A stretch of DNA of 64,000 nucleotides from Dermatophilaceae bacterium (GCA_025924375.1 JAICIN010000001.1:5895-69894); one strand, 5' to 3'. Positions 1 through 64,000 are shown, numbered from the stretch's first letter. Notes: a model not told the origin generated them from the sequence alone. Numbers and translations are program-made.

Positions 1-626
1 CCCGCCCGGCCGACGACCGGCCCGGTGACGTCGAAGATCACGGTGTTGCCCGGCGCCACCCCGGCCTGCCGCGCGACGAGCCGCGGAAGCGCCTGGAAGA
101 ACACGTCGACGAACACCGAGGCGCCGGGCGAGTCCAGGTCGCCCGGGCGGTCGAGGGCGTGCCGGATGTCCTGCTCGTGGGTCCACAGGTCGAGGATCCG
201 CAGGCGCAGCGAGTCGCAGGCCGGCCGTGGTCCGTAGAGCGAGCGCAGCGGGGTCTCGGGTGTCAGGGCCGGGTCGGCGAGCTCGGTCATCCGGCGCTGC
301 AGCACGACCTCGAGCTCGTCGACGACCTTCGACCCGAGCATCGGTCGCCGCGCCTCGACCTGGCTCTCGATGAGCCGGCCGGTCTCGCTGCGCACGTGGT
401 CGTAGTCCGGCACGCTCACGCGCGGGAAGGTCGCGCCCGACATCCACAGCTCGAGCCCGACGACGTGCGAGAACTGGTCCTTGACGGTCCACCCCGGGCA
501 TGCCGTCTGCTTCTGGAAGTCGTCGGGGCCGCAGGTCCGGCCCAGGTCGAGGATGGCCTGGGCCGTCTGGCCGTAGGCGGCGACCAGCCCACCGAGGTCG
601 TCGGGGGCTGCCGGATGCAGGGGCAT
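1..626 (-). CDS. Maleylpyruvate isomerase family / DinB-like mycothiol-dependent enzyme; C-terminus runs off the window edge
   Basis: My own translation of the minus strand from ATG (complement of 624-626): MPLHPAAPDDLGGLVAAYGQTAQAILDLGRTCGPDDFQKQTACPGWTVKDQFSHVVG...DLWTHEQDIRHAL. The CPGWTV(K/R)D and WxHxxD(I/L) blocks are typical of the family. GC3 is high. This ORF is not in the track because it is open at position 1. Confidence 0.7.
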   Translation of the reverse strand, partial: MPLHPAAPDDLGGLVAAYGQTAQAILDLGRTCGPDDFQKQTACPGWTVKDQFSHVVGLELWMSGATFPRVSVPDYDHVRSETGRLIESQVEARRPMLGSKVVDELEVVLQRRMTELADPALTPETPLRSLYGPRPACDSLRLRILDLWTHEQDIRHALDRPGDLDSPGASVFVDVFFQALPRLVARQAGVAPGNTVIFDVTGPVVGRA

Positions 627-652
627 GCGCCCACCCTACTTAGGCTGGACCC

Positions 653-2644
653 ATGTCGACCCCCCGGACGAGTGCCCCCGCGCGGCCCCCCGCGGCCGCG
701 CTGCTCGCCGGCGGGCTGGTCGCGGTGCTGCTCGGCGCGCTGGTCGGGGGCGCGGCCACCGCGACCATCGTCGCCGACCCGGGGCCGCTCGTCCGCTGGG
801 GGATCCTCGTGGCCCGTGTGGTCCAGGACCTGGCGTCCGCCGCCACCGTGGGGCTGCTGGTGCTCGCCGCCTTCCTCACCCCGGAGACCACGCGCACGCA
901 CCGCCGCCTGACCGCCACCCGCCTCGCCGCGACCACCGGCGTGCTGTGGGTGGTCAGCAGCCTCGTCGGCCTCGTCCTCACGTTCGCCTCGCTCGCCGGG
1001 GAGAAGCTCTCCACCCCCGGGTTCCTCCAGCAGCTCTCGAGCTTCGTCCTCAGCCTCGAGACGACCCGGGTGCTCCTCATCAGCGCCGGCGTGGCCGCAC
1101 TGGTGACCGTCGGCGCGGCTCTCGCGACCAGCCGCACGGCCATGGCGTGGCTGGCCCTCCTCGCCGTGGGCGCCGTGCTGCCCCTGTCGCTCAACGGCCA
1201 CGCCGCCGGGGCCACCGACCACGAGACCGCCGTGAACGCGCTCGCGGCGCACCTGGTCGGCGTCGTCCTCTGGGTGGGCGGCCTGCTCGCCCTCGCCGTC
1301 ATGAGGCCGCTCCTCGGCGCCGACCTCCCCGTGACCGCCTCCCGCTTCTCGGTCCTCGCCGGCTGGTGCTTCGGCGTCGTGGCCGCCTCGGGCCTCCTCA
1401 GCGCCTGGATCCGGCTGGGGGGCCTCGGCGGCCTCACCACGGCATACGGGCTCCTCATCGTGCTGAAGGTGGCCGCTCTCGCGGCCCTCGGGTATGCCGG
1501 GTGGCGCCACCGCCGCACGCTGCTGGCCCGCCTGCACGTCGACCACCGCGATGGCGCGGCGTTCCTGCGCCTCGTGGTCGCCGAGCTCGCGGTCATGGGC
1601 GCGGCCGTCGGCCTCGGGGTGGCGCTCTCCCGCAGCGCCCCGCCGGTGCCCGAGACGCCGGTGCCCAACCCGTCGCCGGCCTTCGTCCTCACCGGCTACC
1701 CGGACCCCGGTCCGTTCACGCCGGTGAGGTGGCTGACGACCTGGCAGACCGACTGGCTATGGCTCTCCGTCGCCGTCGTCATGGTGGGCCTCTACCTCAC
1801 CGGTGTCCGCCGGCTCCGCCGACGCGGCGACCACTGGCCCGTCGGCCGGCCGGTCCTGTGGGTGCTCGGGTGGGCGTTCCTCGTCTACAGCCTCTCGGGA
1901 GCGCCCGGGGTCTACGGGCGGGTGCTGTTCTCGATGCACATGGTCATGCACATGACCGTCGCCATGCTCGTCCCCCTCCTGCTGGTCCCGGCCGCCCCGC
2001 TGACCCTGGCGCTGCGGGTGCTGCCCGCCCGGCCGGACAAGACGTGGGGGCCGCGCGAGGTCGTGCTCGAGGTCGTGCACTCGCGCTACCTGCGGCTCTT
2101 CGCCAACCCGGTCATCGCCTCCGCGCTGTTCTTCTTCAGCTTGGCGGTGTTCTACTACTCGCCGCTCTTCGACCTCGCGCTGCGCACCCACACCGGGCAC
2201 CAGCTGATGGTGCTGCACTTCCTGCTCACCGGCTACCTCTTCACGTGGGTGCTCATCGGCATCGACCCCGGGCCGCGCCGCTGGTCACCGCTGATCCTCC
2301 TCGTGATCCTCTTCGCGACGATGTCCTTCCACGCCTTCTTCGGCGTCGTCATGACGGACGGCACGACGCTGCTCGCCCCGCACTTCTTCGAGGCGCTGCA
2401 CCTGCCATGGATGACCGACCCGCTCGGCGACCAGCAGAAGGCGGGGGCGATCGCCTGGGGCGTCGGTGAGGCGCCCACCCTCGTGCTGACCCTGCTCGTC
2501 GCCGTTGCGTGGGTCCGCTCGGACCGGGCCGAGACGAAGCGGCGCGACCGGCAGGCCGACCGCGACGGGGACGCGGAGCGGCTCGCCTACAACGCCCACC
2601 TGGCCGACCTGGCCCGCCGCGACCGTTCAGGGAGGTCGTCATGA
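653..2644 (+). CDS. Bifunctional copper resistance CopD / cytochrome c oxidase assembly (CtaG/Caa3_CtaG-like) membrane protein
   Basis: 663-aa polytopic membrane ORF. The N-terminal half is CopD-like hydrophobic helices. The C-terminal half (WLWLSVAVVMVGLYL...MHMVMHMTVAML...HFLLTGYLF) resembles Caa3_CtaG. GC3 usage is clean. Confidence 0.8.
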   Translation: MSTPRTSAPARPPAAALLAGGLVAVLLGALVGGAATATIVADPGPLVRWGILVARVVQDLASAATVGLLVLAAFLTPETTRTHRRLTATRLAATTGVLWVVSSLVGLVLTFASLAGEKLSTPGFLQQLSSFVLSLETTRVLLISAGVAALVTVGAALATSRTAMAWLALLAVGAVLPLSLNGHAAGATDHETAVNALAAHLVGVVLWVGGLLALAVMRPLLGADLPVTASRFSVLAGWCFGVVAASGLLSAWIRLGGLGGLTTAYGLLIVLKVAALAALGYAGWRHRRTLLARLHVDHRDGAAFLRLVVAELAVMGAAVGLGVALSRSAPPVPETPVPNPSPAFVLTGYPDPGPFTPVRWLTTWQTDWLWLSVAVVMVGLYLTGVRRLRRRGDHWPVGRPVLWVLGWAFLVYSLSGAPGVYGRVLFSMHMVMHMTVAMLVPLLLVPAAPLTLALRVLPARPDKTWGPREVVLEVVHSRYLRLFANPVIASALFFFSLAVFYYSPLFDLALRTHTGHQLMVLHFLLTGYLFTWVLIGIDPGPRRWSPLILLVILFATMSFHAFFGVVMTDGTTLLAPHFFEALHLPWMTDPLGDQQKAGAIAWGVGEAPTLVLTLLVAVAWVRSDRAETKRRDRQADRDGDAERLAYNAHLADLARRDRSGRSS

Positions 2645-3441
2645 GGGTCGCGGTCGTCCAGGTCGCCTACGGCGACGAGGAACCCGTCGGCGAGCGGGTC
2701 GGCCGGGTCGCCGCACTGGTGCGTGCGCAGCGCGGCCACGACCTCGTCATCCTGCCGGAGCTCTGGGCGCACGGGGGGTTCGCCTACCGCGACTGGGAGT
2801 CGCGGGCCGAGCCCCGCGACGGCGACACCGCCCAGGCCATGGCCGCTGCGGCGCGCGACGCCGGCGTCATGCTCCACGCCGGGTCCATCGTCGAGCGGCC
2901 CCGCGACGGTGGGACCGGCCCGGAGGGCCACGGCCTGTGGAACACCTCGCTCGTCTTCGCTCCCGACGGCAGGCTCCTGGCGGCATACCGGAAGATCCAC
3001 CGCTTCGGGTTCGGCGCGGGGGAGCCGCGCCTCATGGACGCCGGGGAGGAGGTCGTCCTCGTCGACCTGCCGGGCGGGGTGGGTCGGGCCGGGCTGTCGA
3101 CGTGCTACGACCTGCGTTTCCCCGAGCTCTACCGCCGGCAGCTCGACGCCGGCGCGACGGCCTTCCTCGTGCCGGCGGCGTGGCCGGCGGCACGGGTGCG
3201 CCACTGGACCCTGCTCGCCCACGCCCGCGCGGTCGAGGACCAGTGCCTCGTCATCGCCTGCAACACCGCGGGCACGCACTCCGGCACGCCGATGGGCGGC
3301 CACTCACAGGTCGTGTCGGCACGCGGCGAGGCACTCGCGATGGCCGGTGCCGGCGAGGAGGTCCTCAGCGTCGAGGTGGACCTCGACGACGTCGCCGAGT
3401 ACCGCCGGACGTTCCCCGTCCTGGCCGACCGCCGGCTCTGA
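2641..3441 (+). CDS. Carbon-nitrogen hydrolase (nitrilase superfamily) protein
   Basis: Internal ATG of track ORF 2509-3441 overlaps the upstream stop (TCATGA). The protein starts MRVAVVQVAYGD. The Glu-Lys-Cys triad context is visible (ILPELW, YRKIHRF, STCYDLRFPE). Confidence 0.85.
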   Translation: MRVAVVQVAYGDEEPVGERVGRVAALVRAQRGHDLVILPELWAHGGFAYRDWESRAEPRDGDTAQAMAAAARDAGVMLHAGSIVERPRDGGTGPEGHGLWNTSLVFAPDGRLLAAYRKIHRFGFGAGEPRLMDAGEEVVLVDLPGGVGRAGLSTCYDLRFPELYRRQLDAGATAFLVPAAWPAARVRHWTLLAHARAVEDQCLVIACNTAGTHSGTPMGGHSQVVSARGEALAMAGAGEEVLSVEVDLDDVAEYRRTFPVLADRRL

Positions 3442-3442
3442 C

Positions 3443-3476
3443 GAGCGGGGCCGTCGTGCGAGCGGGGCCGTCGTGC
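3443..3476. repeat. Perfect tandem duplication of a 17-bp unit (GAGCGGGGCCGTCGTGC x2) just after the hydrolase stop
   Basis: Read directly: 3443-3459 and 3460-3476 are identical. Confidence 0.85.
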
Positions 3477-3484
3477 GCGTGGGC

Positions 3485-3721
3485 TCAGGCCGTCATGCGC
3501 CGGTGACGCTCGGCGACCTGCTCGGCCCGGCGGCCGTCCATGAACCCGGTGTCGGCGCCGCAGTCGTGGCAGACGACCATCGCGTGGCGGCCGAGACCGA
3601 TGACCTCGATCGCGTGGGGGTGGCACGTCTCCCCGACGTGGGCGTGGTCGCGACGGTGCACGGCCTGCGTGGTGCTGAGGGCGACGGGCATCGTCGTCGG
3701 GCTGATCCCCCTGTGCTTCAT
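3485..3721 (-). CDS. Small Cys/His-rich hypothetical protein (possible metal-binding)
   Basis: Track ORF 3485-3739 trimmed to ATG (MKHRGISP...), which is preceded by GAGGGAGG. GC3 usage is high. The protein contains CHPH...CHDC. Confidence 0.55.
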   Translation of the reverse strand: MKHRGISPTTMPVALSTTQAVHRRDHAHVGETCHPHAIEVIGLGRHAMVVCHDCGADTGFMDGRRAEQVAERHRRMTA

Positions 3722-3955
3722 GCGAAACACCTCCCTCACCCATCAGACGACGGGTGCTGGTCCCCGGTTGGCCAGATGGCCGAACCGTAACCAGACGGCA
3801 ACACCGTCCGGCGGTTCCATGACACCGCGCCACACCGACAGTGCGGCGCCGCCGCGCCGCCGGCCACCCGAACGGCCACCCCAGCCGGCCCGGTCGGGCC
3901 ACCTCCGCGTCACCCCGACGGCCCGGCCGCGGCCGCCACTGCCGACAATGGACCG

Positions 3956-5791
3956 GTGAACCGCATCCGTGTGCGCGCCCCGGAGCTGCAGGGCCGTGGC
4001 TGGCTCAACACCGGTGGCCGCGAGGTGTCGCTCGCCGGCCTGCGCGGCCGCGTCGTCCTGCTCGACTTCTGGACGTTCTGCTGCGTCAACTGCCTCCACG
4101 TCCTCGACGAGCTCCGGCCCCTGGAGGAGAGGTACGGCGAGGAGCTCGTCGTCATCGGCGTGCACTCCCCGAAGTTCGAGCACGAGGCCGACCCGGAGGC
4201 CCTCGCCGCGGCCGTCGAGCGCTACGGCGTGCACCACGCCGTCCTCGACGACCCGGGGCTGCTGACCTGGCAGGCCTACACGGCGCGCGCGTGGCCGACG
4301 CTGGTGCTCGTCGACCCCGAGGGCTACATCGTCGCCTCGATGTCGGGGGAGGGCCACGCCCACGGACTGGCGGTGCTGGTCGACGAGGTGCTCGCCGAGC
4401 ACCGCGCCAAGGGCACGCTGCGCCAGGGCAGCTCCCCGTATGCCGCGCCGGCCCCTGCCGCCACGAGGCTGCGGTTCCCGGGCAAGGCGGCCGTCCTGCC
4501 GGACGGCTCCTTCCTCGTCACCGACACGGCGCACCACGAGGTCGTGCACCTCGAGCCGGACCTGGAGACGGAGCGCACGCGGTACGGCGGCCCCGGAGTG
4601 CTCGCCGAGCCACAGGGCGTCCTCGTGCTGCCGGCCGACACCGCGCAGAGGGTCGGCTACGACGTCGTCGTCGCCGACTCGGTGCACCACCAGGTGAAGG
4701 GGCTGCGCCTGCGCGACGGCTCCTGGGTGACGCTGGCGGGCACGGGCCGACAGCTGCGTGCGCGCTCCGGTGGCGGCCGCGCCCTGGCCCAGGACCTCTC
4801 CACGCCCTGGGACCTCGCGTGGTTCGCGGACCGGGTGGTGGTCGCGATGGCCGGCACCCACCAGCTCTGGGCGCTGCACCTCGCCGTGGCCCCGGAGGAG
4901 AACACGGTCGCCGTCCTCGCCGGCACCTCGCACGAGGGGATCCGCGACGGGGCGGCGGACGAGGCGTGGTTCGCCCAGCCGTCGGGGCTCGCGACGGCGG
5001 CGGACGGGCGCAGGGTGTGGGTCGCGGACTCCGAGACGTCTGCACTGCGCTCGCTCGAGCTCACCGACGAGGGTTTCGTCGTGGCGACGCAGGTGGGACA
5101 GGGGCTCTTCGAGTTCGGCCACCGTGACGGCGTGGCCGACCAGGCCCTCCTGCAGCACCCCCTGGGGGTGACCGTCCTGCCCGACGGGTCGGTCGCCGTG
5201 AGCGACACCTACAACGGCGCCATCCGGCGCTTCGACCCCGTCACGGGCGAGGTGTCGACCCTCGCGACCGGCCTCCTCGAGCCCAGCGACGCGGTCGTGG
5301 AGACCGACCCCGAGACGGGCGCCGCGCGGCTCGTCGTCGTCGAGTCGGCTGCCCACCGGCTGGTGCGGCTTCCGTTGCCCGACAAGGCCCAGCGCGTCGA
5401 GGGTCGCGAGCACCGGACGCAGCGCCCACGCACGGAGCTCGCGAGCGGGCCGGTCCGCCTCGAGGTCGCCTTCACCCCGCCGGCCGGGCAGAGGCTCGAC
5501 GACCGCTGGGGCGACCCGACCCGCCTCGTCGTGTCGGCCACCCCGCCGATGCTCCTGCGCCACGGCGAGGGCGCCGCGGCCGGACTGAGCCGCGACCTCG
5601 TGCTCGACCCGACTGTCGGCGACGGCGTCCTCCACGTGGCAGTCCAGGCGGCGGCCTGCGACGGCGGCCCCGGCGGCGACGACGTGCCCGAGCACGCCGC
5701 CTGCCACCTCTACCAGCAGGACTGGGGCATCCCCGTCGTGCTGGTGCCCGGAGCCCCGGCTGAGCTGACCCTCGACCTGCGCGGCGTCTGA
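3956..5791 (+). CDS. Thioredoxin-like (redoxin) domain fused to an NHL-repeat beta-propeller
   Basis: The N-terminus VVLLDFWTFCCVNCLHV contains a CxxC motif, followed by IGVHSPKFEHE. The C-terminal part carries repeated ...V(A/S)D(S/T)xxHx(V/I)... NHL-like blades. Confidence 0.8.
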   Translation: MNRIRVRAPELQGRGWLNTGGREVSLAGLRGRVVLLDFWTFCCVNCLHVLDELRPLEERYGEELVVIGVHSPKFEHEADPEALAAAVERYGVHHAVLDDPGLLTWQAYTARAWPTLVLVDPEGYIVASMSGEGHAHGLAVLVDEVLAEHRAKGTLRQGSSPYAAPAPAATRLRFPGKAAVLPDGSFLVTDTAHHEVVHLEPDLETERTRYGGPGVLAEPQGVLVLPADTAQRVGYDVVVADSVHHQVKGLRLRDGSWVTLAGTGRQLRARSGGGRALAQDLSTPWDLAWFADRVVVAMAGTHQLWALHLAVAPEENTVAVLAGTSHEGIRDGAADEAWFAQPSGLATAADGRRVWVADSETSALRSLELTDEGFVVATQVGQGLFEFGHRDGVADQALLQHPLGVTVLPDGSVAVSDTYNGAIRRFDPVTGEVSTLATGLLEPSDAVVETDPETGAARLVVVESAAHRLVRLPLPDKAQRVEGREHRTQRPRTELASGPVRLEVAFTPPAGQRLDDRWGDPTRLVVSATPPMLLRHGEGAAAGLSRDLVLDPTVGDGVLHVAVQAAACDGGPGGDDVPEHAACHLYQQDWGIPVVLVPGAPAELTLDLRGV

Positions 5792-5922
5792 CGCCCGGCC
5801 TGACCAGCGGCCTCGACCGACGGCGCGGCGTTTCACGCCCGGCGCTTCCGGGCACCGGGTCACTGCAGTGGCAGGACCCCACGGCCGCGCACCGGCGTGG
5901 CCAGGAGCCAAAGGAGCCTCAC

Positions 5923-6162
5923 ATGGGCATCGGACTCGGCATCGTCCTCATCGTGGTCGGCGCGATCCTCGCCTTCACCAACCTCGTCGACAACGCGGTC
6001 AACACCAACCTCGACGTCGTCGGCTGGATCTGCCTCGCCGCCGGCATCCTGGCGGTCATCCTCGCCGTCATCATGAACGGCCAGCGTGCCAACACCTCGC
6101 ACACCGCCGTCGTCGAGCACCGCGACACCGGGGTCCCTCCGGAGGTCGACGACCGGCGCTGA
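5923..6162 (+). CDS. Small two-TM membrane protein (DUF6458-like)
   Basis: RBS AAAGGAG lies 7 nt upstream of the ATG. The protein reads MGIGLGIVLIVVGAILAF...WICLAAGILAVILAVIM. Confidence 0.65.
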   Translation: MGIGLGIVLIVVGAILAFTNLVDNAVNTNLDVVGWICLAAGILAVILAVIMNGQRANTSHTAVVEHRDTGVPPEVDDRR

Positions 6163-6190
6163 CCGGCGCACCCGAGCCCAGCACCACCAC

Positions 6191-6220
6191 GAGGGCGGCC
6201 CGCACCAGCGGGCCGCCCTC
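6191..6220. terminator. Perfect 12-bp-stem hairpin between convergent genes (candidate bidirectional terminator)
   Basis: GAGGGCGGCCCG-caccag-CGGGCCGCCCTC, read directly. It sits between the stops of 5923-6162 (+) and 6317-8191 (-). Confidence 0.5.
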
Positions 6221-6316
6221 GGCGTTCCCCGCGGAGGAACCGGCCGTGTGCCGTGGCGCCGGCTCCCATCGGTGCCGGCCCCGCGTGCGCGCCGGGACCA
6301 CCCGGCATACGGGATC

Positions 6317-8191
6317 TCAGAAGGCGGACTCGGGCACGTCCATGAGCGCGTTGTCGGTCGCCTCGGCGATCGCCCGCTCGGCGGCGATCCTCGGCAGCAC
6401 CGTGCGGGCGAAGAAGGACGCCGCCGCGATCTTGCCCTCGTAGAAGTCCCTGTCGCGAGCCGACGGACCGGCGTCGAGTGCCTTCCTCGCCACCTCTGCC
6501 TGCCGCAGCAGGAGCCACCCGATGACGAGGTCGCCGGCGGCCATGAGGAGGCGCGAGGTGTTCTGCCCGACCTTGTAGAGGTTGCGGACGTCGGCACCCT
6601 CCCCGGCCCGCGGGTCGGACACCATGAGCTGCTCGACCATGAACCCGAGGATCCCCTGCACGTCCTCGAGCCCCTTGCCGAGGAGCTCACGCTCCGCGGC
6701 GAGGAAGGCCGTGCCGTCGTCGGCCTTGGCCAGCTCCTGGATCTGCAGTGCCAGGTGGGAGAGGGCCTGGCCCTTGTCCTTGATGATCTTGCGGAAGAAG
6801 AAGTCCTGGCCCTGGATCGCCGTGGTGCCCTCGTAGAGCGTGTCGATCTTGGCGTCCCGGATGTACTGCTCGATGGGGTAGTCCTGCAGGAAGCCCGAGC
6901 CGCCGAGGGTCTGGAGCGACTCCGTGCCCAGGAGCACCCAGGCCCGCTCGGAGCCGACGCCCTTGACGATGGGCAGCAGCAGGTCGTTGACCCGGTTGGC
7001 GAGGTCGGCGGGGCTGCCCTGCTCCAGTGGCTCGCCTCCTCTCTCGAGGAAGGCCTGGTCGACGGTGTCCTGCTGGGTCGCGGTGTAGAGGACGAGGGCG
7101 CGCAGGCCCTCGGCGTAGGCCTTCTGCGTCATGAGCGATCGCCGCACGTCGGGGTGGTGCGTGATCGTCACCCGCGGCGCGGACTTGTCGGCCGCCCGGG
7201 TGAGGTCCGCACCCTGGACGCGCTGCCTGGCGTAGTCGAGGGCGTTGAGGTAGGCGGTCGACAGGGTCGAGATCGCCTTGGTGCCGACCAGCATCCGTGC
7301 GTGCTCGATGACGCGGAACATCTGCGCGATGCCGTCGTGGGTGTCGCCGAGGAGCGTGCCGACGGCGGGCTCCCTCTCGCCGAAGGTGACCTCGCAGGTC
7401 GTCGAGACCTTCAGGCCCATCTTGTGCTCGACGTTGGTGACGTAGGCGCCGTTGCGCTCGCCGAGCTCTCCGGTCTCGAGGTCCACCTGGAACTTGGGGA
7501 CGATGAAGAGGGAGAGCCCCTTGGTGCCCGGGCCGGCACCCTCGGGGCGCGCCAGGACGAAGTGGACGACGTTGTCGACCAGGTCGGACTCGGCCGAGGT
7601 GATGAAGCGCTTGACGCCCGTGATGCTCCACGTGCCGTCGCCGTTCTCGACGGCCCTCGTGCGCCCGGCCCCGACGTCGGAGCCGGCGTCGGGCTCGGTG
7701 AGCACCATCGTGCAGTGCCAGCCCTTCTCGACGACCCAGCGGGCCAGCTTCTGCTGGTCGGGGGTGCCGAGCAGGTGGAGGAGCTTGCCGAAGGAGTAGG
7801 AGGCGGCGTACATCGCGATCGCGGGGTTGGCGCCGAGGACCATCTCGTTCATCGCCCACTTCAGGCTGGGCGGGACGACCGTGCCGTCGAGCTCGCCCGG
7901 GACGTCCACGGCCCAGAAGCCAGAGTCGATGTAGGCGCGGTACGACCTGGCGAAGGCCTCCGGCACGTGCACCGAGAAGGTCGCCGGGTCATAGACCGGC
8001 GGGGTCCGGTCCGCCTCGGCGAACGACTCGGCGAGCTCGTGCTCGGCGAGCCGGGAGACCTCCTTGAGCATCTCCCGCGCGGTGTCGGCGTCCACGTCGG
8101 CGTAGGGCCCGTGGCCCAGCACATCCTGCCGGCCGAGCACCTCGAAGAGGTTGAACTCCAGGTCCCGCAGGTTGCTCTTGTAGTGGCCCAT
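6317..8191 (-). CDS. Long-form acyl-CoA dehydrogenase (FadE-type with N-terminal extension)
   Basis: 624 aa starting [20 protein letters not shown], with ...[10 protein letters not shown]...GLSLFIVPK...[31 protein letters not shown], which are classic ACAD blocks. Confidence 0.9.
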
Positions 8192-8220
8192 CGCCAGTCC
8201 CTCCGCGCGCGCCGGTCCCT

Positions 8221-8260
8221 TTACCAGCGGGTAACTTCTATCGTGCTACCGACGGGTAAC
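8221..8260. promoter_or_regulatory. Two copies of a palindromic TACC-N4-GGTAAC box upstream of the acyl-CoA dehydrogenase (candidate repressor operator)
   Basis: TTACCAGCGGGTAAC at 8221-8235 and CTACCGACGGGTAAC at 8246-8260, which is 30-70 nt upstream of the minus-strand start at 8191. Confidence 0.35.
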
Positions 8261-8392
8261 AAAAGCAAGCGTCGCGGGGTGTGAGGTGAGGCGGTGTCCC
8301 CGGGGTCTCGTGGGTGCATCCGCTGTTGCCATGACCCCAGCAGACCGACCCACGAGGTGCGGGTGCTGTTGCGGGTGCCCGGCAGCGACGGG

Positions 8393-9115
8393 TCAGGGCC
8401 GTGTGGTCTGCCGGTCGCGTCGCCGGAGGGAACGGGACCGCACCAGCCGGCCGTCGCGCACCTCGACGACGGGCCACCCGCGCTCGAGGGCGAGGGCGCG
8501 GAGCTCGCGGTCGGGGTTCACCGCGACGGCCCTGCCGACGCAGGTCAGGAACGGGACGTCGCTGATGGAGTCGCTGTATGCCGTGGAGCGGCTGAGGTCG
8601 TAGCCGCGCTCGGCGGCCAGTCGCTGCACCTCGGTGACCTTGCCCTCCCCGTAGCAGAAGGCGCCCGCGAGCCGGCCCGTGAGGCGCCCGTCGACGACCT
8701 CGCTGCGCGTCCCCACGGCACCCTCCAGCCCGAGGACGTCCGCGATCCGCTCGACGATCTCCTGCGGGCTCGCCGAGACGACGACCCGGTCCTCGCCGCG
8801 AGCCGCGTGCTCCTCGAGGAGCCGGCGGGCGGCCGGCATGACGCGCTCGGCCAGCTTCGGGATGAAGTCGTCCGCGAGGACGACGACGTCGTCGCGGGGG
8901 TGACCGGCGACGGCGCGCAGGATCCGCTCGCGCAGTGCCGCGGACCGCTCGTCGGAGGCCCCGTGGAGGACGAACCCCACGGCGTTGACGGCGTCGGCGA
9001 GCAGGTCGCGCGGCGGCACGAGCCCCCGCCTGAACGCCGCCACGGCGAGCGGGAAGTTCGCCGACCCGCGGATCAGCGTCCGGTCGAGGTCGAAGAACGC
9101 CGCTTCACGCGACAT
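8393..9115 (-). CDS. HAD-IB family hydrolase (SerB-like phosphatase family)
   Basis: MSREAAFFDLDRTLIRGS carries the DxD motif I, followed by ...VVSASPQEIV...YSDSISDVPFL. The start is either ATG at 9115 or the upstream codon at 9142. Confidence 0.8.
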   Translation of the reverse strand: MSREAAFFDLDRTLIRGSANFPLAVAAFRRGLVPPRDLLADAVNAVGFVLHGASDERSAALRERILRAVAGHPRDDVVVLADDFIPKLAERVMPAARRLLEEHAARGEDRVVVSASPQEIVERIADVLGLEGAVGTRSEVVDGRLTGRLAGAFCYGEGKVTEVQRLAAERGYDLSRSTAYSDSISDVPFLTCVGRAVAVNPDRELRALALERGWPVVEVRDGRLVRSRSLRRRDRQTTRP

Positions 9116-10349
9116 CGGCAGCGAAGGGCGGGACCGGCCCACGTGCCGGCCCCTGGGCCTGGGCGCCGCCGGTCACGTCGCCACGCCTGCGGCGGTTGGG
9201 CAGGGCGAGGCGGAAGACCTTCTTCCACGCCGAGCCGACCTGGGTGAGCAGCGGGCCGGTGGTGTAGGGCAGGCCGTAGCGCTCGCAGATCTCGCGCACC
9301 TTCGGCGCCACCTCGGCATACCGGTTGGACGGCAGGTCGGGGAACAGATGGTGCTCGATCTGGTGGGACAGGTTGCCCGTCATGAGGTGCATGAGCGGGC
9401 TGCCGGAGATGTTGGCCGAGCCGATCATCTGGCGCACGTACCAGTCGCCACGGGTCTCCCCGTCGATGACGTCCTCGGTGAAGGTGTCGGCGCCGTCGGG
9501 GAAGTGGCCGCAGAAGATCACGGCGTGCGCCCAGACGTTGCGGATGGCGTTCGCGGTGAGGGTGCCGGCCAGGGCGGGCAGCGCCGAGCCGGTCAGCAGC
9601 GCCACGCCCGGTGTCGCGACGTAGTCCTTGGTGAACTGCCGGACGACCTTGCGCCCGACGGCCTTGAGGTCCTTGCGCAGCTCCGCCTTGGACTTCCGCC
9701 CCGCCTGGTACTCGTCGAGCTCGAGGTCGTAGACCGCGATGCCCCACTCGAACACCGGCGCGAGCAGTGCGTTGTAGAGCGGGTTGCCGAGGTTCCACGG
9801 CTTCCACGGCTGGTCCTCGCTCATGCGCAGGATGCTGTAGCCCACGTCGCGGTCCTTGCCCACGACGTTGGTCCACGTGTGGTGCAGGTCGTTGTGGGTG
9901 TGCTTCCACGCCGCGGCCGGCGTCACGAAGTCCCACTCCCAGGTCGTGGAGTGGATGTCGGGGTCCCGCATCCAGTCCCACTGGCCGTGGAGGACGTTGT
10001 GCCCGATCTCCATGTTCTCGAGGATCTTGGCGACCGAGAGCATGCCGGTGCCGAGCACCCACGCGGGCGGGAAGGCGCCGGCGAGGAGGGTCGCGCGGCC
10101 GCCGAGCTCCAGTGTCCGCTGCACCTTGATGACCCTGCGGATGTATGCCGCGTCGCCGGCTCCGCGGGAGGCGAGGACGTCGTCGCGGATCGCGTCGAGC
10201 TCGCGGCCGAGCTCGGCCACCTGCTCGTCGGTGAGGTGTGCCGCCGCCGTGGGCCGCTGCGCCGGGCTGCCCTGGGTTGCCAGGGTGCGCTTCCTCGTCG
10301 TGGTCGCCGTCGTGGGGGCCGTGGTCGGCCGGGTGGCTGTGGTGGTCAT
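9105..10349 (-). CDS. Membrane fatty acyl-CoA desaturase (DesA3/Rv3229c-like)
   Basis: Three histidine boxes are visible: HNVLHG, HTHNDLHH, HQIEHHLFP. Confidence 0.9.
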   Translation of the reverse strand: MTTTATRPTTAPTTATTTRKRTLATQGSPAQRPTAAAHLTDEQVAELGRELDAIRDDVLASRGAGDAAYIRRVIKVQRTLELGGRATLLAGAFPPAWVLGTGMLSVAKILENMEIGHNVLHGQWDWMRDPDIHSTTWEWDFVTPAAAWKHTHNDLHHTWTNVVGKDRDVGYSILRMSEDQPWKPWNLGNPLYNALLAPVFEWGIAVYDLELDEYQAGRKSKAELRKDLKAVGRKVVRQFTKDYVATPGVALLTGSALPALAGTLTANAIRNVWAHAVIFCGHFPDGADTFTEDVIDGETRGDWYVRQMIGSANISGSPLMHLMTGNLSHQIEHHLFPDLPSNRYAEVAPKVREICERYGLPYTTGPLLTQVGSAWKKVFRLALPNRRRRGDVTGGAQAQGPARGPVPPFAADVA

Positions 10350-10364
10350 CTCTGGTGGAGCTCC

Positions 10365-11492
10365 TCAGATGTCGAGATGGACGGGCCCCGCCGCAGCGGA
10401 GATACAGGTCTGGATGAGCTCGCCCTCGTCGCCGTGGACCTCACCGGTGCGAAGGTCCCGGACCCGGCCGGCGATGAGCGGGGTCACGCAGCTCATGCAG
10501 ATGCCCATGCGGCACCCGCTCGGCATGACGACGCCGGCCTCCTCGCCGGCCTCGAGCAGGCTGGTGTCGCCGTCGACCTCGAGCTCCTTGTCGGACTTCT
10601 CGAAGGAGACGAGGCCGCCGCTGCCGCCGGACCCGGGGAGGAGGGCCGGCGCGAAGCGCTCCACGGCGAGGCCGTCAGCGATGCCGGACCGCTGCCAGAA
10701 CTCGGTCGCTGCGTCGAGCATGGCTGCCGGGCCGCAGACGTAGGCCTTGCGGTCGCGCCAGTCAGGGCAGACCCCGTCGAGGTCGTGCGCGGAGGACAGG
10801 TCGAGGCGCCGGCCGCGCTCGCCGGTGAGCCAGTGGACGACCCGCAGGCCGGGGTGGCGGTCGGAGAGGTCGGCGAGCTCGTCGTGGAAGAGCGAGGTCT
10901 CGCGCGTGCGCGCCGAGTGGACGAGCACGACGTCGGCGTCGACGCGTCGGCCGGTCAGGGTGCGGACCATCGACATGACGGGCGTGAGGCCGCTGCCCGC
11001 GGTCAGCATGAGCAGGGGACGCGGGTGCTCCGGGAGGACGAAGTCGCCCTGTGGGGGTGCGAGGAAGAGCACGTCGCCCGGCTTGGCGTGGCGGACCAGC
11101 GCCTCGGAGACCTTGCCGCCCGTCGCGGTGACGGTGATCGCGGGGTCCTCACCGGCGGCGGTCGTGAGCGAGTAGGAGCGCCAGTGCCTGACGCCCTCGA
11201 TCTCCACGCCGACCCGGGCGTACTGCCCGGCGCGGTGGGCGGCCCAGCCGCGGCCGGGCCGGAAGCGGATGGTCGCCGAGCCGGCGGTCTCCGGGAGGAC
11301 GGCGGTGACGACACCGCGCAGCTGGCGGGTCGAGGAGAGGGGGTTGACGATCGCCAGGAAGTCCTCGGGCTCGAGGGGCGTCGTGATGAGGCTGGCGGCG
11401 CGGCGCCACACCGGGACGCCCGCGGAAGTGGACCGGCCTTGAGGGACGCCTCCCCGGTCACGGGAGCGCAGGGTCCTCGGCATGTATCCCAT
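10365..11492 (-). CDS. Ferredoxin reductase (FNR-like FAD/NAD domain plus C-terminal 2Fe-2S); desaturase partner, Rv3230c-like
   Basis: RSYSLT, an FAD-binding RxYS motif; GSGLTPVMSM, an NAD-binding motif; and C-terminal CRMGICMSC...C. It lies immediately upstream of the desaturase in the same operon. Confidence 0.85.
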   Translation of the reverse strand: MGYMPRTLRSRDRGGVPQGRSTSAGVPVWRRAASLITTPLEPEDFLAIVNPLSSTRQLRGVVTAVLPETAGSATIRFRPGRGWAAHRAGQYARVGVEIEGVRHWRSYSLTTAAGEDPAITVTATGGKVSEALVRHAKPGDVLFLAPPQGDFVLPEHPRPLLMLTAGSGLTPVMSMVRTLTGRRVDADVVLVHSARTRETSLFHDELADLSDRHPGLRVVHWLTGERGRRLDLSSAHDLDGVCPDWRDRKAYVCGPAAMLDAATEFWQRSGIADGLAVERFAPALLPGSGGSGGLVSFEKSDKELEVDGDTSLLEAGEEAGVVMPSGCRMGICMSCVTPLIAGRVRDLRTGEVHGDEGELIQTCISAAAGPVHLDI

Positions 11493-11582
11493 GATCCCTG
11501 CGCGCCCGTCGCGGCGCTCGTGCGCGGGCGTAGAGTTTGTCGCGGAAAACTATCCGGTTCGTACAAGGAAGTGTGGTGAAGG

Positions 11583-12770
11583 GTGGCTGAGCGCGCAGAG
11601 GACCCGCCCTGGTTGGCCCTCCCGGCTGAAATCACGGAGGTGCTGCGGCCCCACCTCGCGGACGTGGTCGACCAGATCATCGACACCATTCCCCGGGAGG
11701 TGCCCAGCTATGCCCGCCCCATCGAGGGCCGCTTCGGCGCGGGCCTGCGCCGGGGCACCCAGGTCGCGCTCGACCGCTTCCTGAACCTGCCCGGCACGCG
11801 CAGCAGCGCCCTGGGGCCGGAGAGCCGTCAGGTCTACATCGCGCTCGGCGCGGGCGAGGTCCGCCAGGGCCGCAGCCTGGAGTCGCTGCTCGCGGCCTAC
11901 CGCTCCGGTGCTCGCGTCACCTTCCGGCACCTCTCCCGGGTGGCAGAGGCCGGCGGGATGCCGACCTCGGTCCTCATCCCCCTCGGGGAGTCGATCTTCG
12001 CCTACATCGAGGAGCTCTCGGCGGCCAGCGTCGAGGGCTACTCGCTCGAGCAGTCGGAGCGCGTCGGCGAGCTGGGCCGACGCCGCGACGAGCTGGCCGA
12101 GCTGCTCGTCCGCGGTCGCGCGGACGAGACCGCGCTGCGGCAGGCGGCGGCCGCGGCGGCCTGGTCGCTCCCGGAGCGGCTCGTGGCGGTCTCCGTGCCG
12201 CTCGAGCGGTCCGACGGGCTCCGCCTCGCCCTCGGCAACAGCGCGCTGGCGCTGGCGCGGCCCACCGACGTGGTGGCGCTCGCCCCGGCGCCCACGACCG
12301 GCAGCGCACGACACGGGCTCGACCGGGCGCTGCGCGGCCGCGCCGCCGTCGTCGGACCGACCCGTGGCTGGCAGCGGCTGCCGGAGTCCCTGCGGCTCGC
12401 GCTGACCGCCCGCTCCATGCTGGCGTCCGGCCGGCTCCAGGTGCCCGTCGATGGCGGCGTCCTCTGGGTGGCCGACCACCTCGTCGAGCTGGCGGTGCAC
12501 ACGGAGCCGGGCCTCCTCGAGGACCTGGCCACGACGCGCCTGCGCCCCCTCGCCGACCTCCGTGCGGGCCAGCGGCGCCGGCTCGTCGAGACGCTCGCGG
12601 CCTGGTTGCGCCACCGGGGCCGGCGCCAGGACGTCGCCGAGGAGCTGGGGGTCCACCCGCAGACGGTGGCCTACCGGGTCGCCCAGCTGCGCGACCTGTT
12701 CGGCGAGGACCTCGAGGACCCCGACGTCCGGTTCGAGCTCGAGCTCCTGCTCCGCGCGGGCCACGGCTGA
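11583..12770 (+). CDS. PucR-family transcriptional regulator
   Basis: The C-terminal HTH reads RRQDVAEELGVHPQTVAYRVAQLRDLFGEDL. The gene is divergent from the desaturase operon. Confidence 0.8.
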   Translation: MAERAEDPPWLALPAEITEVLRPHLADVVDQIIDTIPREVPSYARPIEGRFGAGLRRGTQVALDRFLNLPGTRSSALGPESRQVYIALGAGEVRQGRSLESLLAAYRSGARVTFRHLSRVAEAGGMPTSVLIPLGESIFAYIEELSAASVEGYSLEQSERVGELGRRRDELAELLVRGRADETALRQAAAAAAWSLPERLVAVSVPLERSDGLRLALGNSALALARPTDVVALAPAPTTGSARHGLDRALRGRAAVVGPTRGWQRLPESLRLALTARSMLASGRLQVPVDGGVLWVADHLVELAVHTEPGLLEDLATTRLRPLADLRAGQRRRLVETLAAWLRHRGRRQDVAEELGVHPQTVAYRVAQLRDLFGEDLEDPDVRFELELLLRAGHG

Positions 12771-12772
12771 CG

Positions 12773-13399
12773 GTGACGGGTCGCCTCCGGCGGGCGGCGC
12801 CGCTGTCGCTGGCACCCGGCATACTCACGGGTGTGAGCGAGCAGAGCGAGTCCCCGGCACCCGCCCAGCCGCCTCCCGAGGCGGTGGCACCTGCGGAGGC
12901 CGGCGAGCGGCAGCCGGGGGCGGTCGCGCGCGCACGAGCCGACATCGCCGCGGGCCGGGAGTGGAAGGCACGCGACCGGCTGCTGGGCTACGTCGCCGAC
13001 AGGGCCGACCCGGAGGGGCTCGAGCTCCTCGGCGAGGTGGAGTACTCGATGCGCGACCTGCCGGCCGCCGGGGCCGCGTGGTTCGGGACCTCCCGCCGCG
13101 GCGCGGACGTCGACGAGGCGGTCGAGGCCTGGCGCGAGCGGCACGCCGACCAGTTCGACCACATGTGGCGCAGCCTCCCGCGTTCGGTGCGCGACAACCC
13201 GGGCAACGCGCGCGTCGAGGCGCTGCGGCGGCGGGCCGAGCAGCTGCGCCCAGCGGTCCCGAGCGCGCGGCCGGCCGCGCCCGCCTCGGGTGGCGGAGTC
13301 GACGCGGCCGTCGTGATCACCGTGGCGCTCGCGATCCTGTTCGTCGTCTGCGCCGTCGTCGGCGCGGTGACCGTGCTCCGGTGGCTGCTGCCGGGCTGA
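12773..13399 (+). CDS. Hypothetical protein with a C-terminal transmembrane anchor
   Basis: 208-aa ORF with good GC3 and a C-terminal AAVVITVALAILFVVCAVVGAVTVL. The start is uncertain; an internal GTG near 12833 is possible. Confidence 0.5.
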   Translation: MTGRLRRAAPLSLAPGILTGVSEQSESPAPAQPPPEAVAPAEAGERQPGAVARARADIAAGREWKARDRLLGYVADRADPEGLELLGEVEYSMRDLPAAGAAWFGTSRRGADVDEAVEAWRERHADQFDHMWRSLPRSVRDNPGNARVEALRRRAEQLRPAVPSARPAAPASGGGVDAAVVITVALAILFVVCAVVGAVTVLRWLLPG

Positions 13400-13432
13400 C
13401 CCCCGGGCCTGCCCGCGCTGACCGCTGGGACG

Positions 13433-14569
13433 TCAGGCGACCCAGTGACGGGTCGCGACGGCATACGTCGCCAACGCCAGCAGGCACACCGATGCAGTGA
13501 CCATGGCGCGGAAGGCGGCCCGGCCCCTCGGGCCGCCGCCGACGGTGCCGAGCGTCGTCCAGACCGGGAACCACGTCAGGACGTAGCGCGGGGCAGAGAC
13601 CCACAGCGTCGAGCACACGATCACGGCCAGGGAGAGCCCGAGGTAGGTCGCCTCCGGCCAGCGTCGCCGCCGCAGCAGCACTGCGAGGACGGCGACGGCC
13701 AGTGCCACGGTGGCGATGTCACCGAGCCGCGAGCCGACCAGGTAGGGGTTCGTCGTCGAGGTGACCGCTGACCAAGCGTGCTCGGCCCCGACCCACGGCC
13801 ACGCCGTGGAACGGCGCCACCCCGTCTGCTCGGCGTCGTGCCAGGCGGTCCAGGAGCCGGTGCGTGCGTGGAGGTAGGTCACGAACGCGACGACGGGCAG
13901 GGCGGGCAGTGCCAGCGCCACGACGTCACCCCGGGGGCGTCGGCCGTCCGAGCGGAGCTGGAGCACGTACATGACCGCGAGCCCCGCCACGAGGAACAGG
14001 CCGTTGACCCGCACGGCCGTCGCCGCGGCCGCCAGCAGGCCGGCCAGCCACCAGTGCCGCCTCGTCGCCGCCAGCCAGGCGCCGAGGGCCAGGGCCAGGA
14101 ACGTCGCCTCGGAGTAGACGGCCACGAGGAAGAAGCCGCACGGCGCGAGGGCGAGCAGCGTCACGGCACGCCGCGCCGTCGTGGCGCCCCCGCCCGGCTC
14201 GGCGAGGGCCACGTGCCACAACAGGACGGCTGCAGCGGCGCCGGCGACGAGGGTGACGAGGATGCCGGCGGCCACCGCGCTGCCCCCGACGAGTGGGCCG
14301 GCTGCCCGGACGAGCGCCGGGTAGCCAGGGAAGAAGGCCTGGTCGCAGCAGGGCAACCCGGGCGGCAGGTACCCCCGGTCCGCGATGCGGAGGAAGTGGT
14401 AGCTGTCCCAGTAGGCGAAGCGGTCGAGGAACCAAGTGCCCGAGGCGAGGGGGTGCCGCTCCGGGCCGATGCCGGCCACTGCCGCGACCAGCACCACCGC
14501 GGCCATCAGGGCGAACCGGGAGGCGAGCCAGGCGGCGGCCACGCGGGCGGCGATCCCGGCACTGCTCAT
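13433..14569 (-). CDS. Polytopic membrane glycosyl/mannosyltransferase (PIG-V-like family)
   Basis: Track ORF 13433-15325 trimmed to ATG at 14569 (MSSAGIAARVAAAWL...). It has the FAYWDSYHFLRIADRGY motif and many TM helices. The upstream extension overlaps two other real genes. Confidence 0.7.
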   Translation of the reverse strand: MSSAGIAARVAAAWLASRFALMAAVVLVAAVAGIGPERHPLASGTWFLDRFAYWDSYHFLRIADRGYLPPGLPCCDQAFFPGYPALVRAAGPLVGGSAVAAGILVTLVAGAAAAVLLWHVALAEPGGGATTARRAVTLLALAPCGFFLVAVYSEATFLALALGAWLAATRRHWWLAGLLAAAATAVRVNGLFLVAGLAVMYVLQLRSDGRRPRGDVVALALPALPVVAFVTYLHARTGSWTAWHDAEQTGWRRSTAWPWVGAEHAWSAVTSTTNPYLVGSRLGDIATVALAVAVLAVLLRRRRWPEATYLGLSLAVIVCSTLWVSAPRYVLTWFPVWTTLGTVGGGPRGRAAFRAMVTASVCLLALATYAVATRHWVA

Positions 14570-14749
14570 GCGGTCGAGGACCGTGGCACTCCTCCCGCGG
14601 TCGGGCACGGTGCCCCCTTCCGGTGGGTGCGGCGTTCGCGAGCGTACTCGGGAGAAGTCAGGCCGCGGCGGCGACGCCGACACATACCGTCTGCTGCGGG
14701 CCCCGGGCGGATCTCGGGGCCCACGGCGTGGCGCGTCTGAAGATGCGGG

Positions 14750-14983
14750 ATGATGAGGGCGATGAAAACTCCCTCCGCCGCCCCCCGCCGCCGACTCCTG
14801 ACAAGCCCCTTCGCCGACCGAGCCGAGCCGGCGGTGCCGTCCCTGGCGGTTGCCGACCGCGTGACGCATGACAAGTTCGGCCTGGGCGAGGTGAAGGCCG
14901 TCGGCGACGGCTACGTCATCGTCGGCTTCGGCTCGGCCCGCGTGCGCGTCGCGAGCCCGTTCTCCAGGCTGACGACGCTCTGA
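14750..14983 (+). CDS. Small hypothetical protein (UvrD-C-terminal/DUF3553-like GDRVxHxxFGxGxV motif)
   Basis: 77 aa containing ADRVTHDKFGLGEVKAV. GC3 is high in the second half. Confidence 0.5.
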   Translation: MMRAMKTPSAAPRRRLLTSPFADRAEPAVPSLAVADRVTHDKFGLGEVKAVGDGYVIVGFGSARVRVASPFSRLTTL

Positions 14984-14993
14984 GCCAGCCCGG

Positions 14994-15590
14994 TCAGCGT
15001 CGGACCGGGTAGCGCAGGTGCAGCACCCGGTCGCCCTGCAGCACCACGTCCGGGTCCTCGAGCAGGTGCCGACCGTCGACGTGGCCGAAGTACCGCTTCC
15101 CCGAGCCGAACACGACGGGGACGACGTCCATCGCCACGACGTCGACCAGGCCCAGCGCGAGGGCCTGGCCCGCGACGTCGCCGGCGGAGAGTGCCACCAC
15201 TCCGCTGCCGGCGAGCCGCCGGGCGACCCCGATCGCCTCCGTGACGTCGTCCACGAAGGGCACCTCGGCCTCGGGGTGCCAGCCGTCGGGCCGGGGCCGG
15301 TGCGAGACGACGACCAGGTGCTCACAGGCGGGGGGCTTGGCCTCCCAGCCGTTGGTGAGGTCGAACAGGTGCCGCCCCACGACCGCGCAGGTGATGCTGT
15401 CCCAGAACGGCTTGACGTAGCCGTAGGAACGGTCGCTGACCGACATCCTGGGGTGGACGGACTCCTCGGCCTCCTCCAGCAGCGGCCGGTCTCCGTTGAA
15501 GTACCAGTCGAACAGCGGCCCGACGTCGTCGTCGCCGCCGGCGATGAAGCCGTCGACGGAGACCACGGCGTGCATCACGACGGTGCTCAT
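14994..15590 (-). CDS. Dihydrofolate reductase family protein (RibD C-terminal domain)
   Basis: MSTVVMHAVVSVDGFIAGGDDDVGPLFDWY...VVFGSGKRYF. Confidence 0.8.
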   Translation of the reverse strand: MSTVVMHAVVSVDGFIAGGDDDVGPLFDWYFNGDRPLLEEAEESVHPRMSVSDRSYGYVKPFWDSITCAVVGRHLFDLTNGWEAKPPACEHLVVVSHRPRPDGWHPEAEVPFVDDVTEAIGVARRLAGSGVVALSAGDVAGQALALGLVDVVAMDVVPVVFGSGKRYFGHVDGRHLLEDPDVVLQGDRVLHLRYPVRR

Positions 15591-15672
15591 GGGTGCCCTC
15601 CCGCTGTTGCCCGCGACGCTGTCGGCGCTTCCAGGAGACCGCTCGCGCAGGCGCTGACCGGCGTGAGCAGCG

Positions 15673-15743
15673 AGCCGGTGACGGGAATCGAACCCGCGTA
15701 TCCAGCTTGGGAAGCTGGCGCTCTACCATTGAGCTACACCGGC
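15673..15743 (-). tRNA. tRNA-Gly (anticodon CCC)
   Basis: The reverse complement folds as a cloverleaf. Acceptor stem GCCGGTG/CACCGGC; D-loop TAGCTCAATGGTAGAGC; anticodon stem CCAGC/GCTGG with loop TTCCCAA; T-arm GCGGGTTCGATTCCCGT. CCA is not encoded. Confidence 0.9.
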
Positions 15744-15835
15744 GGACACCGCCTCGGCGGCGGTGCGGCAGGAGTCTAACGGACGCCCCGCGCGGCCCGG
15801 ACCACGCGGCATACCGGTGGGGTTAGTCTCTCCCC

Positions 15836-16411
15836 GTGCTGCTGAGCGACCGGGACATCAAGGCCGAGATCGAGGCGGGCCGCGTCAGCCTGGACCCCTG
15901 GGAGCCGGCCATGGTGCAGCCGTCCAGCGTCGACGTGCGGCTCGACCGCTACTTCCGGCTCTTCGACAACCACAAGTACCCGGTCATCGACCCCGCGGAG
16001 GAGCAGCCGGACCTCACCCGCCTGGTCGAGGTCGACCGGGGCGAGCCGCTCATCCTCCACCCGGGCGAGTTCGTGCTCGGCTCCATCTACGAGACGGTGA
16101 CCCTGCCCGACGACGTCGCCGCGCGCGTCGAGGGCAAGTCCAGCCTCGGGCGCCTGGGCCTGCTGACGCACGCGACGGCGGGGTTCGTCGACCCGGGCTT
16201 CTCGGGCCACGTGACCCTCGAGCTGAGCAACGTCGCGACCCTTCCCATCAAGCTGTGGCCCGGCATGAAGATCGGCCAGCTCTGCTTCTTCCGCCTCTCG
16301 AGCCCGGTCGAGAACCCTTACGGCAGTGACAAGTACGGCTCCCACTACCAGGGCCAGCGCGGTCCGACGGCGAGCCGCTCGTTCAAGAACTTCCACACCA
16401 CGGAGGTGTGA
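15836..16411 (+). CDS. dcd: dCTP deaminase (actinobacterial dCTP deaminase/dUTPase type)
   Basis: [35 protein letters not shown]...[17 protein letters not shown]. Confidence 0.95.
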
Positions 16412-16417
16412 GCTCCG

Positions 16418-16744
16418 ATGGGTGAGGACCTCCTCGAGGTGCGGATCGCCGCCCCCGACAAGGCAAGCGGGGACGCCCTGGCGAGGCTCCTCGTGACCGA
16501 GCGCCTCGCCGCGTGCTGCCAGGTCCTCGGCCCCATGACGTCGGTGTACCGGTGGGAGGACGAGGTCCGGACCGCCGAGGAGCACCTGCTGCTCGCCAAG
16601 ACGACCGCCCGGCTGTTCGCCGCGCTCGAGGAGCGCGTGCGGGCCGAGCACCCCTACGACATGCCCGAGATCCTTGCCGTCCCGGCGGTCGGCGTCAGCG
16701 AGCCGTATGCCGCGTGGCTCGCCGGCGCCGTGCGCGGCGCCTGA
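16418..16744 (+). CDS. cutA: Divalent-cation tolerance protein CutA
   Basis: LAACCQVLGPMTSVYRWEDEV...EHPYDMPEILAVP. Confidence 0.85.
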   Translation: MGEDLLEVRIAAPDKASGDALARLLVTERLAACCQVLGPMTSVYRWEDEVRTAEEHLLLAKTTARLFAALEERVRAEHPYDMPEILAVPAVGVSEPYAAWLAGAVRGA

Positions 16745-16756
16745 TCGGGCACCGGC

Positions 16757-17380
16757 ATGACGGCCGCGACACTTCGCTGGACCACGCAGCCCGACGAGCC
16801 GCGGGGTGTCGTCCTCGTCCTCCACGGTGGCCGGGAGCGCAGCCACCGGTCCGTGCCACCGTGGTCGCCCGCGCTGCTGCGGATGCTGCCGTTCGCGTCC
16901 GCCGTCGCCGCCGCGCCGCCCGGCGGCCTCGCGGTGGTCATGCTGCGCTACGCGCACCGCGGCTGGAACGGCGTCGACGCGAGCCCGGTCCGCGACGCCA
17001 GGCGCGCACTCGAGCAGGTCGAGGTGCGCCACCCGGGCGTGCCGGTCGGGCTCCTGGGCCACTCCATGGGCGGCCGGGTCGCCCTCCACCTCGGCGACGA
17101 CCCCCGCGTCACGGCGCTCGTGGCACTCGCTCCGTGGGTGACACCGGCCGACAGGCCCGTCTCCCACGACGGCCTGCAGGCCCTCTTCATGCACGGCACC
17201 CGCGACCGCGTGACGTCTCTCGCCGCCAGTCGGCGGATGGCCCGGGCGATGGCCGAGCTCGGGGCCGACGTCACCTACGAGGCCGTCGAGGGTGAGGGCC
17301 ATGCGATGCTGCGCCGGCCGAGGCTGTGGCACCGCCGGGCCGCCGAGTACCTCGCCCATCGCCTCGTGCCCGACCGGTGA
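16757..17380 (+). CDS. Alpha/beta hydrolase
   Basis: VVLVLHGG, plus the nucleophile elbow GHSMGG. Confidence 0.75.
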   Translation: MTAATLRWTTQPDEPRGVVLVLHGGRERSHRSVPPWSPALLRMLPFASAVAAAPPGGLAVVMLRYAHRGWNGVDASPVRDARRALEQVEVRHPGVPVGLLGHSMGGRVALHLGDDPRVTALVALAPWVTPADRPVSHDGLQALFMHGTRDRVTSLAASRRMARAMAELGADVTYEAVEGEGHAMLRRPRLWHRRAAEYLAHRLVPDR

Positions 17381-17411
17381 CGGCGCGGCGGCTTCCCGAC
17401 TCGGGCAGCGG

Positions 17412-18848
17412 TCAGGCGAGGTCCTCGAGCAGCTGCTCGGCGAGCTCGAGGTCTCCCGAGAGGTCGCGCTGCCCGAGGTCGGCCGGCAGCGCCTGCACGG
17501 CGTTGAAGGCGTCGCCGAGCCGGCCGGTCGGCAGCCGGTCCGCGAGCCGCAGGGCACGCACCGCACAGAACAGCTCCGCCGCGAGCATGCGCCGGTAGGC
17601 CGCCACGGCGGCACCCAGCCGCACCACCGCCTCCCCGGCGAAGGTCGCGTCGTCCTCGACCCCCGCCGACAACGAGACCGTCTGCACGCTCGAGGGAGCC
17701 GCGGCGGACCCCCGGACCACCGAGAGGGCTGACGCCGCAACGTACTCCGCGACGAGGGCACCGGTCGACCCGCTGTCGGCGAGGAAGCGTGGCAGCCCGT
17801 TGTCGGGGTCGGTCAGGAGGTGGCTGACCCGCGACTGCACGGCGTGCGCAGCACGCGCGAGGGCGAGGAGGGTCGTGTCGAGGGCCAGCACGAGGTATGC
17901 CGTGTGGAACCCCCCGTGGTGCGTCACCACCGCACCGTCCCTGGCGGGGGTGAAGAGGGGGTTCTCGCTGGCCGTGTTGATGCTGCGCCGGGTCGTCCCC
18001 GCGAGCACCTCCAGCGCGTGCAGCAGGGGCCCGTGCACCTGGGGCCAGGTGCGCAGGCCGAAGAAGTCCTGGACGTGGCGGGGCCGCAGGTACTGGCCCG
18101 AGAGCAGCTCGCGCACGGCCGCCGCCGACTCCGCCACGCCGGGGTGCGGAGAGGCGGCGGCCGCGATCGCGCTCACCGGGGACGGGTCGCCCTGGAGCGC
18201 CAGCCAGCTCAGCGCGGACACCGTGGTCGCCGCCCGGGCGAGGCGCTCGAGGGCGAGGGTGTGCAGCGCCGACTCGGCGAGCACGAACGCGCTCGACGAC
18301 ATCAGCGGCAGCGCGTCCTCACCACTGATCCGCAGGCGCCGGCGCCTGTCGCCGCCGGCGCGCTGCCGCTCCCCGAGCAGGGCCAGGCCGACCTCGGCGA
18401 GAGCGGTGAGGTCTCCCGTGCCGAGGGACCCGCGCCGGTGGACCACGGGGAGGTCGGCCGCCGGCGCGCAGGCCAGCTCGGCCAGCGCGGTGACGAGCTC
18501 CGGTGAGGCGCCCGAACCTCCCGCGAGAAGCTGGTTCGAGCGCACGGCGAGCGCCGCCCGCACCACCGGCTCGGGGAGCAGCTCGCCCCAGCCGCCGGCG
18601 TGCGCCCGCAGCAGGAGCGGCCCGAGGTCCGCCGAGGTGTCCGGGGGCCGGTCCCGCGCGGCCCCGACGCCCGTCGTGCGGCCGTAGACCCGCGTGCCGG
18701 CAGTGGCCTCCCGCGCACGCCAGTGCACCTCCGCCACGCGCTCCAGAGCCGGTTCCGCGACCGTGACGGGCCGGCCGGCCGCGACGCCCGCGAGGTCGCC
18801 GAGCTCCAGGCTCTCCCCGTCGAGGACGAGGACTTCGGCGGTGCTCAC
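17412..18848 (-). CDS. Aromatic amino acid ammonia-lyase family protein (HAL/PAL-like) with a non-canonical MIO triad
   Basis: Track ORF trimmed to GTG (VSTAEVLVLDG...). It has YGRTTGVG, SNQLLAGGSG and GSLGTGDLTALAE where the family normally has G-ASG-DL. Confidence 0.75.
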   Translation of the reverse strand: MSTAEVLVLDGESLELGDLAGVAAGRPVTVAEPALERVAEVHWRAREATAGTRVYGRTTGVGAARDRPPDTSADLGPLLLRAHAGGWGELLPEPVVRAALAVRSNQLLAGGSGASPELVTALAELACAPAADLPVVHRRGSLGTGDLTALAEVGLALLGERQRAGGDRRRRLRISGEDALPLMSSSAFVLAESALHTLALERLARAATTVSALSWLALQGDPSPVSAIAAAASPHPGVAESAAAVRELLSGQYLRPRHVQDFFGLRTWPQVHGPLLHALEVLAGTTRRSINTASENPLFTPARDGAVVTHHGGFHTAYLVLALDTTLLALARAAHAVQSRVSHLLTDPDNGLPRFLADSGSTGALVAEYVAASALSVVRGSAAAPSSVQTVSLSAGVEDDATFAGEAVVRLGAAVAAYRRMLAAELFCAVRALRLADRLPTGRLGDAFNAVQALPADLGQRDLSGDLELAEQLLEDLA

Positions 18849-18997
18849 GCCGGGCAGTATCCCGCCGGGGGGCCCACGCCCGCTCCGGCGCGCGCTACCG
18901 GCGGCGTCTCGACCTCCCTGACGCCGTGACACCCGGGGCAACCGGGTGCCTTCGCGGTCGGAGCGGGTGTCAGTGTCAGGGTCTAGGTTTGGGCACC

Positions 18998-20116
18998 ATG
19001 ATCGGCTTCGACGAGGTCACGAAGCGCTACCCCGGCGGCACGGTCGCCGTCGACCGGCTCAGCCTCACCGCGCCCACGGGCCGGATCACCGTCCTCGTCG
19101 GGCCGTCCGGCTGCGGCAAGACGACCACCCTGCGCATGGTCAACCGGATGATCGAGCCGACGTCCGGCAGCATCACCCTCGACGGGCGCGACACCTCCCG
19201 CATGAAGGAGGCCGAGCTGCGCCGTGGCATCGGCTACGTCATCCAGCACGCCGGCCTATTCCCGCACCGCACGGTCCTCGACAACATCGGCACGGTGCCC
19301 CGCCTCCTCGGATGGGACCGCCGCCGCACCGAGGCCCGTTCACGTGAGCTCATGGAGCGCGTCGGGCTCCCCGACACGCTCGGCAGGCGCTACCCGGCGC
19401 AGCTCTCCGGCGGGCAGCAGCAGCGCGTCGGCGTCGCCCGGGCGCTGGCCGCCGACCCGCCGGTCATGCTCATGGACGAGCCGTTCAGCGCCGTCGACCC
19501 CGTGGTGCGCGAGCAGCTCCAGGACGAGTTCCTGCGCCTCCAGGACGAGCTGGGCAAGACGATCATCTTCGTGACGCACGACATCGACGAGGCGATCAAG
19601 CTCGGCGACCAGGTCGCGGTCCTGCGCGTCGGGGGCCACCTCGCCCAGCTGGCCGACCCGGCATACCTCCTCGCCCACCCGGTCGACGACTTCGTCGCCG
19701 ACTTCGTCGGACGCGACCGCGGCTACCGAGCCCTCAGCTTCCAGCCCACCCCCCGCCTGCCGCTCGCCGCCGAGCGCACGCTCACCCTCGGCGAGACGAC
19801 CACCGGCGTGGGCGGCGACTGGGTGCTCGTCGTCGACGAGGAGAACCACCCGGTCGGGTGGGTCGAGCCGCAGCGCGTCCACGGTGAGGTGACCTCGACC
19901 ATGCTCCACCGCGGCGGCACGCTCGCGCGGTCGAGCGGCCCGCTGCGGGCCGCCCTCGACGCCGCCCTCTCGTCCCCCAGCCGGCGCGGCGTCATCGTCG
20001 ACGACTCGGGCGCCCTGGTGGGCACCGTGCGGGCCCACGAGGTGCTCACCGCGATCGAGCGAGCCGAGCGGCCCGAGCTCGCCGACCCGCTGCACCCGGG
20101 GGCGCCGGTCCGATGA
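18998..20116 (+). CDS. Osmoprotectant (glycine betaine/choline-type) ABC transporter ATP-binding protein with C-terminal CBS pair
   Basis: MIGFDEVTKRY; Walker A GPSGCGKTT; signature LSGGQQQRV; Walker B LLMDEPFSAVD; and a CBS-like tail. Confidence 0.9.
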   Translation: MIGFDEVTKRYPGGTVAVDRLSLTAPTGRITVLVGPSGCGKTTTLRMVNRMIEPTSGSITLDGRDTSRMKEAELRRGIGYVIQHAGLFPHRTVLDNIGTVPRLLGWDRRRTEARSRELMERVGLPDTLGRRYPAQLSGGQQQRVGVARALAADPPVMLMDEPFSAVDPVVREQLQDEFLRLQDELGKTIIFVTHDIDEAIKLGDQVAVLRVGGHLAQLADPAYLLAHPVDDFVADFVGRDRGYRALSFQPTPRLPLAAERTLTLGETTTGVGGDWVLVVDEENHPVGWVEPQRVHGEVTSTMLHRGGTLARSSGPLRAALDAALSSPSRRGVIVDDSGALVGTVRAHEVLTAIERAERPELADPLHPGAPVR

Positions 20117-20760
20117 CGTGGTTCGCCGACCACGTCGGTGAGGTCCTCGGGCTCACCGCGCAACACGTCTACCTCGCCGGGCTGCCGCTGCTCATCGGCC
20201 TGCTGATCGCCCTGCCCCTCGGCTGGCTCGCGCGCCGCTACCGCGTCCTCTACGCGCCGTTCACCGTCGGCACCGGCCTGCTCTACACGATCCCCAGCCT
20301 GGCCCTGTTCATCCTCATGCCGTTCATCTTCGGCACGCGGATCCTCGACCCCGTCAACGTCCTCATCGCGATGACGATCTACACCGTGGCGCTCCTCGTC
20401 CGCACGGTGGCCGACGCGCTCGGCGCCGTCCCCGACCACGTCGTGCAGGCCGCGCGCGCCATGGGCTACCGGCGGGTGAAGCGGTTCTTCGCCGTCGAGC
20501 TGCCGCTCGCCGTGCCGGTCATCTCGGCCGGCCTGCGGGTGGCAGCGGTGAGCAACGTCAGCATCGTGAGCGTCGCGGCGATCATCGGGGTGCCGCAGCT
20601 CGGCCTGCTCTTCACCGACGGTTTCCAGCGCACCTTCTACGACCCGATCATCGTCGGGATCGTCGCGTGCACGGTCCTCGCCCTGGTCTTCGACCTCGTG
20701 ATCCTCCTGGCCACGCGGCTGCTCACGCCGTGGCAGCGGGCGGCAGGAGGACGCGCATGA
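20113..20760 (+). CDS. ABC transporter permease (OpuCB-like)
   Basis: 215-aa polytopic protein. Its start overlaps the upstream stop (ATGA). Confidence 0.85.
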   Translation: MTWFADHVGEVLGLTAQHVYLAGLPLLIGLLIALPLGWLARRYRVLYAPFTVGTGLLYTIPSLALFILMPFIFGTRILDPVNVLIAMTIYTVALLVRTVADALGAVPDHVVQAARAMGYRRVKRFFAVELPLAVPVISAGLRVAAVSNVSIVSVAAIIGVPQLGLLFTDGFQRTFYDPIIVGIVACTVLALVFDLVILLATRLLTPWQRAAGGRA

Positions 20761-21500
20761 CCGACCTGGTCCTCGCCTGGCTCACCGACCCAGCCCACTG
20801 GACGGGCCAGGACGGCATCATCCAGCACACCCTCGAGCACCTCGGCTACTCCGCCATCTCGCTGCTCATCGCCGCGGCCGTCGCCATCCCGGCGGGCCTC
20901 GTCATCGGGCACACCGGTCGTGGCCGCTTCCTCGTCGTCAACCTCGCCGGTGCCGCCCGCGCCATGCCCAGCCTGGGCCTGCTGTTCATCATGGTGCTGG
21001 TCCTCGGCCCACGCCTCTCCGGCGACGCGGCCTTCCTGTGGCCCAACCTCATCGTCCTCATCGTGCTCGCCATCCCGCCCCTGCTCTCCGGTGCCTACGC
21101 GGGCGTCGAGGGCGTCGACCCCGCGGCCCGCGACGCGGCGCGCGGCATGGGGATGAGCGGCAGCCAGGTGCTCCTGCGCGTCGAGGTCCCGTGCGCCCTG
21201 CCCCTGCTGTTCTCCGGGCTCCGCTCGGCCACCCTGCAGGTCATCGCCACGGCCACCATCGCCGCGGTCGCCGGCCTCCAGGGGCTCGGCCGGTTCCTCA
21301 TCGACGGGCTCGCGGTCCACGACTTCCCGCAGATGGTCTCCGGTGCCGTGCTCATCGCCGTCCTGGCCCTGCTCGCCGACCTCGTCCTCGCCCTGGTGCA
21401 GCGGTATGCCGTCTCACCCGGTGTGAGCGGACGTCGCCTCCGGGAGCGTGTCCGCCGCCGTGGCCCGGACACTCTCGCGGAGGGACTGCAGGTGCGGTGA
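20757..21500 (+). CDS. ABC transporter permease (OpuCD-like)
   Basis: Internal ATG (MTDLVLAWLTD) overlaps the upstream stop. Polytopic. Confidence 0.85.
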   Translation: MTDLVLAWLTDPAHWTGQDGIIQHTLEHLGYSAISLLIAAAVAIPAGLVIGHTGRGRFLVVNLAGAARAMPSLGLLFIMVLVLGPRLSGDAAFLWPNLIVLIVLAIPPLLSGAYAGVEGVDPAARDAARGMGMSGSQVLLRVEVPCALPLLFSGLRSATLQVIATATIAAVAGLQGLGRFLIDGLAVHDFPQMVSGAVLIAVLALLADLVLALVQRYAVSPGVSGRRLRERVRRRGPDTLAEGLQVR

Positions 21501-21648
21501 CCACCGGACACCCGCCCGCGCGAACCGGGCGGGAATGACGGGTGGCCCTCCTCGGTTGCCCACGGAAGACTGTCCGCGCAGCACGACGAGGAACGCCCAG
21601 GAACGACGCACCGCACGACCTCCGCCACACCGACGAGGGAGCACTCCT

Positions 21649-22590
21649 GTGAAGACGCCCAAGCTGGCCCTGACCATCGGCACGACGATCGCGATCCTCT
21701 CGGTGGCCGCCTGTGGCTCCGGGTCCGGCAACAGCCCGTTCGCGAGCGGTAGCAGCAGCTCGAGCAGCAGCGGGGGCGGCGCCGGGAAGGGCGCGGTCAC
21801 CGTCGGCTCGGCCAACTTCCCCGAGAACCAGCTCCTCGCGGAGATCTATGCCGGCGCCCTGCAGGCCAAGGGGGTGCAGGTCACCAAGAAGCTCAACATC
21901 GGCAGCCGCGAGGTCTACATCCCCGCGCTCGAGGACGGCTCGATCGACCTCATCCCCGAGTACACGGGGGTGCTCGACCAGTACTTCGACAAGAGCGCCA
22001 AGGCCACGGACTCCGAGGGTGTCTACCAGGAGCTGAAGCAGTCGCTGCCCAGCACGCTGACGGTGCTCGACAAGTCCGCCGCCGAGGACAAGGACGCCGT
22101 CGTCGTCACCCAGGCGACGGCCGACAAGCTGCACCTCAGCTCGATCGCCGACCTCCAGGGCAAGGCGAAGAACCTCACGCTCGGCGGGCCGCCCGAGTGG
22201 AAGACCCGGCCCACCGGCGTCCCGGGCCTGAAGAAGGTCTACGGCCTCGAGTTCAAGGCCTTCCGGCCGCTCGACGCCGGTGGCCCGCTGTCCGTGCAGG
22301 CGCTGAAGAACGGCCAGGTCGACGCCGTGAACCTCTTCACCACCGACCCCAGCATCCAGGCCAACCACTTCGTGGTGCTCAAGGACCCCAAGAACCTCTT
22401 CGCCGCGCAGAACGTCGTGCCGCTGATCACCAAGGCCAAGAGCAACGCCACCATCGCCGGGGCGCTGAACGCCGTCTCCGCCAAGCTCGACACGCAGACC
22501 CTCGGCAGCCTGCTCGCGGAGGTGACGATCGACAAGAAGGACCCGCAGGTCGTGGCCAAGGAGTTCCTCGACAAGAACGGTCTCGGCTGA
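21649..22590 (+). CDS. Osmoprotectant ABC transporter substrate-binding lipoprotein (OpuCC/OsmF-like)
   Basis: GTG start after GAGGGA. Lipobox VKTPKLALTIGTTIAILSVAAC. The mature part has FPENQLLAEIYA...IPEYTG. Confidence 0.85.
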   Translation: MKTPKLALTIGTTIAILSVAACGSGSGNSPFASGSSSSSSSGGGAGKGAVTVGSANFPENQLLAEIYAGALQAKGVQVTKKLNIGSREVYIPALEDGSIDLIPEYTGVLDQYFDKSAKATDSEGVYQELKQSLPSTLTVLDKSAAEDKDAVVVTQATADKLHLSSIADLQGKAKNLTLGGPPEWKTRPTGVPGLKKVYGLEFKAFRPLDAGGPLSVQALKNGQVDAVNLFTTDPSIQANHFVVLKDPKNLFAAQNVVPLITKAKSNATIAGALNAVSAKLDTQTLGSLLAEVTIDKKDPQVVAKEFLDKNGLG

Positions 22591-22802
22591 GGAAGCGGCC
22601 CTCGCTGTCGCGAGCATGAAGTGGGCCGGGCGTGGCCTCCCCCGAAGCCACGCCCGGCCGATGGCGGAACCCCGACCGCCAGCTCTGGCCGCACCCGGCG
22701 GTGCCCCTCCTCACCGCCGGCCGGACCGTCCTCCTGGTGCACAAGACTGGCGCGTGATGCTCCCGACCACATCGGTAGAACCACTGATCTTGGGCGCTTC
22801 CT

Positions 22803-25256
22803 GTGGATAGCATGAGGTGGGTGGCGACTCCCTGCGTTGGTCGCGCCGCGACCATCGACCGCGTGCGGCTCCTCCTCGAGGGCGGCCGCTGGGTCACGCT
22901 CACCGGACCGCCCGGCACCGGCAAGACGCTCATCGCCCGCCACGCCACCGCCGACCACGCGGACCTCGTCTGGGTGGACGGCCAGCGCCTCCCCGACCTC
23001 GACCGCGTCCTCGCCGCCTGCCTCGACGCCCTCGGGGCCGAGCTCGCGCCCGGCGACCCGCCCGCGATGGCGCTCAGGCGGGCGGTGGACGACCGCCACG
23101 TGCTCCTCGTCCTCGACGGGGTCGACGGCATCGCCGGGCTCGGAACGCTCCTGGAGGACCTCGTCGACGCGACCGCCGGCGCCAAGGTCCTCTGCACCGC
23201 GGTGACGGTCGCCGGTTGCCCCCACGAGCAGGTCGTCCGCGTCGGGCCTCTGGCGGTCCCGCTCGACGGTGCCCCGGTCGAGGGACCGGCGGTCGAGCTC
23301 TTCCTGAGCCGGGTCGCGGCTGCAGGCGGCCACCCGGTGGACCTGCACCGCCACGAGGGCGACGTCCGCCGGCTGCTCAGGGCCAGCGGCGGGCTGCCGC
23401 TGCTCATCGAGCAGCTCGCCGTGCAGATCGCCCTGGTGGGTGTCTCCGACGTGACGCCGACCGGCTCGATCGGCGCCGCGATCGACGCCTCCTACCGCCT
23501 CCTCGACGCCGACCAGCAGCGGTGCTTCCGCCGGCTCGCCGTGGTCGGGGAGCCGGTCAGCCTCGACGTCGTGGCCGACGTCACCGGCGTCAACCGGGCG
23601 GAGGCCGCCCAGCTCGCGTCGGCACTCGCCCGTCACAGCCTCGTCGAGCTCCGTTCCGACGGCCGGTTCGACATGCTCGACCCCATCCGGCACCACGGGG
23701 TTGCGCTCGCCGAGCAGGCAGGTGACCGTGACGAGGCCATGGCGGGGCTGCTGCGGTGGGCCGAGCGCGTCACGCCCTCCGACAGCCTGAGCGGTGCCGC
23801 CGACGAAGGCTGGCTCACCGAGCTCGGGGTCATGCGGCGCGCCATCGGGGCCGCCTGCGACGACCCGAGGACGCGGCCCCTCGGCTACCGGCTGGCCAAC
23901 AACATCTTCTCCTCGCTCTACACCGCCATGCGCGCCCGCGACGCCGTGGAGATCCTCGAGGGCGTCCTGGCGAGCGGCGACGGGCCCGCCGACATCGGCG
24001 CCCAGGTCGCCCGCCGCGCCGGCATCGCCGCCTCGGAGGTGCGCGGAACCTACGAAGGACTGCCCCTGCTCGAGCGGGCCGAGCAGCACGCCCGGACCGC
24101 CCCCGACCCCTCCGGCCAGCTGGCCCGCAACGCCTCCATCAGGGCCGAGATGCACCTCGACGCGGGCGCCCTCGACGAGGCGCAGGCGGAGGCCGAGCGA
24201 GGCCTGGCCCTGGCGACCGACGACTCCTACGTCACCCGCCAGCTGCGGCGGACCCTCGTCGACATCCACGTGTGCCGCGGGGAGTTCGAGCGCGCCGAGA
24301 GCCTGGGTGAGCTCGTCATGGCCGACGCGCCCCGGGACGAGCAGTGGATGGCCCTGTCGGCGCGGGTGCTGATGGGCCGCATCGCCGCGGAGCAGGGCCG
24401 CTACGTCGAGGCCGCGGCCATCGCCCGCGCGGCCCGCGACCACGCCGTCGACCTCGCGGAGGACCGCGTCGCCCTCCTCGCCGACACGCTGCTGCGCGCC
24501 GTGACGGACGACGGCGCGGGCAGCGAGCTCGACTACGAGTGGCTGCCCTGGGGCGTGCGCCTCGACGTGCAGTTCCAGGACGCCCGCGACCTGCTCGCCG
24601 GGGGTGAGGTCAGCCGCGCCGCCGGGCTCGCCGCCGACACCATCGTGCTCGCGGACTCGATCAAGCTCGGCCGTGTCGGTGTGGAGGCCCGCGTCCTCCT
24701 CGGCGACGCGCTGCTGGAGTCCGACGAGGCGGCCCAGGCCGCTGCGTCCTACCTCGCCGCGCTGCGACAGGCCACCGACTACGGCTTCCCCCTGCGTGCC
24801 GCCGACGCCCTCGACGGCCTCGACCACGTGCTCTCCTCCCAGGGCCACGTCGGCGCGGGCCGGTGCACGTCGCTCGCGAGGCAGCTGCGGCTGCCGAGCG
24901 CTGCGGTCGCGCGCCCGAGGAGCTCGCGGGGCGGTGGGCGCGGTGTCCCGACGCGAACTGCGCCGGCCGAGTGGCTCGCCGGCTGCCGGCTCACCGGCGC
25001 GGCACTCGAGACGGTCAGCGCCTACGTCCAGGCCGACCCGGCGGCCGACGACGCGACCGCCTCGCCGCTCGCCGTGCTCACGCGCGCGGAGCGCACCGTC
25101 GGCTCACTGGTCGCCCAGGGCCTCACGAACCGGCAGATCGCCGAGCAGCTCTTCGTCTCCCCGAGGACGGTGGACGCGCACCTCGCGCACATCTTCCGCA
25201 AGTGCGACATCACGTCCCGGGCGCGCCTGGCGGCCCTCATGGCCGACCACGCCTGA
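22803..25256 (+). CDS. Large ATP-binding LuxR-family (LAL/MalT-like) transcriptional regulator
   Basis: N-terminal P-loop GPPGTGKT, TPR-like middle region, C-terminal LuxR HTH LTNRQIAEQLFVSPRTVDAHLAHIFRKC. An ATG at 22812 is an alternative start. Confidence 0.85.
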   Translation: MDSMRWVATPCVGRAATIDRVRLLLEGGRWVTLTGPPGTGKTLIARHATADHADLVWVDGQRLPDLDRVLAACLDALGAELAPGDPPAMALRRAVDDRHVLLVLDGVDGIAGLGTLLEDLVDATAGAKVLCTAVTVAGCPHEQVVRVGPLAVPLDGAPVEGPAVELFLSRVAAAGGHPVDLHRHEGDVRRLLRASGGLPLLIEQLAVQIALVGVSDVTPTGSIGAAIDASYRLLDADQQRCFRRLAVVGEPVSLDVVADVTGVNRAEAAQLASALARHSLVELRSDGRFDMLDPIRHHGVALAEQAGDRDEAMAGLLRWAERVTPSDSLSGAADEGWLTELGVMRRAIGAACDDPRTRPLGYRLANNIFSSLYTAMRARDAVEILEGVLASGDGPADIGAQVARRAGIAASEVRGTYEGLPLLERAEQHARTAPDPSGQLARNASIRAEMHLDAGALDEAQAEAERGLALATDDSYVTRQLRRTLVDIHVCRGEFERAESLGELVMADAPRDEQWMALSARVLMGRIAAEQGRYVEAAAIARAARDHAVDLAEDRVALLADTLLRAVTDDGAGSELDYEWLPWGVRLDVQFQDARDLLAGGEVSRAAGLAADTIVLADSIKLGRVGVEARVLLGDALLESDEAAQAAASYLAALRQATDYGFPLRAADALDGLDHVLSSQGHVGAGRCTSLARQLRLPSAAVARPRSSRGGGRGVPTRTAPAEWLAGCRLTGAALETVSAYVQADPAADDATASPLAVLTRAERTVGSLVAQGLTNRQIAEQLFVSPRTVDAHLAHIFRKCDITSRARLAALMADHA

Positions 25257-25359
25257 GGACAGGACCGCACGGCACACGAGGCGTGCACCCGGCCTCGGCG
25301 GCCGGCGACCGCCGGGTGCCCCGGCGCAGTGGCACATCCTCGTATGCCGGGTGGCCGGG

Positions 25360-27657
25360 TCAGCCGGCAGGTGCGGGCTCCGGGGCGCGCTCGGCCAGCG
25401 CGTCGTCGCCACCCTCGCCGCGGCGGACGGCGGCAAGGAGCATCTGGGCGATGTCGACGACCTCGACCTGTTCGGCGCGGCCTTCGGACTGGGCGGTGGT
25501 GAGGCCGTCGGAGAGCATGACCTTGCAGAAGGGGCAGCCGATGGCGATCCGCTCGGCACCGGTGGCGAGGGCCTCCTCGGTGCGGTTGGCGTTGATGCGG
25601 GTGCCGAGCTTCTCCTCCATCCACATGCGGGCGCCGCCGGCGCCGCAGCAGAAGGAGCGCTCGGCGCTGCGGTCCATCTCCTTGTAGTCCACCCCGGGCA
25701 GGGCGCCGATCAGCTCCCGCGGCGGGGCGTAGACGCCGTTGTGGCGGCCGAGGTAGCACGGGTCGTGGTAGGTGACGCTGGTGGCGGTGCTCGCGACGCC
25801 GGCGCTGCTGGCCTCCTCGGGCCGGGCGACGGGGACCAGCTTCTGGTCGCGCACGAGCCGGTTGAGCAGCTGGGTGTGGTGCAGCACCTCGTAGCTGCCG
25901 CCGAGCTGGGGGTACTCGTTCTTGATGGTGTTGAAGCAGTGCGCGCAGGTCACCACGATCCTCGTCGCGCCGGCCTCGTTGAGGGTCTCGACGTTCTGGG
26001 CGGCCAGCATCTGGAAGAGGAACTCGTTGCCGGCCCGGCGGGCCGGGTCACCGGTGCAGGACTCCCCGTCGCCGAGGACGGCGAAGGTGACCCCGGCGGT
26101 GTCGAGCAGCTCGGCCACGGCGCGGGTGGTCTTCTTGGCGCGGTCCTCGTAGGCGCCGGCGCAGCCGACCCAGAAGAGGTAGTCCACGTCCTGCGCGGAC
26201 TCCACGTCCTGGCCGAGGACCTTCACCGGGAAGGGCAGGTCCTTGGCCCAGTCGAGCCGGGCCCGGGCACCCATTCCCCAGGGGTTCCCCTTGTTCTCGA
26301 GGTTCTTGAACAGCCCCCCGAGCTCGGAGGGGAACGCCGACTCGATGAGCACCTGGTAGCGGCGCATGTCGACGATCTCGTCGACGTGCTCGATGTCGAC
26401 CGGGCACTGCTCCACGCAGGCCCCGCAGGTCGTGCACGACCACAGCACGTCGGCGTCGATGACCGCCTCCGGTCCGTGCGGGGTGTACGCCTGCAGCGGT
26501 GACCCCGCGGCATACCCGGTCTGCCCGACGAGCGGCACCTCGGCGAGATCCACCGCCGCGCTGCCGGCCACCGCCTCCCGCTCCGCCTCGCCGGCCAGCA
26601 GCCAGGGCGCCTTGGCGTGGGCGTTGTCCCGCAGCGCCATCACCACCAGCTTCGGCGAGAGCGGCTTGTCGGTGTTCCACGCCGGGCACTGGGACTGGCA
26701 GCGCCCGCACTCGGTGCACGTGGTGAAGTCCAGCAGCCCCTTCCACGTGAAGTCCTCGACCTTGCCCACGCCAAGTGCCGCGTCCTCGGGCAGCTCCTCG
26801 ATGTTCTCGAAGTCGACCGGCTCACCGGCGACGCGCATCGGCTGCAGCGCCCCCAGCGAGGTCCGGCCGTCGGCGTGCCGCTTGAACCAGATGTTGAAGA
26901 ACGCCAGGAACCGGTGCCACGCCACCCCCATCGTCGGGGTCAGCGCGATGGTGATCATCCACGTGAACGAGATCAGGATCTTCACCGCGGCCACGACCAC
27001 GATGGCGTTCTCCAGCCCGGCCGTGCCCAGCCCACCGAACAGCCCGGACATCCACCCGGTCAGCGGGAAGTGCAGCGCGTTCGCGTGGCCGCCGCCCAGG
27101 GCACGGTCCAGGTCGAACTCCAGCACCCGCAGCAGCAGGATGCAGGTCGTCACCCCCAGGATGACCAGCTCGACGAAGTACGCCTGCCAGAACGTCGAGC
27201 CGAAGAACCGGGACCGGCGCCCCCGCTCACCCGGGGCGCTGCGCGGGTGCTGCCTCTGCCGGATGCCCATCAGCACGAGGATGCCGGCGAGCCCGGCCCA
27301 CGCGAACAGCTCGGTGACCCACTCGAACGGCGGGAAGTGGCCCAGCACCGGCAGCACGAACTCCGGCCTCGCCAGCTGCCCGAAGGCGTTGACCAGCGTG
27401 AAGAAGAGGATCCCGAAGGAGATCATCGTGAACCAGTGCGCCACCGCCACCACCGGCAGCCGCGACATGCGGGTGTGGCCCAGGAACTCCCGCACCAGCG
27501 TCACCGTCCGCAGGCCCGGCTCGCCCGTGCGGGACCGGTCCGGCTGACCGGCACCGAAGAGCGCGACGAACCCCCGCACCGTCTTGACGAACAAGGCGAC
27601 GGCGACGAGCGTCACCACCACGCACACCACGAGCGCGACGACCTGGAGCGCAGACAT
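25360..27657 (-). CDS. Membrane-anchored (Fe-S)-binding reductase (4Fe-4S dicluster plus CCG domains; Rv0338c-like)
   Basis: N-terminal TM helices. CTECGRCQSQCP and CTTCGACVEQCP ferredoxin motifs. Two CCG-type blocks (CCGAGG...). Confidence 0.85.
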   Translation of the reverse strand: MSALQVVALVVCVVVTLVAVALFVKTVRGFVALFGAGQPDRSRTGEPGLRTVTLVREFLGHTRMSRLPVVAVAHWFTMISFGILFFTLVNAFGQLARPEFVLPVLGHFPPFEWVTELFAWAGLAGILVLMGIRQRQHPRSAPGERGRRSRFFGSTFWQAYFVELVILGVTTCILLLRVLEFDLDRALGGGHANALHFPLTGWMSGLFGGLGTAGLENAIVVVAAVKILISFTWMITIALTPTMGVAWHRFLAFFNIWFKRHADGRTSLGALQPMRVAGEPVDFENIEELPEDAALGVGKVEDFTWKGLLDFTTCTECGRCQSQCPAWNTDKPLSPKLVVMALRDNAHAKAPWLLAGEAEREAVAGSAAVDLAEVPLVGQTGYAAGSPLQAYTPHGPEAVIDADVLWSCTTCGACVEQCPVDIEHVDEIVDMRRYQVLIESAFPSELGGLFKNLENKGNPWGMGARARLDWAKDLPFPVKVLGQDVESAQDVDYLFWVGCAGAYEDRAKKTTRAVAELLDTAGVTFAVLGDGESCTGDPARRAGNEFLFQMLAAQNVETLNEAGATRIVVTCAHCFNTIKNEYPQLGGSYEVLHHTQLLNRLVRDQKLVPVARPEEASSAGVASTATSVTYHDPCYLGRHNGVYAPPRELIGALPGVDYKEMDRSAERSFCCGAGGARMWMEEKLGTRINANRTEEALATGAERIAIGCPFCKVMLSDGLTTAQSEGRAEQVEVVDIAQMLLAAVRRGEGGDDALAERAPEPAPAG

Positions 27658-27923
27658 GCGCGGCAGTCTACGCAGCGGGTAAGCAAGCGCTCACCGGACT
27701 GTGAGCAGCGTCAACCCGCCTGCCCGGAGCCACGCGTGTGGCGCCGCGGAGGCCGTAGCTCTTCGTGCACGGGCCCGCAGGGGAGGCGTGGCGCGGGACC
27801 GCGTTGCACCACGGCATAACGATCTGTTGGAATGCGCATAACGTCAGGTTCGTTGAACCGTGACGACACCCTGGTGCCGCGGCGGCCACACGTCCGGCGC
27901 ACCGACTCGGCGAAAGAGCGCGC

Positions 27924-28853
27924 ATGCCCATCTACGACGACGTGACCCAGCTCATCGGCAACACCCCGCTGGTGCGGATCAACCGGATCATCCGGTCGGA
28001 CGCGACCGTGGCGGCGAAGCTCGAGTTCTACAACCCCGCCTCGTCCGTGAAGGACCGCATCGGCGTGTCGATCATCGACGCCGCGGAGCGCTCGGGGGAG
28101 CTGGAGCCGGGAGGCACGGTCGTCGAGGCGACCTCCGGCAACACCGGGATCGCCCTCGCCATGGTGGGCGCCGCCCGCGGCTACCACGTCGTGCTCGCCA
28201 TGCCCGAGACCATGAGCCAGGAGCGCAAGGCCCTCCTCAAGGCCTATGGCGCCGAGCTCGTCCTCACGCCCGGCTCCGAGGGGATGAAGGGCGCCGTCAC
28301 GAAGGCCGAGGAGATCGCCAAGGAGCGCGGCGGGATCCTGGCTCGCCAGTTCGCCAACGAGGCCAACCCCGAGATCCACCGGCGCACGACCGCCGAGGAG
28401 ATCTGGAAGGACACGGACGGCCAGGTCGACATCGTCGTCTCCGGGATCGGCACGGGTGGCACCATCACCGGCGTGGGCCAGGTCCTCAAGGAGCGCAAGC
28501 CCGGCGTGCAGATGATCGCGGTGGAGCCCGCCGAGTCGCCGATCCTCAACGGCGGCCAGCCCGGGCCCCACAAGATCCAGGGCCTGGGTGCCAACTTCGT
28601 GCCGGAGATCCTCGACACGAGCATCTACGACGAGGTCATCGACATCGATGCCGACGCCGCCGTCGACTTCGCGCGCCGCGCCGCCACCGAGGAGGGTCTC
28701 CTCGTCGGCATCTCCTCGGGAGCAGCCCTCGCGGCCGCGCAGCAGGTCGCGACGCGTCCGGAGAACGCCGGCAAGACGATCGTCGTCATCATCCCCTCGT
28801 TCGGGGAGCGCTACCTGTCGACGATCCTCTTCTCCGACCTGCTGGAGTCCTGA
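27924..28853 (+). CDS. cysK: Cysteine synthase A (O-acetylserine sulfhydrylase)
   Basis: [12 protein letters not shown]...[11 protein letters not shown]...[10 protein letters not shown]. Confidence 0.95.
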
Positions 28854-28858
28854 GCCCC

Positions 28859-29455
28859 GTGACGATCCGCGCGTTGCTCGCCTGGGCGCGCGAGGACCTC
28901 GACGCCGCGATCGCCCGCGACCCCGCGACGACCTCGCGCCTCGAGATGGCCCTCGCCTCGCCCGGCCTCCACGCCGTCTGGGCCCACCGCCTGGCCCACT
29001 GGCTCTGGAGGCAACGGTCGGGCCGGCTCGCGGCGCGCCTCGTGTCCCAGCTGGCCCGCACCCTCACGGGGGTCGAGATCCACCCCGGCGCCGTGATCGG
29101 CCGCCGGTTCTTCATCGACCACGGCATGGGTGTGGTCATCGGCGAGACCGCCGAGATCGGCGACGACGTCATGCTCTACCACGGCGTCACTCTCGGAGGT
29201 CGCTCGATGAAGCGGGTGAAGCGGCACCCCACGGTCGGCAACAACGTCGTCATCGGTGCCGGCGCGCGCATCCTCGGGCCCGTCTTCATCGGGGACGACG
29301 TACAGATCGGGGCGAACTCCGTTGTCGTCAAGGACATTCCCGCGGGAGCGGTGGCGACGGGCATTCCGGCGACCTTCCGCTTCCCGCAGCGCGGCCAGGA
29401 GCCGCGGGAGGACCCCTACGAGCTGATGTTCAAGGACCCGGCGCTCTGGATCTGA
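28859..29455 (+). CDS. cysE: Serine O-acetyltransferase
   Basis: GTG start in the tail of track ORF 27860-29455. The sequence has DPATTS...HRLAHWLW...[34 protein letters not shown] (hexapeptide repeats). Confidence 0.9.
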
Positions 29456-29507
29456 GCGGCCGGCGTGGCCGGCTCTCTCGGCGCTCCCGGCGTGGCGGGC
29501 CGGCGGG

Positions 29508-29567
29508 TCAGTGCGGCCCGGCATACGGCTGGTCCATGGAACCGGCGAGGAACGACAGCTTCGCCAC
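29508..29567 (-). pseudogene. Internally deleted copy of the YtxH-like gene at 49396-49782; only the RBS, first ~8 codons and last ~10 codons remain as a 19-codon ORF
   Basis: The minus strand reads GAAGGTGG-n6-GTG GCG AAG CTG TCG TTC CTC GCC GGT TCC ATG GAC CAG CCG TAT GCC GGG CCG CAC TGA, giving VAKLSFLAGSMDQPYAGPH*. The intact gene has GGAGGTGG-n4-GTG GGA AAG ATC TCG TTC CTG GGC GGT ... GSIDQPYAGPH*. Confidence 0.55.
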
Positions 29568-29734
29568 GCTGACCACCTTCCGTCGTCTGTCTCGGAGGGG
29601 CCATACCCACCGGTTCCCGCCTCACCCGGGGCCCTCCGACCGTCGCCCTCTGCCCCACGCGATCTCGTCAAACGGACGCGATCCACCAAGCCCGGCCGAT
29701 ACCCTGAACGCCAGTCGCAGGCCGGGAGGGTGCG

Positions 29735-30805
29735 GTGCGTCGGTGCCTCAGGTCAGTCCCGGTGACGGTTGCAACCGTCGCCGTGCTTTCCGCCTGTACC
29801 GGCTCAGCGGCCGTCCAGAGGCCGCCCTCGCCCGTGCGGACGTCGACCTCGGCGCCCGCGCAGCTCCCGAGCTCGGCCCCCGCACAGGTGCCGAGCCCTG
29901 TGACCACGCGCCCGACCGTTCCGCCGGTGGCTGGTCGCCTGCCCGAGCCGCCGGTGATCGCCCAAGGCGTCAGCAGCGCGAACCCAGCGCACACCTTCCG
30001 CAGCTGGGCGTGGGACTTCCGCATGATGCGCCAGGTCTTCAACACCGTCTCCCTGCTGCCGGGCGACCAGCGCGTCGTCGCCGCCGCGCGGCAGGCGGGC
30101 CTCGCGGTGGTCCTGGAGTTCGACTACAAGAGCGACTTCTTCGCCGGCCAGGACATCTCCGGAAGGGTCCGCGCTGTCGCCGACCAGATCCGCGCCAACC
30201 CGGGGACCGTTGCCGCCGTGCACGTGGCAGACCGGCTGAACGAGAAGTACTCCACGGCGGACAGCCTGCGTTACCTCGCCGCCACCGGCGGTCTGCTGCA
30301 CCAGCTCGTGCCCGATGTCCCCGTCTTCGTCAACGCCCCGGACTGGCAGCTCACCTGCGGCCTCCCCGGCCAGGCCTCGTGCGCATCGCACGGCGCGCGG
30401 TTCCAGTACGAGACGGACGCCACCCTCGACGCGTTCCGCAACAGCGGGTACGTCGACGGGCTGTCGATCTCCAACAACCTCAAGGGCTTCAACGCCGTGG
30501 CGCAGGAGGCCGCCTGGCACCGGGCCCGCGCGCACTGGCCGGCGCCGTTCAAGCTGTGGTCCACCTGTTCGCAGCTGTCGTTCGGCGCCGAGCGGTACAA
30601 CGGCTCACCGCCTGCGGATGCGGCGGCCGCCGCCTACATGACCGCGCCCATGCGCGGAGGTGCTGACGGACTGGCGCTGTGGGCCTGGCACCAGCAGTAC
30701 AACAACGAGGTCGACACGTTCCTGGACAAGGACGGTTCGCCGAACGCCGTGTGGAACGCGATGCGCGATGCCGCCTCCGCCCTTGGTGGCCAGGCGGCTC
30801 GCTGA
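29735..30805 (+). CDS. Secreted lipoprotein of unknown function
   Basis: GGGAGGG RBS followed by GTG. Signal/lipobox VTVATVAVLSAC, then a Pro/Ser-rich linker, then a ~260-aa globular domain with no motif I can name. Confidence 0.6.
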   Translation: MRRCLRSVPVTVATVAVLSACTGSAAVQRPPSPVRTSTSAPAQLPSSAPAQVPSPVTTRPTVPPVAGRLPEPPVIAQGVSSANPAHTFRSWAWDFRMMRQVFNTVSLLPGDQRVVAAARQAGLAVVLEFDYKSDFFAGQDISGRVRAVADQIRANPGTVAAVHVADRLNEKYSTADSLRYLAATGGLLHQLVPDVPVFVNAPDWQLTCGLPGQASCASHGARFQYETDATLDAFRNSGYVDGLSISNNLKGFNAVAQEAAWHRARAHWPAPFKLWSTCSQLSFGAERYNGSPPADAAAAAYMTAPMRGGADGLALWAWHQQYNNEVDTFLDKDGSPNAVWNAMRDAASALGGQAAR

Positions 30806-31016
30806 CCCTCGCTCGAAAGACCTCGAGTGCCACGGCGTCCGGTCAGCGCACGGCACCGCACTCACCTGGGAGCATCGTGCCCCGAGTGGCCGCAAACGAC
30901 GATCTCTACTGATCCTTTTGCATGATGTGAGCCTGTCGCGCGGGGGTCGAGACTGACCTGACACCCGCGCGGGGCGGCCCCGAGCCCCGGCGGCTCCGGT
31001 TGGATGGGAGGCGGGT

Positions 31017-33626
31017 GTGCGCACCTCGCTGGCCACTGTCATCGGCTTCGTCGTCGCCGTCATGTTCGCAGGTCCGGCCCAGGCCAGACCGCCGCAGGCC
31101 GGCACGCCGAGCGCGAACATCTACGTGGGCGGAGCGGGGTGTTCGGACGCCGGGAGCGGCACGATCGGCACTCCGTACTGCACCATCGGCGCGGCGGCGG
31201 CGGTCGCGGTCGCCGGGCAGACGGTCATCGTCGCGGCTGGGACCTATCCCGAGAACGTCACGCCGAAGAACAGCGGGCAGCCGAGCGCCCCCATCGTGTT
31301 CACCGCCGCACCCGGTGCCCTGGTGACCGTCACCGGGCAGGCCCATGGCTTCACGATCTCCTCGCGCCACGACATCACCGTCAGCGGCTTCACCGTCAGC
31401 GGCACCACCTCGAACGGGATCTACCTCAAGGGCTCGTCCGGGATCAAGGTGACCGCGAACACCGTCACCGCGTCCGGGAGGCGTGTCCAGGGCCAGACGG
31501 CAACGGGCATCTACGCGAGCGGGACGACGAGCTCGACCATCTCCGCCAACATCAGCTACGACAACTCGGACGCCGGGATCTACCTCACCGGTGGCAGCAC
31601 CGGCATCCAGGTGCTCGGCAACCAGACCTACCTCAACGCCCGGGGATACGCCCGCGCCGCGCCGGGGATCGACGTGCGGAGCCCCGGGAACCAGATCATC
31701 GGCAACGTCAGCCACGACAACGAGGACTCCGGGATCCAGTTCTACCCGGGCGGCGACGACAACCTCGCTGCCGACAACGTGATCTACCACAACAAGGGAT
31801 GGTCCTCGACGCTGAACGCCGTGGTCGGCGACCACGGCATCGACAACCTGGGGGTGCGGGGAAACCGCATCGTCTCCAACAGCGTCTACGACAACGTCAC
31901 GGCGGGCATCAACGTGGAGGGCCTGCCGGCATCGTGGTTGACCGCTGCGGTCGGGAGTGCGGACACCACGCTGGCCGTCGGCACGGCCACGGGGTTCCCG
32001 ACCAGCGGCGCATTCACCATCCAGGTCGACAACGAGCAGATGACCGTGACCGCCGGGCAGGGGTCGACGGTCTGGACGGTCCAGCGCGGGGTGAACGGCA
32101 CGCTTCCTGCCGCGCACGCCGCCGGCTCCTCGACCAGCCAGAACGTCTTCCAGTGGAGCGGCTTCGTCATCGAGAACAACGTCCTGATGGACAACGCGGT
32201 GAACTGCCCGAACGCCTCGGGCGGGGTCACCACCTGTCCCGCGACCAAGGGCAACATCCGTGTGGACAAGAGCTCCTTCGTGGGTGTCACCGTCGACTAC
32301 GACCTGATGTACCTCAGCGTGCCGGGCACGTGGGGGACCTGGCAGCAGACGTTGTACTCCTCGCTGAGCGCCTTCGCCGCCGCGAGCGGGAAGGAGGCCC
32401 ACGGGCTGGCCGGCGACCCCAAGTGGGTCAGCCCCGGCCATGGCGACCTGCACCTGCGGCGGGGCTCCGGCGCCATCGACTCCGCCGACTCCGGCGCGCC
32501 GGGGGAGCAGCCGACCGACCGGGACGGCAACGCCTGCGCCGACGACGCCCTCACGTCCAACACCGGCGCCGGGCCGCTGCCCTACTGCGACCGCGGCGCG
32601 TACGAGTACCAGCCCGACTACCCACCGACGGCCGCGTTGACCGTCTCGCCCGCCTCCGGCACGGCGCCCGTCACCGTCGTCGCGGACGCGTCCGGGTCGT
32701 CCGACTCCGACTCGACACCGATCGCGTCGTACAGCTTCAACTTCGGCGACGGCTCGCCCGTCGTCGGACCCCAGCAGGCTGCGACGGCGACACACACGTA
32801 CACCCTCGGTGGCACGTTCCCAGTCACGGTGACCGTCACGGACACCGCGGGCGAGCAGTCGACGACGGCGCAGTCGGTGACCGTCACGGCGTCGTCGGCG
32901 GCGCCGACCGCCGCCCTCACGGTGAGCCCGAGCAGCGGCGTGGCACCACTGGCGGTGACCGCCGACGCCTCCGGCAGCTCGGACCCGGGTGGTGGCCAGA
33001 TCGTGTCGTACACCTTCGACTTCGGTGACGGGTCCGCAGTGGTCGGTCCACAGGCCAGCCCGACTGCTGCACACACGTACGGCGCCGGCACCTGGACGGC
33101 CACGGTCACTGTGACGAACGCGCAGGGTCTCAGCGGACACGCCACGCAGACGGTCGCGGTGAGCTCGCCACCCACCAACCTGATCGGCAACCCGGGTTTC
33201 GAGTCCGGAACGGCAGGCTGGAACACCAGTGGTAGGACCGGGATCACGCTCACCACGGTCAGCGGCGGTCACTCCGGCAGCTTTGCCGCCGAGCTCAGCA
33301 ACAGCGGTACTGCGACGCAGCCGGACTGCACGCTCAACGACGCCCCGAACTGGGTGTCGTCGACCCAGGCCGGGAGCTACCTCGCCAGTGCATGGGTGAG
33401 GGGCCCCGCCGGAGTGACGGTGCAGCTGCGGATCCGTGAGTACAACGGTTCCACGTTCGTCGGGTCACAGGCCGTGACGACGACGCTGACCTCGAACTGG
33501 TCGCAGCTCTCCGTGACCTATCCCGTCGGTGTGGTCGGCTCCACGCTGGACCTCACGTTGTACAAGACGAACGCGGCACCGGGCCTGTGCTTCGACGCGG
33601 ACGACCTCTGGCTGTCGCACTCCTGA
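31017..33626 (+). CDS. Secreted right-handed parallel beta-helix protein with tandem PKD-like domains and a C-terminal carbohydrate-binding (CBM4/9-like) module; candidate polysaccharide lyase/depolymerase
   Basis: Signal peptide VRTSLATVIGFVVAVMFAGPAQA. Repeated ...GI(Y/D)L...N.I..N... beta-helix turns. Two clear PKD-like repeats (YSFNFGDGSPVVGPQQAATATHTY...VTVTVTD and YTFDFGDGSAVVGPQASPTAAHTY...ATVTVTN). The tail NLIGNPGFESGTAGW is typical of CBM4/9. Confidence 0.8.
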   Translation: MRTSLATVIGFVVAVMFAGPAQARPPQAGTPSANIYVGGAGCSDAGSGTIGTPYCTIGAAAAVAVAGQTVIVAAGTYPENVTPKNSGQPSAPIVFTAAPGALVTVTGQAHGFTISSRHDITVSGFTVSGTTSNGIYLKGSSGIKVTANTVTASGRRVQGQTATGIYASGTTSSTISANISYDNSDAGIYLTGGSTGIQVLGNQTYLNARGYARAAPGIDVRSPGNQIIGNVSHDNEDSGIQFYPGGDDNLAADNVIYHNKGWSSTLNAVVGDHGIDNLGVRGNRIVSNSVYDNVTAGINVEGLPASWLTAAVGSADTTLAVGTATGFPTSGAFTIQVDNEQMTVTAGQGSTVWTVQRGVNGTLPAAHAAGSSTSQNVFQWSGFVIENNVLMDNAVNCPNASGGVTTCPATKGNIRVDKSSFVGVTVDYDLMYLSVPGTWGTWQQTLYSSLSAFAAASGKEAHGLAGDPKWVSPGHGDLHLRRGSGAIDSADSGAPGEQPTDRDGNACADDALTSNTGAGPLPYCDRGAYEYQPDYPPTAALTVSPASGTAPVTVVADASGSSDSDSTPIASYSFNFGDGSPVVGPQQAATATHTYTLGGTFPVTVTVTDTAGEQSTTAQSVTVTASSAAPTAALTVSPSSGVAPLAVTADASGSSDPGGGQIVSYTFDFGDGSAVVGPQASPTAAHTYGAGTWTATVTVTNAQGLSGHATQTVAVSSPPTNLIGNPGFESGTAGWNTSGRTGITLTTVSGGHSGSFAAELSNSGTATQPDCTLNDAPNWVSSTQAGSYLASAWVRGPAGVTVQLRIREYNGSTFVGSQAVTTTLTSNWSQLSVTYPVGVVGSTLDLTLYKTNAAPGLCFDADDLWLSHS

Positions 33627-33653
33627 TCCTCTGATCCTCTGATCCCCTGATCC
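33623..33653. repeat. Four tandem 8-bp units CTGATCC(T/C) starting at the beta-helix gene stop; they place TGA in all three forward frames
   Basis: Read directly: CTGATCC at 33623, 33631, 33639 and 33647. Confidence 0.85.
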
Positions 33654-33974
33654 CCGGCTGTCGTCCCGGGCGGCGACCGGCCGGCTGGGGTGCCGCGGCG
33701 CGATGTGCCCACGCCCGCGCCCTAAGTCCTTCTCGTCCAAGCGCAGTACGACTTATCGCTCTTTCGTGGGTTCTCGTCCATTTCCCTCGGGGACATCGTT
33801 GTCCCAGTGCGACGCGGCTTGATGGTCGGACGTTCGCGAAGCGAACCGGCTCGGCATGCATCCCGCGATCGCGGCGGTCGCCGGACCCTGCACCCAGCCT
33901 CTCCGGCGGCCGCACGCTCCGTTCGCCATTAGATGCCCGCCTGAGCGGCAGGCGAGAACCCCGGGAGGCACACC

Positions 33975-35291
33975 GTGGAACCGACCGAGGTCCTGTCACG
34001 CATCTTCAACCGGCATCGGCTGCTGGTGTTCATGATGGTGCTGCTCGGTCTCGGCACCGGTCTGGGCCTGCACTGGAACGATGGGCCGACCTACCAGGGA
34101 ACGGCACGACTGCTGGCCACGGCCTCCGACCCGACCTCGTCCGGCCAGGCCACCGCGGTCGCGGACACCGTCCGCGGGCTTGCCACTGGTCAGGCGCTCG
34201 TGCGCCGGGCGCTCGCCTCGATCGGTGTGCACCGTGACCCGGTCCAGGTCGCCACCTACGCCATCACCGTGCAGAGCCTGGGGTCGTCGGGCGTGGTGCA
34301 GCTGCAGGTCACCGACCATGACCCCAAGGTGGCCCTGCAGCTCACGAATGCCGTCGCGCGCGCCGTCGTCCAGGAGCGCAGCGACGCCGCGTCCAGCGGC
34401 CTGCGGTCCCAGATCACTGCGCTGCAGGACAGGATCGACGGGGTCGAGGCCGAGGTTGCCACCGTCGACCAGAAGCTCAGCGTGGTCAGCAAGCAGGCCG
34501 GCACGGTGGATCCCGCTGTCGCCAGCGAGGCCAGCGCCGAACGCGCGCAGCTGCTCGCGCAGCGGACGGGGCTCACCGAGGAGCTCGGCGTCTACACGAG
34601 GAGCAAGACGGACCTTGAAGGGCAGCTGGCCGGGGAGCCGCAGGCCGCCGTGGTCGACACCGCGCAGGCACCCGCGGTCGAGGTGACACCGCGACAGCTG
34701 CCCGATGTGGCGCTCGGTGGCCTCCTGGGCCTCGTGCTGGGAGTGGCCCTCGCGGGTGCGCTCGAGACGCTTCGCCCGACCGTCATGGGTCGCATCGCGA
34801 TCGCGCGGTCGCTGCAGAGCCCGGTCCTCGGCGAGGTGCGGCGCTACGCGTCCGACTGGAACCGCGCAGACGTGCTCGAGACGGCGTCGCACATCGGACT
34901 CGCGGCGACCGGCGCCGAAGTGCGGCGCGTCGACTTCATGAGCATCTCCGAGCAGGTCGACGTGGCGGGTCTGGCTGCTGCCGTCGGCAAGGAGCTCACC
35001 AACCTGACCGTCGAGGTCGCGGACCGCGACACCATCGTCGCCCGGTTGGTGTCGGACGGTGACGGAAGCAGCTCTCTGCAGGGGAACCGCGGCCGACGCG
35101 CCGGGTCGGTGCGCGGGCTCGTCCTCGTGGTGCCGGAGGCCGTCAAGCTGGCCGACCTGGAACCCGCGCGCGACTTCCTCGCCATCTCGGGCTGGCCGTT
35201 GCTGGGCGTGGTCATCGCGCAGCGTGCCAACCCCCTCGCACTCGTTCGCCGTGACTCCACCCCCAACCTGACCGGAGAGGCCACCGCATGA
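33975..35291 (+). CDS. Polysaccharide co-polymerase (Wzz/PCP-2b-like) with a C-terminal domain resembling a BY-kinase but lacking Walker A and a Tyr cluster
   Basis: TM1 LLVFMMVLLGLGTGLGL, a coiled-coil ectodomain, TM2 VALGGLLGLVLGVALAGAL, then a ~170-aa cytoplasmic domain (…RRVDFMSISEQVDVAGLAAAVGKEL…GLVLVVPEAVKLADLEPARDFLAISGWPLLGVVI). Confidence 0.7.
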   Translation: MEPTEVLSRIFNRHRLLVFMMVLLGLGTGLGLHWNDGPTYQGTARLLATASDPTSSGQATAVADTVRGLATGQALVRRALASIGVHRDPVQVATYAITVQSLGSSGVVQLQVTDHDPKVALQLTNAVARAVVQERSDAASSGLRSQITALQDRIDGVEAEVATVDQKLSVVSKQAGTVDPAVASEASAERAQLLAQRTGLTEELGVYTRSKTDLEGQLAGEPQAAVVDTAQAPAVEVTPRQLPDVALGGLLGLVLGVALAGALETLRPTVMGRIAIARSLQSPVLGEVRRYASDWNRADVLETASHIGLAATGAEVRRVDFMSISEQVDVAGLAAAVGKELTNLTVEVADRDTIVARLVSDGDGSSSLQGNRGRRAGSVRGLVLVVPEAVKLADLEPARDFLAISGWPLLGVVIAQRANPLALVRRDSTPNLTGEATA

Positions 35292-35335
35292 CCATCATCG
35301 AACGGCCCGAGATGACCATCATCGAGCGGCCCGAG
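35288..35335 (+). repeat. Tandem duplication of the first 8 codons (24 bp) of the aminotransferase gene
   Basis: ATGACCATCATCGAACGGCCCGAG / ATGACCATCATCGAGCGGCCCGAG, with one synonymous difference. The translation is MTIIERPE-MTIIERPE. Confidence 0.9.
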
Positions 35336-36502
35336 GTGCTGCCCGCGCCTGTTCTCGAGCGGATCGCCTTCGCGCGCACGCCGATCAGCCCGGCCACGGC
35401 CGCTGCCGTGGCAGAGGTGCTCAGCTCCGGCTGGCTCACCACCGGCCCGAAGGTGGCGCAGTTCGAGCGCGAGTTCGCCGAGTTCACGCAGACGCAGCAC
35501 GCGGTAGCGGTCTCCTCCTGCACCACGGCGCTCGAGCTGTCGCTGAGGTCCCTGCGACTGCCGGCCGGGGCGCCCGTGCTCACCTCGACCGTGACGTTCT
35601 GCGGTGCGGTCAACGCCATCCTGCACGCAGGCCTGCGGCCGGTGTTCGTCGACATCGACCTCGATACCCTGATGCCGGATGCCGAGTCCGTCGCAGCGGC
35701 AGTGCACCGCAGTGGCCGACCGGCCGCCGCAGTGGTGCTGCACTTTGCCGGTCACCCCGCGCCGGTTGCCGAGATCGCCGCCGCTGCCGGGCTGCCCCTG
35801 GACCGGGTCATCGAGGACGCTGCTCACGCAGTCGGGACCCGTGTCGGTGAGCGACCCGTCGGCGGCCTCTCCGCAGCAGCCTGCTTCAGCTTCTATGCGA
35901 CGAAGAACCTGCCCATCGGCGAGGGCGGAATGGTGACCACCGACGACCTCGACGTCGCCGACTTCGTCCGCAGGTGCCGGTTGCACGGCATGAGCCGCGA
36001 CGCCTGGAAGCGCTACCTGCCCGGCAACTCGTGGCGCTACTCCGTCGAGGAGGTCGGACTCAAGGCCAACATGACCGACCTCCAGGCGGCGATCGGCCTC
36101 GCGCAGCTGCCCGAGGTACCGGCGTGGCAGCGTCGACGCGAGCAGCTGGTGGCGCGCTACGACGAGGCGCTCGCGGGCGTACCCGGACTGGTCCGGCCCG
36201 CCCGTCCCTCGGTGGGGCGGCACTCGTGGCACCTCTACGTCGTCCGTGTCACGCCCGAGTTCGGCATGTCGCGCGACGACCTCATGGTCCGTCTCGCCGC
36301 GGCGGGCATCGACTGTTCCGTGCACTTCATCCCGATGCACACCCAGCCCTACCTCGTCGGTCTGCCCGACGTGGACCCTCGCCACTTCCCCGTCGCGGAA
36401 GCCGCGTTCGCGCAGTACTTCTCGCTACCGCTCTACCCGGACCTGACCGACGGGCAGGTCGACCGGATCTGCGCCGAGATCGCCGCCACCACGATCGTGT
36501 GA
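35288..36502 (+). CDS. DegT/DnrJ/EryC1/StrS-family PLP-dependent sugar aminotransferase
   Basis: VLSSGWLTTGPKVAQFEREFAEF...AVSSCTTALELSL...FSFYATKNLPIGEGGMVTT. The ATG overlaps the upstream stop (ATGA). Confidence 0.9.
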   Translation: MTIIERPEMTIIERPEVLPAPVLERIAFARTPISPATAAAVAEVLSSGWLTTGPKVAQFEREFAEFTQTQHAVAVSSCTTALELSLRSLRLPAGAPVLTSTVTFCGAVNAILHAGLRPVFVDIDLDTLMPDAESVAAAVHRSGRPAAAVVLHFAGHPAPVAEIAAAAGLPLDRVIEDAAHAVGTRVGERPVGGLSAAACFSFYATKNLPIGEGGMVTTDDLDVADFVRRCRLHGMSRDAWKRYLPGNSWRYSVEEVGLKANMTDLQAAIGLAQLPEVPAWQRRREQLVARYDEALAGVPGLVRPARPSVGRHSWHLYVVRVTPEFGMSRDDLMVRLAAAGIDCSVHFIPMHTQPYLVGLPDVDPRHFPVAEAAFAQYFSLPLYPDLTDGQVDRICAEIAATTIV

Positions 36503-36525
36503 ACCACGCACGTAAGGGAGAACCC

Positions 36526-37623
36526 ATGGACACCACAGGCAAGACGCGGAACGGGCTGGAGCGCATCGACCGGCGCGGCCGGAGACGCGGCGGCCTCTCC
36601 AGCGTCACGGTGATCGGTGGCGCCGGCTATGTCGGGTCGCTCCTGGTCGAGCGGCTGCTCGAAGCCGGGACGTCGGTCACCGTCATGGATGCACTGATGT
36701 TCGGTGACGACGGGCTCCGGACGGTCGTCGACCATCCTCGGCTCACGTTCGTGCACGGTGACCTGCGGGACATCGAGGCGGTCGTCCGGGCCTGCGCCGG
36801 CGCGGACGCCGTCGTCCACCTCGGCGCGGTGGTGGGCGACCCGGCCTGCGCGCTCGACGAGGCCGCGACCCTCGCGATCAACCGCGACGCGACCGTCACC
36901 ACGGCGCGAGTGGCGCGGGCCCTCGCGGTGCGCCGGTTCGTCTTCGCCTCGACCTGCAGCGTCTACGGCGCCTCGGACGAGCTGCTCACCGAGGAGTCGG
37001 AGAAGGCCCCGATCTCGGTGTACGCCCGCAGCAAGGCCGAGTCCGAGGACCTGCTGCTGCCGATGTCGGGACCCGACTTCCACACCACGGTGCTGCGCTT
37101 CGGCACGCTGTTCGGGCAGTCGCGGCGTGACCGCTTCGACCTGGTGGTCAACCTGCTCGCAGCCAAGGCGGTCATCGATGGCGAGATCAGCATCAACGGC
37201 GGTGACCAGTGGCGACCGTTCGTCCACGTCGCCGACTGCGTGGACGCGGTCCTCGCCTGCCTCGACGCCCCCGAGTCCGCTGTCAGCAGCCGCATCTTCA
37301 ACGTCGGGTCGGACGCGCAGAACCGCACGCTGCGCGACGTCGGCGAGATGATCCGTGACCTGCTCCCCGACGTACGAGTCCTGTACGGCGAGTCCGCAGC
37401 CGCGGAGGCGAACTACCGGGTCAGCTTCGAGCGCATCTCGACCGAGCTGGGGTTCCACCCGGAGCGCACGCTCAGCGACGGCATCGTCGAGATCCAGGAT
37501 GCCGTGCGCGCAGGCATGGTCACCGACTACACGGACGCCCGGTACAGCAACTTCCAGTCGCTGGTCACCGGGCGGGCCAGCCTCGACCTCGTGCAGCCCG
37601 CCGCCGAGGCAGGGGTCGGCTGA
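36526..37623 (+). CDS. NAD-dependent epimerase/dehydratase (extended SDR)
   Basis: AAGGGAG RBS followed by ATG. It has VIGGAGYVGS (Rossmann), STCSVYG and YARSK (YxxxK). Confidence 0.85.
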   Translation: MDTTGKTRNGLERIDRRGRRRGGLSSVTVIGGAGYVGSLLVERLLEAGTSVTVMDALMFGDDGLRTVVDHPRLTFVHGDLRDIEAVVRACAGADAVVHLGAVVGDPACALDEAATLAINRDATVTTARVARALAVRRFVFASTCSVYGASDELLTEESEKAPISVYARSKAESEDLLLPMSGPDFHTTVLRFGTLFGQSRRDRFDLVVNLLAAKAVIDGEISINGGDQWRPFVHVADCVDAVLACLDAPESAVSSRIFNVGSDAQNRTLRDVGEMIRDLLPDVRVLYGESAAAEANYRVSFERISTELGFHPERTLSDGIVEIQDAVRAGMVTDYTDARYSNFQSLVTGRASLDLVQPAAEAGVG

Positions 37624-37624
37624 C

Positions 37625-38602
37625 GTGACGACCGCGCTGCAGGGAACGCTCGGCACGGGCGGTGAGACGCTCGCCGTCGAGTGCGACGTGCCCTGGCTCG
37701 CCCGCCACATCCTGGAGGGGGCGGACGGGCAGATGGGTGCGACCGGCGCGGCGACCGTCCACGTCCACGTCGAGGGCGATCGCCAGCCGTTCGCCACGCA
37801 GGGCTGGACCCGCCTCTCGCGCGACGCGTGGGCGCACTCGGGCCGGGTCGTGATCGAGGACGTCGCAACCTCCGGGCTGGACGTCCTCCTGAGCGGTGGC
37901 CCTGACGGCGTCCACGTCCTGTGTCGATGGAGACCACCACCCCGCACCCGAGTGGCGGCCGGCCTTCTCCGGACACGCTCTCGGCTGTTGCTGCGGGCGG
38001 TTCTCCTCCAGTACCCGGTGTTCTGGGCGGCAGCACTGCGCGGTCGCGCTCCGCTGCACGCGTGTGGCCTGACGTCGACCACTGGCGTCGCGGTGCTCTT
38101 GGTCGGTCCCAGCGGTGCCGGCAAGACGACGGTGGTGCAGAACGAGGTCGGGGCCGGCGGCAGCGCCACCACCGACAACCTCTGCGCGGCCGACGCGCAG
38201 ACCGCCTGGGGCGTCGTCGAACCAGTTCGCTCGGAGCAGGGCTCCGGCCGACGGGCGCCACACGGCCGGCACGAGAGCGGGCTCGCTCGCCGGGTCCCGT
38301 CGGTCGACCCGCAGGCGGTGGTCGTCCTGGCGCGCGGCGAGCGCACGGAGCTGCGGGAGATCGCACCATCCGAGGCGGCCCGTGCGCTGGTCGCCTCCAC
38401 GTACGCGGCGGGCGAGCTGCGCCGGTACTGGCCGTTCCATGCCCAGGCAGGCCTGGGCACCGGCTCGGGCGCGGCGCACCCGCCCGTGGGCGAGGTCGCC
38501 GCGGCGCTGTGCGCCCGGCTGCCCTGCCGCCGGTTGACGCTCGCCGGCGTACGAGATGTCCGGCTCGGGGACGTTCTGGCTGCAGAGGGGTTACCACGAT
38601 GA
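37625..38602 (+). CDS. HPr-kinase-C-terminal-domain-like P-loop protein (function unknown)
   Basis: GTG lies 1 nt after the upstream stop. The segment VAVLLVGPSGAGKTTVVQNEVGAGGSATTDNLCAAD parallels the HprK/P arrangement GxSGxGKS...G..LvaDD. I recognise no other domain. Confidence 0.5.
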   Translation: MTTALQGTLGTGGETLAVECDVPWLARHILEGADGQMGATGAATVHVHVEGDRQPFATQGWTRLSRDAWAHSGRVVIEDVATSGLDVLLSGGPDGVHVLCRWRPPPRTRVAAGLLRTRSRLLLRAVLLQYPVFWAAALRGRAPLHACGLTSTTGVAVLLVGPSGAGKTTVVQNEVGAGGSATTDNLCAADAQTAWGVVEPVRSEQGSGRRAPHGRHESGLARRVPSVDPQAVVVLARGERTELREIAPSEAARALVASTYAAGELRRYWPFHAQAGLGTGSGAAHPPVGEVAAALCARLPCRRLTLAGVRDVRLGDVLAAEGLPR

Positions 38603-40035
38603 GCGCTACCACACCCAGGACCGACGCCGCCCTGCGTGTGCCCCGGGTCTTCGACAGCGCCGACGTGCCGGCGGATCCGCAGGTGCTGGCGACTCTCGAG
38701 CGGGGGGTGTCGGCGGTCGACCTCGCGGCGCGCCCAGTGGTGCTCCCGGACTTCCACCACAAGCACGACATGGAGATGCCCTCGAGCATCGCCGTGGCGA
38801 CGACCGGCACGATCAGGCCCGCATTCACCAGCGCCTCGGTGAACTGTGGCATGGCGCTCATCGCGCTGGATGCCGAGCGTCCCGAGGACACCGCGGTCAC
38901 CGCCTTCTTCAGGGCCATCGCGGCGCGCTACCCGCATCCCCCCTCGTGGCGCCGGGAGCTCTCCGCCGACGACGTGGTCCGAGCGGCCGTCGAGGGCGCG
39001 GAGTTCGGGGTGGAGCGCTACGGGCTGGACCCTTCCGCCCTGGAACGGATCGAGGAGGGCGGCCGCCTCGACCTCGACCGCTACGGCGGTGCGCCACGTC
39101 TGCGCCGCGAGCTGCCGGCGCTGTCGTTCCAGGCATCCCGGTTCCGGTTCGGCACCGTCGGGCCGAGCAACCACTTCGTGGAGCTCCAGACCGTGGAGGA
39201 GATCCTCGACCCCGCGGCCGCTGCGGCGCTCGGCGTGGCCAAGGGCCAGCTGACCCTCCAGTTCCATGCCGGCGGTGGCCTGCTCACCGGTCAGGTCGGT
39301 CGCTTGTTCGCGCGCCGCAAGAAGATCAACCGCGCGCTGGCCCTGGAGATGGCGTTCGCGCGCACCCTCGCGCACCTGTTCACGGTGCGTTCCATGACGC
39401 AGCTGCGCGAGCGGCTCGACTACTACTTCCGTGACGGGTGCCCGGCGATCCCGCTGGATGGTGCCGAGGGCAGCCGCGCCATGCTCGCCAACGCCGCGGC
39501 GATGAACTACGGCTTCGCGTTCCGGACGGCGACGTATGCGACGCTCGCCCAGCTCGCGATGCGTGAGCTCGGTGCCGGCTCGGTCAAGCTCGTGGTCGAC
39601 TCACCGCACAACTCGATCTACTCCGAGCAGGTGGACGGAGCGGAAGCCGTGGTCCACCGGCACAACTCGTGCCGCGCCTACCCGGCTGAGCGCATGTCGC
39701 CGGGAACGGCGTTCGGCGCCGTGGGCCAGGCAGTCCTCGTGCCTGGAATGCACTACACGTCGTCGTACCTGTGCGTCGCGTCCGGCGGCTCGGAGCAGAG
39801 CCTGTACTCCGCCTGCCACGGTGCCGGCACGGTCATCGACGGGGCCGTTCGTGCCGGCTGGTCCGACCTGGATGAGCAGCGGCGCTCGACGTGGCGCTTC
39901 CGCTATGGCCAGGACGAGCCCGAACGAGTCCCGCACCTCGACGACCGGGGCATCGACGCCGCGCTGTCGATCCTGACCCGTCACGACCTGGTCCGGCCGG
40001 TGGCTCGGCTGCGTCCGATGGCGGTGCTGAATTGA
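38599..40035 (+). CDS. Diverged RtcB-family (3'-phosphate/5'-hydroxyl nucleic-acid ligase fold) protein
   Basis: The ATG overlaps the upstream stop (ATGA). Collinear RtcB blocks are present: LPDFHHKHD, SVNCGMAL, GPSNHFVELQ, QFHAGGG, SPHNSIY, VHRHNS, PGMHYTSSY, SACHGAG. Confidence 0.7.
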   Translation: MSATTPRTDAALRVPRVFDSADVPADPQVLATLERGVSAVDLAARPVVLPDFHHKHDMEMPSSIAVATTGTIRPAFTSASVNCGMALIALDAERPEDTAVTAFFRAIAARYPHPPSWRRELSADDVVRAAVEGAEFGVERYGLDPSALERIEEGGRLDLDRYGGAPRLRRELPALSFQASRFRFGTVGPSNHFVELQTVEEILDPAAAAALGVAKGQLTLQFHAGGGLLTGQVGRLFARRKKINRALALEMAFARTLAHLFTVRSMTQLRERLDYYFRDGCPAIPLDGAEGSRAMLANAAAMNYGFAFRTATYATLAQLAMRELGAGSVKLVVDSPHNSIYSEQVDGAEAVVHRHNSCRAYPAERMSPGTAFGAVGQAVLVPGMHYTSSYLCVASGGSEQSLYSACHGAGTVIDGAVRAGWSDLDEQRRSTWRFRYGQDEPERVPHLDDRGIDAALSILTRHDLVRPVARLRPMAVLN

Positions 40036-41345
40036 CCATCGCGTCCACCGATGCACGACAGCCAAGGGCCGGTCTCGGCCGCTGGGATGTCGGATCGACC
40101 AAGCCGCTCCGAGTCGCTCCGCAGGACCGGCTCGCGCTTCGCGCGGCAGGTCTGGCCATCTGCACCCTCCCCGTGCTGTTGCCCGCCCTGCCGGCCAACC
40201 TCGCGCCAGCGGACCTGGTGTTCGTGCTGGCCATCGGGACGGCGCTGCTGTGGGCCGCGACCACGCGGGCGCAGCTCGCCCTGCCCTACCGGCTCGGCGT
40301 CGGCGCCATGGCCATTGCCGGTCTGGTGTCCGGCCTCTTCGGTGACTGGCCGGACCTGGCGCTCCTCTCCGTCAGCCAGGACCTCTTCCTCCTGGTGTGG
40401 GGCGCCATGCTGGCGACACTCATGCATGACGCGCCCTCGGCCGGCATGCTGCTGCGCACCTGGGTGTGGTCGGCAACAGTCTGGGCGCTCGCGTTCGTCG
40501 TGGCCACCAGCCGCACGGCGCTCGCCTCGGGACCGGACGCCGTCCGGGTCGGGTTCGTCTTCGGCGACCAGAACGCAGCCGGCCTGTACTTCGTCCTGTC
40601 GCTGCTCGTCATGGTCGCGGCGGGCTGGCCCCGACCGAGGGTCGCGCGCCTGCTCATCGGCCTCCTGTTCCTGACGGCCACGGTCTACACCGGTTCCCTC
40701 GGAGCCCTGAGCGGCGTTCTGCTCGGTATCGCGTGCGGCCTGGTCATCGGCGTGCGCGGGCGCCGTGGACGGGTGCCGGCCGTTGCCTTCGCGGCCGCGC
40801 TGGTGCTGGCGTCGGCCTCGGTCACCCTGCTTGTACAGCGGATCGACCTGATCGACGCCGCGCACGACAGCTCCAACTCCCTCCTGCGGAACTCCATCGG
40901 ACGCGAGGCGCAGAGCAGCTCCGAACGGGCCGTGCTGCGTGGCGAGTCCTACCAGCTGTGGCGCGCCTCCGACCTGGTCGGCAGCGGTCCGGCGACCACG
41001 AAGGACCTGCTCAGCGCCGAGCAGGCCCCTTACCCCAAGGAAGCCCACAACGACTGGCTGGCAACCCTGATCGAGCGGGGCGTCCTGGGCACGGTGGGGC
41101 TGCTCCTGCTCGTCGCCGAGCTCGCCCTGCGCGCTCACCGGGGCTGGGTCCGGGCGCACCACGACGAGGCGCTGCGCCGGGTGCTGCCGCGGCCGGGCTA
41201 CCTCGTCGGTGCGCTGGTGTGCGTGCTGGCGTTCAGCTACACCCACGAGGTGCTGCACGACCGGACGGCGTGGACCCTCTTCGGGTTCGTCGGCGCTGTC
41301 GTACTCGGTTGGCACCAACAAGCGCAAGTGAACGGGGGAACCTGA
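40032..41345 (+). CDS. O-antigen ligase/polymerase-family (Wzy_C-like) polytopic membrane protein
   Basis: About 10 hydrophobic helices and a large loop with YPKEAHNDWLATLIERG, the family's HN motif. The start is uncertain; the TTG at 40032 overlaps the upstream stop, and internal GTGs are also possible. Confidence 0.7.
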   Translation: MTIASTDARQPRAGLGRWDVGSTKPLRVAPQDRLALRAAGLAICTLPVLLPALPANLAPADLVFVLAIGTALLWAATTRAQLALPYRLGVGAMAIAGLVSGLFGDWPDLALLSVSQDLFLLVWGAMLATLMHDAPSAGMLLRTWVWSATVWALAFVVATSRTALASGPDAVRVGFVFGDQNAAGLYFVLSLLVMVAAGWPRPRVARLLIGLLFLTATVYTGSLGALSGVLLGIACGLVIGVRGRRGRVPAVAFAAALVLASASVTLLVQRIDLIDAAHDSSNSLLRNSIGREAQSSSERAVLRGESYQLWRASDLVGSGPATTKDLLSAEQAPYPKEAHNDWLATLIERGVLGTVGLLLLVAELALRAHRGWVRAHHDEALRRVLPRPGYLVGALVCVLAFSYTHEVLHDRTAWTLFGFVGAVVLGWHQQAQVNGGT

Positions 41346-41346
41346 C

Positions 41347-42291
41347 ATGACTGCAGTTGTCACCGGCGCAGCCGGCTTCGTGGGATCGCACCTGTGCCGG
41401 GCCCTGCTGGACGCCGGCCACGAGGTGGTGGGCGTGGACTGCTTCACCGACTACTACCCGAGGGCCTACAAGGAGCTCCACCTCGCGGGACTGCGCGGCC
41501 GGGCGAACTTCTGGATGGTCGACGACGACCTGCTGACCATGCGGCTGGAACCGGTGCTCGAGGACGCCGAGTACGTGTTCCACCTGGCGGGCCAGCCCGG
41601 GGTGCGCGCCTCGTGGGGGCCGGAGTTCCAGACGTATGCCCGGCAGAACGTGCTCGTGACCCAACGCCTGCTCGAGGCCTGCCGCGGGCTCTCCATCGCC
41701 AAATTGGTCTACGCCTCGAGCTCCTCGGTCTACGGTGATGCGGAGTCGTTCCCGACTCCCGAGACGGTGTGCCCCCGGCCCGTGTCGCCCTATGGCGTCA
41801 CCAAGCTCGCCGGGGAGCACCTGTGCGAGGTCTACCGGCGGAACTTCGGCGTCGCGACGGCGTCCCTCAGGCTGTTCACCGTTTACGGGCCGGGGCAGCG
41901 ACCGGACATGGCGTTCGCCCGGCTGGTTGGTGCCGCGGTCGCCGGCGGGCGCTTCGAGCTGCTGGGCGACGGTCGTCAGAGCCGTGACTTCACCTTCGTC
42001 GAAGACGTCGTGCGGGCGATGGTCGATGCCGCGAGCTCGTCGTGGTGCGGCATCGCGAACATCGGCGGCGGGTCGCGGGTGACGATGAACGAGGTCATCG
42101 ACCTCGTCCGCGAGCTGTCCGGGCCCATCGACCTGGTGCACGACGGAGCGGCGGTCGGCGACGTGCGGCACACCGCCGCTGACTGCAGCACCGCGCGCTC
42201 GGGCTTCGGCTACCAACCGGCCACATCGCTGCGCGACGGCCTGGCACTCATGGTCGCCGCGGCTGCGGACAGCGAGGCGGTGGTCGCCTGA
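41347..42291 (+). CDS. NAD-dependent epimerase/dehydratase (UDP-sugar 4-epimerase / UDP-GlcA decarboxylase-like SDR)
   Basis: VVTGAAGFVGSHL, ASSSSVYG, YGVTK (YxxxK). Confidence 0.9.
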   Translation: MTAVVTGAAGFVGSHLCRALLDAGHEVVGVDCFTDYYPRAYKELHLAGLRGRANFWMVDDDLLTMRLEPVLEDAEYVFHLAGQPGVRASWGPEFQTYARQNVLVTQRLLEACRGLSIAKLVYASSSSVYGDAESFPTPETVCPRPVSPYGVTKLAGEHLCEVYRRNFGVATASLRLFTVYGPGQRPDMAFARLVGAAVAGGRFELLGDGRQSRDFTFVEDVVRAMVDAASSSWCGIANIGGGSRVTMNEVIDLVRELSGPIDLVHDGAAVGDVRHTAADCSTARSGFGYQPATSLRDGLALMVAAAADSEAVVA

Positions 42292-43688
42292 TGGTGCAAC
42301 GGTGGGTGGCGCCTCCGCCGACAGGCCGAGCCGGTCCAGGCCTGCCTGGTGCGCCTGCACCGCGTCGGCTGAAGGTGCTGCACGTCATCACCGCGTTCGA
42401 GGCCGGGGCGGGCGGCAACACGCTGCTGTCGGCCGCCGGGATGGACCGGGCACGGTACGAGACCTGGATCGCAGGCAGCTCCGACGGGCCGCTGTGGGAC
42501 GACGCCGAGGCAGCCGGCGTGCATACCGTCCGGATCGATGGCTTCGACAAGGAGGTTGCGCCACGTCGCGACCTCGCGGTCCTGCGCAGGCTCGTCCGGC
42601 TGATGCGCAGGGAGCGCTTCGACATCGTGCACGTGCACTCGGCGAAGGCCGCCACGCTGGGCAGGCTCGCGGCGTGGCTGTGCGGCGTGCCCGTGGTCGT
42701 CTGCACCATTCACGGTCGCGACCCGTGGTGGCCGGCTGGACGCGGCTCCGCGAGCGACCTCGATGACCTGATGCCCTTGCACCAGCGGTGGTTGTTTCGT
42801 CGCGTCGAGCGCGCGCTGTGCCGGATCACCGACAGCTTCGTCGCGGTGTCACCGACCGTTGCGCGCGATGCCGTGATCGCCGGTGTCGCGTCGCCGGGAC
42901 GCATCAGCGTCGCGCCGTCCGCAGTCGACACCGCGGCGATCCCGATGGCACAGGACCGGGACATCCGTCGCGAGCTCGGCATACCGGTGGACGTGCCCGT
43001 CGTCGGGACGGTGGGGCGCATCGGGGCGCAGAAGTGCCCGCTGGACTTCGTGCGCATGGCGGCCGGCGTCCGCCGCAGCCACCCGCAGGCCCGCTTCGTG
43101 ATGGTCGGCGAGGGCGAGCTGGCAACGCAGGTCCGGGCCCTCGCTGAGGAGCTCGACGTGCCGCTTCTCGTCACCGGCTACCGGACCGACGCGGTCCGTG
43201 TCGCCGCGACGTTCGACGTCTACGTCGTGACCTCCCGCTACGAGGGCGTCGGTCGCGCGGTGACCGAGGCGCTCGCGTCGGCGCGGCCGGTGGTGGCGAC
43301 CGCGGTCGACGGTGTCGTCGACCTGGTCTCCCACGGCTCGACCGGCCTGCTCGTCTCCCCACGTGACGTCGATGGTCTCTCCCGCGGGGTGTGCTGGCTG
43401 CTGGAGCACCCGGCCGAAGCGGCGGTGATGGGCCGGCAGGGCAGCGTGCTGGTGCGGGAGCTGTTCACCACCGAGCGCATGTGCGCGGCGCTCGACGAGG
43501 TGTACGGGCAACAGCTCGGCCTCGCGGCCGGGTGCCAGGCGGCCGCGCCGCAGAACCGGCGACCGGCCGTGACGACCGCTTTGACGACTGCTTTGACGAC
43601 CGCCGACGTGCCGGCCGACGTGCCGGGCATGGTCCCGGCCGCCGTCCCTGCAGCCGCGCCTGCCGCCCTCCAGGAGCACGCGTCGTGA
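42291..43688 (+). CDS. Family 4 glycosyltransferase with a low-complexity C-terminal tail
   Basis: LKVLHVITAFEAGAGGNT...VHVHSAKAATLG...GRIGAQKCPLDF...SRYEGVGRAVTEALAS (E-x7-E region). The tail reads TTALTTALTTADVPADVP.... Confidence 0.85.
   Translation: MVQRWVAPPPTGRAGPGLPGAPAPRRLKVLHVITAFEAGAGGNTLLSAAGMDRARYETWIAGSSDGPLWDDAEAAGVHTVRIDGFDKEVAPRRDLAVLRRLVRLMRRERFDIVHVHSAKAATLGRLAAWLCGVPVVVCTIHGRDPWWPAGRGSASDLDDLMPLHQRWLFRRVERALCRITDSFVAVSPTVARDAVIAGVASPGRISVAPSAVDTAAIPMAQDRDIRRELGIPVDVPVVGTVGRIGAQKCPLDFVRMAAGVRRSHPQARFVMVGEGELATQVRALAEELDVPLLVTGYRTDAVRVAATFDVYVVTSRYEGVGRAVTEALASARPVVATAVDGVVDLVSHGSTGLLVSPRDVDGLSRGVCWLLEHPAEAAVMGRQGSVLVRELFTTERMCAALDEVYGQQLGLAAGCQAAAPQNRRPAVTTALTTALTTADVPADVPGMVPAAVPAAAPAALQEHAS
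43571..43628 (+). repeat. Two sets of 12-bp in-frame tandem repeats in the GT4 3' end
   Basis: GACGACCGCTTT / GACGACTGCTTT / GACGACCGCC, then GACGTGCCGGCC / GACGTGCCGGGC. Confidence 0.85.
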
Positions 43689-44311
43689 CCACGGCCGGCG
43701 TGCGCCGTGACGCGCGGTCCACGACGTGGCAGTTCGTCGCGCCGGGCCAGCCCACCGAGTTCCTCGTTGTCGCGGACCCCGCCGACTGCCCGGAAGGCGC
43801 CCTCGCCGTTGCCCCGGGGGATCTGTCGCGCCACTGCAGGCCCACCGGCTGGCCGGCCGTTGCGGCACCGGACCTCGGCACGGCGAGCGCCCAGGCCGGG
43901 TCGGGGGCGGCGGCCCTGCTGGAGCTCCTGGCGCACCAGGTGGCGGCCGGTGGCTGGCTCCTCGTCGGTGTCTCGAACTCGTGGTACCCGGCTCGGGGCG
44001 GTGGCTCCGGCCGGCTCAGCCTGGCCCGGATCCATCACGTCGTTCGCCGCGGGGGCCTGCATGTCGACGCGCTCTACGTCGCGCTGCCCGACCACCGCCG
44101 TCCGGCAGTGCTCGCGGCGTCCCAGCCGGCGCGTGCCCTGGACGAGGTGCTGGACCGGCTCCCGACCAGCTACGTCGAGGCGAACGTGCGCTGGCCCCGG
44201 GCGCGTCGCCGTGCCCGTTCGTTGCTTGCGAGGGCCGCTTCCTCCGCGCCGCATGCAGTGCGGTTGCGGTTCGCGCCGGCCTACGTCGTCGTCGCACGGC
44301 GGCCGGCGTGA
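43685..44311 (+). CDS. Hypothetical protein (faint class-I methyltransferase-fold resemblance, no intact SAM motif seen)
   Basis: The GTG overlaps the upstream stop. LLELLAHQVAAGGWLLVGVSN resembles the post-motif-III region of methyltransferases. GC3 is good. Confidence 0.45.
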   Translation: MTTAGVRRDARSTTWQFVAPGQPTEFLVVADPADCPEGALAVAPGDLSRHCRPTGWPAVAAPDLGTASAQAGSGAAALLELLAHQVAAGGWLLVGVSNSWYPARGGGSGRLSLARIHHVVRRGGLHVDALYVALPDHRRPAVLAASQPARALDEVLDRLPTSYVEANVRWPRARRRARSLLARAASSAPHAVRLRFAPAYVVVARRPA

Positions 44312-45396
44312 TCGACGACCTGGTGCAGATGCTCAACGAGCGGTCCTCCCGGCTCGGACTGCCGTCCCTGCACGCCGGTCTCGTCATCGGGGTCGACGCC
44401 GACCCTGCGGGCAAGGTCACCATGATCCTGCTCGACGATGGCGGATCGCCCCGAGCCGTCGCAAAGGTGAGCCGGCGGCCCGACGACGACTCGCGGCTCG
44501 ACGCGGAGCACTCGGCACTGCAGCGGGTACGGCAGCACGCCCTGCCCAGTGTCGGCTCCTCGGTCCCGCGGCCGCTCCTGCTCGAGAGGGTCGCCGGCCG
44601 ACCGGCACTGGTCACCACCGCGGTGCCCGGAGCGCCGCTCAGCGTCCGGTACCACCATCCGGGGCACGTCAGCTCGCCCCTGCGGGTGGAGGCGGACTTC
44701 GCCGCTGCCGCCCACTGGCTCGCGGCGTTCCAGAGCGACACCGGAACCTCGACGGTGTCGTGCGAGGAGGTCTGGCACAGCCAGATGGCGCCGTTGTTCG
44801 CCCGCTACCAGGCGAGCGTCGGGTGGTCCGACTGGGAAGCGAGCCTGTACGGCCGCATGTTGCGCTGGGTCGACGACTTCGCGGATGTGCCGATACCCCT
44901 GGGCTGGGTCCATGGCGACTACTGCATCGGCAACGTGCTGCTCCACGGCGACGTCGTCACCGGCGTCGTGGACTGGGAGCTCGGCCGCGAACCGGCGATG
45001 GCCTTCACCGACATGTTCAAGTTCGCCGCCTCCTACGGCTCGTTCCTCGACCGCGCGGCGCCGCGGCGTGGTGACGGCATCGCCGGCCACGCCGGCTGGG
45101 CCACCGCCAGGCGGCGCTGGCGCAGCAGCAGCTCGTGGTCCAACCTCACCGGTTTCGTCTACACCTACTTCGGTGACGGCTGGTTCCCGGAGCTGGTGCG
45201 CGACTACCTGACGGCCGGCTACCGCCGGTTCGGCTGCCCACCCGACGTCGAGCCCCTCCTCCTGCTCGGCTTCGTCGCGGAGCAGGTGCTCACCCTGGAC
45301 AACCCGGTCTACCGCAATGGCTACCGCGCCCTCCTGCACGCCATGTCGGAGCTGTACGACGACTATCGTCCGAGGCGCTCGGCGGTGACAGCGTGA
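44308..45396 (+). CDS. Aminoglycoside-phosphotransferase-fold (APH/choline-kinase-like) kinase
   Basis: The GTG overlaps the upstream stop. It has the Brenner motif WVHGDYCIGNVL followed by GVVDWE. Confidence 0.7.
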   Translation: MIDDLVQMLNERSSRLGLPSLHAGLVIGVDADPAGKVTMILLDDGGSPRAVAKVSRRPDDDSRLDAEHSALQRVRQHALPSVGSSVPRPLLLERVAGRPALVTTAVPGAPLSVRYHHPGHVSSPLRVEADFAAAAHWLAAFQSDTGTSTVSCEEVWHSQMAPLFARYQASVGWSDWEASLYGRMLRWVDDFADVPIPLGWVHGDYCIGNVLLHGDVVTGVVDWELGREPAMAFTDMFKFAASYGSFLDRAAPRRGDGIAGHAGWATARRRWRSSSSWSNLTGFVYTYFGDGWFPELVRDYLTAGYRRFGCPPDVEPLLLLGFVAEQVLTLDNPVYRNGYRALLHAMSELYDDYRPRRSAVTA

Positions 45397-46739
45397 ACCC
45401 CCGGGCCGCGGGGCGTCGTGCGTCGGGGAGCAGCGGTGGGCTCCGGCAAGCCATCGCGCGCACCCCGATCACCAACAACCTCGTCGCGCGGGTACTCGCC
45501 CTCGGCGCGCTCACCCTCGCCAGCCTGCTGGTGGCCCGCACCATGGGCCCGGCTGGGGTGGGGGCCCTGTCACTCCTGCGCATGCTCCCCTGGCTGGTGG
45601 GACTGGTGCTGGGCGGCGGGCTCTACGGAGCGGCTCCCTACTTCCTCTCGCGACCAGCGGGGAGGCATCCGTCATACCGAGCGACGTTCCCCGCCATAGC
45701 GATCTGCGCCGGAGTGGTCGGTGCCGGGGCGTGGCTGGCGCTGACCCCGGTCCTGCACCACGCCTTCTACCCCCAGGTCTCGACCGGCCTGGTGGCCGCC
45801 GCGGCAGTCACCGTGGTGACGCAGCTGCTCGAGACGACCGCCAAGACGTGCTCCCAGGGGATCGGGGACATGGCCGGCAGCAACCGGATGATCGTGCTGG
45901 AAGAGGCGCTGTTCGTGCCGTTGTACCTGGCCCTGGCCGGCGCCGGCCTCGGCCACTACGCGGCGATGGTGGCAGCGCTCGCCCTGGGCGACATCATCAA
46001 CGCCGGGCAGGGCTGGACGCGCCTCATCCGGCGAGGATTCCTCACCGGGGGGCGTCCGTCGCTGGCGCGCGCCCGGGAGATCGTGTCCTACGGGACCCGG
46101 GCCGAGCTGAGCAGCATCGCGCTGCTGCTGAACGCCAGGCTGGACTTCGCGATCGTGGCCTCGATCGCCGGCCCGACCCCGCTCGGGATCTACGCCGTGG
46201 CCTCGCGGTACGCGGAGCTGCTGAGGTTGCCGAGCCTTGCGATGAACTACGTCCTGTACCCGGCATACGCCAGGCAGGACCGGGACGAGGCACTGGTGTC
46301 CACGGTGCAGGCACTGCGGCGGCGGGCGTGGGCGCCGGCGGCCGTCGCCGTACCGATGGCGGCGCTGGCCCCGGTGGTCCTGCCCGCGTTCTACGGCAGC
46401 GACTTCCGCCCGGCCGTCCTGCCCGCGTGGCTCCTCCTCATCGGTCTCGCGGGTGGTGGAGTCACGGGCATCCTCTCGGCGTACCTGTACGCCGTCGGCA
46501 GGCCCGGCGTCGTCTCGGCCGCACAGGGCCTCGGGGTCGTGGTCACGGTCGCCCTCGACCTGACCCTCATTCCCCGGTACGGCATCACCGGCGCTGCCGT
46601 CGCCTCGGCGGCCGCGTACGTGTCCACGACGGTCGTGCTGTTCGCGATCTTTCGTGCGCGCGGCGCGGTCCCCGACGACGACCGAGAGGTCGTGACCACC
46701 GACCAGCCGTCGCACCCAGCGGAGGAGACAGTGACATGA
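45393..46739 (+). CDS. Polysaccharide flippase (Wzx / MOP superfamily)
   Basis: 448 aa with about 12-14 TM helices. The start overlaps the upstream stop. Confidence 0.8.
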   Translation: MNPRAAGRRASGSSGGLRQAIARTPITNNLVARVLALGALTLASLLVARTMGPAGVGALSLLRMLPWLVGLVLGGGLYGAAPYFLSRPAGRHPSYRATFPAIAICAGVVGAGAWLALTPVLHHAFYPQVSTGLVAAAAVTVVTQLLETTAKTCSQGIGDMAGSNRMIVLEEALFVPLYLALAGAGLGHYAAMVAALALGDIINAGQGWTRLIRRGFLTGGRPSLARAREIVSYGTRAELSSIALLLNARLDFAIVASIAGPTPLGIYAVASRYAELLRLPSLAMNYVLYPAYARQDRDEALVSTVQALRRRAWAPAAVAVPMAALAPVVLPAFYGSDFRPAVLPAWLLLIGLAGGGVTGILSAYLYAVGRPGVVSAAQGLGVVVTVALDLTLIPRYGITGAAVASAAAYVSTTVVLFAIFRARGAVPDDDREVVTTDQPSHPAEETVT

Positions 46740-47431
46740 GAGTGCTGACCATTGCCGCCCACCCTGACGACGAGACACTCGGTGCCGGCGGGACGATATC
46801 CCGGCTCACCCGTGGCGGTCACGAGGTGTGGGTGTGCATCCTCACCGACGGGGCGAGCGCGCGGCACGACCACCTCGACCAGCAGAAGGACTGCGCGTTG
46901 CGGGCGGGCGAGGTGCTCGGCGCGTCGCAGGTGACCTTCGCCGGCTTCGAGGACCAGCGTCTCGACGCGCTGCCCCTGATCGATGTCATCACGCCCATCG
47001 ACAAGTGCGTTGCCGAGCTCCAACCACAGCTCGTCCTGACGCACTTCGGCCAGGACGTGAACCAGGACCACCGGGTCGCCTTCGCCGCCACGATGGTGGC
47101 GACCAGGCCCGTGGGGTCGACATCCGTCGAGCGCGTCATGTGCTACGAGACGCCGTCGTCCACGGAGTGGGCAGCGCCGTTCTCCGGCAACGTCTTCAGC
47201 CCGAATGTCTACGTCGACATCGGCAGCACGTTGAGCGTCAAGCTCGAGGCGATGCGGCAGTACTCGCGCACGTTCAGCGGGGAGGTGCATGCGTTCCCGC
47301 ACCCGCGCTCGTACCAGGCGTTGGAGGCGATCGCCCGCTGCCACGGGTCGGCGTCAGGGCTCCCTGCGGCCGAACGCTTCATGCTGGTGCGCTCCGTGCA
47401 CCGCGAGGGCGAACCGGAACATGCCGCCTGA
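46736..47431 (+). CDS. PIG-L/LmbE-family N-acetylglucosaminyl deacetylase
   Basis: MRVLTIAAHPDDETLGAGGT, and ...NQDH. Confidence 0.85.
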   Translation: MRVLTIAAHPDDETLGAGGTISRLTRGGHEVWVCILTDGASARHDHLDQQKDCALRAGEVLGASQVTFAGFEDQRLDALPLIDVITPIDKCVAELQPQLVLTHFGQDVNQDHRVAFAATMVATRPVGSTSVERVMCYETPSSTEWAAPFSGNVFSPNVYVDIGSTLSVKLEAMRQYSRTFSGEVHAFPHPRSYQALEAIARCHGSASGLPAAERFMLVRSVHREGEPEHAA

Positions 47432-48041
47432 CCGCGCGAGGGCGGCCCTCAAGCGCCTCTTCGACCTGGTGGTGGCCTCGACTGCGCTGGTCCTGCTCAG
47501 TCCTGTCCTGCTCGTGATCGCCGGCGTCATCCTGCTCGGATCCGGGCGGCCCGTGCTGTTCCGGCAGACGCGGGTCGGTCGTGGTGGGCGGCCGTTCCGC
47601 ATCGTGAAGTTCCGGACGATGGTCCCCGAGGCCGAGGCGCTCGGCGCCCACGTGAGCGCCAGCAGCGACGGCCGTGTGACGGGCTGCGGGCGGTTCCTGC
47701 GGCGGTGGTACCTCGACGAGCTGCCACAGCTGGTCAATGTCGTCCGGGGCGAGATGAGCCTGGTCGGCCCGCGACCCGAGACCCCCGACTACGTGGACCT
47801 CCTCGCGCCCGAAGAGCTGCGGGTGCTCGACGTCCTGCCGGGCCTGGTCGGCCCGTCCACCCTGCAGTTCATGGACGAGGCCCTCCTCCTGGCCGGTGTC
47901 GGGGACCCCGACGAGTACTACCGGTCAACCCTCGTGCACGAGCGGAACCGGGCCGACTTGTCCTACCTGGAGCTGCAGAGCTTCGGCTACGACCTGCGCC
48001 TGCTGCTTCGTCAGGCAGTCTCGATAGTGAGGAGCGCGTGA
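47421..48041 (+). CDS. Small monotopic phosphoglycosyl transferase (bacterial sugar transferase, PglC/WbaP-C-terminal type); priming enzyme
   Basis: KRLFDLVVASTALVLLSPVLLVIAGVIL...PVLFRQTRVGRGGRPFRIVKFRTM...DELPQLVNVVRGEMSLVGPRP. Confidence 0.9.
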   Translation: MPPDRARAALKRLFDLVVASTALVLLSPVLLVIAGVILLGSGRPVLFRQTRVGRGGRPFRIVKFRTMVPEAEALGAHVSASSDGRVTGCGRFLRRWYLDELPQLVNVVRGEMSLVGPRPETPDYVDLLAPEELRVLDVLPGLVGPSTLQFMDEALLLAGVGDPDEYYRSTLVHERNRADLSYLELQSFGYDLRLLLRQAVSIVRSA

Positions 48042-49123
48042 TGCACGCACTGCACCGGACCACGGTCTCTCCCCGGTCGCTGCACCTGGCATCGGACGGG
48101 CCGGGCTCGGTGGTGACGTGGCGCGACGCCGCATCCTGGGACCGGTTCGTGGCCTCGTGCGCGGGGAGCACGGTCGCACACCGGTGGGCGTGGACCGAGA
48201 TCATCCCGGACGCGTACAAGCACCGCGTCCTCCCGCTCGCTGCGGTCCGGGACGGTGCGCTGGTCGGCGTGCTGCCGCTGACGGTCGTCTCGGGGCCGGT
48301 GTTCGGTACCGCCCTGGTGTCGATGCCCTACCTGGACACCGGCGGCGTGTGCACGACGGACGACTGGGCGCGGTCGGTCCTGGTGTGCCACGCGCTCGCC
48401 GAGGCGGGTGAGCGTGGCGCTCGGCTGGAGCTGAGGCACCGCTACGTCCAGGACGTCGGACTGGCGGCGTCGTTGGGCAAGGTGACGTTGACCATCCCTC
48501 TCGGCGACGGCAAGGAGGCGGTGTGGGGACGCGTCAAGCCCAACCGGCGCAGCCAGGTCCGCAAGGCCCAACGCAACGGGCTCACCGCCACGCTGGCAGG
48601 ACGTGGTGCCATGGAGGACTTCCACCGCGTGATGTCGGTGAACATGCGAGACCTCGGGTCGCCGATGCACCGGCGACGGTACTTCGGCGCGGTCGCGCAG
48701 GCGTTCGAGGAGGACGCACGGTTCGTCATCGTCCGCTCAGGTGGGGACGTGCTGGCCGCGGGCCTGATGCTTTTCCACGCGGGCACCGCCATCCTGCCCT
48801 GGTCCTCGTGCCTGCGGGCAGCGCGGCCGACGGGTGCGAACCAGCTGCTGTACTGGTCGGTTGCCGAGGAGGCGCTGGCGCGCGGCTGCGACACGCTCGA
48901 CCTCGGTCGGTCCAGCCCGGGCTCGGGCACGTACGAGGCGAAGCGGGAGTGGGGCGCGCGGCCCTCGCAGCTGTTCTGGTACCGCAACCCCGGCAGCGAT
49001 GACCCGATGTCCTCGCACGGAGGCTCGCGCGCCATGCAGACGGCGGTCCGCGCGTGGAAGCACCTTCCCGTGCCGGTCGCCACGCCGCTGGGTGCACTGA
49101 TCCGCGGCGGGTTGCCGCAGTAG
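48041..49123 (+). CDS. FemAB-related / Acetyltransf_6 GNAT-fold protein (type found in exopolysaccharide loci)
   Basis: The ATG overlaps the upstream stop (TGATG). The sequence has RSQVRKAQRNGL...MRDLGSPMHRRRYF...ANQLLYWSVAEEALARGCDTLDLGRSSPGSGTYEAKREWGARP. Confidence 0.7.
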   Translation: MHALHRTTVSPRSLHLASDGPGSVVTWRDAASWDRFVASCAGSTVAHRWAWTEIIPDAYKHRVLPLAAVRDGALVGVLPLTVVSGPVFGTALVSMPYLDTGGVCTTDDWARSVLVCHALAEAGERGARLELRHRYVQDVGLAASLGKVTLTIPLGDGKEAVWGRVKPNRRSQVRKAQRNGLTATLAGRGAMEDFHRVMSVNMRDLGSPMHRRRYFGAVAQAFEEDARFVIVRSGGDVLAAGLMLFHAGTAILPWSSCLRAARPTGANQLLYWSVAEEALARGCDTLDLGRSSPGSGTYEAKREWGARPSQLFWYRNPGSDDPMSSHGGSRAMQTAVRAWKHLPVPVATPLGALIRGGLPQ

Positions 49124-49213
49124 CTCCCCGGCGGGCGGCACACACGGTCGCGGCAGCCGACCCTCGGCCGGCCACGAACCGGGACCGTCCCGATGCGGTA
49201 CGTTCGTTCGCTT

Positions 49214-49298
49214 GGAGGGCTCGCATAGTGGCCTAGTGCGGCGGTCTTGAAAACCGCTAGGCGGCAACGTCTCGTGGGTTCGAATCCCACGCCCTCCG
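49214..49298 (+). tRNA. tRNA-Ser (anticodon TGA), class II with long variable arm
   Basis: Acceptor GGAGGGC/GCCCTCC is perfect. Anticodon stem GCGGT/ACCGC with loop CTTGAAA. Long variable arm. T-arm GTGGGTTCGAATCCCAC. CCA is not encoded. Confidence 0.9.
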
Positions 49299-49395
49299 CT
49301 CGCCGGGCCGGGGTGGGGCTCGGACTGGATCGGGCGGTCCCACGTTCACGGGCCGGCCCCCTGGACCCGGGGTTCCGCATCCACCGCTGCGTGGG

Positions 49396-49782
49396 TCAGT
49401 GCGGGCCGGCATACGGCTGGTCGATGGAGCCGGTATGCCGGCCGGGCGCGGACGTGCCGTTCGTCGCCGAGGTCCCGCCGCCTGTCTCCGCGCCCGTCGC
49501 CGGAGGGGACGTGGATGACGTCTGCGAGGCCTTGTCCGAGGAGTGGCCCACCTTCTCCCGGGCCGCGGAGCCGGCCTGCTTGGCGGCGTCCCCGACCAGG
49601 CCCGCCACCGAGGCGCCCTGGTCCCGCACCGTCTCCTTGGCCGTGTCCACCCCGGACTGCACCGGGCCGCTCGCCCACACCCCGAGCGCGGCGCCCTTGA
49701 TCTGCTCGTAGCGCTGCCTGCCCGCTCGGGCGCCGAGCACGTAGCCCACCGCCACACCGCCCAGGAACGAGATCTTTCCCAC
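49396..49782 (-). CDS. YtxH-like small stress/membrane-associated protein
   Basis: GGAGGTGG RBS followed by GTG. The N-terminus is GKISFLGGVAVGYVLGARAGRQRYEQIK, followed by a low-complexity Ser/Thr/Gly tail ending GSIDQPYAGPH. Confidence 0.6.
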   Translation of the reverse strand: MGKISFLGGVAVGYVLGARAGRQRYEQIKGAALGVWASGPVQSGVDTAKETVRDQGASVAGLVGDAAKQAGSAAREKVGHSSDKASQTSSTSPPATGAETGGGTSATNGTSAPGRHTGSIDQPYAGPH

Positions 49783-49881
49783 CGGACCACCTCCGTTGTC
49801 GTGTCCCCCGCGCCTTACCCAGTGGCGTCCCGCTCACCCGCCGACCGGCCGCCACCCGGAGCGCCAGGGCTCCCCGGGGTC

Positions 49882-50412
49882 TCACCTGTCGTCGGCGTCC
49901 ATGTCCTGCTCGTGGCCGATGGCGACCGGGAGCACGAGCCACGCGCCGAGGAAGAGCGCCAGGGTGACCACTCCCGCGAGGATGCCGTAGCCCTGGCTGA
50001 AGACGATCGAGAAGACCAGCATGACCACTCCCACGACCCCCAGGGCCAGGGCGGACAGGCCCGCCTTGGCTATCCGGTTGCCGATCGCGACGAGGCTCGC
50101 CTTGCGGCGCCGCCGGAACAGGACGCGGTGCATGCTCACCGGCGTGATGATGAGGCAGGTGGCGACGATGCAGAGGCTGATCGTCGCCGCGTAGAGCGCC
50201 CGCTGGTAGGTCGTGAGCGAGTGGAAGGCCTGCTGCAGCGGGAGGGTCAGCAGGAACCCGGTGAGGATCTGCACCCCTGTCTGGGACACGCGCAGCTCCT
50301 GCAGGACCTCCACCCAGTTGCGGTCGAGCCGCTCCGCCTCGCTCTCGCCCTCGCGGCTGTAGGCGTCCACGTCCCTCCTCGGCCCGGCTGCTGCGACCAC
50401 CGTAGGCGGCAT
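49882..50412 (-). CDS. DUF6328-like integral membrane protein
   Basis: SEAERLDRNWVEVLQELRVSQTGVQILTGFLLTLPLQQAF..., with 3-4 TM helices. Confidence 0.65.
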   Translation of the reverse strand: MPPTVVAAAGPRRDVDAYSREGESEAERLDRNWVEVLQELRVSQTGVQILTGFLLTLPLQQAFHSLTTYQRALYAATISLCIVATCLIITPVSMHRVLFRRRRKASLVAIGNRIAKAGLSALALGVVGVVMLVFSIVFSQGYGILAGVVTLALFLGAWLVLPVAIGHEQDMDADDR

Positions 50413-50463
50413 CCGGCGCGCGGTGCTTGACGGCGCGCAATAGTCAGCGAATACTTACGGTTC

Positions 50464-50820
50464 GTGACCACTTACGGAACGCCGGACGCCTGGGCAGCGC
50501 TGGGGGACCCCACCCGGCACGCGATCGTGACGGCGCTGGCGGAGCGTCCGCGCGCCGTCACGGAGCTGGCGGCAGCGCTCCCGGTCAGCCGACCGGCCGT
50601 GTCGCAGGCGCTGAAGGTGCTCAAGGACGCCGGCCTGGTCACCGAGCGTGCTGCGGGCACCCGCCGCATCTACCGGCTCAACCCGACCGCGGTCGCGGCG
50701 CTGCGCGACCAGCTCGACACCTTCTGGAACCGGGCGCTGACGGGCTACGCGGAGACCGTCGAGCCTGCCGTCGAGCCCACCGTCGCGCCCACCGTGCAGC
50801 CCACCGACGAGACCACCTGA
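50464..50820 (+). CDS. ArsR/SmtB-family transcriptional regulator
   Basis: LGDPTRHAIVTALAERPRAVTELAAALPVSRPAVSQALKVLKDAGLV. Confidence 0.85.
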   Translation: MTTYGTPDAWAALGDPTRHAIVTALAERPRAVTELAAALPVSRPAVSQALKVLKDAGLVTERAAGTRRIYRLNPTAVAALRDQLDTFWNRALTGYAETVEPAVEPTVAPTVQPTDETT

Positions 50821-50833
50821 CCCGGGAGCCACC

Positions 50834-51316
50834 ATGACGCAGGCAGCCAGTGCCACCGTGCGCAAGCAGATCGTCGTCGCCGCTCGCGTCGAGGAGGCGT
50901 TCTTCGTGTTCACCCAACGGCTCGGCGACTTCAAGCCGCCGGAGCACAACCTCCTGGCGGCACCGATCGCGGAAACCGTGTTCGAACCACGGGTGGGCGG
51001 TCACATCTACGACCGCGGCACCGATGGCAGCGAGTGCCACTGGGCGCGCGTGCTCGTCTACGACCCGCCGCACCGCGTGGTGTTCAGCTGGGACATAGGC
51101 CCGACCTGGCAGCTCGAGACCGACCCCGACAACGCGAGCGAGGTGGAGGTCCGGTTCGTCGAAGAGGACGCAGGTCGAACCCGGGTGCAGCTGGAGCACC
51201 GCCACATCGACCGGCACGGCCCGGGCTGGGAAGCCGTCGCGGACGGCATCGGCAACGACCGGGGCTGGCCCCTCTACCTTGCCCGCTACGCCGCCCTCTT
51301 CGACGAGGGCCGATAG
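50834..51316 (+). CDS. SRPBCC-superfamily protein (AHSA1/Aha1-like domain)
   Basis: 160 aa. It follows the ArsR gene, a common arrangement. The sequence has VFEPRVGGHIYDR...W..V..YDPPHRVVFSW. Confidence 0.75.
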   Translation: MTQAASATVRKQIVVAARVEEAFFVFTQRLGDFKPPEHNLLAAPIAETVFEPRVGGHIYDRGTDGSECHWARVLVYDPPHRVVFSWDIGPTWQLETDPDNASEVEVRFVEEDAGRTRVQLEHRHIDRHGPGWEAVADGIGNDRGWPLYLARYAALFDEGR

Positions 51317-51769
51317 GTGCCGCCCGTCACCGCGTCGGCCGAGGTCGGTCGACCCGCTGCCGACGTCTACGCCTACGTGACCGACCCTGCGCGGTTCGCC
51401 GAGTGGCAGCAGGGAGTGGTCAGCGGACGCATGGAGCCTGACGAGGCCGGGAGGCCGCACCGGTGCGTCACCGTCCGCAAGGTCGGCTTCACCACGCGGA
51501 CGACCACCGCGCAGCTGCTCATGGACGACCCGCCCAGGGCGTGGAGCGTCCAGGGCGTCGACGGTCCGGTCCGCACGCAGGTCGACGTCACCGTCACGCC
51601 GACCACCGATGTCGCATCTCGCGTCACCATCTCCGTCGAGTTCCAGGGCCGCGGCATCGGCAGGCTGCTCGTCGCACTCCTCATCCGGCGCCAGGCCCGC
51701 CGCGAGATGCCGACGAACATGGCGACCCTCAAGAGTCGTCTGGAATCCACATCGGGCCCAGCGGGCTGA
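51317..51769 (+). CDS. SRPBCC-family (polyketide cyclase/dehydrase-like) protein
   Basis: GTG immediately follows the upstream stop. The sequence has VTASAEVGRPAADVYAYVTDPARFAEWQ. Confidence 0.7.
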   Translation: MPPVTASAEVGRPAADVYAYVTDPARFAEWQQGVVSGRMEPDEAGRPHRCVTVRKVGFTTRTTTAQLLMDDPPRAWSVQGVDGPVRTQVDVTVTPTTDVASRVTISVEFQGRGIGRLLVALLIRRQARREMPTNMATLKSRLESTSGPAG

Positions 51770-51843
51770 CGCACCCGTCCAGCGACGGGCTCGGCCGTGC
51801 CCGATACGGTGTGCCCAGCCGGATCCGGACTCGGAGCGGCCTT

Positions 51844-51930
51844 GGAGGGCTGGCATGGTGGCCTGGCGCGGCGGTCGTGAGAATCGCTATGGAGGCGACG
51901 TCATCGTGGGCTCGGATCCCACAACCTCCG
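51844..51930 (+). pseudogene. Decayed copy of tRNA-Ser(TGA)
   Basis: It aligns along its full length with 49214-49298, including the shared 5' flank CTTGGAGGGC. Differences: the 3' acceptor AACCTCC breaks two pairs, the T-loop is CTCGGAT instead of TTCGAAT, and the anticodon loop is CGTGAGA (G where U33 is expected). Confidence 0.5.
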
Positions 51931-52009
51931 CAGCGTGCGATGTCGCAGAAAGCTCGCCGGTCGCGGGGTCCTAAAACGACCCGGGCGGTTCGAGGGCCCG
52001 GACGTCGCG

Positions 52010-52843
52010 TCAGTACGGGAACGGTTGTGCCGCGCTGCGCGCGGGGGCGTGCCGCGCCCCAAGGTGTGTCTCGATACTGTGGGCGGCGGCTCTCAGCGGC
52101 GCCAGGTGTGCCTGGAGCGTCCCCGTGGTGAGCCTCGTCGACGGGCCGGCGACGGTCAGGCACCCGACCGTTGCGCCGGTGTAGTCGCGGAGGGCGACGG
52201 CGACCGAGCAGAGCCCCACCTCGCCCTCCTGCCAGCACGTCGCGTAGCCCTTCTGCCGAACTTCTGCGATGTCGTGACGCAACCGGTCCGGATCGGTGAT
52301 CGTCGCTGCCGTCATGCGGCGCAGCCCCCTCCTGAGCAGGCGGTCCCAGAGCTCGGTGTCGCCGCTGCATGCCAGCAGCACCTTGCCGGAGGCCGTCGCG
52401 TGCAGCATGCCGCGGCGGCCCGTGTTGGCAACCATCCGAAGCTCGAAGGGCGCCTCACCGCGGTCGAGGTAGAGCACCTCGTCGCCGTCGAGGATCCCCA
52501 GGAGCACTGACTCGCCGAGCTGACGCGCCAGCATGTCGAGATGCGGCCGAGCGGTGCGGGACAGGTCGACGTCGCGCACGACACCGGAGCCGAGCTCGTA
52601 GAGCGCCCAGCTCAGCCGGTAGAGCGTCGACCCGGGATCGCGGATCACGAACCGGCGCCGCTCGAACGTGGCGAGGATCTGGTAGACCGCCGCCTTGCTC
52701 AGGCCGGTCTGACGAGCCAGGTGGCTGACGCCGACGGCGCCGCCCACACGAGCCATCGCCTCGAGAACGTCGATGGCGTGGTCGACCGAACGCACGCGCC
52801 GTGGCTCCCGCTCGCGCGCGGCGACGCCTGCTCCAGAGCTCAC
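52010..52843 (-). CDS. IclR-family transcriptional regulator (KdgR-like context)
   Basis: Track ORF 52010-54235 trimmed to a GTG after GAGAGG. The sequence has SVDHAIDVLEAMARVGGAVGVSHLARQTGLSKAAVYQILATF, plus an effector domain. Confidence 0.85.
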   Translation of the reverse strand: MSSGAGVAAREREPRRVRSVDHAIDVLEAMARVGGAVGVSHLARQTGLSKAAVYQILATFERRRFVIRDPGSTLYRLSWALYELGSGVVRDVDLSRTARPHLDMLARQLGESVLLGILDGDEVLYLDRGEAPFELRMVANTGRRGMLHATASGKVLLACSGDTELWDRLLRRGLRRMTAATITDPDRLRHDIAEVRQKGYATCWQEGEVGLCSVAVALRDYTGATVGCLTVAGPSTRLTTGTLQAHLAPLRAAAHSIETHLGARHAPARSAAQPFPY

Positions 52844-52885
52844 CTCTCGTCTCCCTTCCGCGTCGGAAAATACTCCTCGCAAAAA

Positions 52886-52906
52886 CCGTTTGTCAGCCGC
52901 AAACGG
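52886..52906. promoter_or_regulatory. 7-bp perfect inverted repeat CCGTTTG-N7-CAAACGG in the IclR / ABC-transporter divergent intergenic region (candidate operator)
   Basis: Read directly at 52886-52892 and 52900-52906. Confidence 0.3.
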
Positions 52907-52978
52907 CTGCCGCGCCGTGTCATTGCGGCTCATACCGTGATCGCATCGGCCCCCTGACGGGGGCTCCAGCGACCAAGG

Positions 52979-54157
52979 GTGGTGGGTGGACAGATGCGCA
53001 GAGCAGCAGGTGTCGTCGCCGTGACTGCGGCCGGACTGCTGGCGTTGGCCGGGTGCGGCGGTGGGTCGAGCGGCAACGGTGCGGCCACAGGTTCCGGCAG
53101 CGCGAGCAGCGCGGCGCCGGGTGGCGGGGCCTCGGCTTCCGGCGGCCAGGTCACCGACAAGTCGTTCAAGATCGGTCTCGACCTCCCCGAGACGACGACC
53201 GCCCGGTACGAGACCAAGGACCGTCCCTACTTCACCGCGGCCCTGAAGCAGGCCTGTCCCAAGTGCCAGCTGCTCTACGCGAACGCGAACTCGAACGCGG
53301 CGAGCCAGCAGGAGCAGGCCCAGTCGATGCTCACCCAGGGCGCCAACGTCCTCGTGATCGACCCCTTCGACGGCAAGGCGGCGGAGAGCATCGTCTCGGC
53401 CGCGAGCGCGCAGAGTGTCCCGGTGGTCGCCTACGACCGCCTCATCGGGTCCGCCACGGCCGGGCAGAGCCCGAAGCTCGGCTTCGTGGTGTCCAACGAC
53501 TACACGCAGGTCGGGAAGCTCCAGGGCGAGTACTTCGTCAACGCGCTCAAGAAGGACGGCACGTCGACGTCGTCCGGCGGCATCCTGATGATCAACGGCG
53601 CCGACACCGACAACAACGCCCACAGCATCCACAACGGCGCGATGTCGGAGATCCAGCCGGGCGGGTACAAGCTGCTCTCCTCGATCGACACCTGGGACCC
53701 CGACGAGGCGCGGTCGTGGGTGTCGCAGCAGGTCACGCGCTACGGGCACCAGATCCACGGCATCTACTCGGCGAACGACAACAACGCTGCCGCGGCAATC
53801 TCGGCGCTCAAGGCAGCCGGGTGGAGCGAAGCCCAGATCGGGAAGCTCGAGCTGACAGGGCTCGACGCCTCGGTGCAGGGCCTGCAGAACATCGTGGCGG
53901 GCCTGCAGTACATGACGACGTACAACGCCTTCAAGCTCGAGGCCACCAAGGCGGCCCAGGCCGCGGTCATGCTGGCGATGGGCAAGACGCCGCAGTCGAA
54001 CGGCACTGTTGCCGGGAACCCGGCCTTCCTGAACCCGCCGGTCGCGGTGACGAGCAAGAACATCACGTCGACCGTGATCAAGGACGGGTTCTGGAAGGTC
54101 ACGGACATCTGCACCTCCCAGTACAAGGCAGCCTGCAGCAAGGCGGGGCTGGGATAG
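52979..54157 (+). CDS. Sugar ABC transporter substrate-binding lipoprotein (periplasmic-binding-protein type I, xylose/ribose-like)
   Basis: Lipobox AAGLLALAGC, a Gly/Ser linker, then KIGLDLPE...VIDPFDG...VVAYDRLI. An ATG at 52994 is an alternative start. Confidence 0.85.
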   Translation: MVGGQMRRAAGVVAVTAAGLLALAGCGGGSSGNGAATGSGSASSAAPGGGASASGGQVTDKSFKIGLDLPETTTARYETKDRPYFTAALKQACPKCQLLYANANSNAASQQEQAQSMLTQGANVLVIDPFDGKAAESIVSAASAQSVPVVAYDRLIGSATAGQSPKLGFVVSNDYTQVGKLQGEYFVNALKKDGTSTSSGGILMINGADTDNNAHSIHNGAMSEIQPGGYKLLSSIDTWDPDEARSWVSQQVTRYGHQIHGIYSANDNNAAAAISALKAAGWSEAQIGKLELTGLDASVQGLQNIVAGLQYMTTYNAFKLEATKAAQAAVMLAMGKTPQSNGTVAGNPAFLNPPVAVTSKNITSTVIKDGFWKVTDICTSQYKAACSKAGLG

Positions 54158-54233
54158 CGGTGCCGGAACGCGGGACGCTCGCAGCACCGCGGTGCCCGTG
54201 CCGCGGCGCTGCGCGCCTCCGACCTCACGACGC

Positions 54234-55087
<854 letters not shown>

Positions 55088-55091
<4 letters not shown>

Positions 55092-56338
55092 GCAACGTGC
55101 CCGCCACCAAGCCGCTCACGCCCGGGTCGCCGGATGAGGAGCTGGCTCGAGGGCTGAGCCTGCGCGGGGCCGCAGCGACGATGGTCGCGCGCGTGCGTGC
55201 CGGGCAGCTCGGTTCTCTGCCCATCGTCGTCGGCCTCGTCCTGATCTGGGGAATCCTGCAGAGCCTCAACTCGGCCTTCCTCTCGAGCCGGGACCTCGTC
55301 AACCTGGCCACCGAGATGGTGCCCGTCGGCGTCATCGCGATCGGCATCGTGCTCGTCCTGCTCGTCGCCGAGATCGACCTGTCGGTCGGGTCGATGAGCG
55401 GGGTGGCTTCGTCGATCCTCGGCGTGGGCCTGACGAGCCGCGGCTGGTCCCTCCCGGTATCCATCGTCGTGGCGCTCGCCGTCGGCGTCGTGGTCGGCCT
55501 CGTCTACGGGTTCGCCTATGTACGGTTCCGCGTCCCGAGCTTCGTCATCACGCTGGCGGGCCTGCTGGCGCTGCTCGGCCTGCAGCTGCACATCCTCGGG
55601 ACCGGCGGCTCGATCAACCTGCCGTTCCAGTCGGGCATCGTCCAGTTCATGCAGAACGACTTCCTGCCGCCGCTGGCCGCGTATGCGCTCGCGGCGGCGT
55701 GCTCGGTCGCCTTCTTCGGCTCGCGGCTGGGGCTCGCCCGTCGTCGGAGGCGCCACGGGCTCCCGGCCCGGGGGGTGCTCGCGATCGCGGTGAGCGCCCT
55801 GGTTCTGCTCGTCGCACTCGAGGCGGTCGCCTGGTACCTGAACCGCGCACGGGGTGTCAGCATGCCGTTCGTTCTCTTCGTGGCGCTGGTGATCGTCGTC
55901 GACTGGGCACTGAAGCGCACGAAGTGGGGCAGGGGCGTGTACGCCGTCGGTGGGTCCGTGGAGGCTGCGCGCCGTGCCGGCATCCGCGTCTCCCTCACCT
56001 ATCTGTCGGTGTTCGTGGGGTGCTCGTTCCTCGCCGCGCTCGGCGGGCTGCTCGCCGCGGGCAGGCTGTCAGCGGCGAGCATCAGCAGTGGCACCGGCGA
56101 CGTGAACCTCAACGCGATCGCGGCAGCTGTCATCGGCGGCACCAGCCTGTTCGGCGGCAGGGGAAGCGCGTACTCGGCACTACTGGGCATCCTGGTCATC
56201 GAATCGATCTCCAACGGCCTGACGTTGCTCAACCTCACGTCGGCTGCCCGCTTCATGATCACCGGTCTGGTGCTGTTCATCGCGGTCGTCGTCGACTCAC
56301 TGGCCAAGCGGAGCCGGGCCCTGCACGGGGCCGCCTAG
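55088..56338 (+). CDS. Sugar ABC transporter permease (XylH/RbsC-like)
   Basis: 416-aa polytopic protein. The ATG overlaps the upstream stop. The sequence has GGTSLFGGRGS. Confidence 0.85.
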
Positions 56339-56417
56339 TCGACATCCGGTCGTCCCGTGCGGGACGAACGCTCGCCCCGCAGTCACCGCCCAAACCGAAA
56401 CCCAGGGGGTCTCCATC

Positions 56418-57953
56418 ATGACGTCAACCCCGCGCTCGACCGCGCCACCGGACGCCGCCACGCCGCGGTCCTACCACCACCTCATCGCAGGACGGGCGCG
56501 TCCCGGTGAGGACCAGGTGATAGCGCGACGTGCCCCCGGGACGGGTGCGGTGGTCGCGAACGTCCCTGTGGGCACAGCGCGTGACGTGGCCGAGGCGGTC
56601 GCGGCGGCACGCCGCGCCTTGGAGGCGGGGACGTGGTCCAAGGCGCCCGGCCTGGATCGGTCCCGGCTGCTGAACCGGCTCGCAGACCTCATCGACGACC
56701 ACGCTGCCGCGCTGGCGGTCCTCGACTCGGAGGAGGCCGGCAAGCCGCTGCGTCTGGCTGAAGGGGACATCGCCGGTGCGGCGATGCTGACTCGTTACGC
56801 CGCGTCACTGGCCGCGGACATGCACGGCACTGCCTACAGCGACCACGGTGCCGACTTCACCGGCCTGGTCCTCCGGGAGCCGGTCGGTGTGGTGGGCCTC
56901 GTCACGCCCTGGAACTTCCCGGCGCTCATCCTCTCGCAGAAGCTGCCGTTCGCCCTGGCTGCCGGTTGTTGTGCGGTGGTGAAGCCATCCGAGCTGACGA
57001 CGGGGACGGCGGTCAGGATCGCCGAGCTCACCCGGGACGCCGGCATCCCGGCGGGGGTCGTCAACGTCGTGACCGGTGACGGCCGTACGGGTCAGGCCCT
57101 CTGCGAGCATCCGGGTGTCGACATGGTCTCGTTCACGGGCTCGACCGCTACCGGGCGCAAGGTTCTCGAGGCGGCCAAGGGGAACCTGAAGAAGGTCTCG
57201 CTGGAGCTGGGCGGCAAGGCGGCCAACATCGTCTTCGCCGACGCCGACCTCGAGGATGCGGTCGAGGGGGTGGTCTTCGGGTCCTTCTTCAACAACGGCG
57301 AGTGCTGCGTCTCCCAGGCGCGGCTCCTCATCGAGGACGCCGTGGCCGAGGAGTTCCTCAGCGAGCTCACCGCCCGCACCCGTGCGCTGAGGGTCGGGCA
57401 GCCACTCGAGCGCGGGACCGATGTGGGCGCCATGATCCACGGCCGCCACCTCGAGAACGTCCTGAGCCACATCGTGTCCAACCACGACCTGGGTGCGACA
57501 CCCATCGTGGGTGGCAGCCGCCTCGTCCGAGCGGACCTGGCCGACGGCTACTACGTCGAGCCGACGATCCTCGACGGGGTGACGCCGCAGATGCCCGCGT
57601 TCCGCGACGAGATCTTCGGGCCCGTCCTCACCGTGACCCGGTTCCGGACCGTGGATGAGGCGGTATCGCTCGCAAACGACGTGGAGTACGGCCTGGCCAA
57701 CAGTGTGTGGTCGAAGAACGTCGACAAGGTCCTCACCGTCGCGAGGGCGCTGCAGAGCGGCACGGTGTACGTGAACACCACGATCGACGGGCCGCCCACG
57801 ATGCCGTTCGGGGGCTACAAGGGCAGCGGTGTGGGCCGTGAGATGGGCAGGGCGGGCTTCGAGGAGTTCACCGAGCTGAAGTCCGTCAACATCCGGACGG
57901 GCCGGCGAGCCGGGACGTTCGCCTTCGGTGGAGCACATGTCGCGGTCGGGTGA
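56418..57953 (+). CDS. NAD(P)-dependent aldehyde dehydrogenase
   Basis: VTPWNFP, ELGGKA, FFNNGECC (catalytic Cys), EEFTELKS. Confidence 0.9.
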   Translation: MTSTPRSTAPPDAATPRSYHHLIAGRARPGEDQVIARRAPGTGAVVANVPVGTARDVAEAVAAARRALEAGTWSKAPGLDRSRLLNRLADLIDDHAAALAVLDSEEAGKPLRLAEGDIAGAAMLTRYAASLAADMHGTAYSDHGADFTGLVLREPVGVVGLVTPWNFPALILSQKLPFALAAGCCAVVKPSELTTGTAVRIAELTRDAGIPAGVVNVVTGDGRTGQALCEHPGVDMVSFTGSTATGRKVLEAAKGNLKKVSLELGGKAANIVFADADLEDAVEGVVFGSFFNNGECCVSQARLLIEDAVAEEFLSELTARTRALRVGQPLERGTDVGAMIHGRHLENVLSHIVSNHDLGATPIVGGSRLVRADLADGYYVEPTILDGVTPQMPAFRDEIFGPVLTVTRFRTVDEAVSLANDVEYGLANSVWSKNVDKVLTVARALQSGTVYVNTTIDGPPTMPFGGYKGSGVGREMGRAGFEEFTELKSVNIRTGRRAGTFAFGGAHVAVG

Positions 57954-58003
57954 CGGCTGCCGGAGGCCTGTCCCGCGGGGACGGCCCCGGTCGGAAGGAG
58001 ATC

Positions 58004-59569
58004 ATGAGAATCTGTAGTCCGCAGGAAGCCGCGGCCCTCGTGCCGGACGGGGCCACCGTGCTCGTGGATGGATCCGGTGGCGGCGTCAACGAACCGGTCG
58101 CCGTGCTCGCCGCGCTCGAGGCGCGGTTCCTGGAGGACCAGCACCCACGTCACCTGACGGTCGTCCATGTCTCGGGAATGGGCGACGGCCAGGGAGGCGG
58201 TACGGACCGCTTCGCTCACCGGGGCATGGTGCGCCGCGTCATCGGCGGTCACTGGGCGTGGGCTGCGCGCATGCAGCAGCTCGCCGTGGACAACGAGATC
58301 GAGGCGTACTGCCTCCCCCAGGGCACCTTGTCGCACCTGCTGCGTGACATCGCCGCCGGCAGGCCGGGCGTCGTCTCCGCGGTGGGTCTCGGAACGTTCG
58401 TCGACCCCCGTCACGGAGGTGGGCGGCTCAACGAGGCCGCCACCGAGCCGGTCGTCGAGCTGATCGAGCTCGGCGGCCGGGAGTGGTTGTTCACGCCGGC
58501 GTTCCCGATAGATGTCGCCATCGTGCGCGGCACCCGAGCGGACACGAGGGGAAACGTCACCATGGACGGTGAAGGGCTGTTCGCCGAGACGCTTTCGGCG
58601 GCGCAAGCGGCACGCAACAGTGGCGGCATCGTGATCGCCCAGGTCCGGGAGCTCGCGCAGGCCGGCACGCTCGACGCACGACGGGTCCGGGTCCCCGGAG
58701 CCCTCGTGGACGCCCTCGTCGTCGACCCGTGCCAGCGCCTGTCGCGCGCCACCGCTGCCAACCCCTACCTCAGCGGTGAGCTCCGGGCGCCGGGGGCCAC
58801 CCACGAGCCGATGCCGCTGTCCGTGCGCAAGGTCATCGCTCGGCGCGCCGCGATGGAGCTCCACGACGGTGACGTCATCAACCTAGGGTTCGGAATGCCG
58901 GACGGGGTGGCCTCGGTGCTCGCCGAAGAGGGCCGGGAGCAAGAGGTGGTCTTCACTGTCGAGCAGGGCCACATCGGCGGCGTACCCGTCGGGGGAAGCG
59001 ACTTCGGCATGTGCGTCAACCCCGACGCCACCGTGGACGCCGGCTACCAGTTCGACTGGTACGACGGCGGGGGGCTCGACGTCGCCGTCCTCAGCTTCGC
59101 CGAGCTCGACGCCCGCGGGAGCGTCAACGTCGGTCGGTTCGCCGGCCGTATCGCCGGCGTCGGCGGCTTCGTCAACATCAGCCAGGGCGCCCGGCGGCTG
59201 GTGTTCGTGGGGACGTTCGTCGCCGGCGGGTCCTACGAGGTCGGCGGTGACCGCCCTCTCACGCTCCGGGGTGGTGGACAGCCGAAAGTCGTCGAGTCGG
59301 TGGGGCAGGTGAGCTTCTCCGGACCGCTGGCAGTGGCCCAGGGAAAGCCCGTCCTGTACGTGACGGAGCGTGCGGTGTTCCGTCTCACGTCGGAGGGGCT
59401 GGAGCTGACCGAGATCGCTCCGGGGCTCGACCTGGACGCCGACGTGCTCGCCCACATGTCGTTCACACCGAGGATCGGGGAGGACCTGCGCGAGATGGAT
59501 CCGCGGCTCTTCCTGACCGAGCCCATGGGGCTGACGCTGCAACGGTCGCACGGCGAGGCGCCGGCGTGA
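58004..59569 (+). CDS. Acyl-CoA:acetate/3-ketoacid CoA-transferase family protein (fused alpha/beta, YdiF-like)
   Basis: GGAAGGAG RBS followed by ATG (MRICSPQEAAAL...). The sequence has EAYCLPQGTLSHLLRDIAAGRPG and a C-terminal beta-subunit-like half. Confidence 0.8.
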   Translation: MRICSPQEAAALVPDGATVLVDGSGGGVNEPVAVLAALEARFLEDQHPRHLTVVHVSGMGDGQGGGTDRFAHRGMVRRVIGGHWAWAARMQQLAVDNEIEAYCLPQGTLSHLLRDIAAGRPGVVSAVGLGTFVDPRHGGGRLNEAATEPVVELIELGGREWLFTPAFPIDVAIVRGTRADTRGNVTMDGEGLFAETLSAAQAARNSGGIVIAQVRELAQAGTLDARRVRVPGALVDALVVDPCQRLSRATAANPYLSGELRAPGATHEPMPLSVRKVIARRAAMELHDGDVINLGFGMPDGVASVLAEEGREQEVVFTVEQGHIGGVPVGGSDFGMCVNPDATVDAGYQFDWYDGGGLDVAVLSFAELDARGSVNVGRFAGRIAGVGGFVNISQGARRLVFVGTFVAGGSYEVGGDRPLTLRGGGQPKVVESVGQVSFSGPLAVAQGKPVLYVTERAVFRLTSEGLELTEIAPGLDLDADVLAHMSFTPRIGEDLREMDPRLFLTEPMGLTLQRSHGEAPA

Positions 59570-60354
59570 GTGCGTCGAACGTCCTCCTCCTCGAGCAGCG
59601 CGACCGCATCTGGGTCGCCACGCTCAACCGACCCGAGAAGGGCAACGCCCTCAACCGTGAGCTCCTCGATGCGCTCGACCGGCTCGCCGACGTGGTGGAC
59701 GCGGCAGCCGATGACTCCCGCCCGCGGGTGCTGGTCATCACCGGAGCGGGGACCAAGGCGTTCAGCGCCGGCGCGGACATCAACGAGCTCGACGGGATCG
59801 ACGGTTCGACCGCCCGCACACAGATGGAGCGCGGGCAACGGGTCTTCGACCGGCTGGAGCGCCTGCCGGCCATCGTGATCGCCGCAGTGAACGGGTTCGC
59901 GCTCGGCGGCGGCTGTGAGCTGGCCATGGCTGCCGACATCCGGGTCGCGGCGTCGACCGCACGGCTCGGTCAGCCGGAGATCACCCTCGAGAACCTGCCA
60001 GGGTGGGGCGGAACCCAACGGCTGCCACGACTGGTGGGGCCGGCCAGGGCGATTGAGCTGATCGTCACGGGTCAGCAGGTCACGGCGGAGCGCGCCGAGC
60101 AGATCGGGCTCGTGAACCACGTCGTGGACGACTGCGTCGCTGCGTCGCTCGCACTCGGTGAGAGCATCGCCGGGCGCAGCGGGACGGCACTCGCCGGTGC
60201 GAAGCGGGCGATCCGCGTGGGTCGCGAGGAGGGTGTCGCCCGCGGTCTGGCGGTCGAGGCGCAGGCGGTCGCGGAGTGCTGCGAGACCGCAGAGCAGCGA
60301 CGGGCTGTCGGGATGTTCCTCCACCGGCGCGCCGCTCGTCCTCGCGATCCGTGA
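59566..60354 (+). CDS. Enoyl-CoA hydratase/isomerase (crotonase) family protein
   Basis: VLVITGAGTKAFSAGADINE...AAVNGFALGGGCELAMAADIRVA. Confidence 0.9.
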   Translation: MSASNVLLLEQRDRIWVATLNRPEKGNALNRELLDALDRLADVVDAAADDSRPRVLVITGAGTKAFSAGADINELDGIDGSTARTQMERGQRVFDRLERLPAIVIAAVNGFALGGGCELAMAADIRVAASTARLGQPEITLENLPGWGGTQRLPRLVGPARAIELIVTGQQVTAERAEQIGLVNHVVDDCVAASLALGESIAGRSGTALAGAKRAIRVGREEGVARGLAVEAQAVAECCETAEQRRAVGMFLHRRAARPRDP

Positions 60355-60398
60355 CGGCGCCCGCCGGTCCCCCGATCCCTTCCAACCGAGAGGCATCC

Positions 60399-61553
60399 AT
60401 GACGAGCTCGGGCGACGCGACCGCCACCGACGCGCAGACCGCCGGCGTCGTGGCCGTCGCCGACTGCTGGGCTTTCGCCGAGAGGCAGCTGCGCCGGTTG
60501 CTGCGGCGTGCTCCGGGCCAGACCCCGACCTACACCGAGAACGGGCGCTGGGTCTTGAACGAGGATCCGTGGGCGCCGACGTGGAGCGGCGGCTTCCTCG
60601 CCGGCATGCTGTGGATCCTGGCGGCTCGCACGGGCGACGCCTGGTGGCGTGAGCAGGCGGAGTGGTACTCCCGTCTCCTGGAACCGCGAAAGGACGACAC
60701 CGGGACCCACGACATCGGGTTCGTGCTCGAGCCGAGCTGGGGGCGCTGGTACGACCTCGAACCGCACGGCCACGCCCGCGAGGTCCTGATCGACGGCGGC
60801 AGGACGATGGCAGGGCGGCTGCAGCTGCCCGGTGGGTACCTCCGGACGTGGGTCGACCCGGGCAGCACGTTCATCGACGTGATGATGAACGTGGGCATCA
60901 TCTTCCGGGCGGCCCGGTACAGCGACGATCCGGCCCTGTGGGATGCGGCGCTGCGGCACTCCCACACCAGCCGCCGGTTCCTGATGCGCGGTGACGGGAG
61001 CACAGCCCACGAGGCGTGGTTCGACCCGCAGACGGGGGAGTTCCTGCGGACGGCCACGCACCAGGGCTGGCGGTCCGACTCCACCTGGGCGCGCGGCCAG
61101 GCATGGGCCATCTACGGGTTCACGGTCGCTCACCTCCACACCGGCGACGAGGCGCTGCTCGACGCCGCCTGTCGCGCCGCCGACTTCTACATCGCCGCCA
61201 CTCCCGTGGGTCAGGTCCCTCCCAACGACTGGTCCGACCCGGCGCCCCCCGAGCCGTGGGAGTCCTCGGCGGCCGCAATCGCCACGGCGGGGATGTTCCG
61301 CCTCGCCGCCGTGCGCGGCGCGGGTGAGCGCAGGGACCGCTACCGCGACTACGCGAAGAGGTCGCTGCGGGCGCTGCGGACTCCCGAGTTCCTCGCCGTC
61401 GGCACCAGCGGCTGGGAGGGCATCGTGAAGCACGCGATCTACCACCGGCGCAATGGGCTGGGCATCGATGAGAGCGTGATGTTCGGCGACTACTACTTCC
61501 TCGAAGCACTCGACCTCGCGGAGCACGTCGATGAGGGTGAGGAGGAGCCGTGA
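60399..61553 (+). CDS. Glycoside hydrolase family 88-like (unsaturated glucuronyl hydrolase type)
   Basis: Internal ATG (MTSSGDAT...). The sequence has THDIGF, STWARGQAWAIYGF, ESSAAAIATAG, and DYYFLEAL at the C-terminus. Confidence 0.75.
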   Translation: MTSSGDATATDAQTAGVVAVADCWAFAERQLRRLLRRAPGQTPTYTENGRWVLNEDPWAPTWSGGFLAGMLWILAARTGDAWWREQAEWYSRLLEPRKDDTGTHDIGFVLEPSWGRWYDLEPHGHAREVLIDGGRTMAGRLQLPGGYLRTWVDPGSTFIDVMMNVGIIFRAARYSDDPALWDAALRHSHTSRRFLMRGDGSTAHEAWFDPQTGEFLRTATHQGWRSDSTWARGQAWAIYGFTVAHLHTGDEALLDAACRAADFYIAATPVGQVPPNDWSDPAPPEPWESSAAAIATAGMFRLAAVRGAGERRDRYRDYAKRSLRALRTPEFLAVGTSGWEGIVKHAIYHRRNGLGIDESVMFGDYYFLEALDLAEHVDEGEEEP

Positions 61554-62245
61554 CGGCACGCAGGCCGGTCCCGGCGCCCGACGACGCGGCCCCGAGGTGG
61601 CGGGCGGTGCGTCTGGTCGAGGCCGGAGGGCTCGTGCCGGTCCTCCGTGCGCCGACCGCGAAGCACTTCCGTGCCGTGGCGGAGGTCCTTGTGGCCGCGG
61701 GTGTTCGCGCCCTCGAGGTCACGCTCACCGCCCAGGGCGCCCCCGACGTGCTGGCCGCGCTCGACCGCGAGTACGGCAAAGACGTCGCCGTGGGTGCCGG
61801 CACGGTGCTCAGCGCCGATGCCGCGGAGCTGTGCGTCGCCCGCGGCGCGTCGTTCCTGGTGGCGCCCACGGGCGCTCCGGACGTCGTTGCCACAGCGCAG
61901 GTGCTCGGTGTCGCGGTGTTTCCCGGCGCGCTGACCCCGACCGAGGTGCTCGCCGCGCACCGGGCAGGTGCCGACGGCGTCAAGCTGTTCCCCGCCTCCG
62001 GGCTGCGGCCCGACTACGTGAGGGACCTGCACGGACCCATGCCGGGTGTGCGGCTCATGCCGGCGGGCGGCATTGCGCTGGCCGACGTCGGCGCCTGGCT
62101 TGGCGCCGGGGCCTTCGCCGTCGGCGTCGGCAGTGCCCTGCTCGGCAGCGCTGTCAGCGAGGGTCCGGACCGCGCGCTGCATGATCGCGTGGTCACCGCA
62201 CTCGAGCTGGTCGCCCGGGAGAGGAGCGAGGCCGGTGGGGGGTGA
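61550..62245 (+). CDS. eda: KDPG / 4-hydroxy-2-oxoglutarate aldolase
   Basis: VPVLRAP...LEVTL...GAGTVL...FLVAPT...VKLFPA. The start overlaps the upstream stop. Confidence 0.85.
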   Translation: MTARRPVPAPDDAAPRWRAVRLVEAGGLVPVLRAPTAKHFRAVAEVLVAAGVRALEVTLTAQGAPDVLAALDREYGKDVAVGAGTVLSADAAELCVARGASFLVAPTGAPDVVATAQVLGVAVFPGALTPTEVLAAHRAGADGVKLFPASGLRPDYVRDLHGPMPGVRLMPAGGIALADVGAWLGAGAFAVGVGSALLGSAVSEGPDRALHDRVVTALELVARERSEAGGG

Positions 62246-63185
62246 CCGCCTGCTCACCTTCGGCGAGACCATGGGCCTGTTCACCGCGGCAGGCATCGGG
62301 ACGCTCGACCTCGTGGGCCACTTCACGCTCGGTATCGGCGGGGCGGAGAGCAACATGGCGGTCGGCGCCGCCCGGCTCGGCGCACCGGTGACCTGGATCG
62401 GTCGCGTCGGACGCGACGCCGTCGGCGAGCTCGTCGCACGCCGGCTCGGCGCGGAGAGCGTCGACGTCGTCGCCATACCTGACCCTGCGTTCACGGGGCT
62501 GATGGTGCGCCACGCGCGAACCGGACAGACAGTGCACGTGGACTATCACCGCGCCGGTTCCGCGGGGTCGCGGTTGTGCAGCGCCGACATCCCCCTGCAG
62601 CGCATCGAGGACGCCGCGATCCTCCATGTCACGGGGATCACCCCGGCGCTCAGCGACTCGGCGCGCCGAGCGGTCTTCGAGGCCGTGGACACCGCCCGGT
62701 CGCTCGGCCGCGTCGTCAGCGTGGACGTCAACTACCGCAGCAAGCTGTGGAGGGCGGAGCAGGCGCTGCCCGTGCTGCGCGACCTCGTCGGCCGCTGTGA
62801 CCTGGTGTTCGCCGGCGTGGCAGAAGCCCAGCTCGTGACCGCCAGCACGACCGCAGACCGCGTGGCCCTGGCGAGGGCGCTGGCGGCCCTCGGACCCGCT
62901 GAGTCGGTCATCAAGGACGGAGCCGACGGCTGCACGGCCGTGGTGGACGGTGAGCCCCTGGCCGAGCCTGCCAGGCCAACGGCCGTCATCGACCCCGTGG
63001 GGGCCGGTGACGCGTTCGTCGCCGGCTACCTGGCGGAGCGGCTTGCCGGGGCCGCACCCCGACAGCGGCTTGCCACCGCGGCAGCCGTGGGATCCTACGC
63101 CGTCAGCGTCCCGGGCGACTGCGAGCTGCTGCCGAGCCGCGAGGAGCTGGCCGCGTTCCTCGCCGCCCAGGACGTGCTGCGGTGA
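62235..63185 (+). CDS. kdgK: 2-dehydro-3-deoxygluconokinase (PfkB sugar kinase)
   Basis: LLTFGETMGLF...GGAESNMAVGAARLG...DPVGAGDAFVAGYL. The start is GTG 62235 or ATG 62271. Confidence 0.8.
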   Translation: MGGDRLLTFGETMGLFTAAGIGTLDLVGHFTLGIGGAESNMAVGAARLGAPVTWIGRVGRDAVGELVARRLGAESVDVVAIPDPAFTGLMVRHARTGQTVHVDYHRAGSAGSRLCSADIPLQRIEDAAILHVTGITPALSDSARRAVFEAVDTARSLGRVVSVDVNYRSKLWRAEQALPVLRDLVGRCDLVFAGVAEAQLVTASTTADRVALARALAALGPAESVIKDGADGCTAVVDGEPLAEPARPTAVIDPVGAGDAFVAGYLAERLAGAAPRQRLATAAAVGSYAVSVPGDCELLPSREELAAFLAAQDVLR

Positions 63186-64000
63186 GCAGTGCGGGGCTCG
63201 GGGGAGCGATCTGCGCGGGAGCCGTCGTGGCGGTCGCGCTCGACGTCGACGGCACGCTGTTGACGCCTCGGCACGTCGTCGCTCCCGCGACCCTTCAGGC
63301 CGTCCGGAGCCTGCAGGCGCGCGGCATCCTCGTCGTCCTCGCGACGTCGCGGAGCCCCAGCGGTCTGCTGCCCGTCCAGGAGCACCTCGGGCTGGCCCAC
63401 GAGTGGTTCGTCTGCTACCAGGGGGCGCTCGTGGGCCGGCGAAGGGGGTCCCGGATCGAGGTGCTCGCCGAGCACGTGATCGACCCCGCAGCCGTGAAGG
63501 CCGTCGAGGCGGCCGCGCTGGCCTCCGGGCTGTCCGTGGGCCGCTACAGCGGCCTCGACTGGTTCGTCCACCGCTTCGACGCGGAAGTTGCGAGCCAGGC
63601 GGCCATCACGAGGGAGACCCCGCAACCGGTTCCGGCCGGCGCCGACCTGCTGCCACCGACCCACAAGGTGCTCGTCACCACCGACGACACCGCGCTGCTG
63701 CCCGACCTCGACGCCATGGCGGCGGCGCTGCCTGCCGGCGTCACGGGCAGCTACTCGCACAGGAACTTCCTGGAGATCACCGCTGCCGGCGTGGACAAGG
63801 GGGCGGCGCTTCGCACGCTGGCCGCGCACCTGCGGCTGCCGCTCGAGCGGTTCGCGGCCATCGGCGACGGTGCCAACGACCTCGAGCTGCTCCGCAGCGT
63901 GGGCCTTCCCATCGCCATGGGGCATGCCCCGGACCAGGTGCGCGAGGCCGCGGTCCTCGTCACCGCGACCAACGCAGACGACGGCGTGGCGCGAGCCTTG
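63182..64000 (+). CDS. Cof-type HAD-IIB phosphatase; C-terminus runs off the window
   Basis: My own translation: the GTG overlaps the kdgK stop. The sequence has VALDVDGTLL (motif I), VVLATSRSP, and AIGDGANDLELL (motif IV). Confidence 0.75.
   Translation, partial: MSSAGLGGAICAGAVVAVALDVDGTLLTPRHVVAPATLQAVRSLQARGILVVLATSRSPSGLLPVQEHLGLAHEWFVCYQGALVGRRRGSRIEVLAEHVIDPAAVKAVEAAALASGLSVGRYSGLDWFVHRFDAEVASQAAITRETPQPVPAGADLLPPTHKVLVTTDDTALLPDLDAMAAALPAGVTGSYSHRNFLEITAAGVDKGAALRTLAAHLRLPLERFAAIGDGANDLELLRSVGLPIAMGHAPDQVREAAVLVTATNADDGVARAL

Follow-up and report, generated by a model that had tools for sequence, protein, structure and literature searches.

A diverged RtcB-fold protein and its ScmC-type P-loop partner in Wzx/Wzy operons suggest reuse of RNA-repair chemistry in building a cell-surface glycan

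Introduction

RtcB is a GTP- and Mn-dependent RNA 3'-phosphate/5'-OH ligase, represented by P. horikoshii PH1602, E. coli RtcB, and human RTCB. To our knowledge, it is known solely as an enzyme that joins the ends of RNA and, in vitro, also of DNA. The P-loop proteins of the ScmC family are described from a cassette with radical-SAM/SPASM and PqqD genes. Among the enzymes with an APH fold are choline kinase and anomeric sugar kinases. In the LicA/LicC/LicD system, a kinase, a nucleotidyltransferase, and a phosphotransferase, respectively, add phosphocholine to teichoic acids and LPS. We know of no RtcB-like, ScmC-like, or APH modules in the PglC/PglF/PglE or XrtA/PEP-CTERM pathways of glycan synthesis.

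Here we describe a locus in which members of these families occur together. The window, a 64,000-nucleotide stretch of DNA from a Dermatophilaceae bacterium (GCA_025924375.1 JAICIN010000001.1:5895-69894), carries a diverged RtcB-fold gene directly behind a ScmC-type P-loop gene inside a Wzx/Wzy glycan operon, and no literature on this RtcB-like/P-loop glycan module was found.

Results

The operon lies on the plus strand of the window, is translationally coupled, and begins with a gene for a Wzz/chain-length-determinant-like polysaccharide co-polymerase (33975..35291), which gives weak matches to GNVR in Pfam and to the EpsV/EpsF/XrtA chain-length determinants in NCBIfam. The next gene encodes a DegT/PglE-type sugar aminotransferase (35288..36502; Pfam DegT_DnrJ_EryC1, E=5e-106), for which the nearest NCBIfam model is PseC at 304 bits, below the PseC cut-off. 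The SDR epimerase/dehydratase that follows (36499..37623; Pfam Epimerase, E=6e-45) is restricted to type-A clusters, and in other gene orders its slot is occupied by a PglF-like Polysacc_synt_2 dehydratase. The P-loop protein of 325 aa (37625..38602) and the RtcB-like protein (38599..40035) come next, followed by a Wzy-type polymerase (40032..41345; Pfam Wzy_C, E=1.4e-13), an NAD-dependent sugar epimerase/dehydratase (41347..42291; Pfam Epimerase, E=3e-55), and a GT4 glycosyltransferase (42291..43688; Pfam Glyco_trans_1_4 and Glycos_transf_1, E ~1e-27). A small conserved protein (43685..44311) without a match in Pfam, NCBIfam, or PADLOC searches is always encoded immediately 5' of the gene for an APH-family, aminoglycoside/choline-kinase-fold phosphotransferase (44308..45396; Pfam APH, E=6e-19); jackhmmer finds homologues of the small protein in 47 loci, other gene orders included. 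The remaining genes encode a Wzx-type MOP flippase (45393..46739; Pfam Polysacc_synt_3, Polysacc_synt, and MurJ), a PIG-L-family de-N-acetylase (46736..47431; E=1e-24, type-A clusters only), a PglC-type phosphoglycosyl transferase (47289..48041, true start probably near 47428; Pfam Bac_transf, E=9e-53, residues 55-247), and a FemAB/GNAT-like acyl- or aminoacyl-transferase (48038..49123; Pfam Acetyltransf_6 and FemAB), again confined to type-A clusters. Phosphoglycosyl transferase, GT4, Wzx, Wzy, and co-polymerase are thus all found in one operon, and together with the DegT and dehydratase genes they resemble the PglC/PglF/PglE Wzx/Wzy pathways. The operon also resembles XrtA/PEP-CTERM exopolysaccharide loci in that the FemAB-like protein scores 267 bits against NCBIfam TIGR03019 pepcterm_femAB (cut-off 260) and the GT4 is similar to stp2 (NCBIfam), but no exosortase was identified among the window ORFs scanned.

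The tight abutment of the pair with its neighbors, described in the sequence-only reading, is borne out at each junction. The SDR stop codon at 37621-37623 is separated by 1 nt from the GTG start of the P-loop gene at 37625, the P-loop and RtcB-like genes overlap by ATGA (38599-38602), and the RtcB-like and Wzy-like genes overlap by TTGA (40032-40035). The small-protein gene has GTGA overlaps at both ends (43685-43688 and 44308-44311), so that four of the five junctions inspected are start/stop overlaps and the fifth is a 1-nt gap. Both reading frames of the pair are open throughout with no stops, and third-codon-position G+C supports them, at 0.81-0.89 in the P-loop frame and 0.88-0.93 in the RtcB-like frame.

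ORF 38599-40035 encodes a full-length, diverged RtcB-fold protein, an assignment far above chance. The protein matches Pfam PF01139 with E=1e-45 and 157.2 bits (cut-off 27) over profile positions 15-424 of 426, confirming the RtcB-family membership first proposed from the motifs, and it matches P. horikoshii RtcB (1uc2) with E=6e-30 in phmmer. Its AlphaFold (AF2) model has a pLDDT of 87.9, and the only significant Foldseek matches are RtcB/RTCB chains (16 chains, E<=2.5e-23, TM 0.63-0.69). All motifs quoted earlier, LPDFHHKHD, SVNCGMAL, GPSNHFVELQ, QFHAGGG, SPHNSIY, VHRHNS, and SACHGAGT, are present. As in RtcB, the CHGAG histidine, the Cys/His/His set for metal 1, the Asn-His-Phe-x-Glu motif, and the His-Asn motif are found; unlike the solved RtcBs, to which it is only ~21% identical, the protein has PDxHxK in place of PDxHxG, HRHN in place of HRKG, and Thr in place of Arg408. 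The Asp-to-Ser and Arg-to-Thr changes pointed out in the sequence-only reading are genuine features of the subfamily: of 48 close homologues, all have the Ser and 47 have the Thr. Many of these relatives are annotated as "tRNA-splicing ligase RtcB" or "RNA-splicing ligase RtcB," labels that are probably wrong.

In P. horikoshii RtcB, metal 1 is bound by Cys98, His234, and His329 (PMC9745838), and metal 2 by Asp95, Cys98, and His203, with Asp95 also taking part in binding the GTP gamma-phosphate (PMC9745838, PMC8051266). Arg238 (Arg189 in E. coli) clamps the phosphates of the 5'-OH strand and is specifically required for the sealing step (PMC8051266), and the guanine-specific contacts are Glu206 and Lys480, of which Lys480 reads guanine O6 (PMC9745838, PMC8051266). 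These positions were compared in an alignment of 48 close homologues (the subfamily) and in a wider clade of 60 representatives at 23-61% identity. The nucleophile, His407 of SACHGAGT, aligns with His404 of the P. horikoshii enzyme and is present in 48/48 subfamily members and in 58/60 of the clade. Cys83, His223, and His337 align with the three metal-1 ligands and are invariant in the subfamily (55/60, 59/60, and 60/60, respectively, in the clade), and the NMP-pocket motif is present as Asn191-His192-Phe193-x-Glu195, with His192 in 60/60. The subfamily-invariant residues are D51, H53, H54, K55, S80, N82, C83, H192, F193, E195, H223, G225-227, H337, N338, H353-N356, C406, and H407. By sequence, the protein keeps the residues for a covalent His-NMP adduct, namely His407, the metal-1 ligands, and Asn-His-Phe-x-Glu. 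The metal-2 site differs from that of RtcB in that Ser80 stands at the Asp95 position; every one of the 48 close homologues has Ser there, and Asp is found in only 2/60 of the clade, with the Cys and His retained. An intact two-metal site had been in question, and the answer is divided: the RtcB fold, the nucleophilic His, the metal-1 residues, and most of the NMP pocket are kept, but the metal-2 Asp is replaced by Ser. This replacement could impair the NTP-dependent self-nucleotidylation of the RtcB-like protein, and the true chemistry may therefore differ. The Arg238 position is likewise changed, being Gly227 here, Gly in 48/48 close homologues, and Arg in 0/60 clade representatives. Of the guanine contacts, Glu195 is retained and the C-terminal Lys is N, H, or T in the Actinomycetota subclade, which makes the nucleotide used by the Actinomycetota enzymes uncertain; Lys is found in 48/60 of the wider clade. 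Two invariant arginines close to the active site, Arg181 and Arg183, could still bind a nucleic-acid backbone.

The partner protein contains a Walker A motif, GPSGAGKTT, followed by TDN 14 residues on, against about 15 in the sequence-only reading. This reading had further called the protein HPr-kinase-like, which holds at the level of fold and superfamily and fails at the level of the HprK_C family. No Pfam match to HprK_C (PF07475) was obtained even at E<=10, HprK_C is absent from the 25 families listed for 55 P-loop homologues, and the P-loop family profile reaches only E=0.73 against L. casei HprK (1jb1); membership in HprK_C was rejected. The AF2 model (pLDDT 94.6) gives PEP carboxykinases as all of its top 50 Foldseek matches (best E=9e-10, TMq 0.36-0.47), and weak PEPCK_ATP matches occur in 24/55 homologues. 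A protein identical to the window protein, P0121, carries the precomputed Pfam annotation PF27840 (ScmC). Walker A, the acidic/amide TDN motif, and the PEPCK-like fold are shared with ScmC and with the HprK/P-PEP carboxykinase superfamily. In contrast to typical ScmC proteins, the window protein matches NCBIfam ScmC (TIGR04249) only weakly, at 21.3 bits where the cut-off is 125 (the FomB match is also weak), it has an RtcB-like partner, and no radical-SAM/SPASM or PqqD gene lies in the window operon. The partner could itself be a kinase, but the Walker A Lys is Arg in several homologues, which places the kinase activity of the family in question.

Relatives of the RtcB-like protein occur in 186 GTDB species genomes, and culturable carriers include Terrabacter, Kribbella, Intrasporangium, Humibacillus, Nonomuraea, Dactylosporangium, and Streptomyces sp. 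TLI_185. Synteny was counted in 51 well-flanked loci, in which the RtcB-like gene has 8 kb or more of sequence on each side. The P-loop, APH, DegT, GT4, and Wzz-like genes are each present in 50 of the 51, the Wzy gene in 46, the PglC-type gene in 40 (a count limited by locus edges), and the PIG-L gene in 12. The P-loop gene is immediately 5' of the RtcB-like gene in 11/50 loci and elsewhere up to ~8 kb away on either side, and the linkage of the pair to glycan genes persists across several gene orders. The proposal that the pair is an integral operon member and not a passenger is well supported by these 50/51 loci, by the several gene orders, and by the fusions described below.

The same counts bear on a role in RNA repair, either as RNA- or tRNA-end healing for the FemAB-like aminoacyl-transferase or as a true RNA-repair RtcB merely located in the operon. 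Membership in the RtcB family by profile and fold, conservation of Arg181 and Arg183, and the score of the window FemAB-like protein above its family cut-off would agree with such a role. However, only 10/51 pair-carrying loci have the FemAB-like gene, which is missing from gene orders B and C, and the tRNA idea of the earlier reading is therefore not supported. The setting, a glycan cluster with a ScmC-type partner, is unlike that of RtcB, with no RtcA, archease, RtcR, or PrfH gene in the window operon or in ten distinct related gene tables. With the Arg for the 5'-OH strand and the metal-2 Asp both lost, a glycan linkage that survives many rearrangements, and a fusion to Wzx, we regard RNA repair as extremely improbable.

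Distant relatives at 30-40% identity were found in six loci, one from a Chloroflexota MAG. In five of these (L086-L090, the MAG included) the P-loop gene is directly 5' of the RtcB-like gene or fused to it; P0270 is a natural P-loop::RtcB-like fusion (hhalign probability 98.8%, E=4e-17). A Wzx-like flippase gene is directly 3' in four of the five, and in L087 an ABC transporter gene directly 5' of the P-loop gene takes its place. A radical-SAM/SPASM gene is located near the pair in L087, L089, and L090. The sixth locus, L091, encodes P0318, a natural Wzx::RtcB-like fusion with a flippase part homologous to the window Wzx; a CDP-alcohol phosphotransferase-family gene lies 3' of the fusion, and no P-loop gene was found within the 17.8 kb of this locus. 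Fusion to Wzx and loss of the metal-2 Asp would also suit a non-catalytic scaffold or regulator of the assembly complex, acting for example in flippase gating, and by analogy only, MOP flippases such as TacF can sense substituents (PMC13385700). Such a pseudoenzyme is very unlikely, since the nucleophilic His, the three metal-1 ligands, and the NMP pocket are nearly invariant at 23-61% identity, which is unexpected in a dead enzyme. The Chloroflexota-type pair lies beside genes for a UbiA prenyltransferase, Wzx, and a geranylgeranyl-reductase-like protein (L088, L089), with a polyprenyl synthase gene also next to it in L089. These neighbors would fit a role at the lipid carrier, in which the P-loop protein phosphorylates polyprenol or handles polyprenyl phosphate and the RtcB-like protein, having activated polyprenyl phosphate, couples it to a hydroxyl of a sugar or of glycerol. 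We consider this decidedly unlikely, given that the Actinomycetota clusters contain no prenyl-lipid genes and their PglC-type phosphoglycosyl transferase already joins a sugar to the carrier.

A second kinase, not homologous to the P-loop protein, recurs in the clusters. It is of the APH type in Actinomycetota and L087 and a PPDK_N/PEP-utilizer (Rph-like) protein in L088 and L089, so that an Rph/PPDK-type enzyme replaces APH in two of the three Chloroflexota-type clusters. As the maker of a phosphomonoester, the P-loop protein is no stronger a candidate than the APH-type kinase. One use of the product of this kinase would be nucleotidyl transfer that halts at RtcB step 2, in which a sugar-1-phosphate or alcohol phosphate made by APH is converted by the His-NMP enzyme, in chemistry akin to the GalT-type His-UMP, into an NDP-sugar or NDP-alcohol donor for GT4/GT2 or a phosphotransferase. 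The known members of the APH fold, the clusters being without a conventional sugar-1-phosphate nucleotidylyltransferase, and a glycosyltransferase that is always adjacent or nearby (GT2 or GT4 in 5/5 of L086-L090) are in keeping with donor synthesis. The Arg specific to the sealing step (E. coli Arg189, P. horikoshii Arg238; PMC8051266) is also missing in 60/60 clade members. On the other hand, the Wzx fusion makes a soluble precursor less likely than a substrate at the membrane or linked to a lipid, and the common donors, UDP-GlcNAc-derived sugars, are already supplied by the DegT/PglF-like enzymes; synthesis of a nucleotide donor is thus the less expected outcome, and we judge it unlikely.

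Discussion

Taken together, the findings suggest that RNA-repair chemistry may have been reused for building a cell-surface glycan. Our preferred reading, tentative and given somewhat less than an even chance, is that the two proteins form a module dedicated to a Wzx/Wzy-dependent surface-glycan pathway, and that this module, separate from RNA repair, makes a phosphodiester by the mechanism below. Conserved synteny speaks for shared function and says nothing on mechanism. Phosphodiester formation by borrowed RNA-repair chemistry, first put forward in the sequence-only reading, is compatible with all of the findings: the RtcB-like protein retains its catalytic His and metal-1 site and has lost the Arg for the RNA strand, a second kinase recurs, and a Wzx::RtcB fusion and an adjacent CDP-alcohol phosphotransferase exist.

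In the proposed phosphodiester mechanism, the substrate would be the polyprenyl-linked repeat unit, modified at the membrane in the cytoplasm immediately ahead of flipping. The co-occurring APH-type enzyme, or the Rph/PPDK-type enzyme in Chloroflexota-type clusters, would place a phosphomonoester on a sugar or small alcohol. The P-loop partner would assist in loading the RtcB-like enzyme with NMP, and the loaded enzyme would activate this phosphate as R-O-P-P-N. Attack by a hydroxyl would then leave the glycan with a substituent in phosphodiester linkage or with a cyclic phosphate. The scheme is functionally analogous to LicA/LicC/LicD in that an APH-fold kinase would supply the phosphomonoester, followed by nucleotide activation and phosphodiester transfer to a lipid-linked glycan, all ahead of the step of a MOP flippase. 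It differs in that the cluster contains no LicC- or LicD-type proteins and the RtcB-like enzyme would perform both activation and transfer through His-NMP. The more specific version, in which RtcB-type His-NMP chemistry was recruited for phosphodiester or cyclic phosphate decoration of a lipid-linked glycan at the cytoplasmic face and the ScmC-type P-loop protein is indispensable, whether as a cofactor or as a kinase, is possible but somewhat more doubtful than the preferred reading.

The large RtcB-like clade, with 186 GTDB species genomes and distant branches, resides in glycan and glycolipid clusters with a remodelled active site. If the reading is correct, the clade would be the first in the RtcB superfamily with a substrate other than nucleic acid, extending the reach of the superfamily to carbohydrates or lipids, and it would provide the first functional handle on the uncharacterised ScmC P-loop family. 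It would also reveal an unrecognised enzymatic step in the surface-polymer synthesis of abundant soil bacteria, and a new way of making phospho-substituted polysaccharides that does not depend on an NDP-alcohol and is widespread in soil Actinomycetota and Chloroflexota.

The RtcB-like protein and its active site

The protein encoded at 38599–40035 (478 aa) is without doubt a member of the RtcB family, as the sequence-only reading had proposed. Its Pfam match to PF01139 has an E-value of 1e-45 and covers positions 15–424 of 426, and phmmer aligns it with P. horikoshii RtcB (PhoRtcB) at E=6e-30. All motifs quoted in that reading were found in this ORF and in the upstream ORF at 37625–38602 (325 aa), which encodes the P-loop partner, and both translate cleanly. 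The RtcB-like protein scored far below the cut-off of every NCBIfam RtcB model, and no curated subfamily covers it. Its AlphaFold model (pLDDT 87.9) gave significant PDB matches to 16 RtcB/RTCB chains only, with TM values of 0.63–0.69 and ~21% identity.

Active-site residues were mapped through the phmmer alignment to PhoRtcB, with residue roles taken from PMC9745838 and PMC8051266. The question of whether the catalytic site is intact has a divided answer: the RtcB fold, the metal-1 ligands, and the NMP pocket are kept, but the metal-2 ligand Asp95 (PMC9745838, PMC8051266) is replaced by Ser80. The metal-1 ligands Cys98, His234, and His329 of PhoRtcB (PMC9745838) correspond to Cys83, His223, and His337, the nucleophile His404 to His407, and the NMP pocket residues Asn202-His203-Phe204 and Glu206 to Asn191-His192-Phe193 and Glu195 (PMC9745838, PMC8051266). 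In contrast, Arg238, which holds the first two phosphates of the 5'-OH strand and is required for sealing (PMC8051266), is replaced by Gly227, and His242, which packs on the same strand, by Gly231, whereas the Lys480 that reads guanine O6 in PhoRtcB (PMC9745838, PMC8051266) has no lysine equivalent at the C terminus. PhoRtcB Arg408 is replaced by Thr411 (Arg408 and Arg412 of PhoRtcB are Arg341 and Arg345 of E. coli RtcB). Judged by the alignments, these substitutions are fixed and do not reflect decay: of 48 homologues with 60–87% identity, all have Ser80 and Gly227, and 47/48 have Thr411. Across 60 representatives, down to 23% identity, conservation extends to His192 and His337 (60/60 each), His223 (59/60), His407 (58/60), and Cys83 (55/60), with Asp at the Asp95 position in only 2/60 and Arg at the Arg238 position in 0/60. 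The clade has its own motifs, PDxHxK in place of PDxHxG (Lys in 59/60) and HRHN in place of HRKG. Arg181 and Arg183 are invariant and lie near the active site, so the site probably still binds phosphate in some form.

The P-loop partner

The label "HPr-kinase-like" given to the upstream protein stands at the level of the fold superfamily, where PEP carboxykinases (PEPCK) are matched, but not at the level of the family. Pfam HprK_C is unmatched at E≤10, with generic P-loop matches only; HprK membership is therefore rejected and only a fold-level relation is retained. Searches of the PDB with the protein sequence and with its profile likewise returned generic P-loop matches only, with PEPCK/HprK at E-values of about 0.6–0.7. 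The AlphaFold model has very high confidence (pLDDT 94.6), and its best 50 PDB structure matches are all PEP carboxykinases (best E=9e-10, TMq 0.36–0.47). The HprK/P catalytic domain is itself a member of the PEP carboxykinase fold superfamily in structural classification. NCBIfam gave weak matches to ScmC (E=1.4e-4) and FomB kinase, and PF27840, named "ScmC" in another gene table, is a precomputed Pfam match on the identical database protein.

The Walker-A lysine (Lys167) is replaced by arginine in several homologues (P0213, P0227, P0230, and P0240 among them), where Walker A reads GxGRS[TL] with its glycines invariant in the alignment. Active kinases rarely have such an arginine, which hints that the protein binds a nucleotide but does not carry out ordinary phosphotransfer. 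The partner may be either a kinase or an archease-like loading factor, and this replacement makes the loading factor fit slightly better.

Organization of the operon

The window has a G+C content of 70–77%, and third-codon-position G+C outlines a single plus-strand gene run from ~33.9 to 49.1 kb. Pfam and NCBIfam scans gave the order co-polymerase-like, DegT aminotransferase, SDR, P-loop, RtcB-like, Wzy, epimerase, GT4, small unknown protein, APH-family phosphotransferase, Wzx, PIG-L deacetylase, PglC-type Bac_transf, and FemAB/GNAT-like. The tight junctions described from sequence were correct: the SDR stop is followed by one base and the GTG at 37625, the pair overlaps by ATGA (38599–38602), and the RtcB-like gene overlaps the Wzy-like gene by TTGA (40032–40035). 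Two GTGA overlaps follow downstream (43685–43688 and 44308–44311), and homologues of the P-loop protein align with its N terminus from the GTG start onward. The promoter and terminator scan found none inside the operon, which fits one transcription unit and is uninformative at a genome G+C of 72%. The same profile scans found no RtcA, archease, RtcR, or PrfH in the operon. A defence system was also considered; PADLOC models matched neither the pair nor the APH-type kinase nor the small protein in any meaningful way, and this reading was rejected.

Just upstream of the operon, 31017–33626 (+) encodes an 869-aa protein with a right-handed beta-helix/NosD region, two PKD domains, and CBM_4_9, which may be a secreted depolymerase or lyase acting on the glycan; homologues are found close to the cluster in 31/51 related loci. 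Farther upstream are a large AAA/STAND-type LuxR (GerE) regulator (22788–25256, +), a CCG-domain/4Fe-4S oxidoreductase (25360–27690, −), and, at 27924–29455 (+), a CysK-like PALP-family PLP-dependent enzyme followed by a hexapeptide/serine-acetyltransferase-like gene; the last two probably serve ordinary cysteine synthesis unrelated to the glycan region. Two-component and GerE regulators are likewise found upstream of the cluster in related loci. The FemAB/GNAT-like protein (48038–49123, +) scores 267 against a cut-off of 260 bits for TIGR03019 ("FemAB family XrtA/PEP-CTERM system-associated protein"), and the XrtA-system glycosyltransferase stp2 is similar to the GT4; the window ORFs scanned in this actinobacterial sequence included no identifiable exosortase gene.

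Conservation of the gene neighbourhood

Database searches gave more than 120 clusters at ≥61% identity for the RtcB-like protein and 399 homologues for the P-loop protein, with nearly identical gene order in three unrelated assemblies, Streptomyces sp. TLI_185 among them. When GTDB species genomes were scanned, 186 proved to carry relatives. The 80 loci retrieved include ones from Terrabacter, Intrasporangium, Humibacillus, Terracoccus, Kribbella, Nonomuraea, Dactylosporangium, and Jatrophihabitans as well as many MAGs. Neighbours were counted in the 51 non-redundant loci that have 8 kb or more of flanking sequence on both sides. As predicted, the pair recurs with glycan genes: the P-loop gene, DegT, and GT4 are each present in 50/51 loci and Wzy in 46/51. 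APH and Wzz-like genes also occur in 50/51 each, Bac_transf in 40/51 and Wzx in 39/51 (both edge-limited), the small protein in 36/51, and PIG-L in 12/51. At least three shuffled arrangements exist; in those other than the arrangement of the window, a PglF-like dehydratase takes the place of the SDR. The P-loop gene lies directly 5' of the RtcB-like gene in only 11/50 loci, being otherwise up to ~8 kb away on either side. Linkage that outlasts so much rearrangement indicates a shared function. The sequence-only reading had offered as an alternative that the pair heals RNA or tRNA ends for the FemAB-like enzyme. The gene for that enzyme is present in just 10/51 loci and was not found in the other arrangements, which removes the basis of the proposal.

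The small protein (43685–44311, +; 15080–15502 in related locus L022 and 11402–11842 in L025) has 140–207 aa and no family assignment. It is always immediately 5' of the APH-type kinase, with jackhmmer matches in 47 loci, and the two may form a second conserved pair.

Distant relatives and natural fusions

An exhaustive search of representatives returned 1223 proteins at E≤1e-3; these are full-length relatives that grade from 46% down to 25% identity and have the clade signature in common. P0270 (885 aa) is a natural fusion of a P-loop-type N-terminal domain, which hhalign aligned to 298 columns of the P-loop family profile (probability 98.8%, E=4e-17), to an RtcB-like domain, and in P0318 (996 aa) the RtcB-like domain is fused to a Wzx-type MOP flippase. 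A second apparent P-loop fusion, the metagenome protein P0258 (571 aa), was set aside; its similarity to the P-loop protein ends after 66 residues, and a frameshift or a gene-calling error at the ATGA junction probably accounts for it.

Gene tables and a profile scan showed that in 5/6 distant loci the P-loop gene either immediately precedes the RtcB-like gene or is fused to it, with a Wzx-like flippase directly downstream in four of those five. GT2 or GT4 glycosyltransferases are nearby in all five and an epimerase in four; locus L087 has an ABC transporter directly upstream of the P-loop gene and an APH kinase nearby. In the three Chloroflexota-type loci (L088, 12815–17730; L089, 7955–8851 and 15035–21455; L090, 14861–15940) the P-loop/RtcB-like/Wzx trio is accompanied by a UbiA prenyltransferase. 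A geranylgeranyl-reductase-like gene and an Rph/PPDK-type phosphotransferase are present in L088 and L089, a radical-SAM/SPASM gene in L089 and L090, and a polyprenyl synthase and type-I phosphodiesterase in L089. These loci represent another, distinct type of cluster, whose product may be a glycolipid or a dedicated carrier lipid.

The locus of the Wzx::RtcB fusion (L091) contains Wza, Wzz, DegT, a Bac_transf::PglF fusion, Wzy, and GT4, with no P-loop gene within 17.8 kb. The gene 3' of the fusion was rejected as a P-loop homologue (hhalign probability just 0.3%) and belongs to the CDP-alcohol phosphotransferase family. A beta-helix protein is also encoded 3' of this locus.

Proposed role of the module

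The catalytically conserved, re-specified RtcB-fold enzyme and the ScmC-type P-loop protein constitute a module, because their adjacency is conserved, one natural fusion joins them, and they are co-inherited. The module belongs to pathways that assemble glycans and glycolipids, and in one lineage it is physically joined to the flippase. Its substrate would be a lipid-linked intermediate on the cytoplasmic side of the membrane, and it would use RtcB-type phosphate activation. Phosphoester chemistry is favoured by the recurrence of non-homologous extra kinases (APH or Rph-like), the loss of the polynucleotide clamp, and the CDP-alcohol phosphotransferase adjoining the Wzx::RtcB fusion. The RtcB-like enzyme may either carry out full ligation, giving a phosphodiester or cyclic phosphate, or stop at an NDP-activated donor. 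Database names for its relatives are tRNA-splicing ligase, RNA-splicing ligase, or "RtcB family protein". Literature searches found no link of RtcB to polysaccharide, O-antigen, Wzy, flippase, undecaprenyl, teichoic acid, or HPr kinase, and those for SynChlorMet/ScmC found unrelated uses of the acronym only. The enzyme class is already known, and what is new is the context, the partner, and the likely substrate class of this RtcB-like protein.
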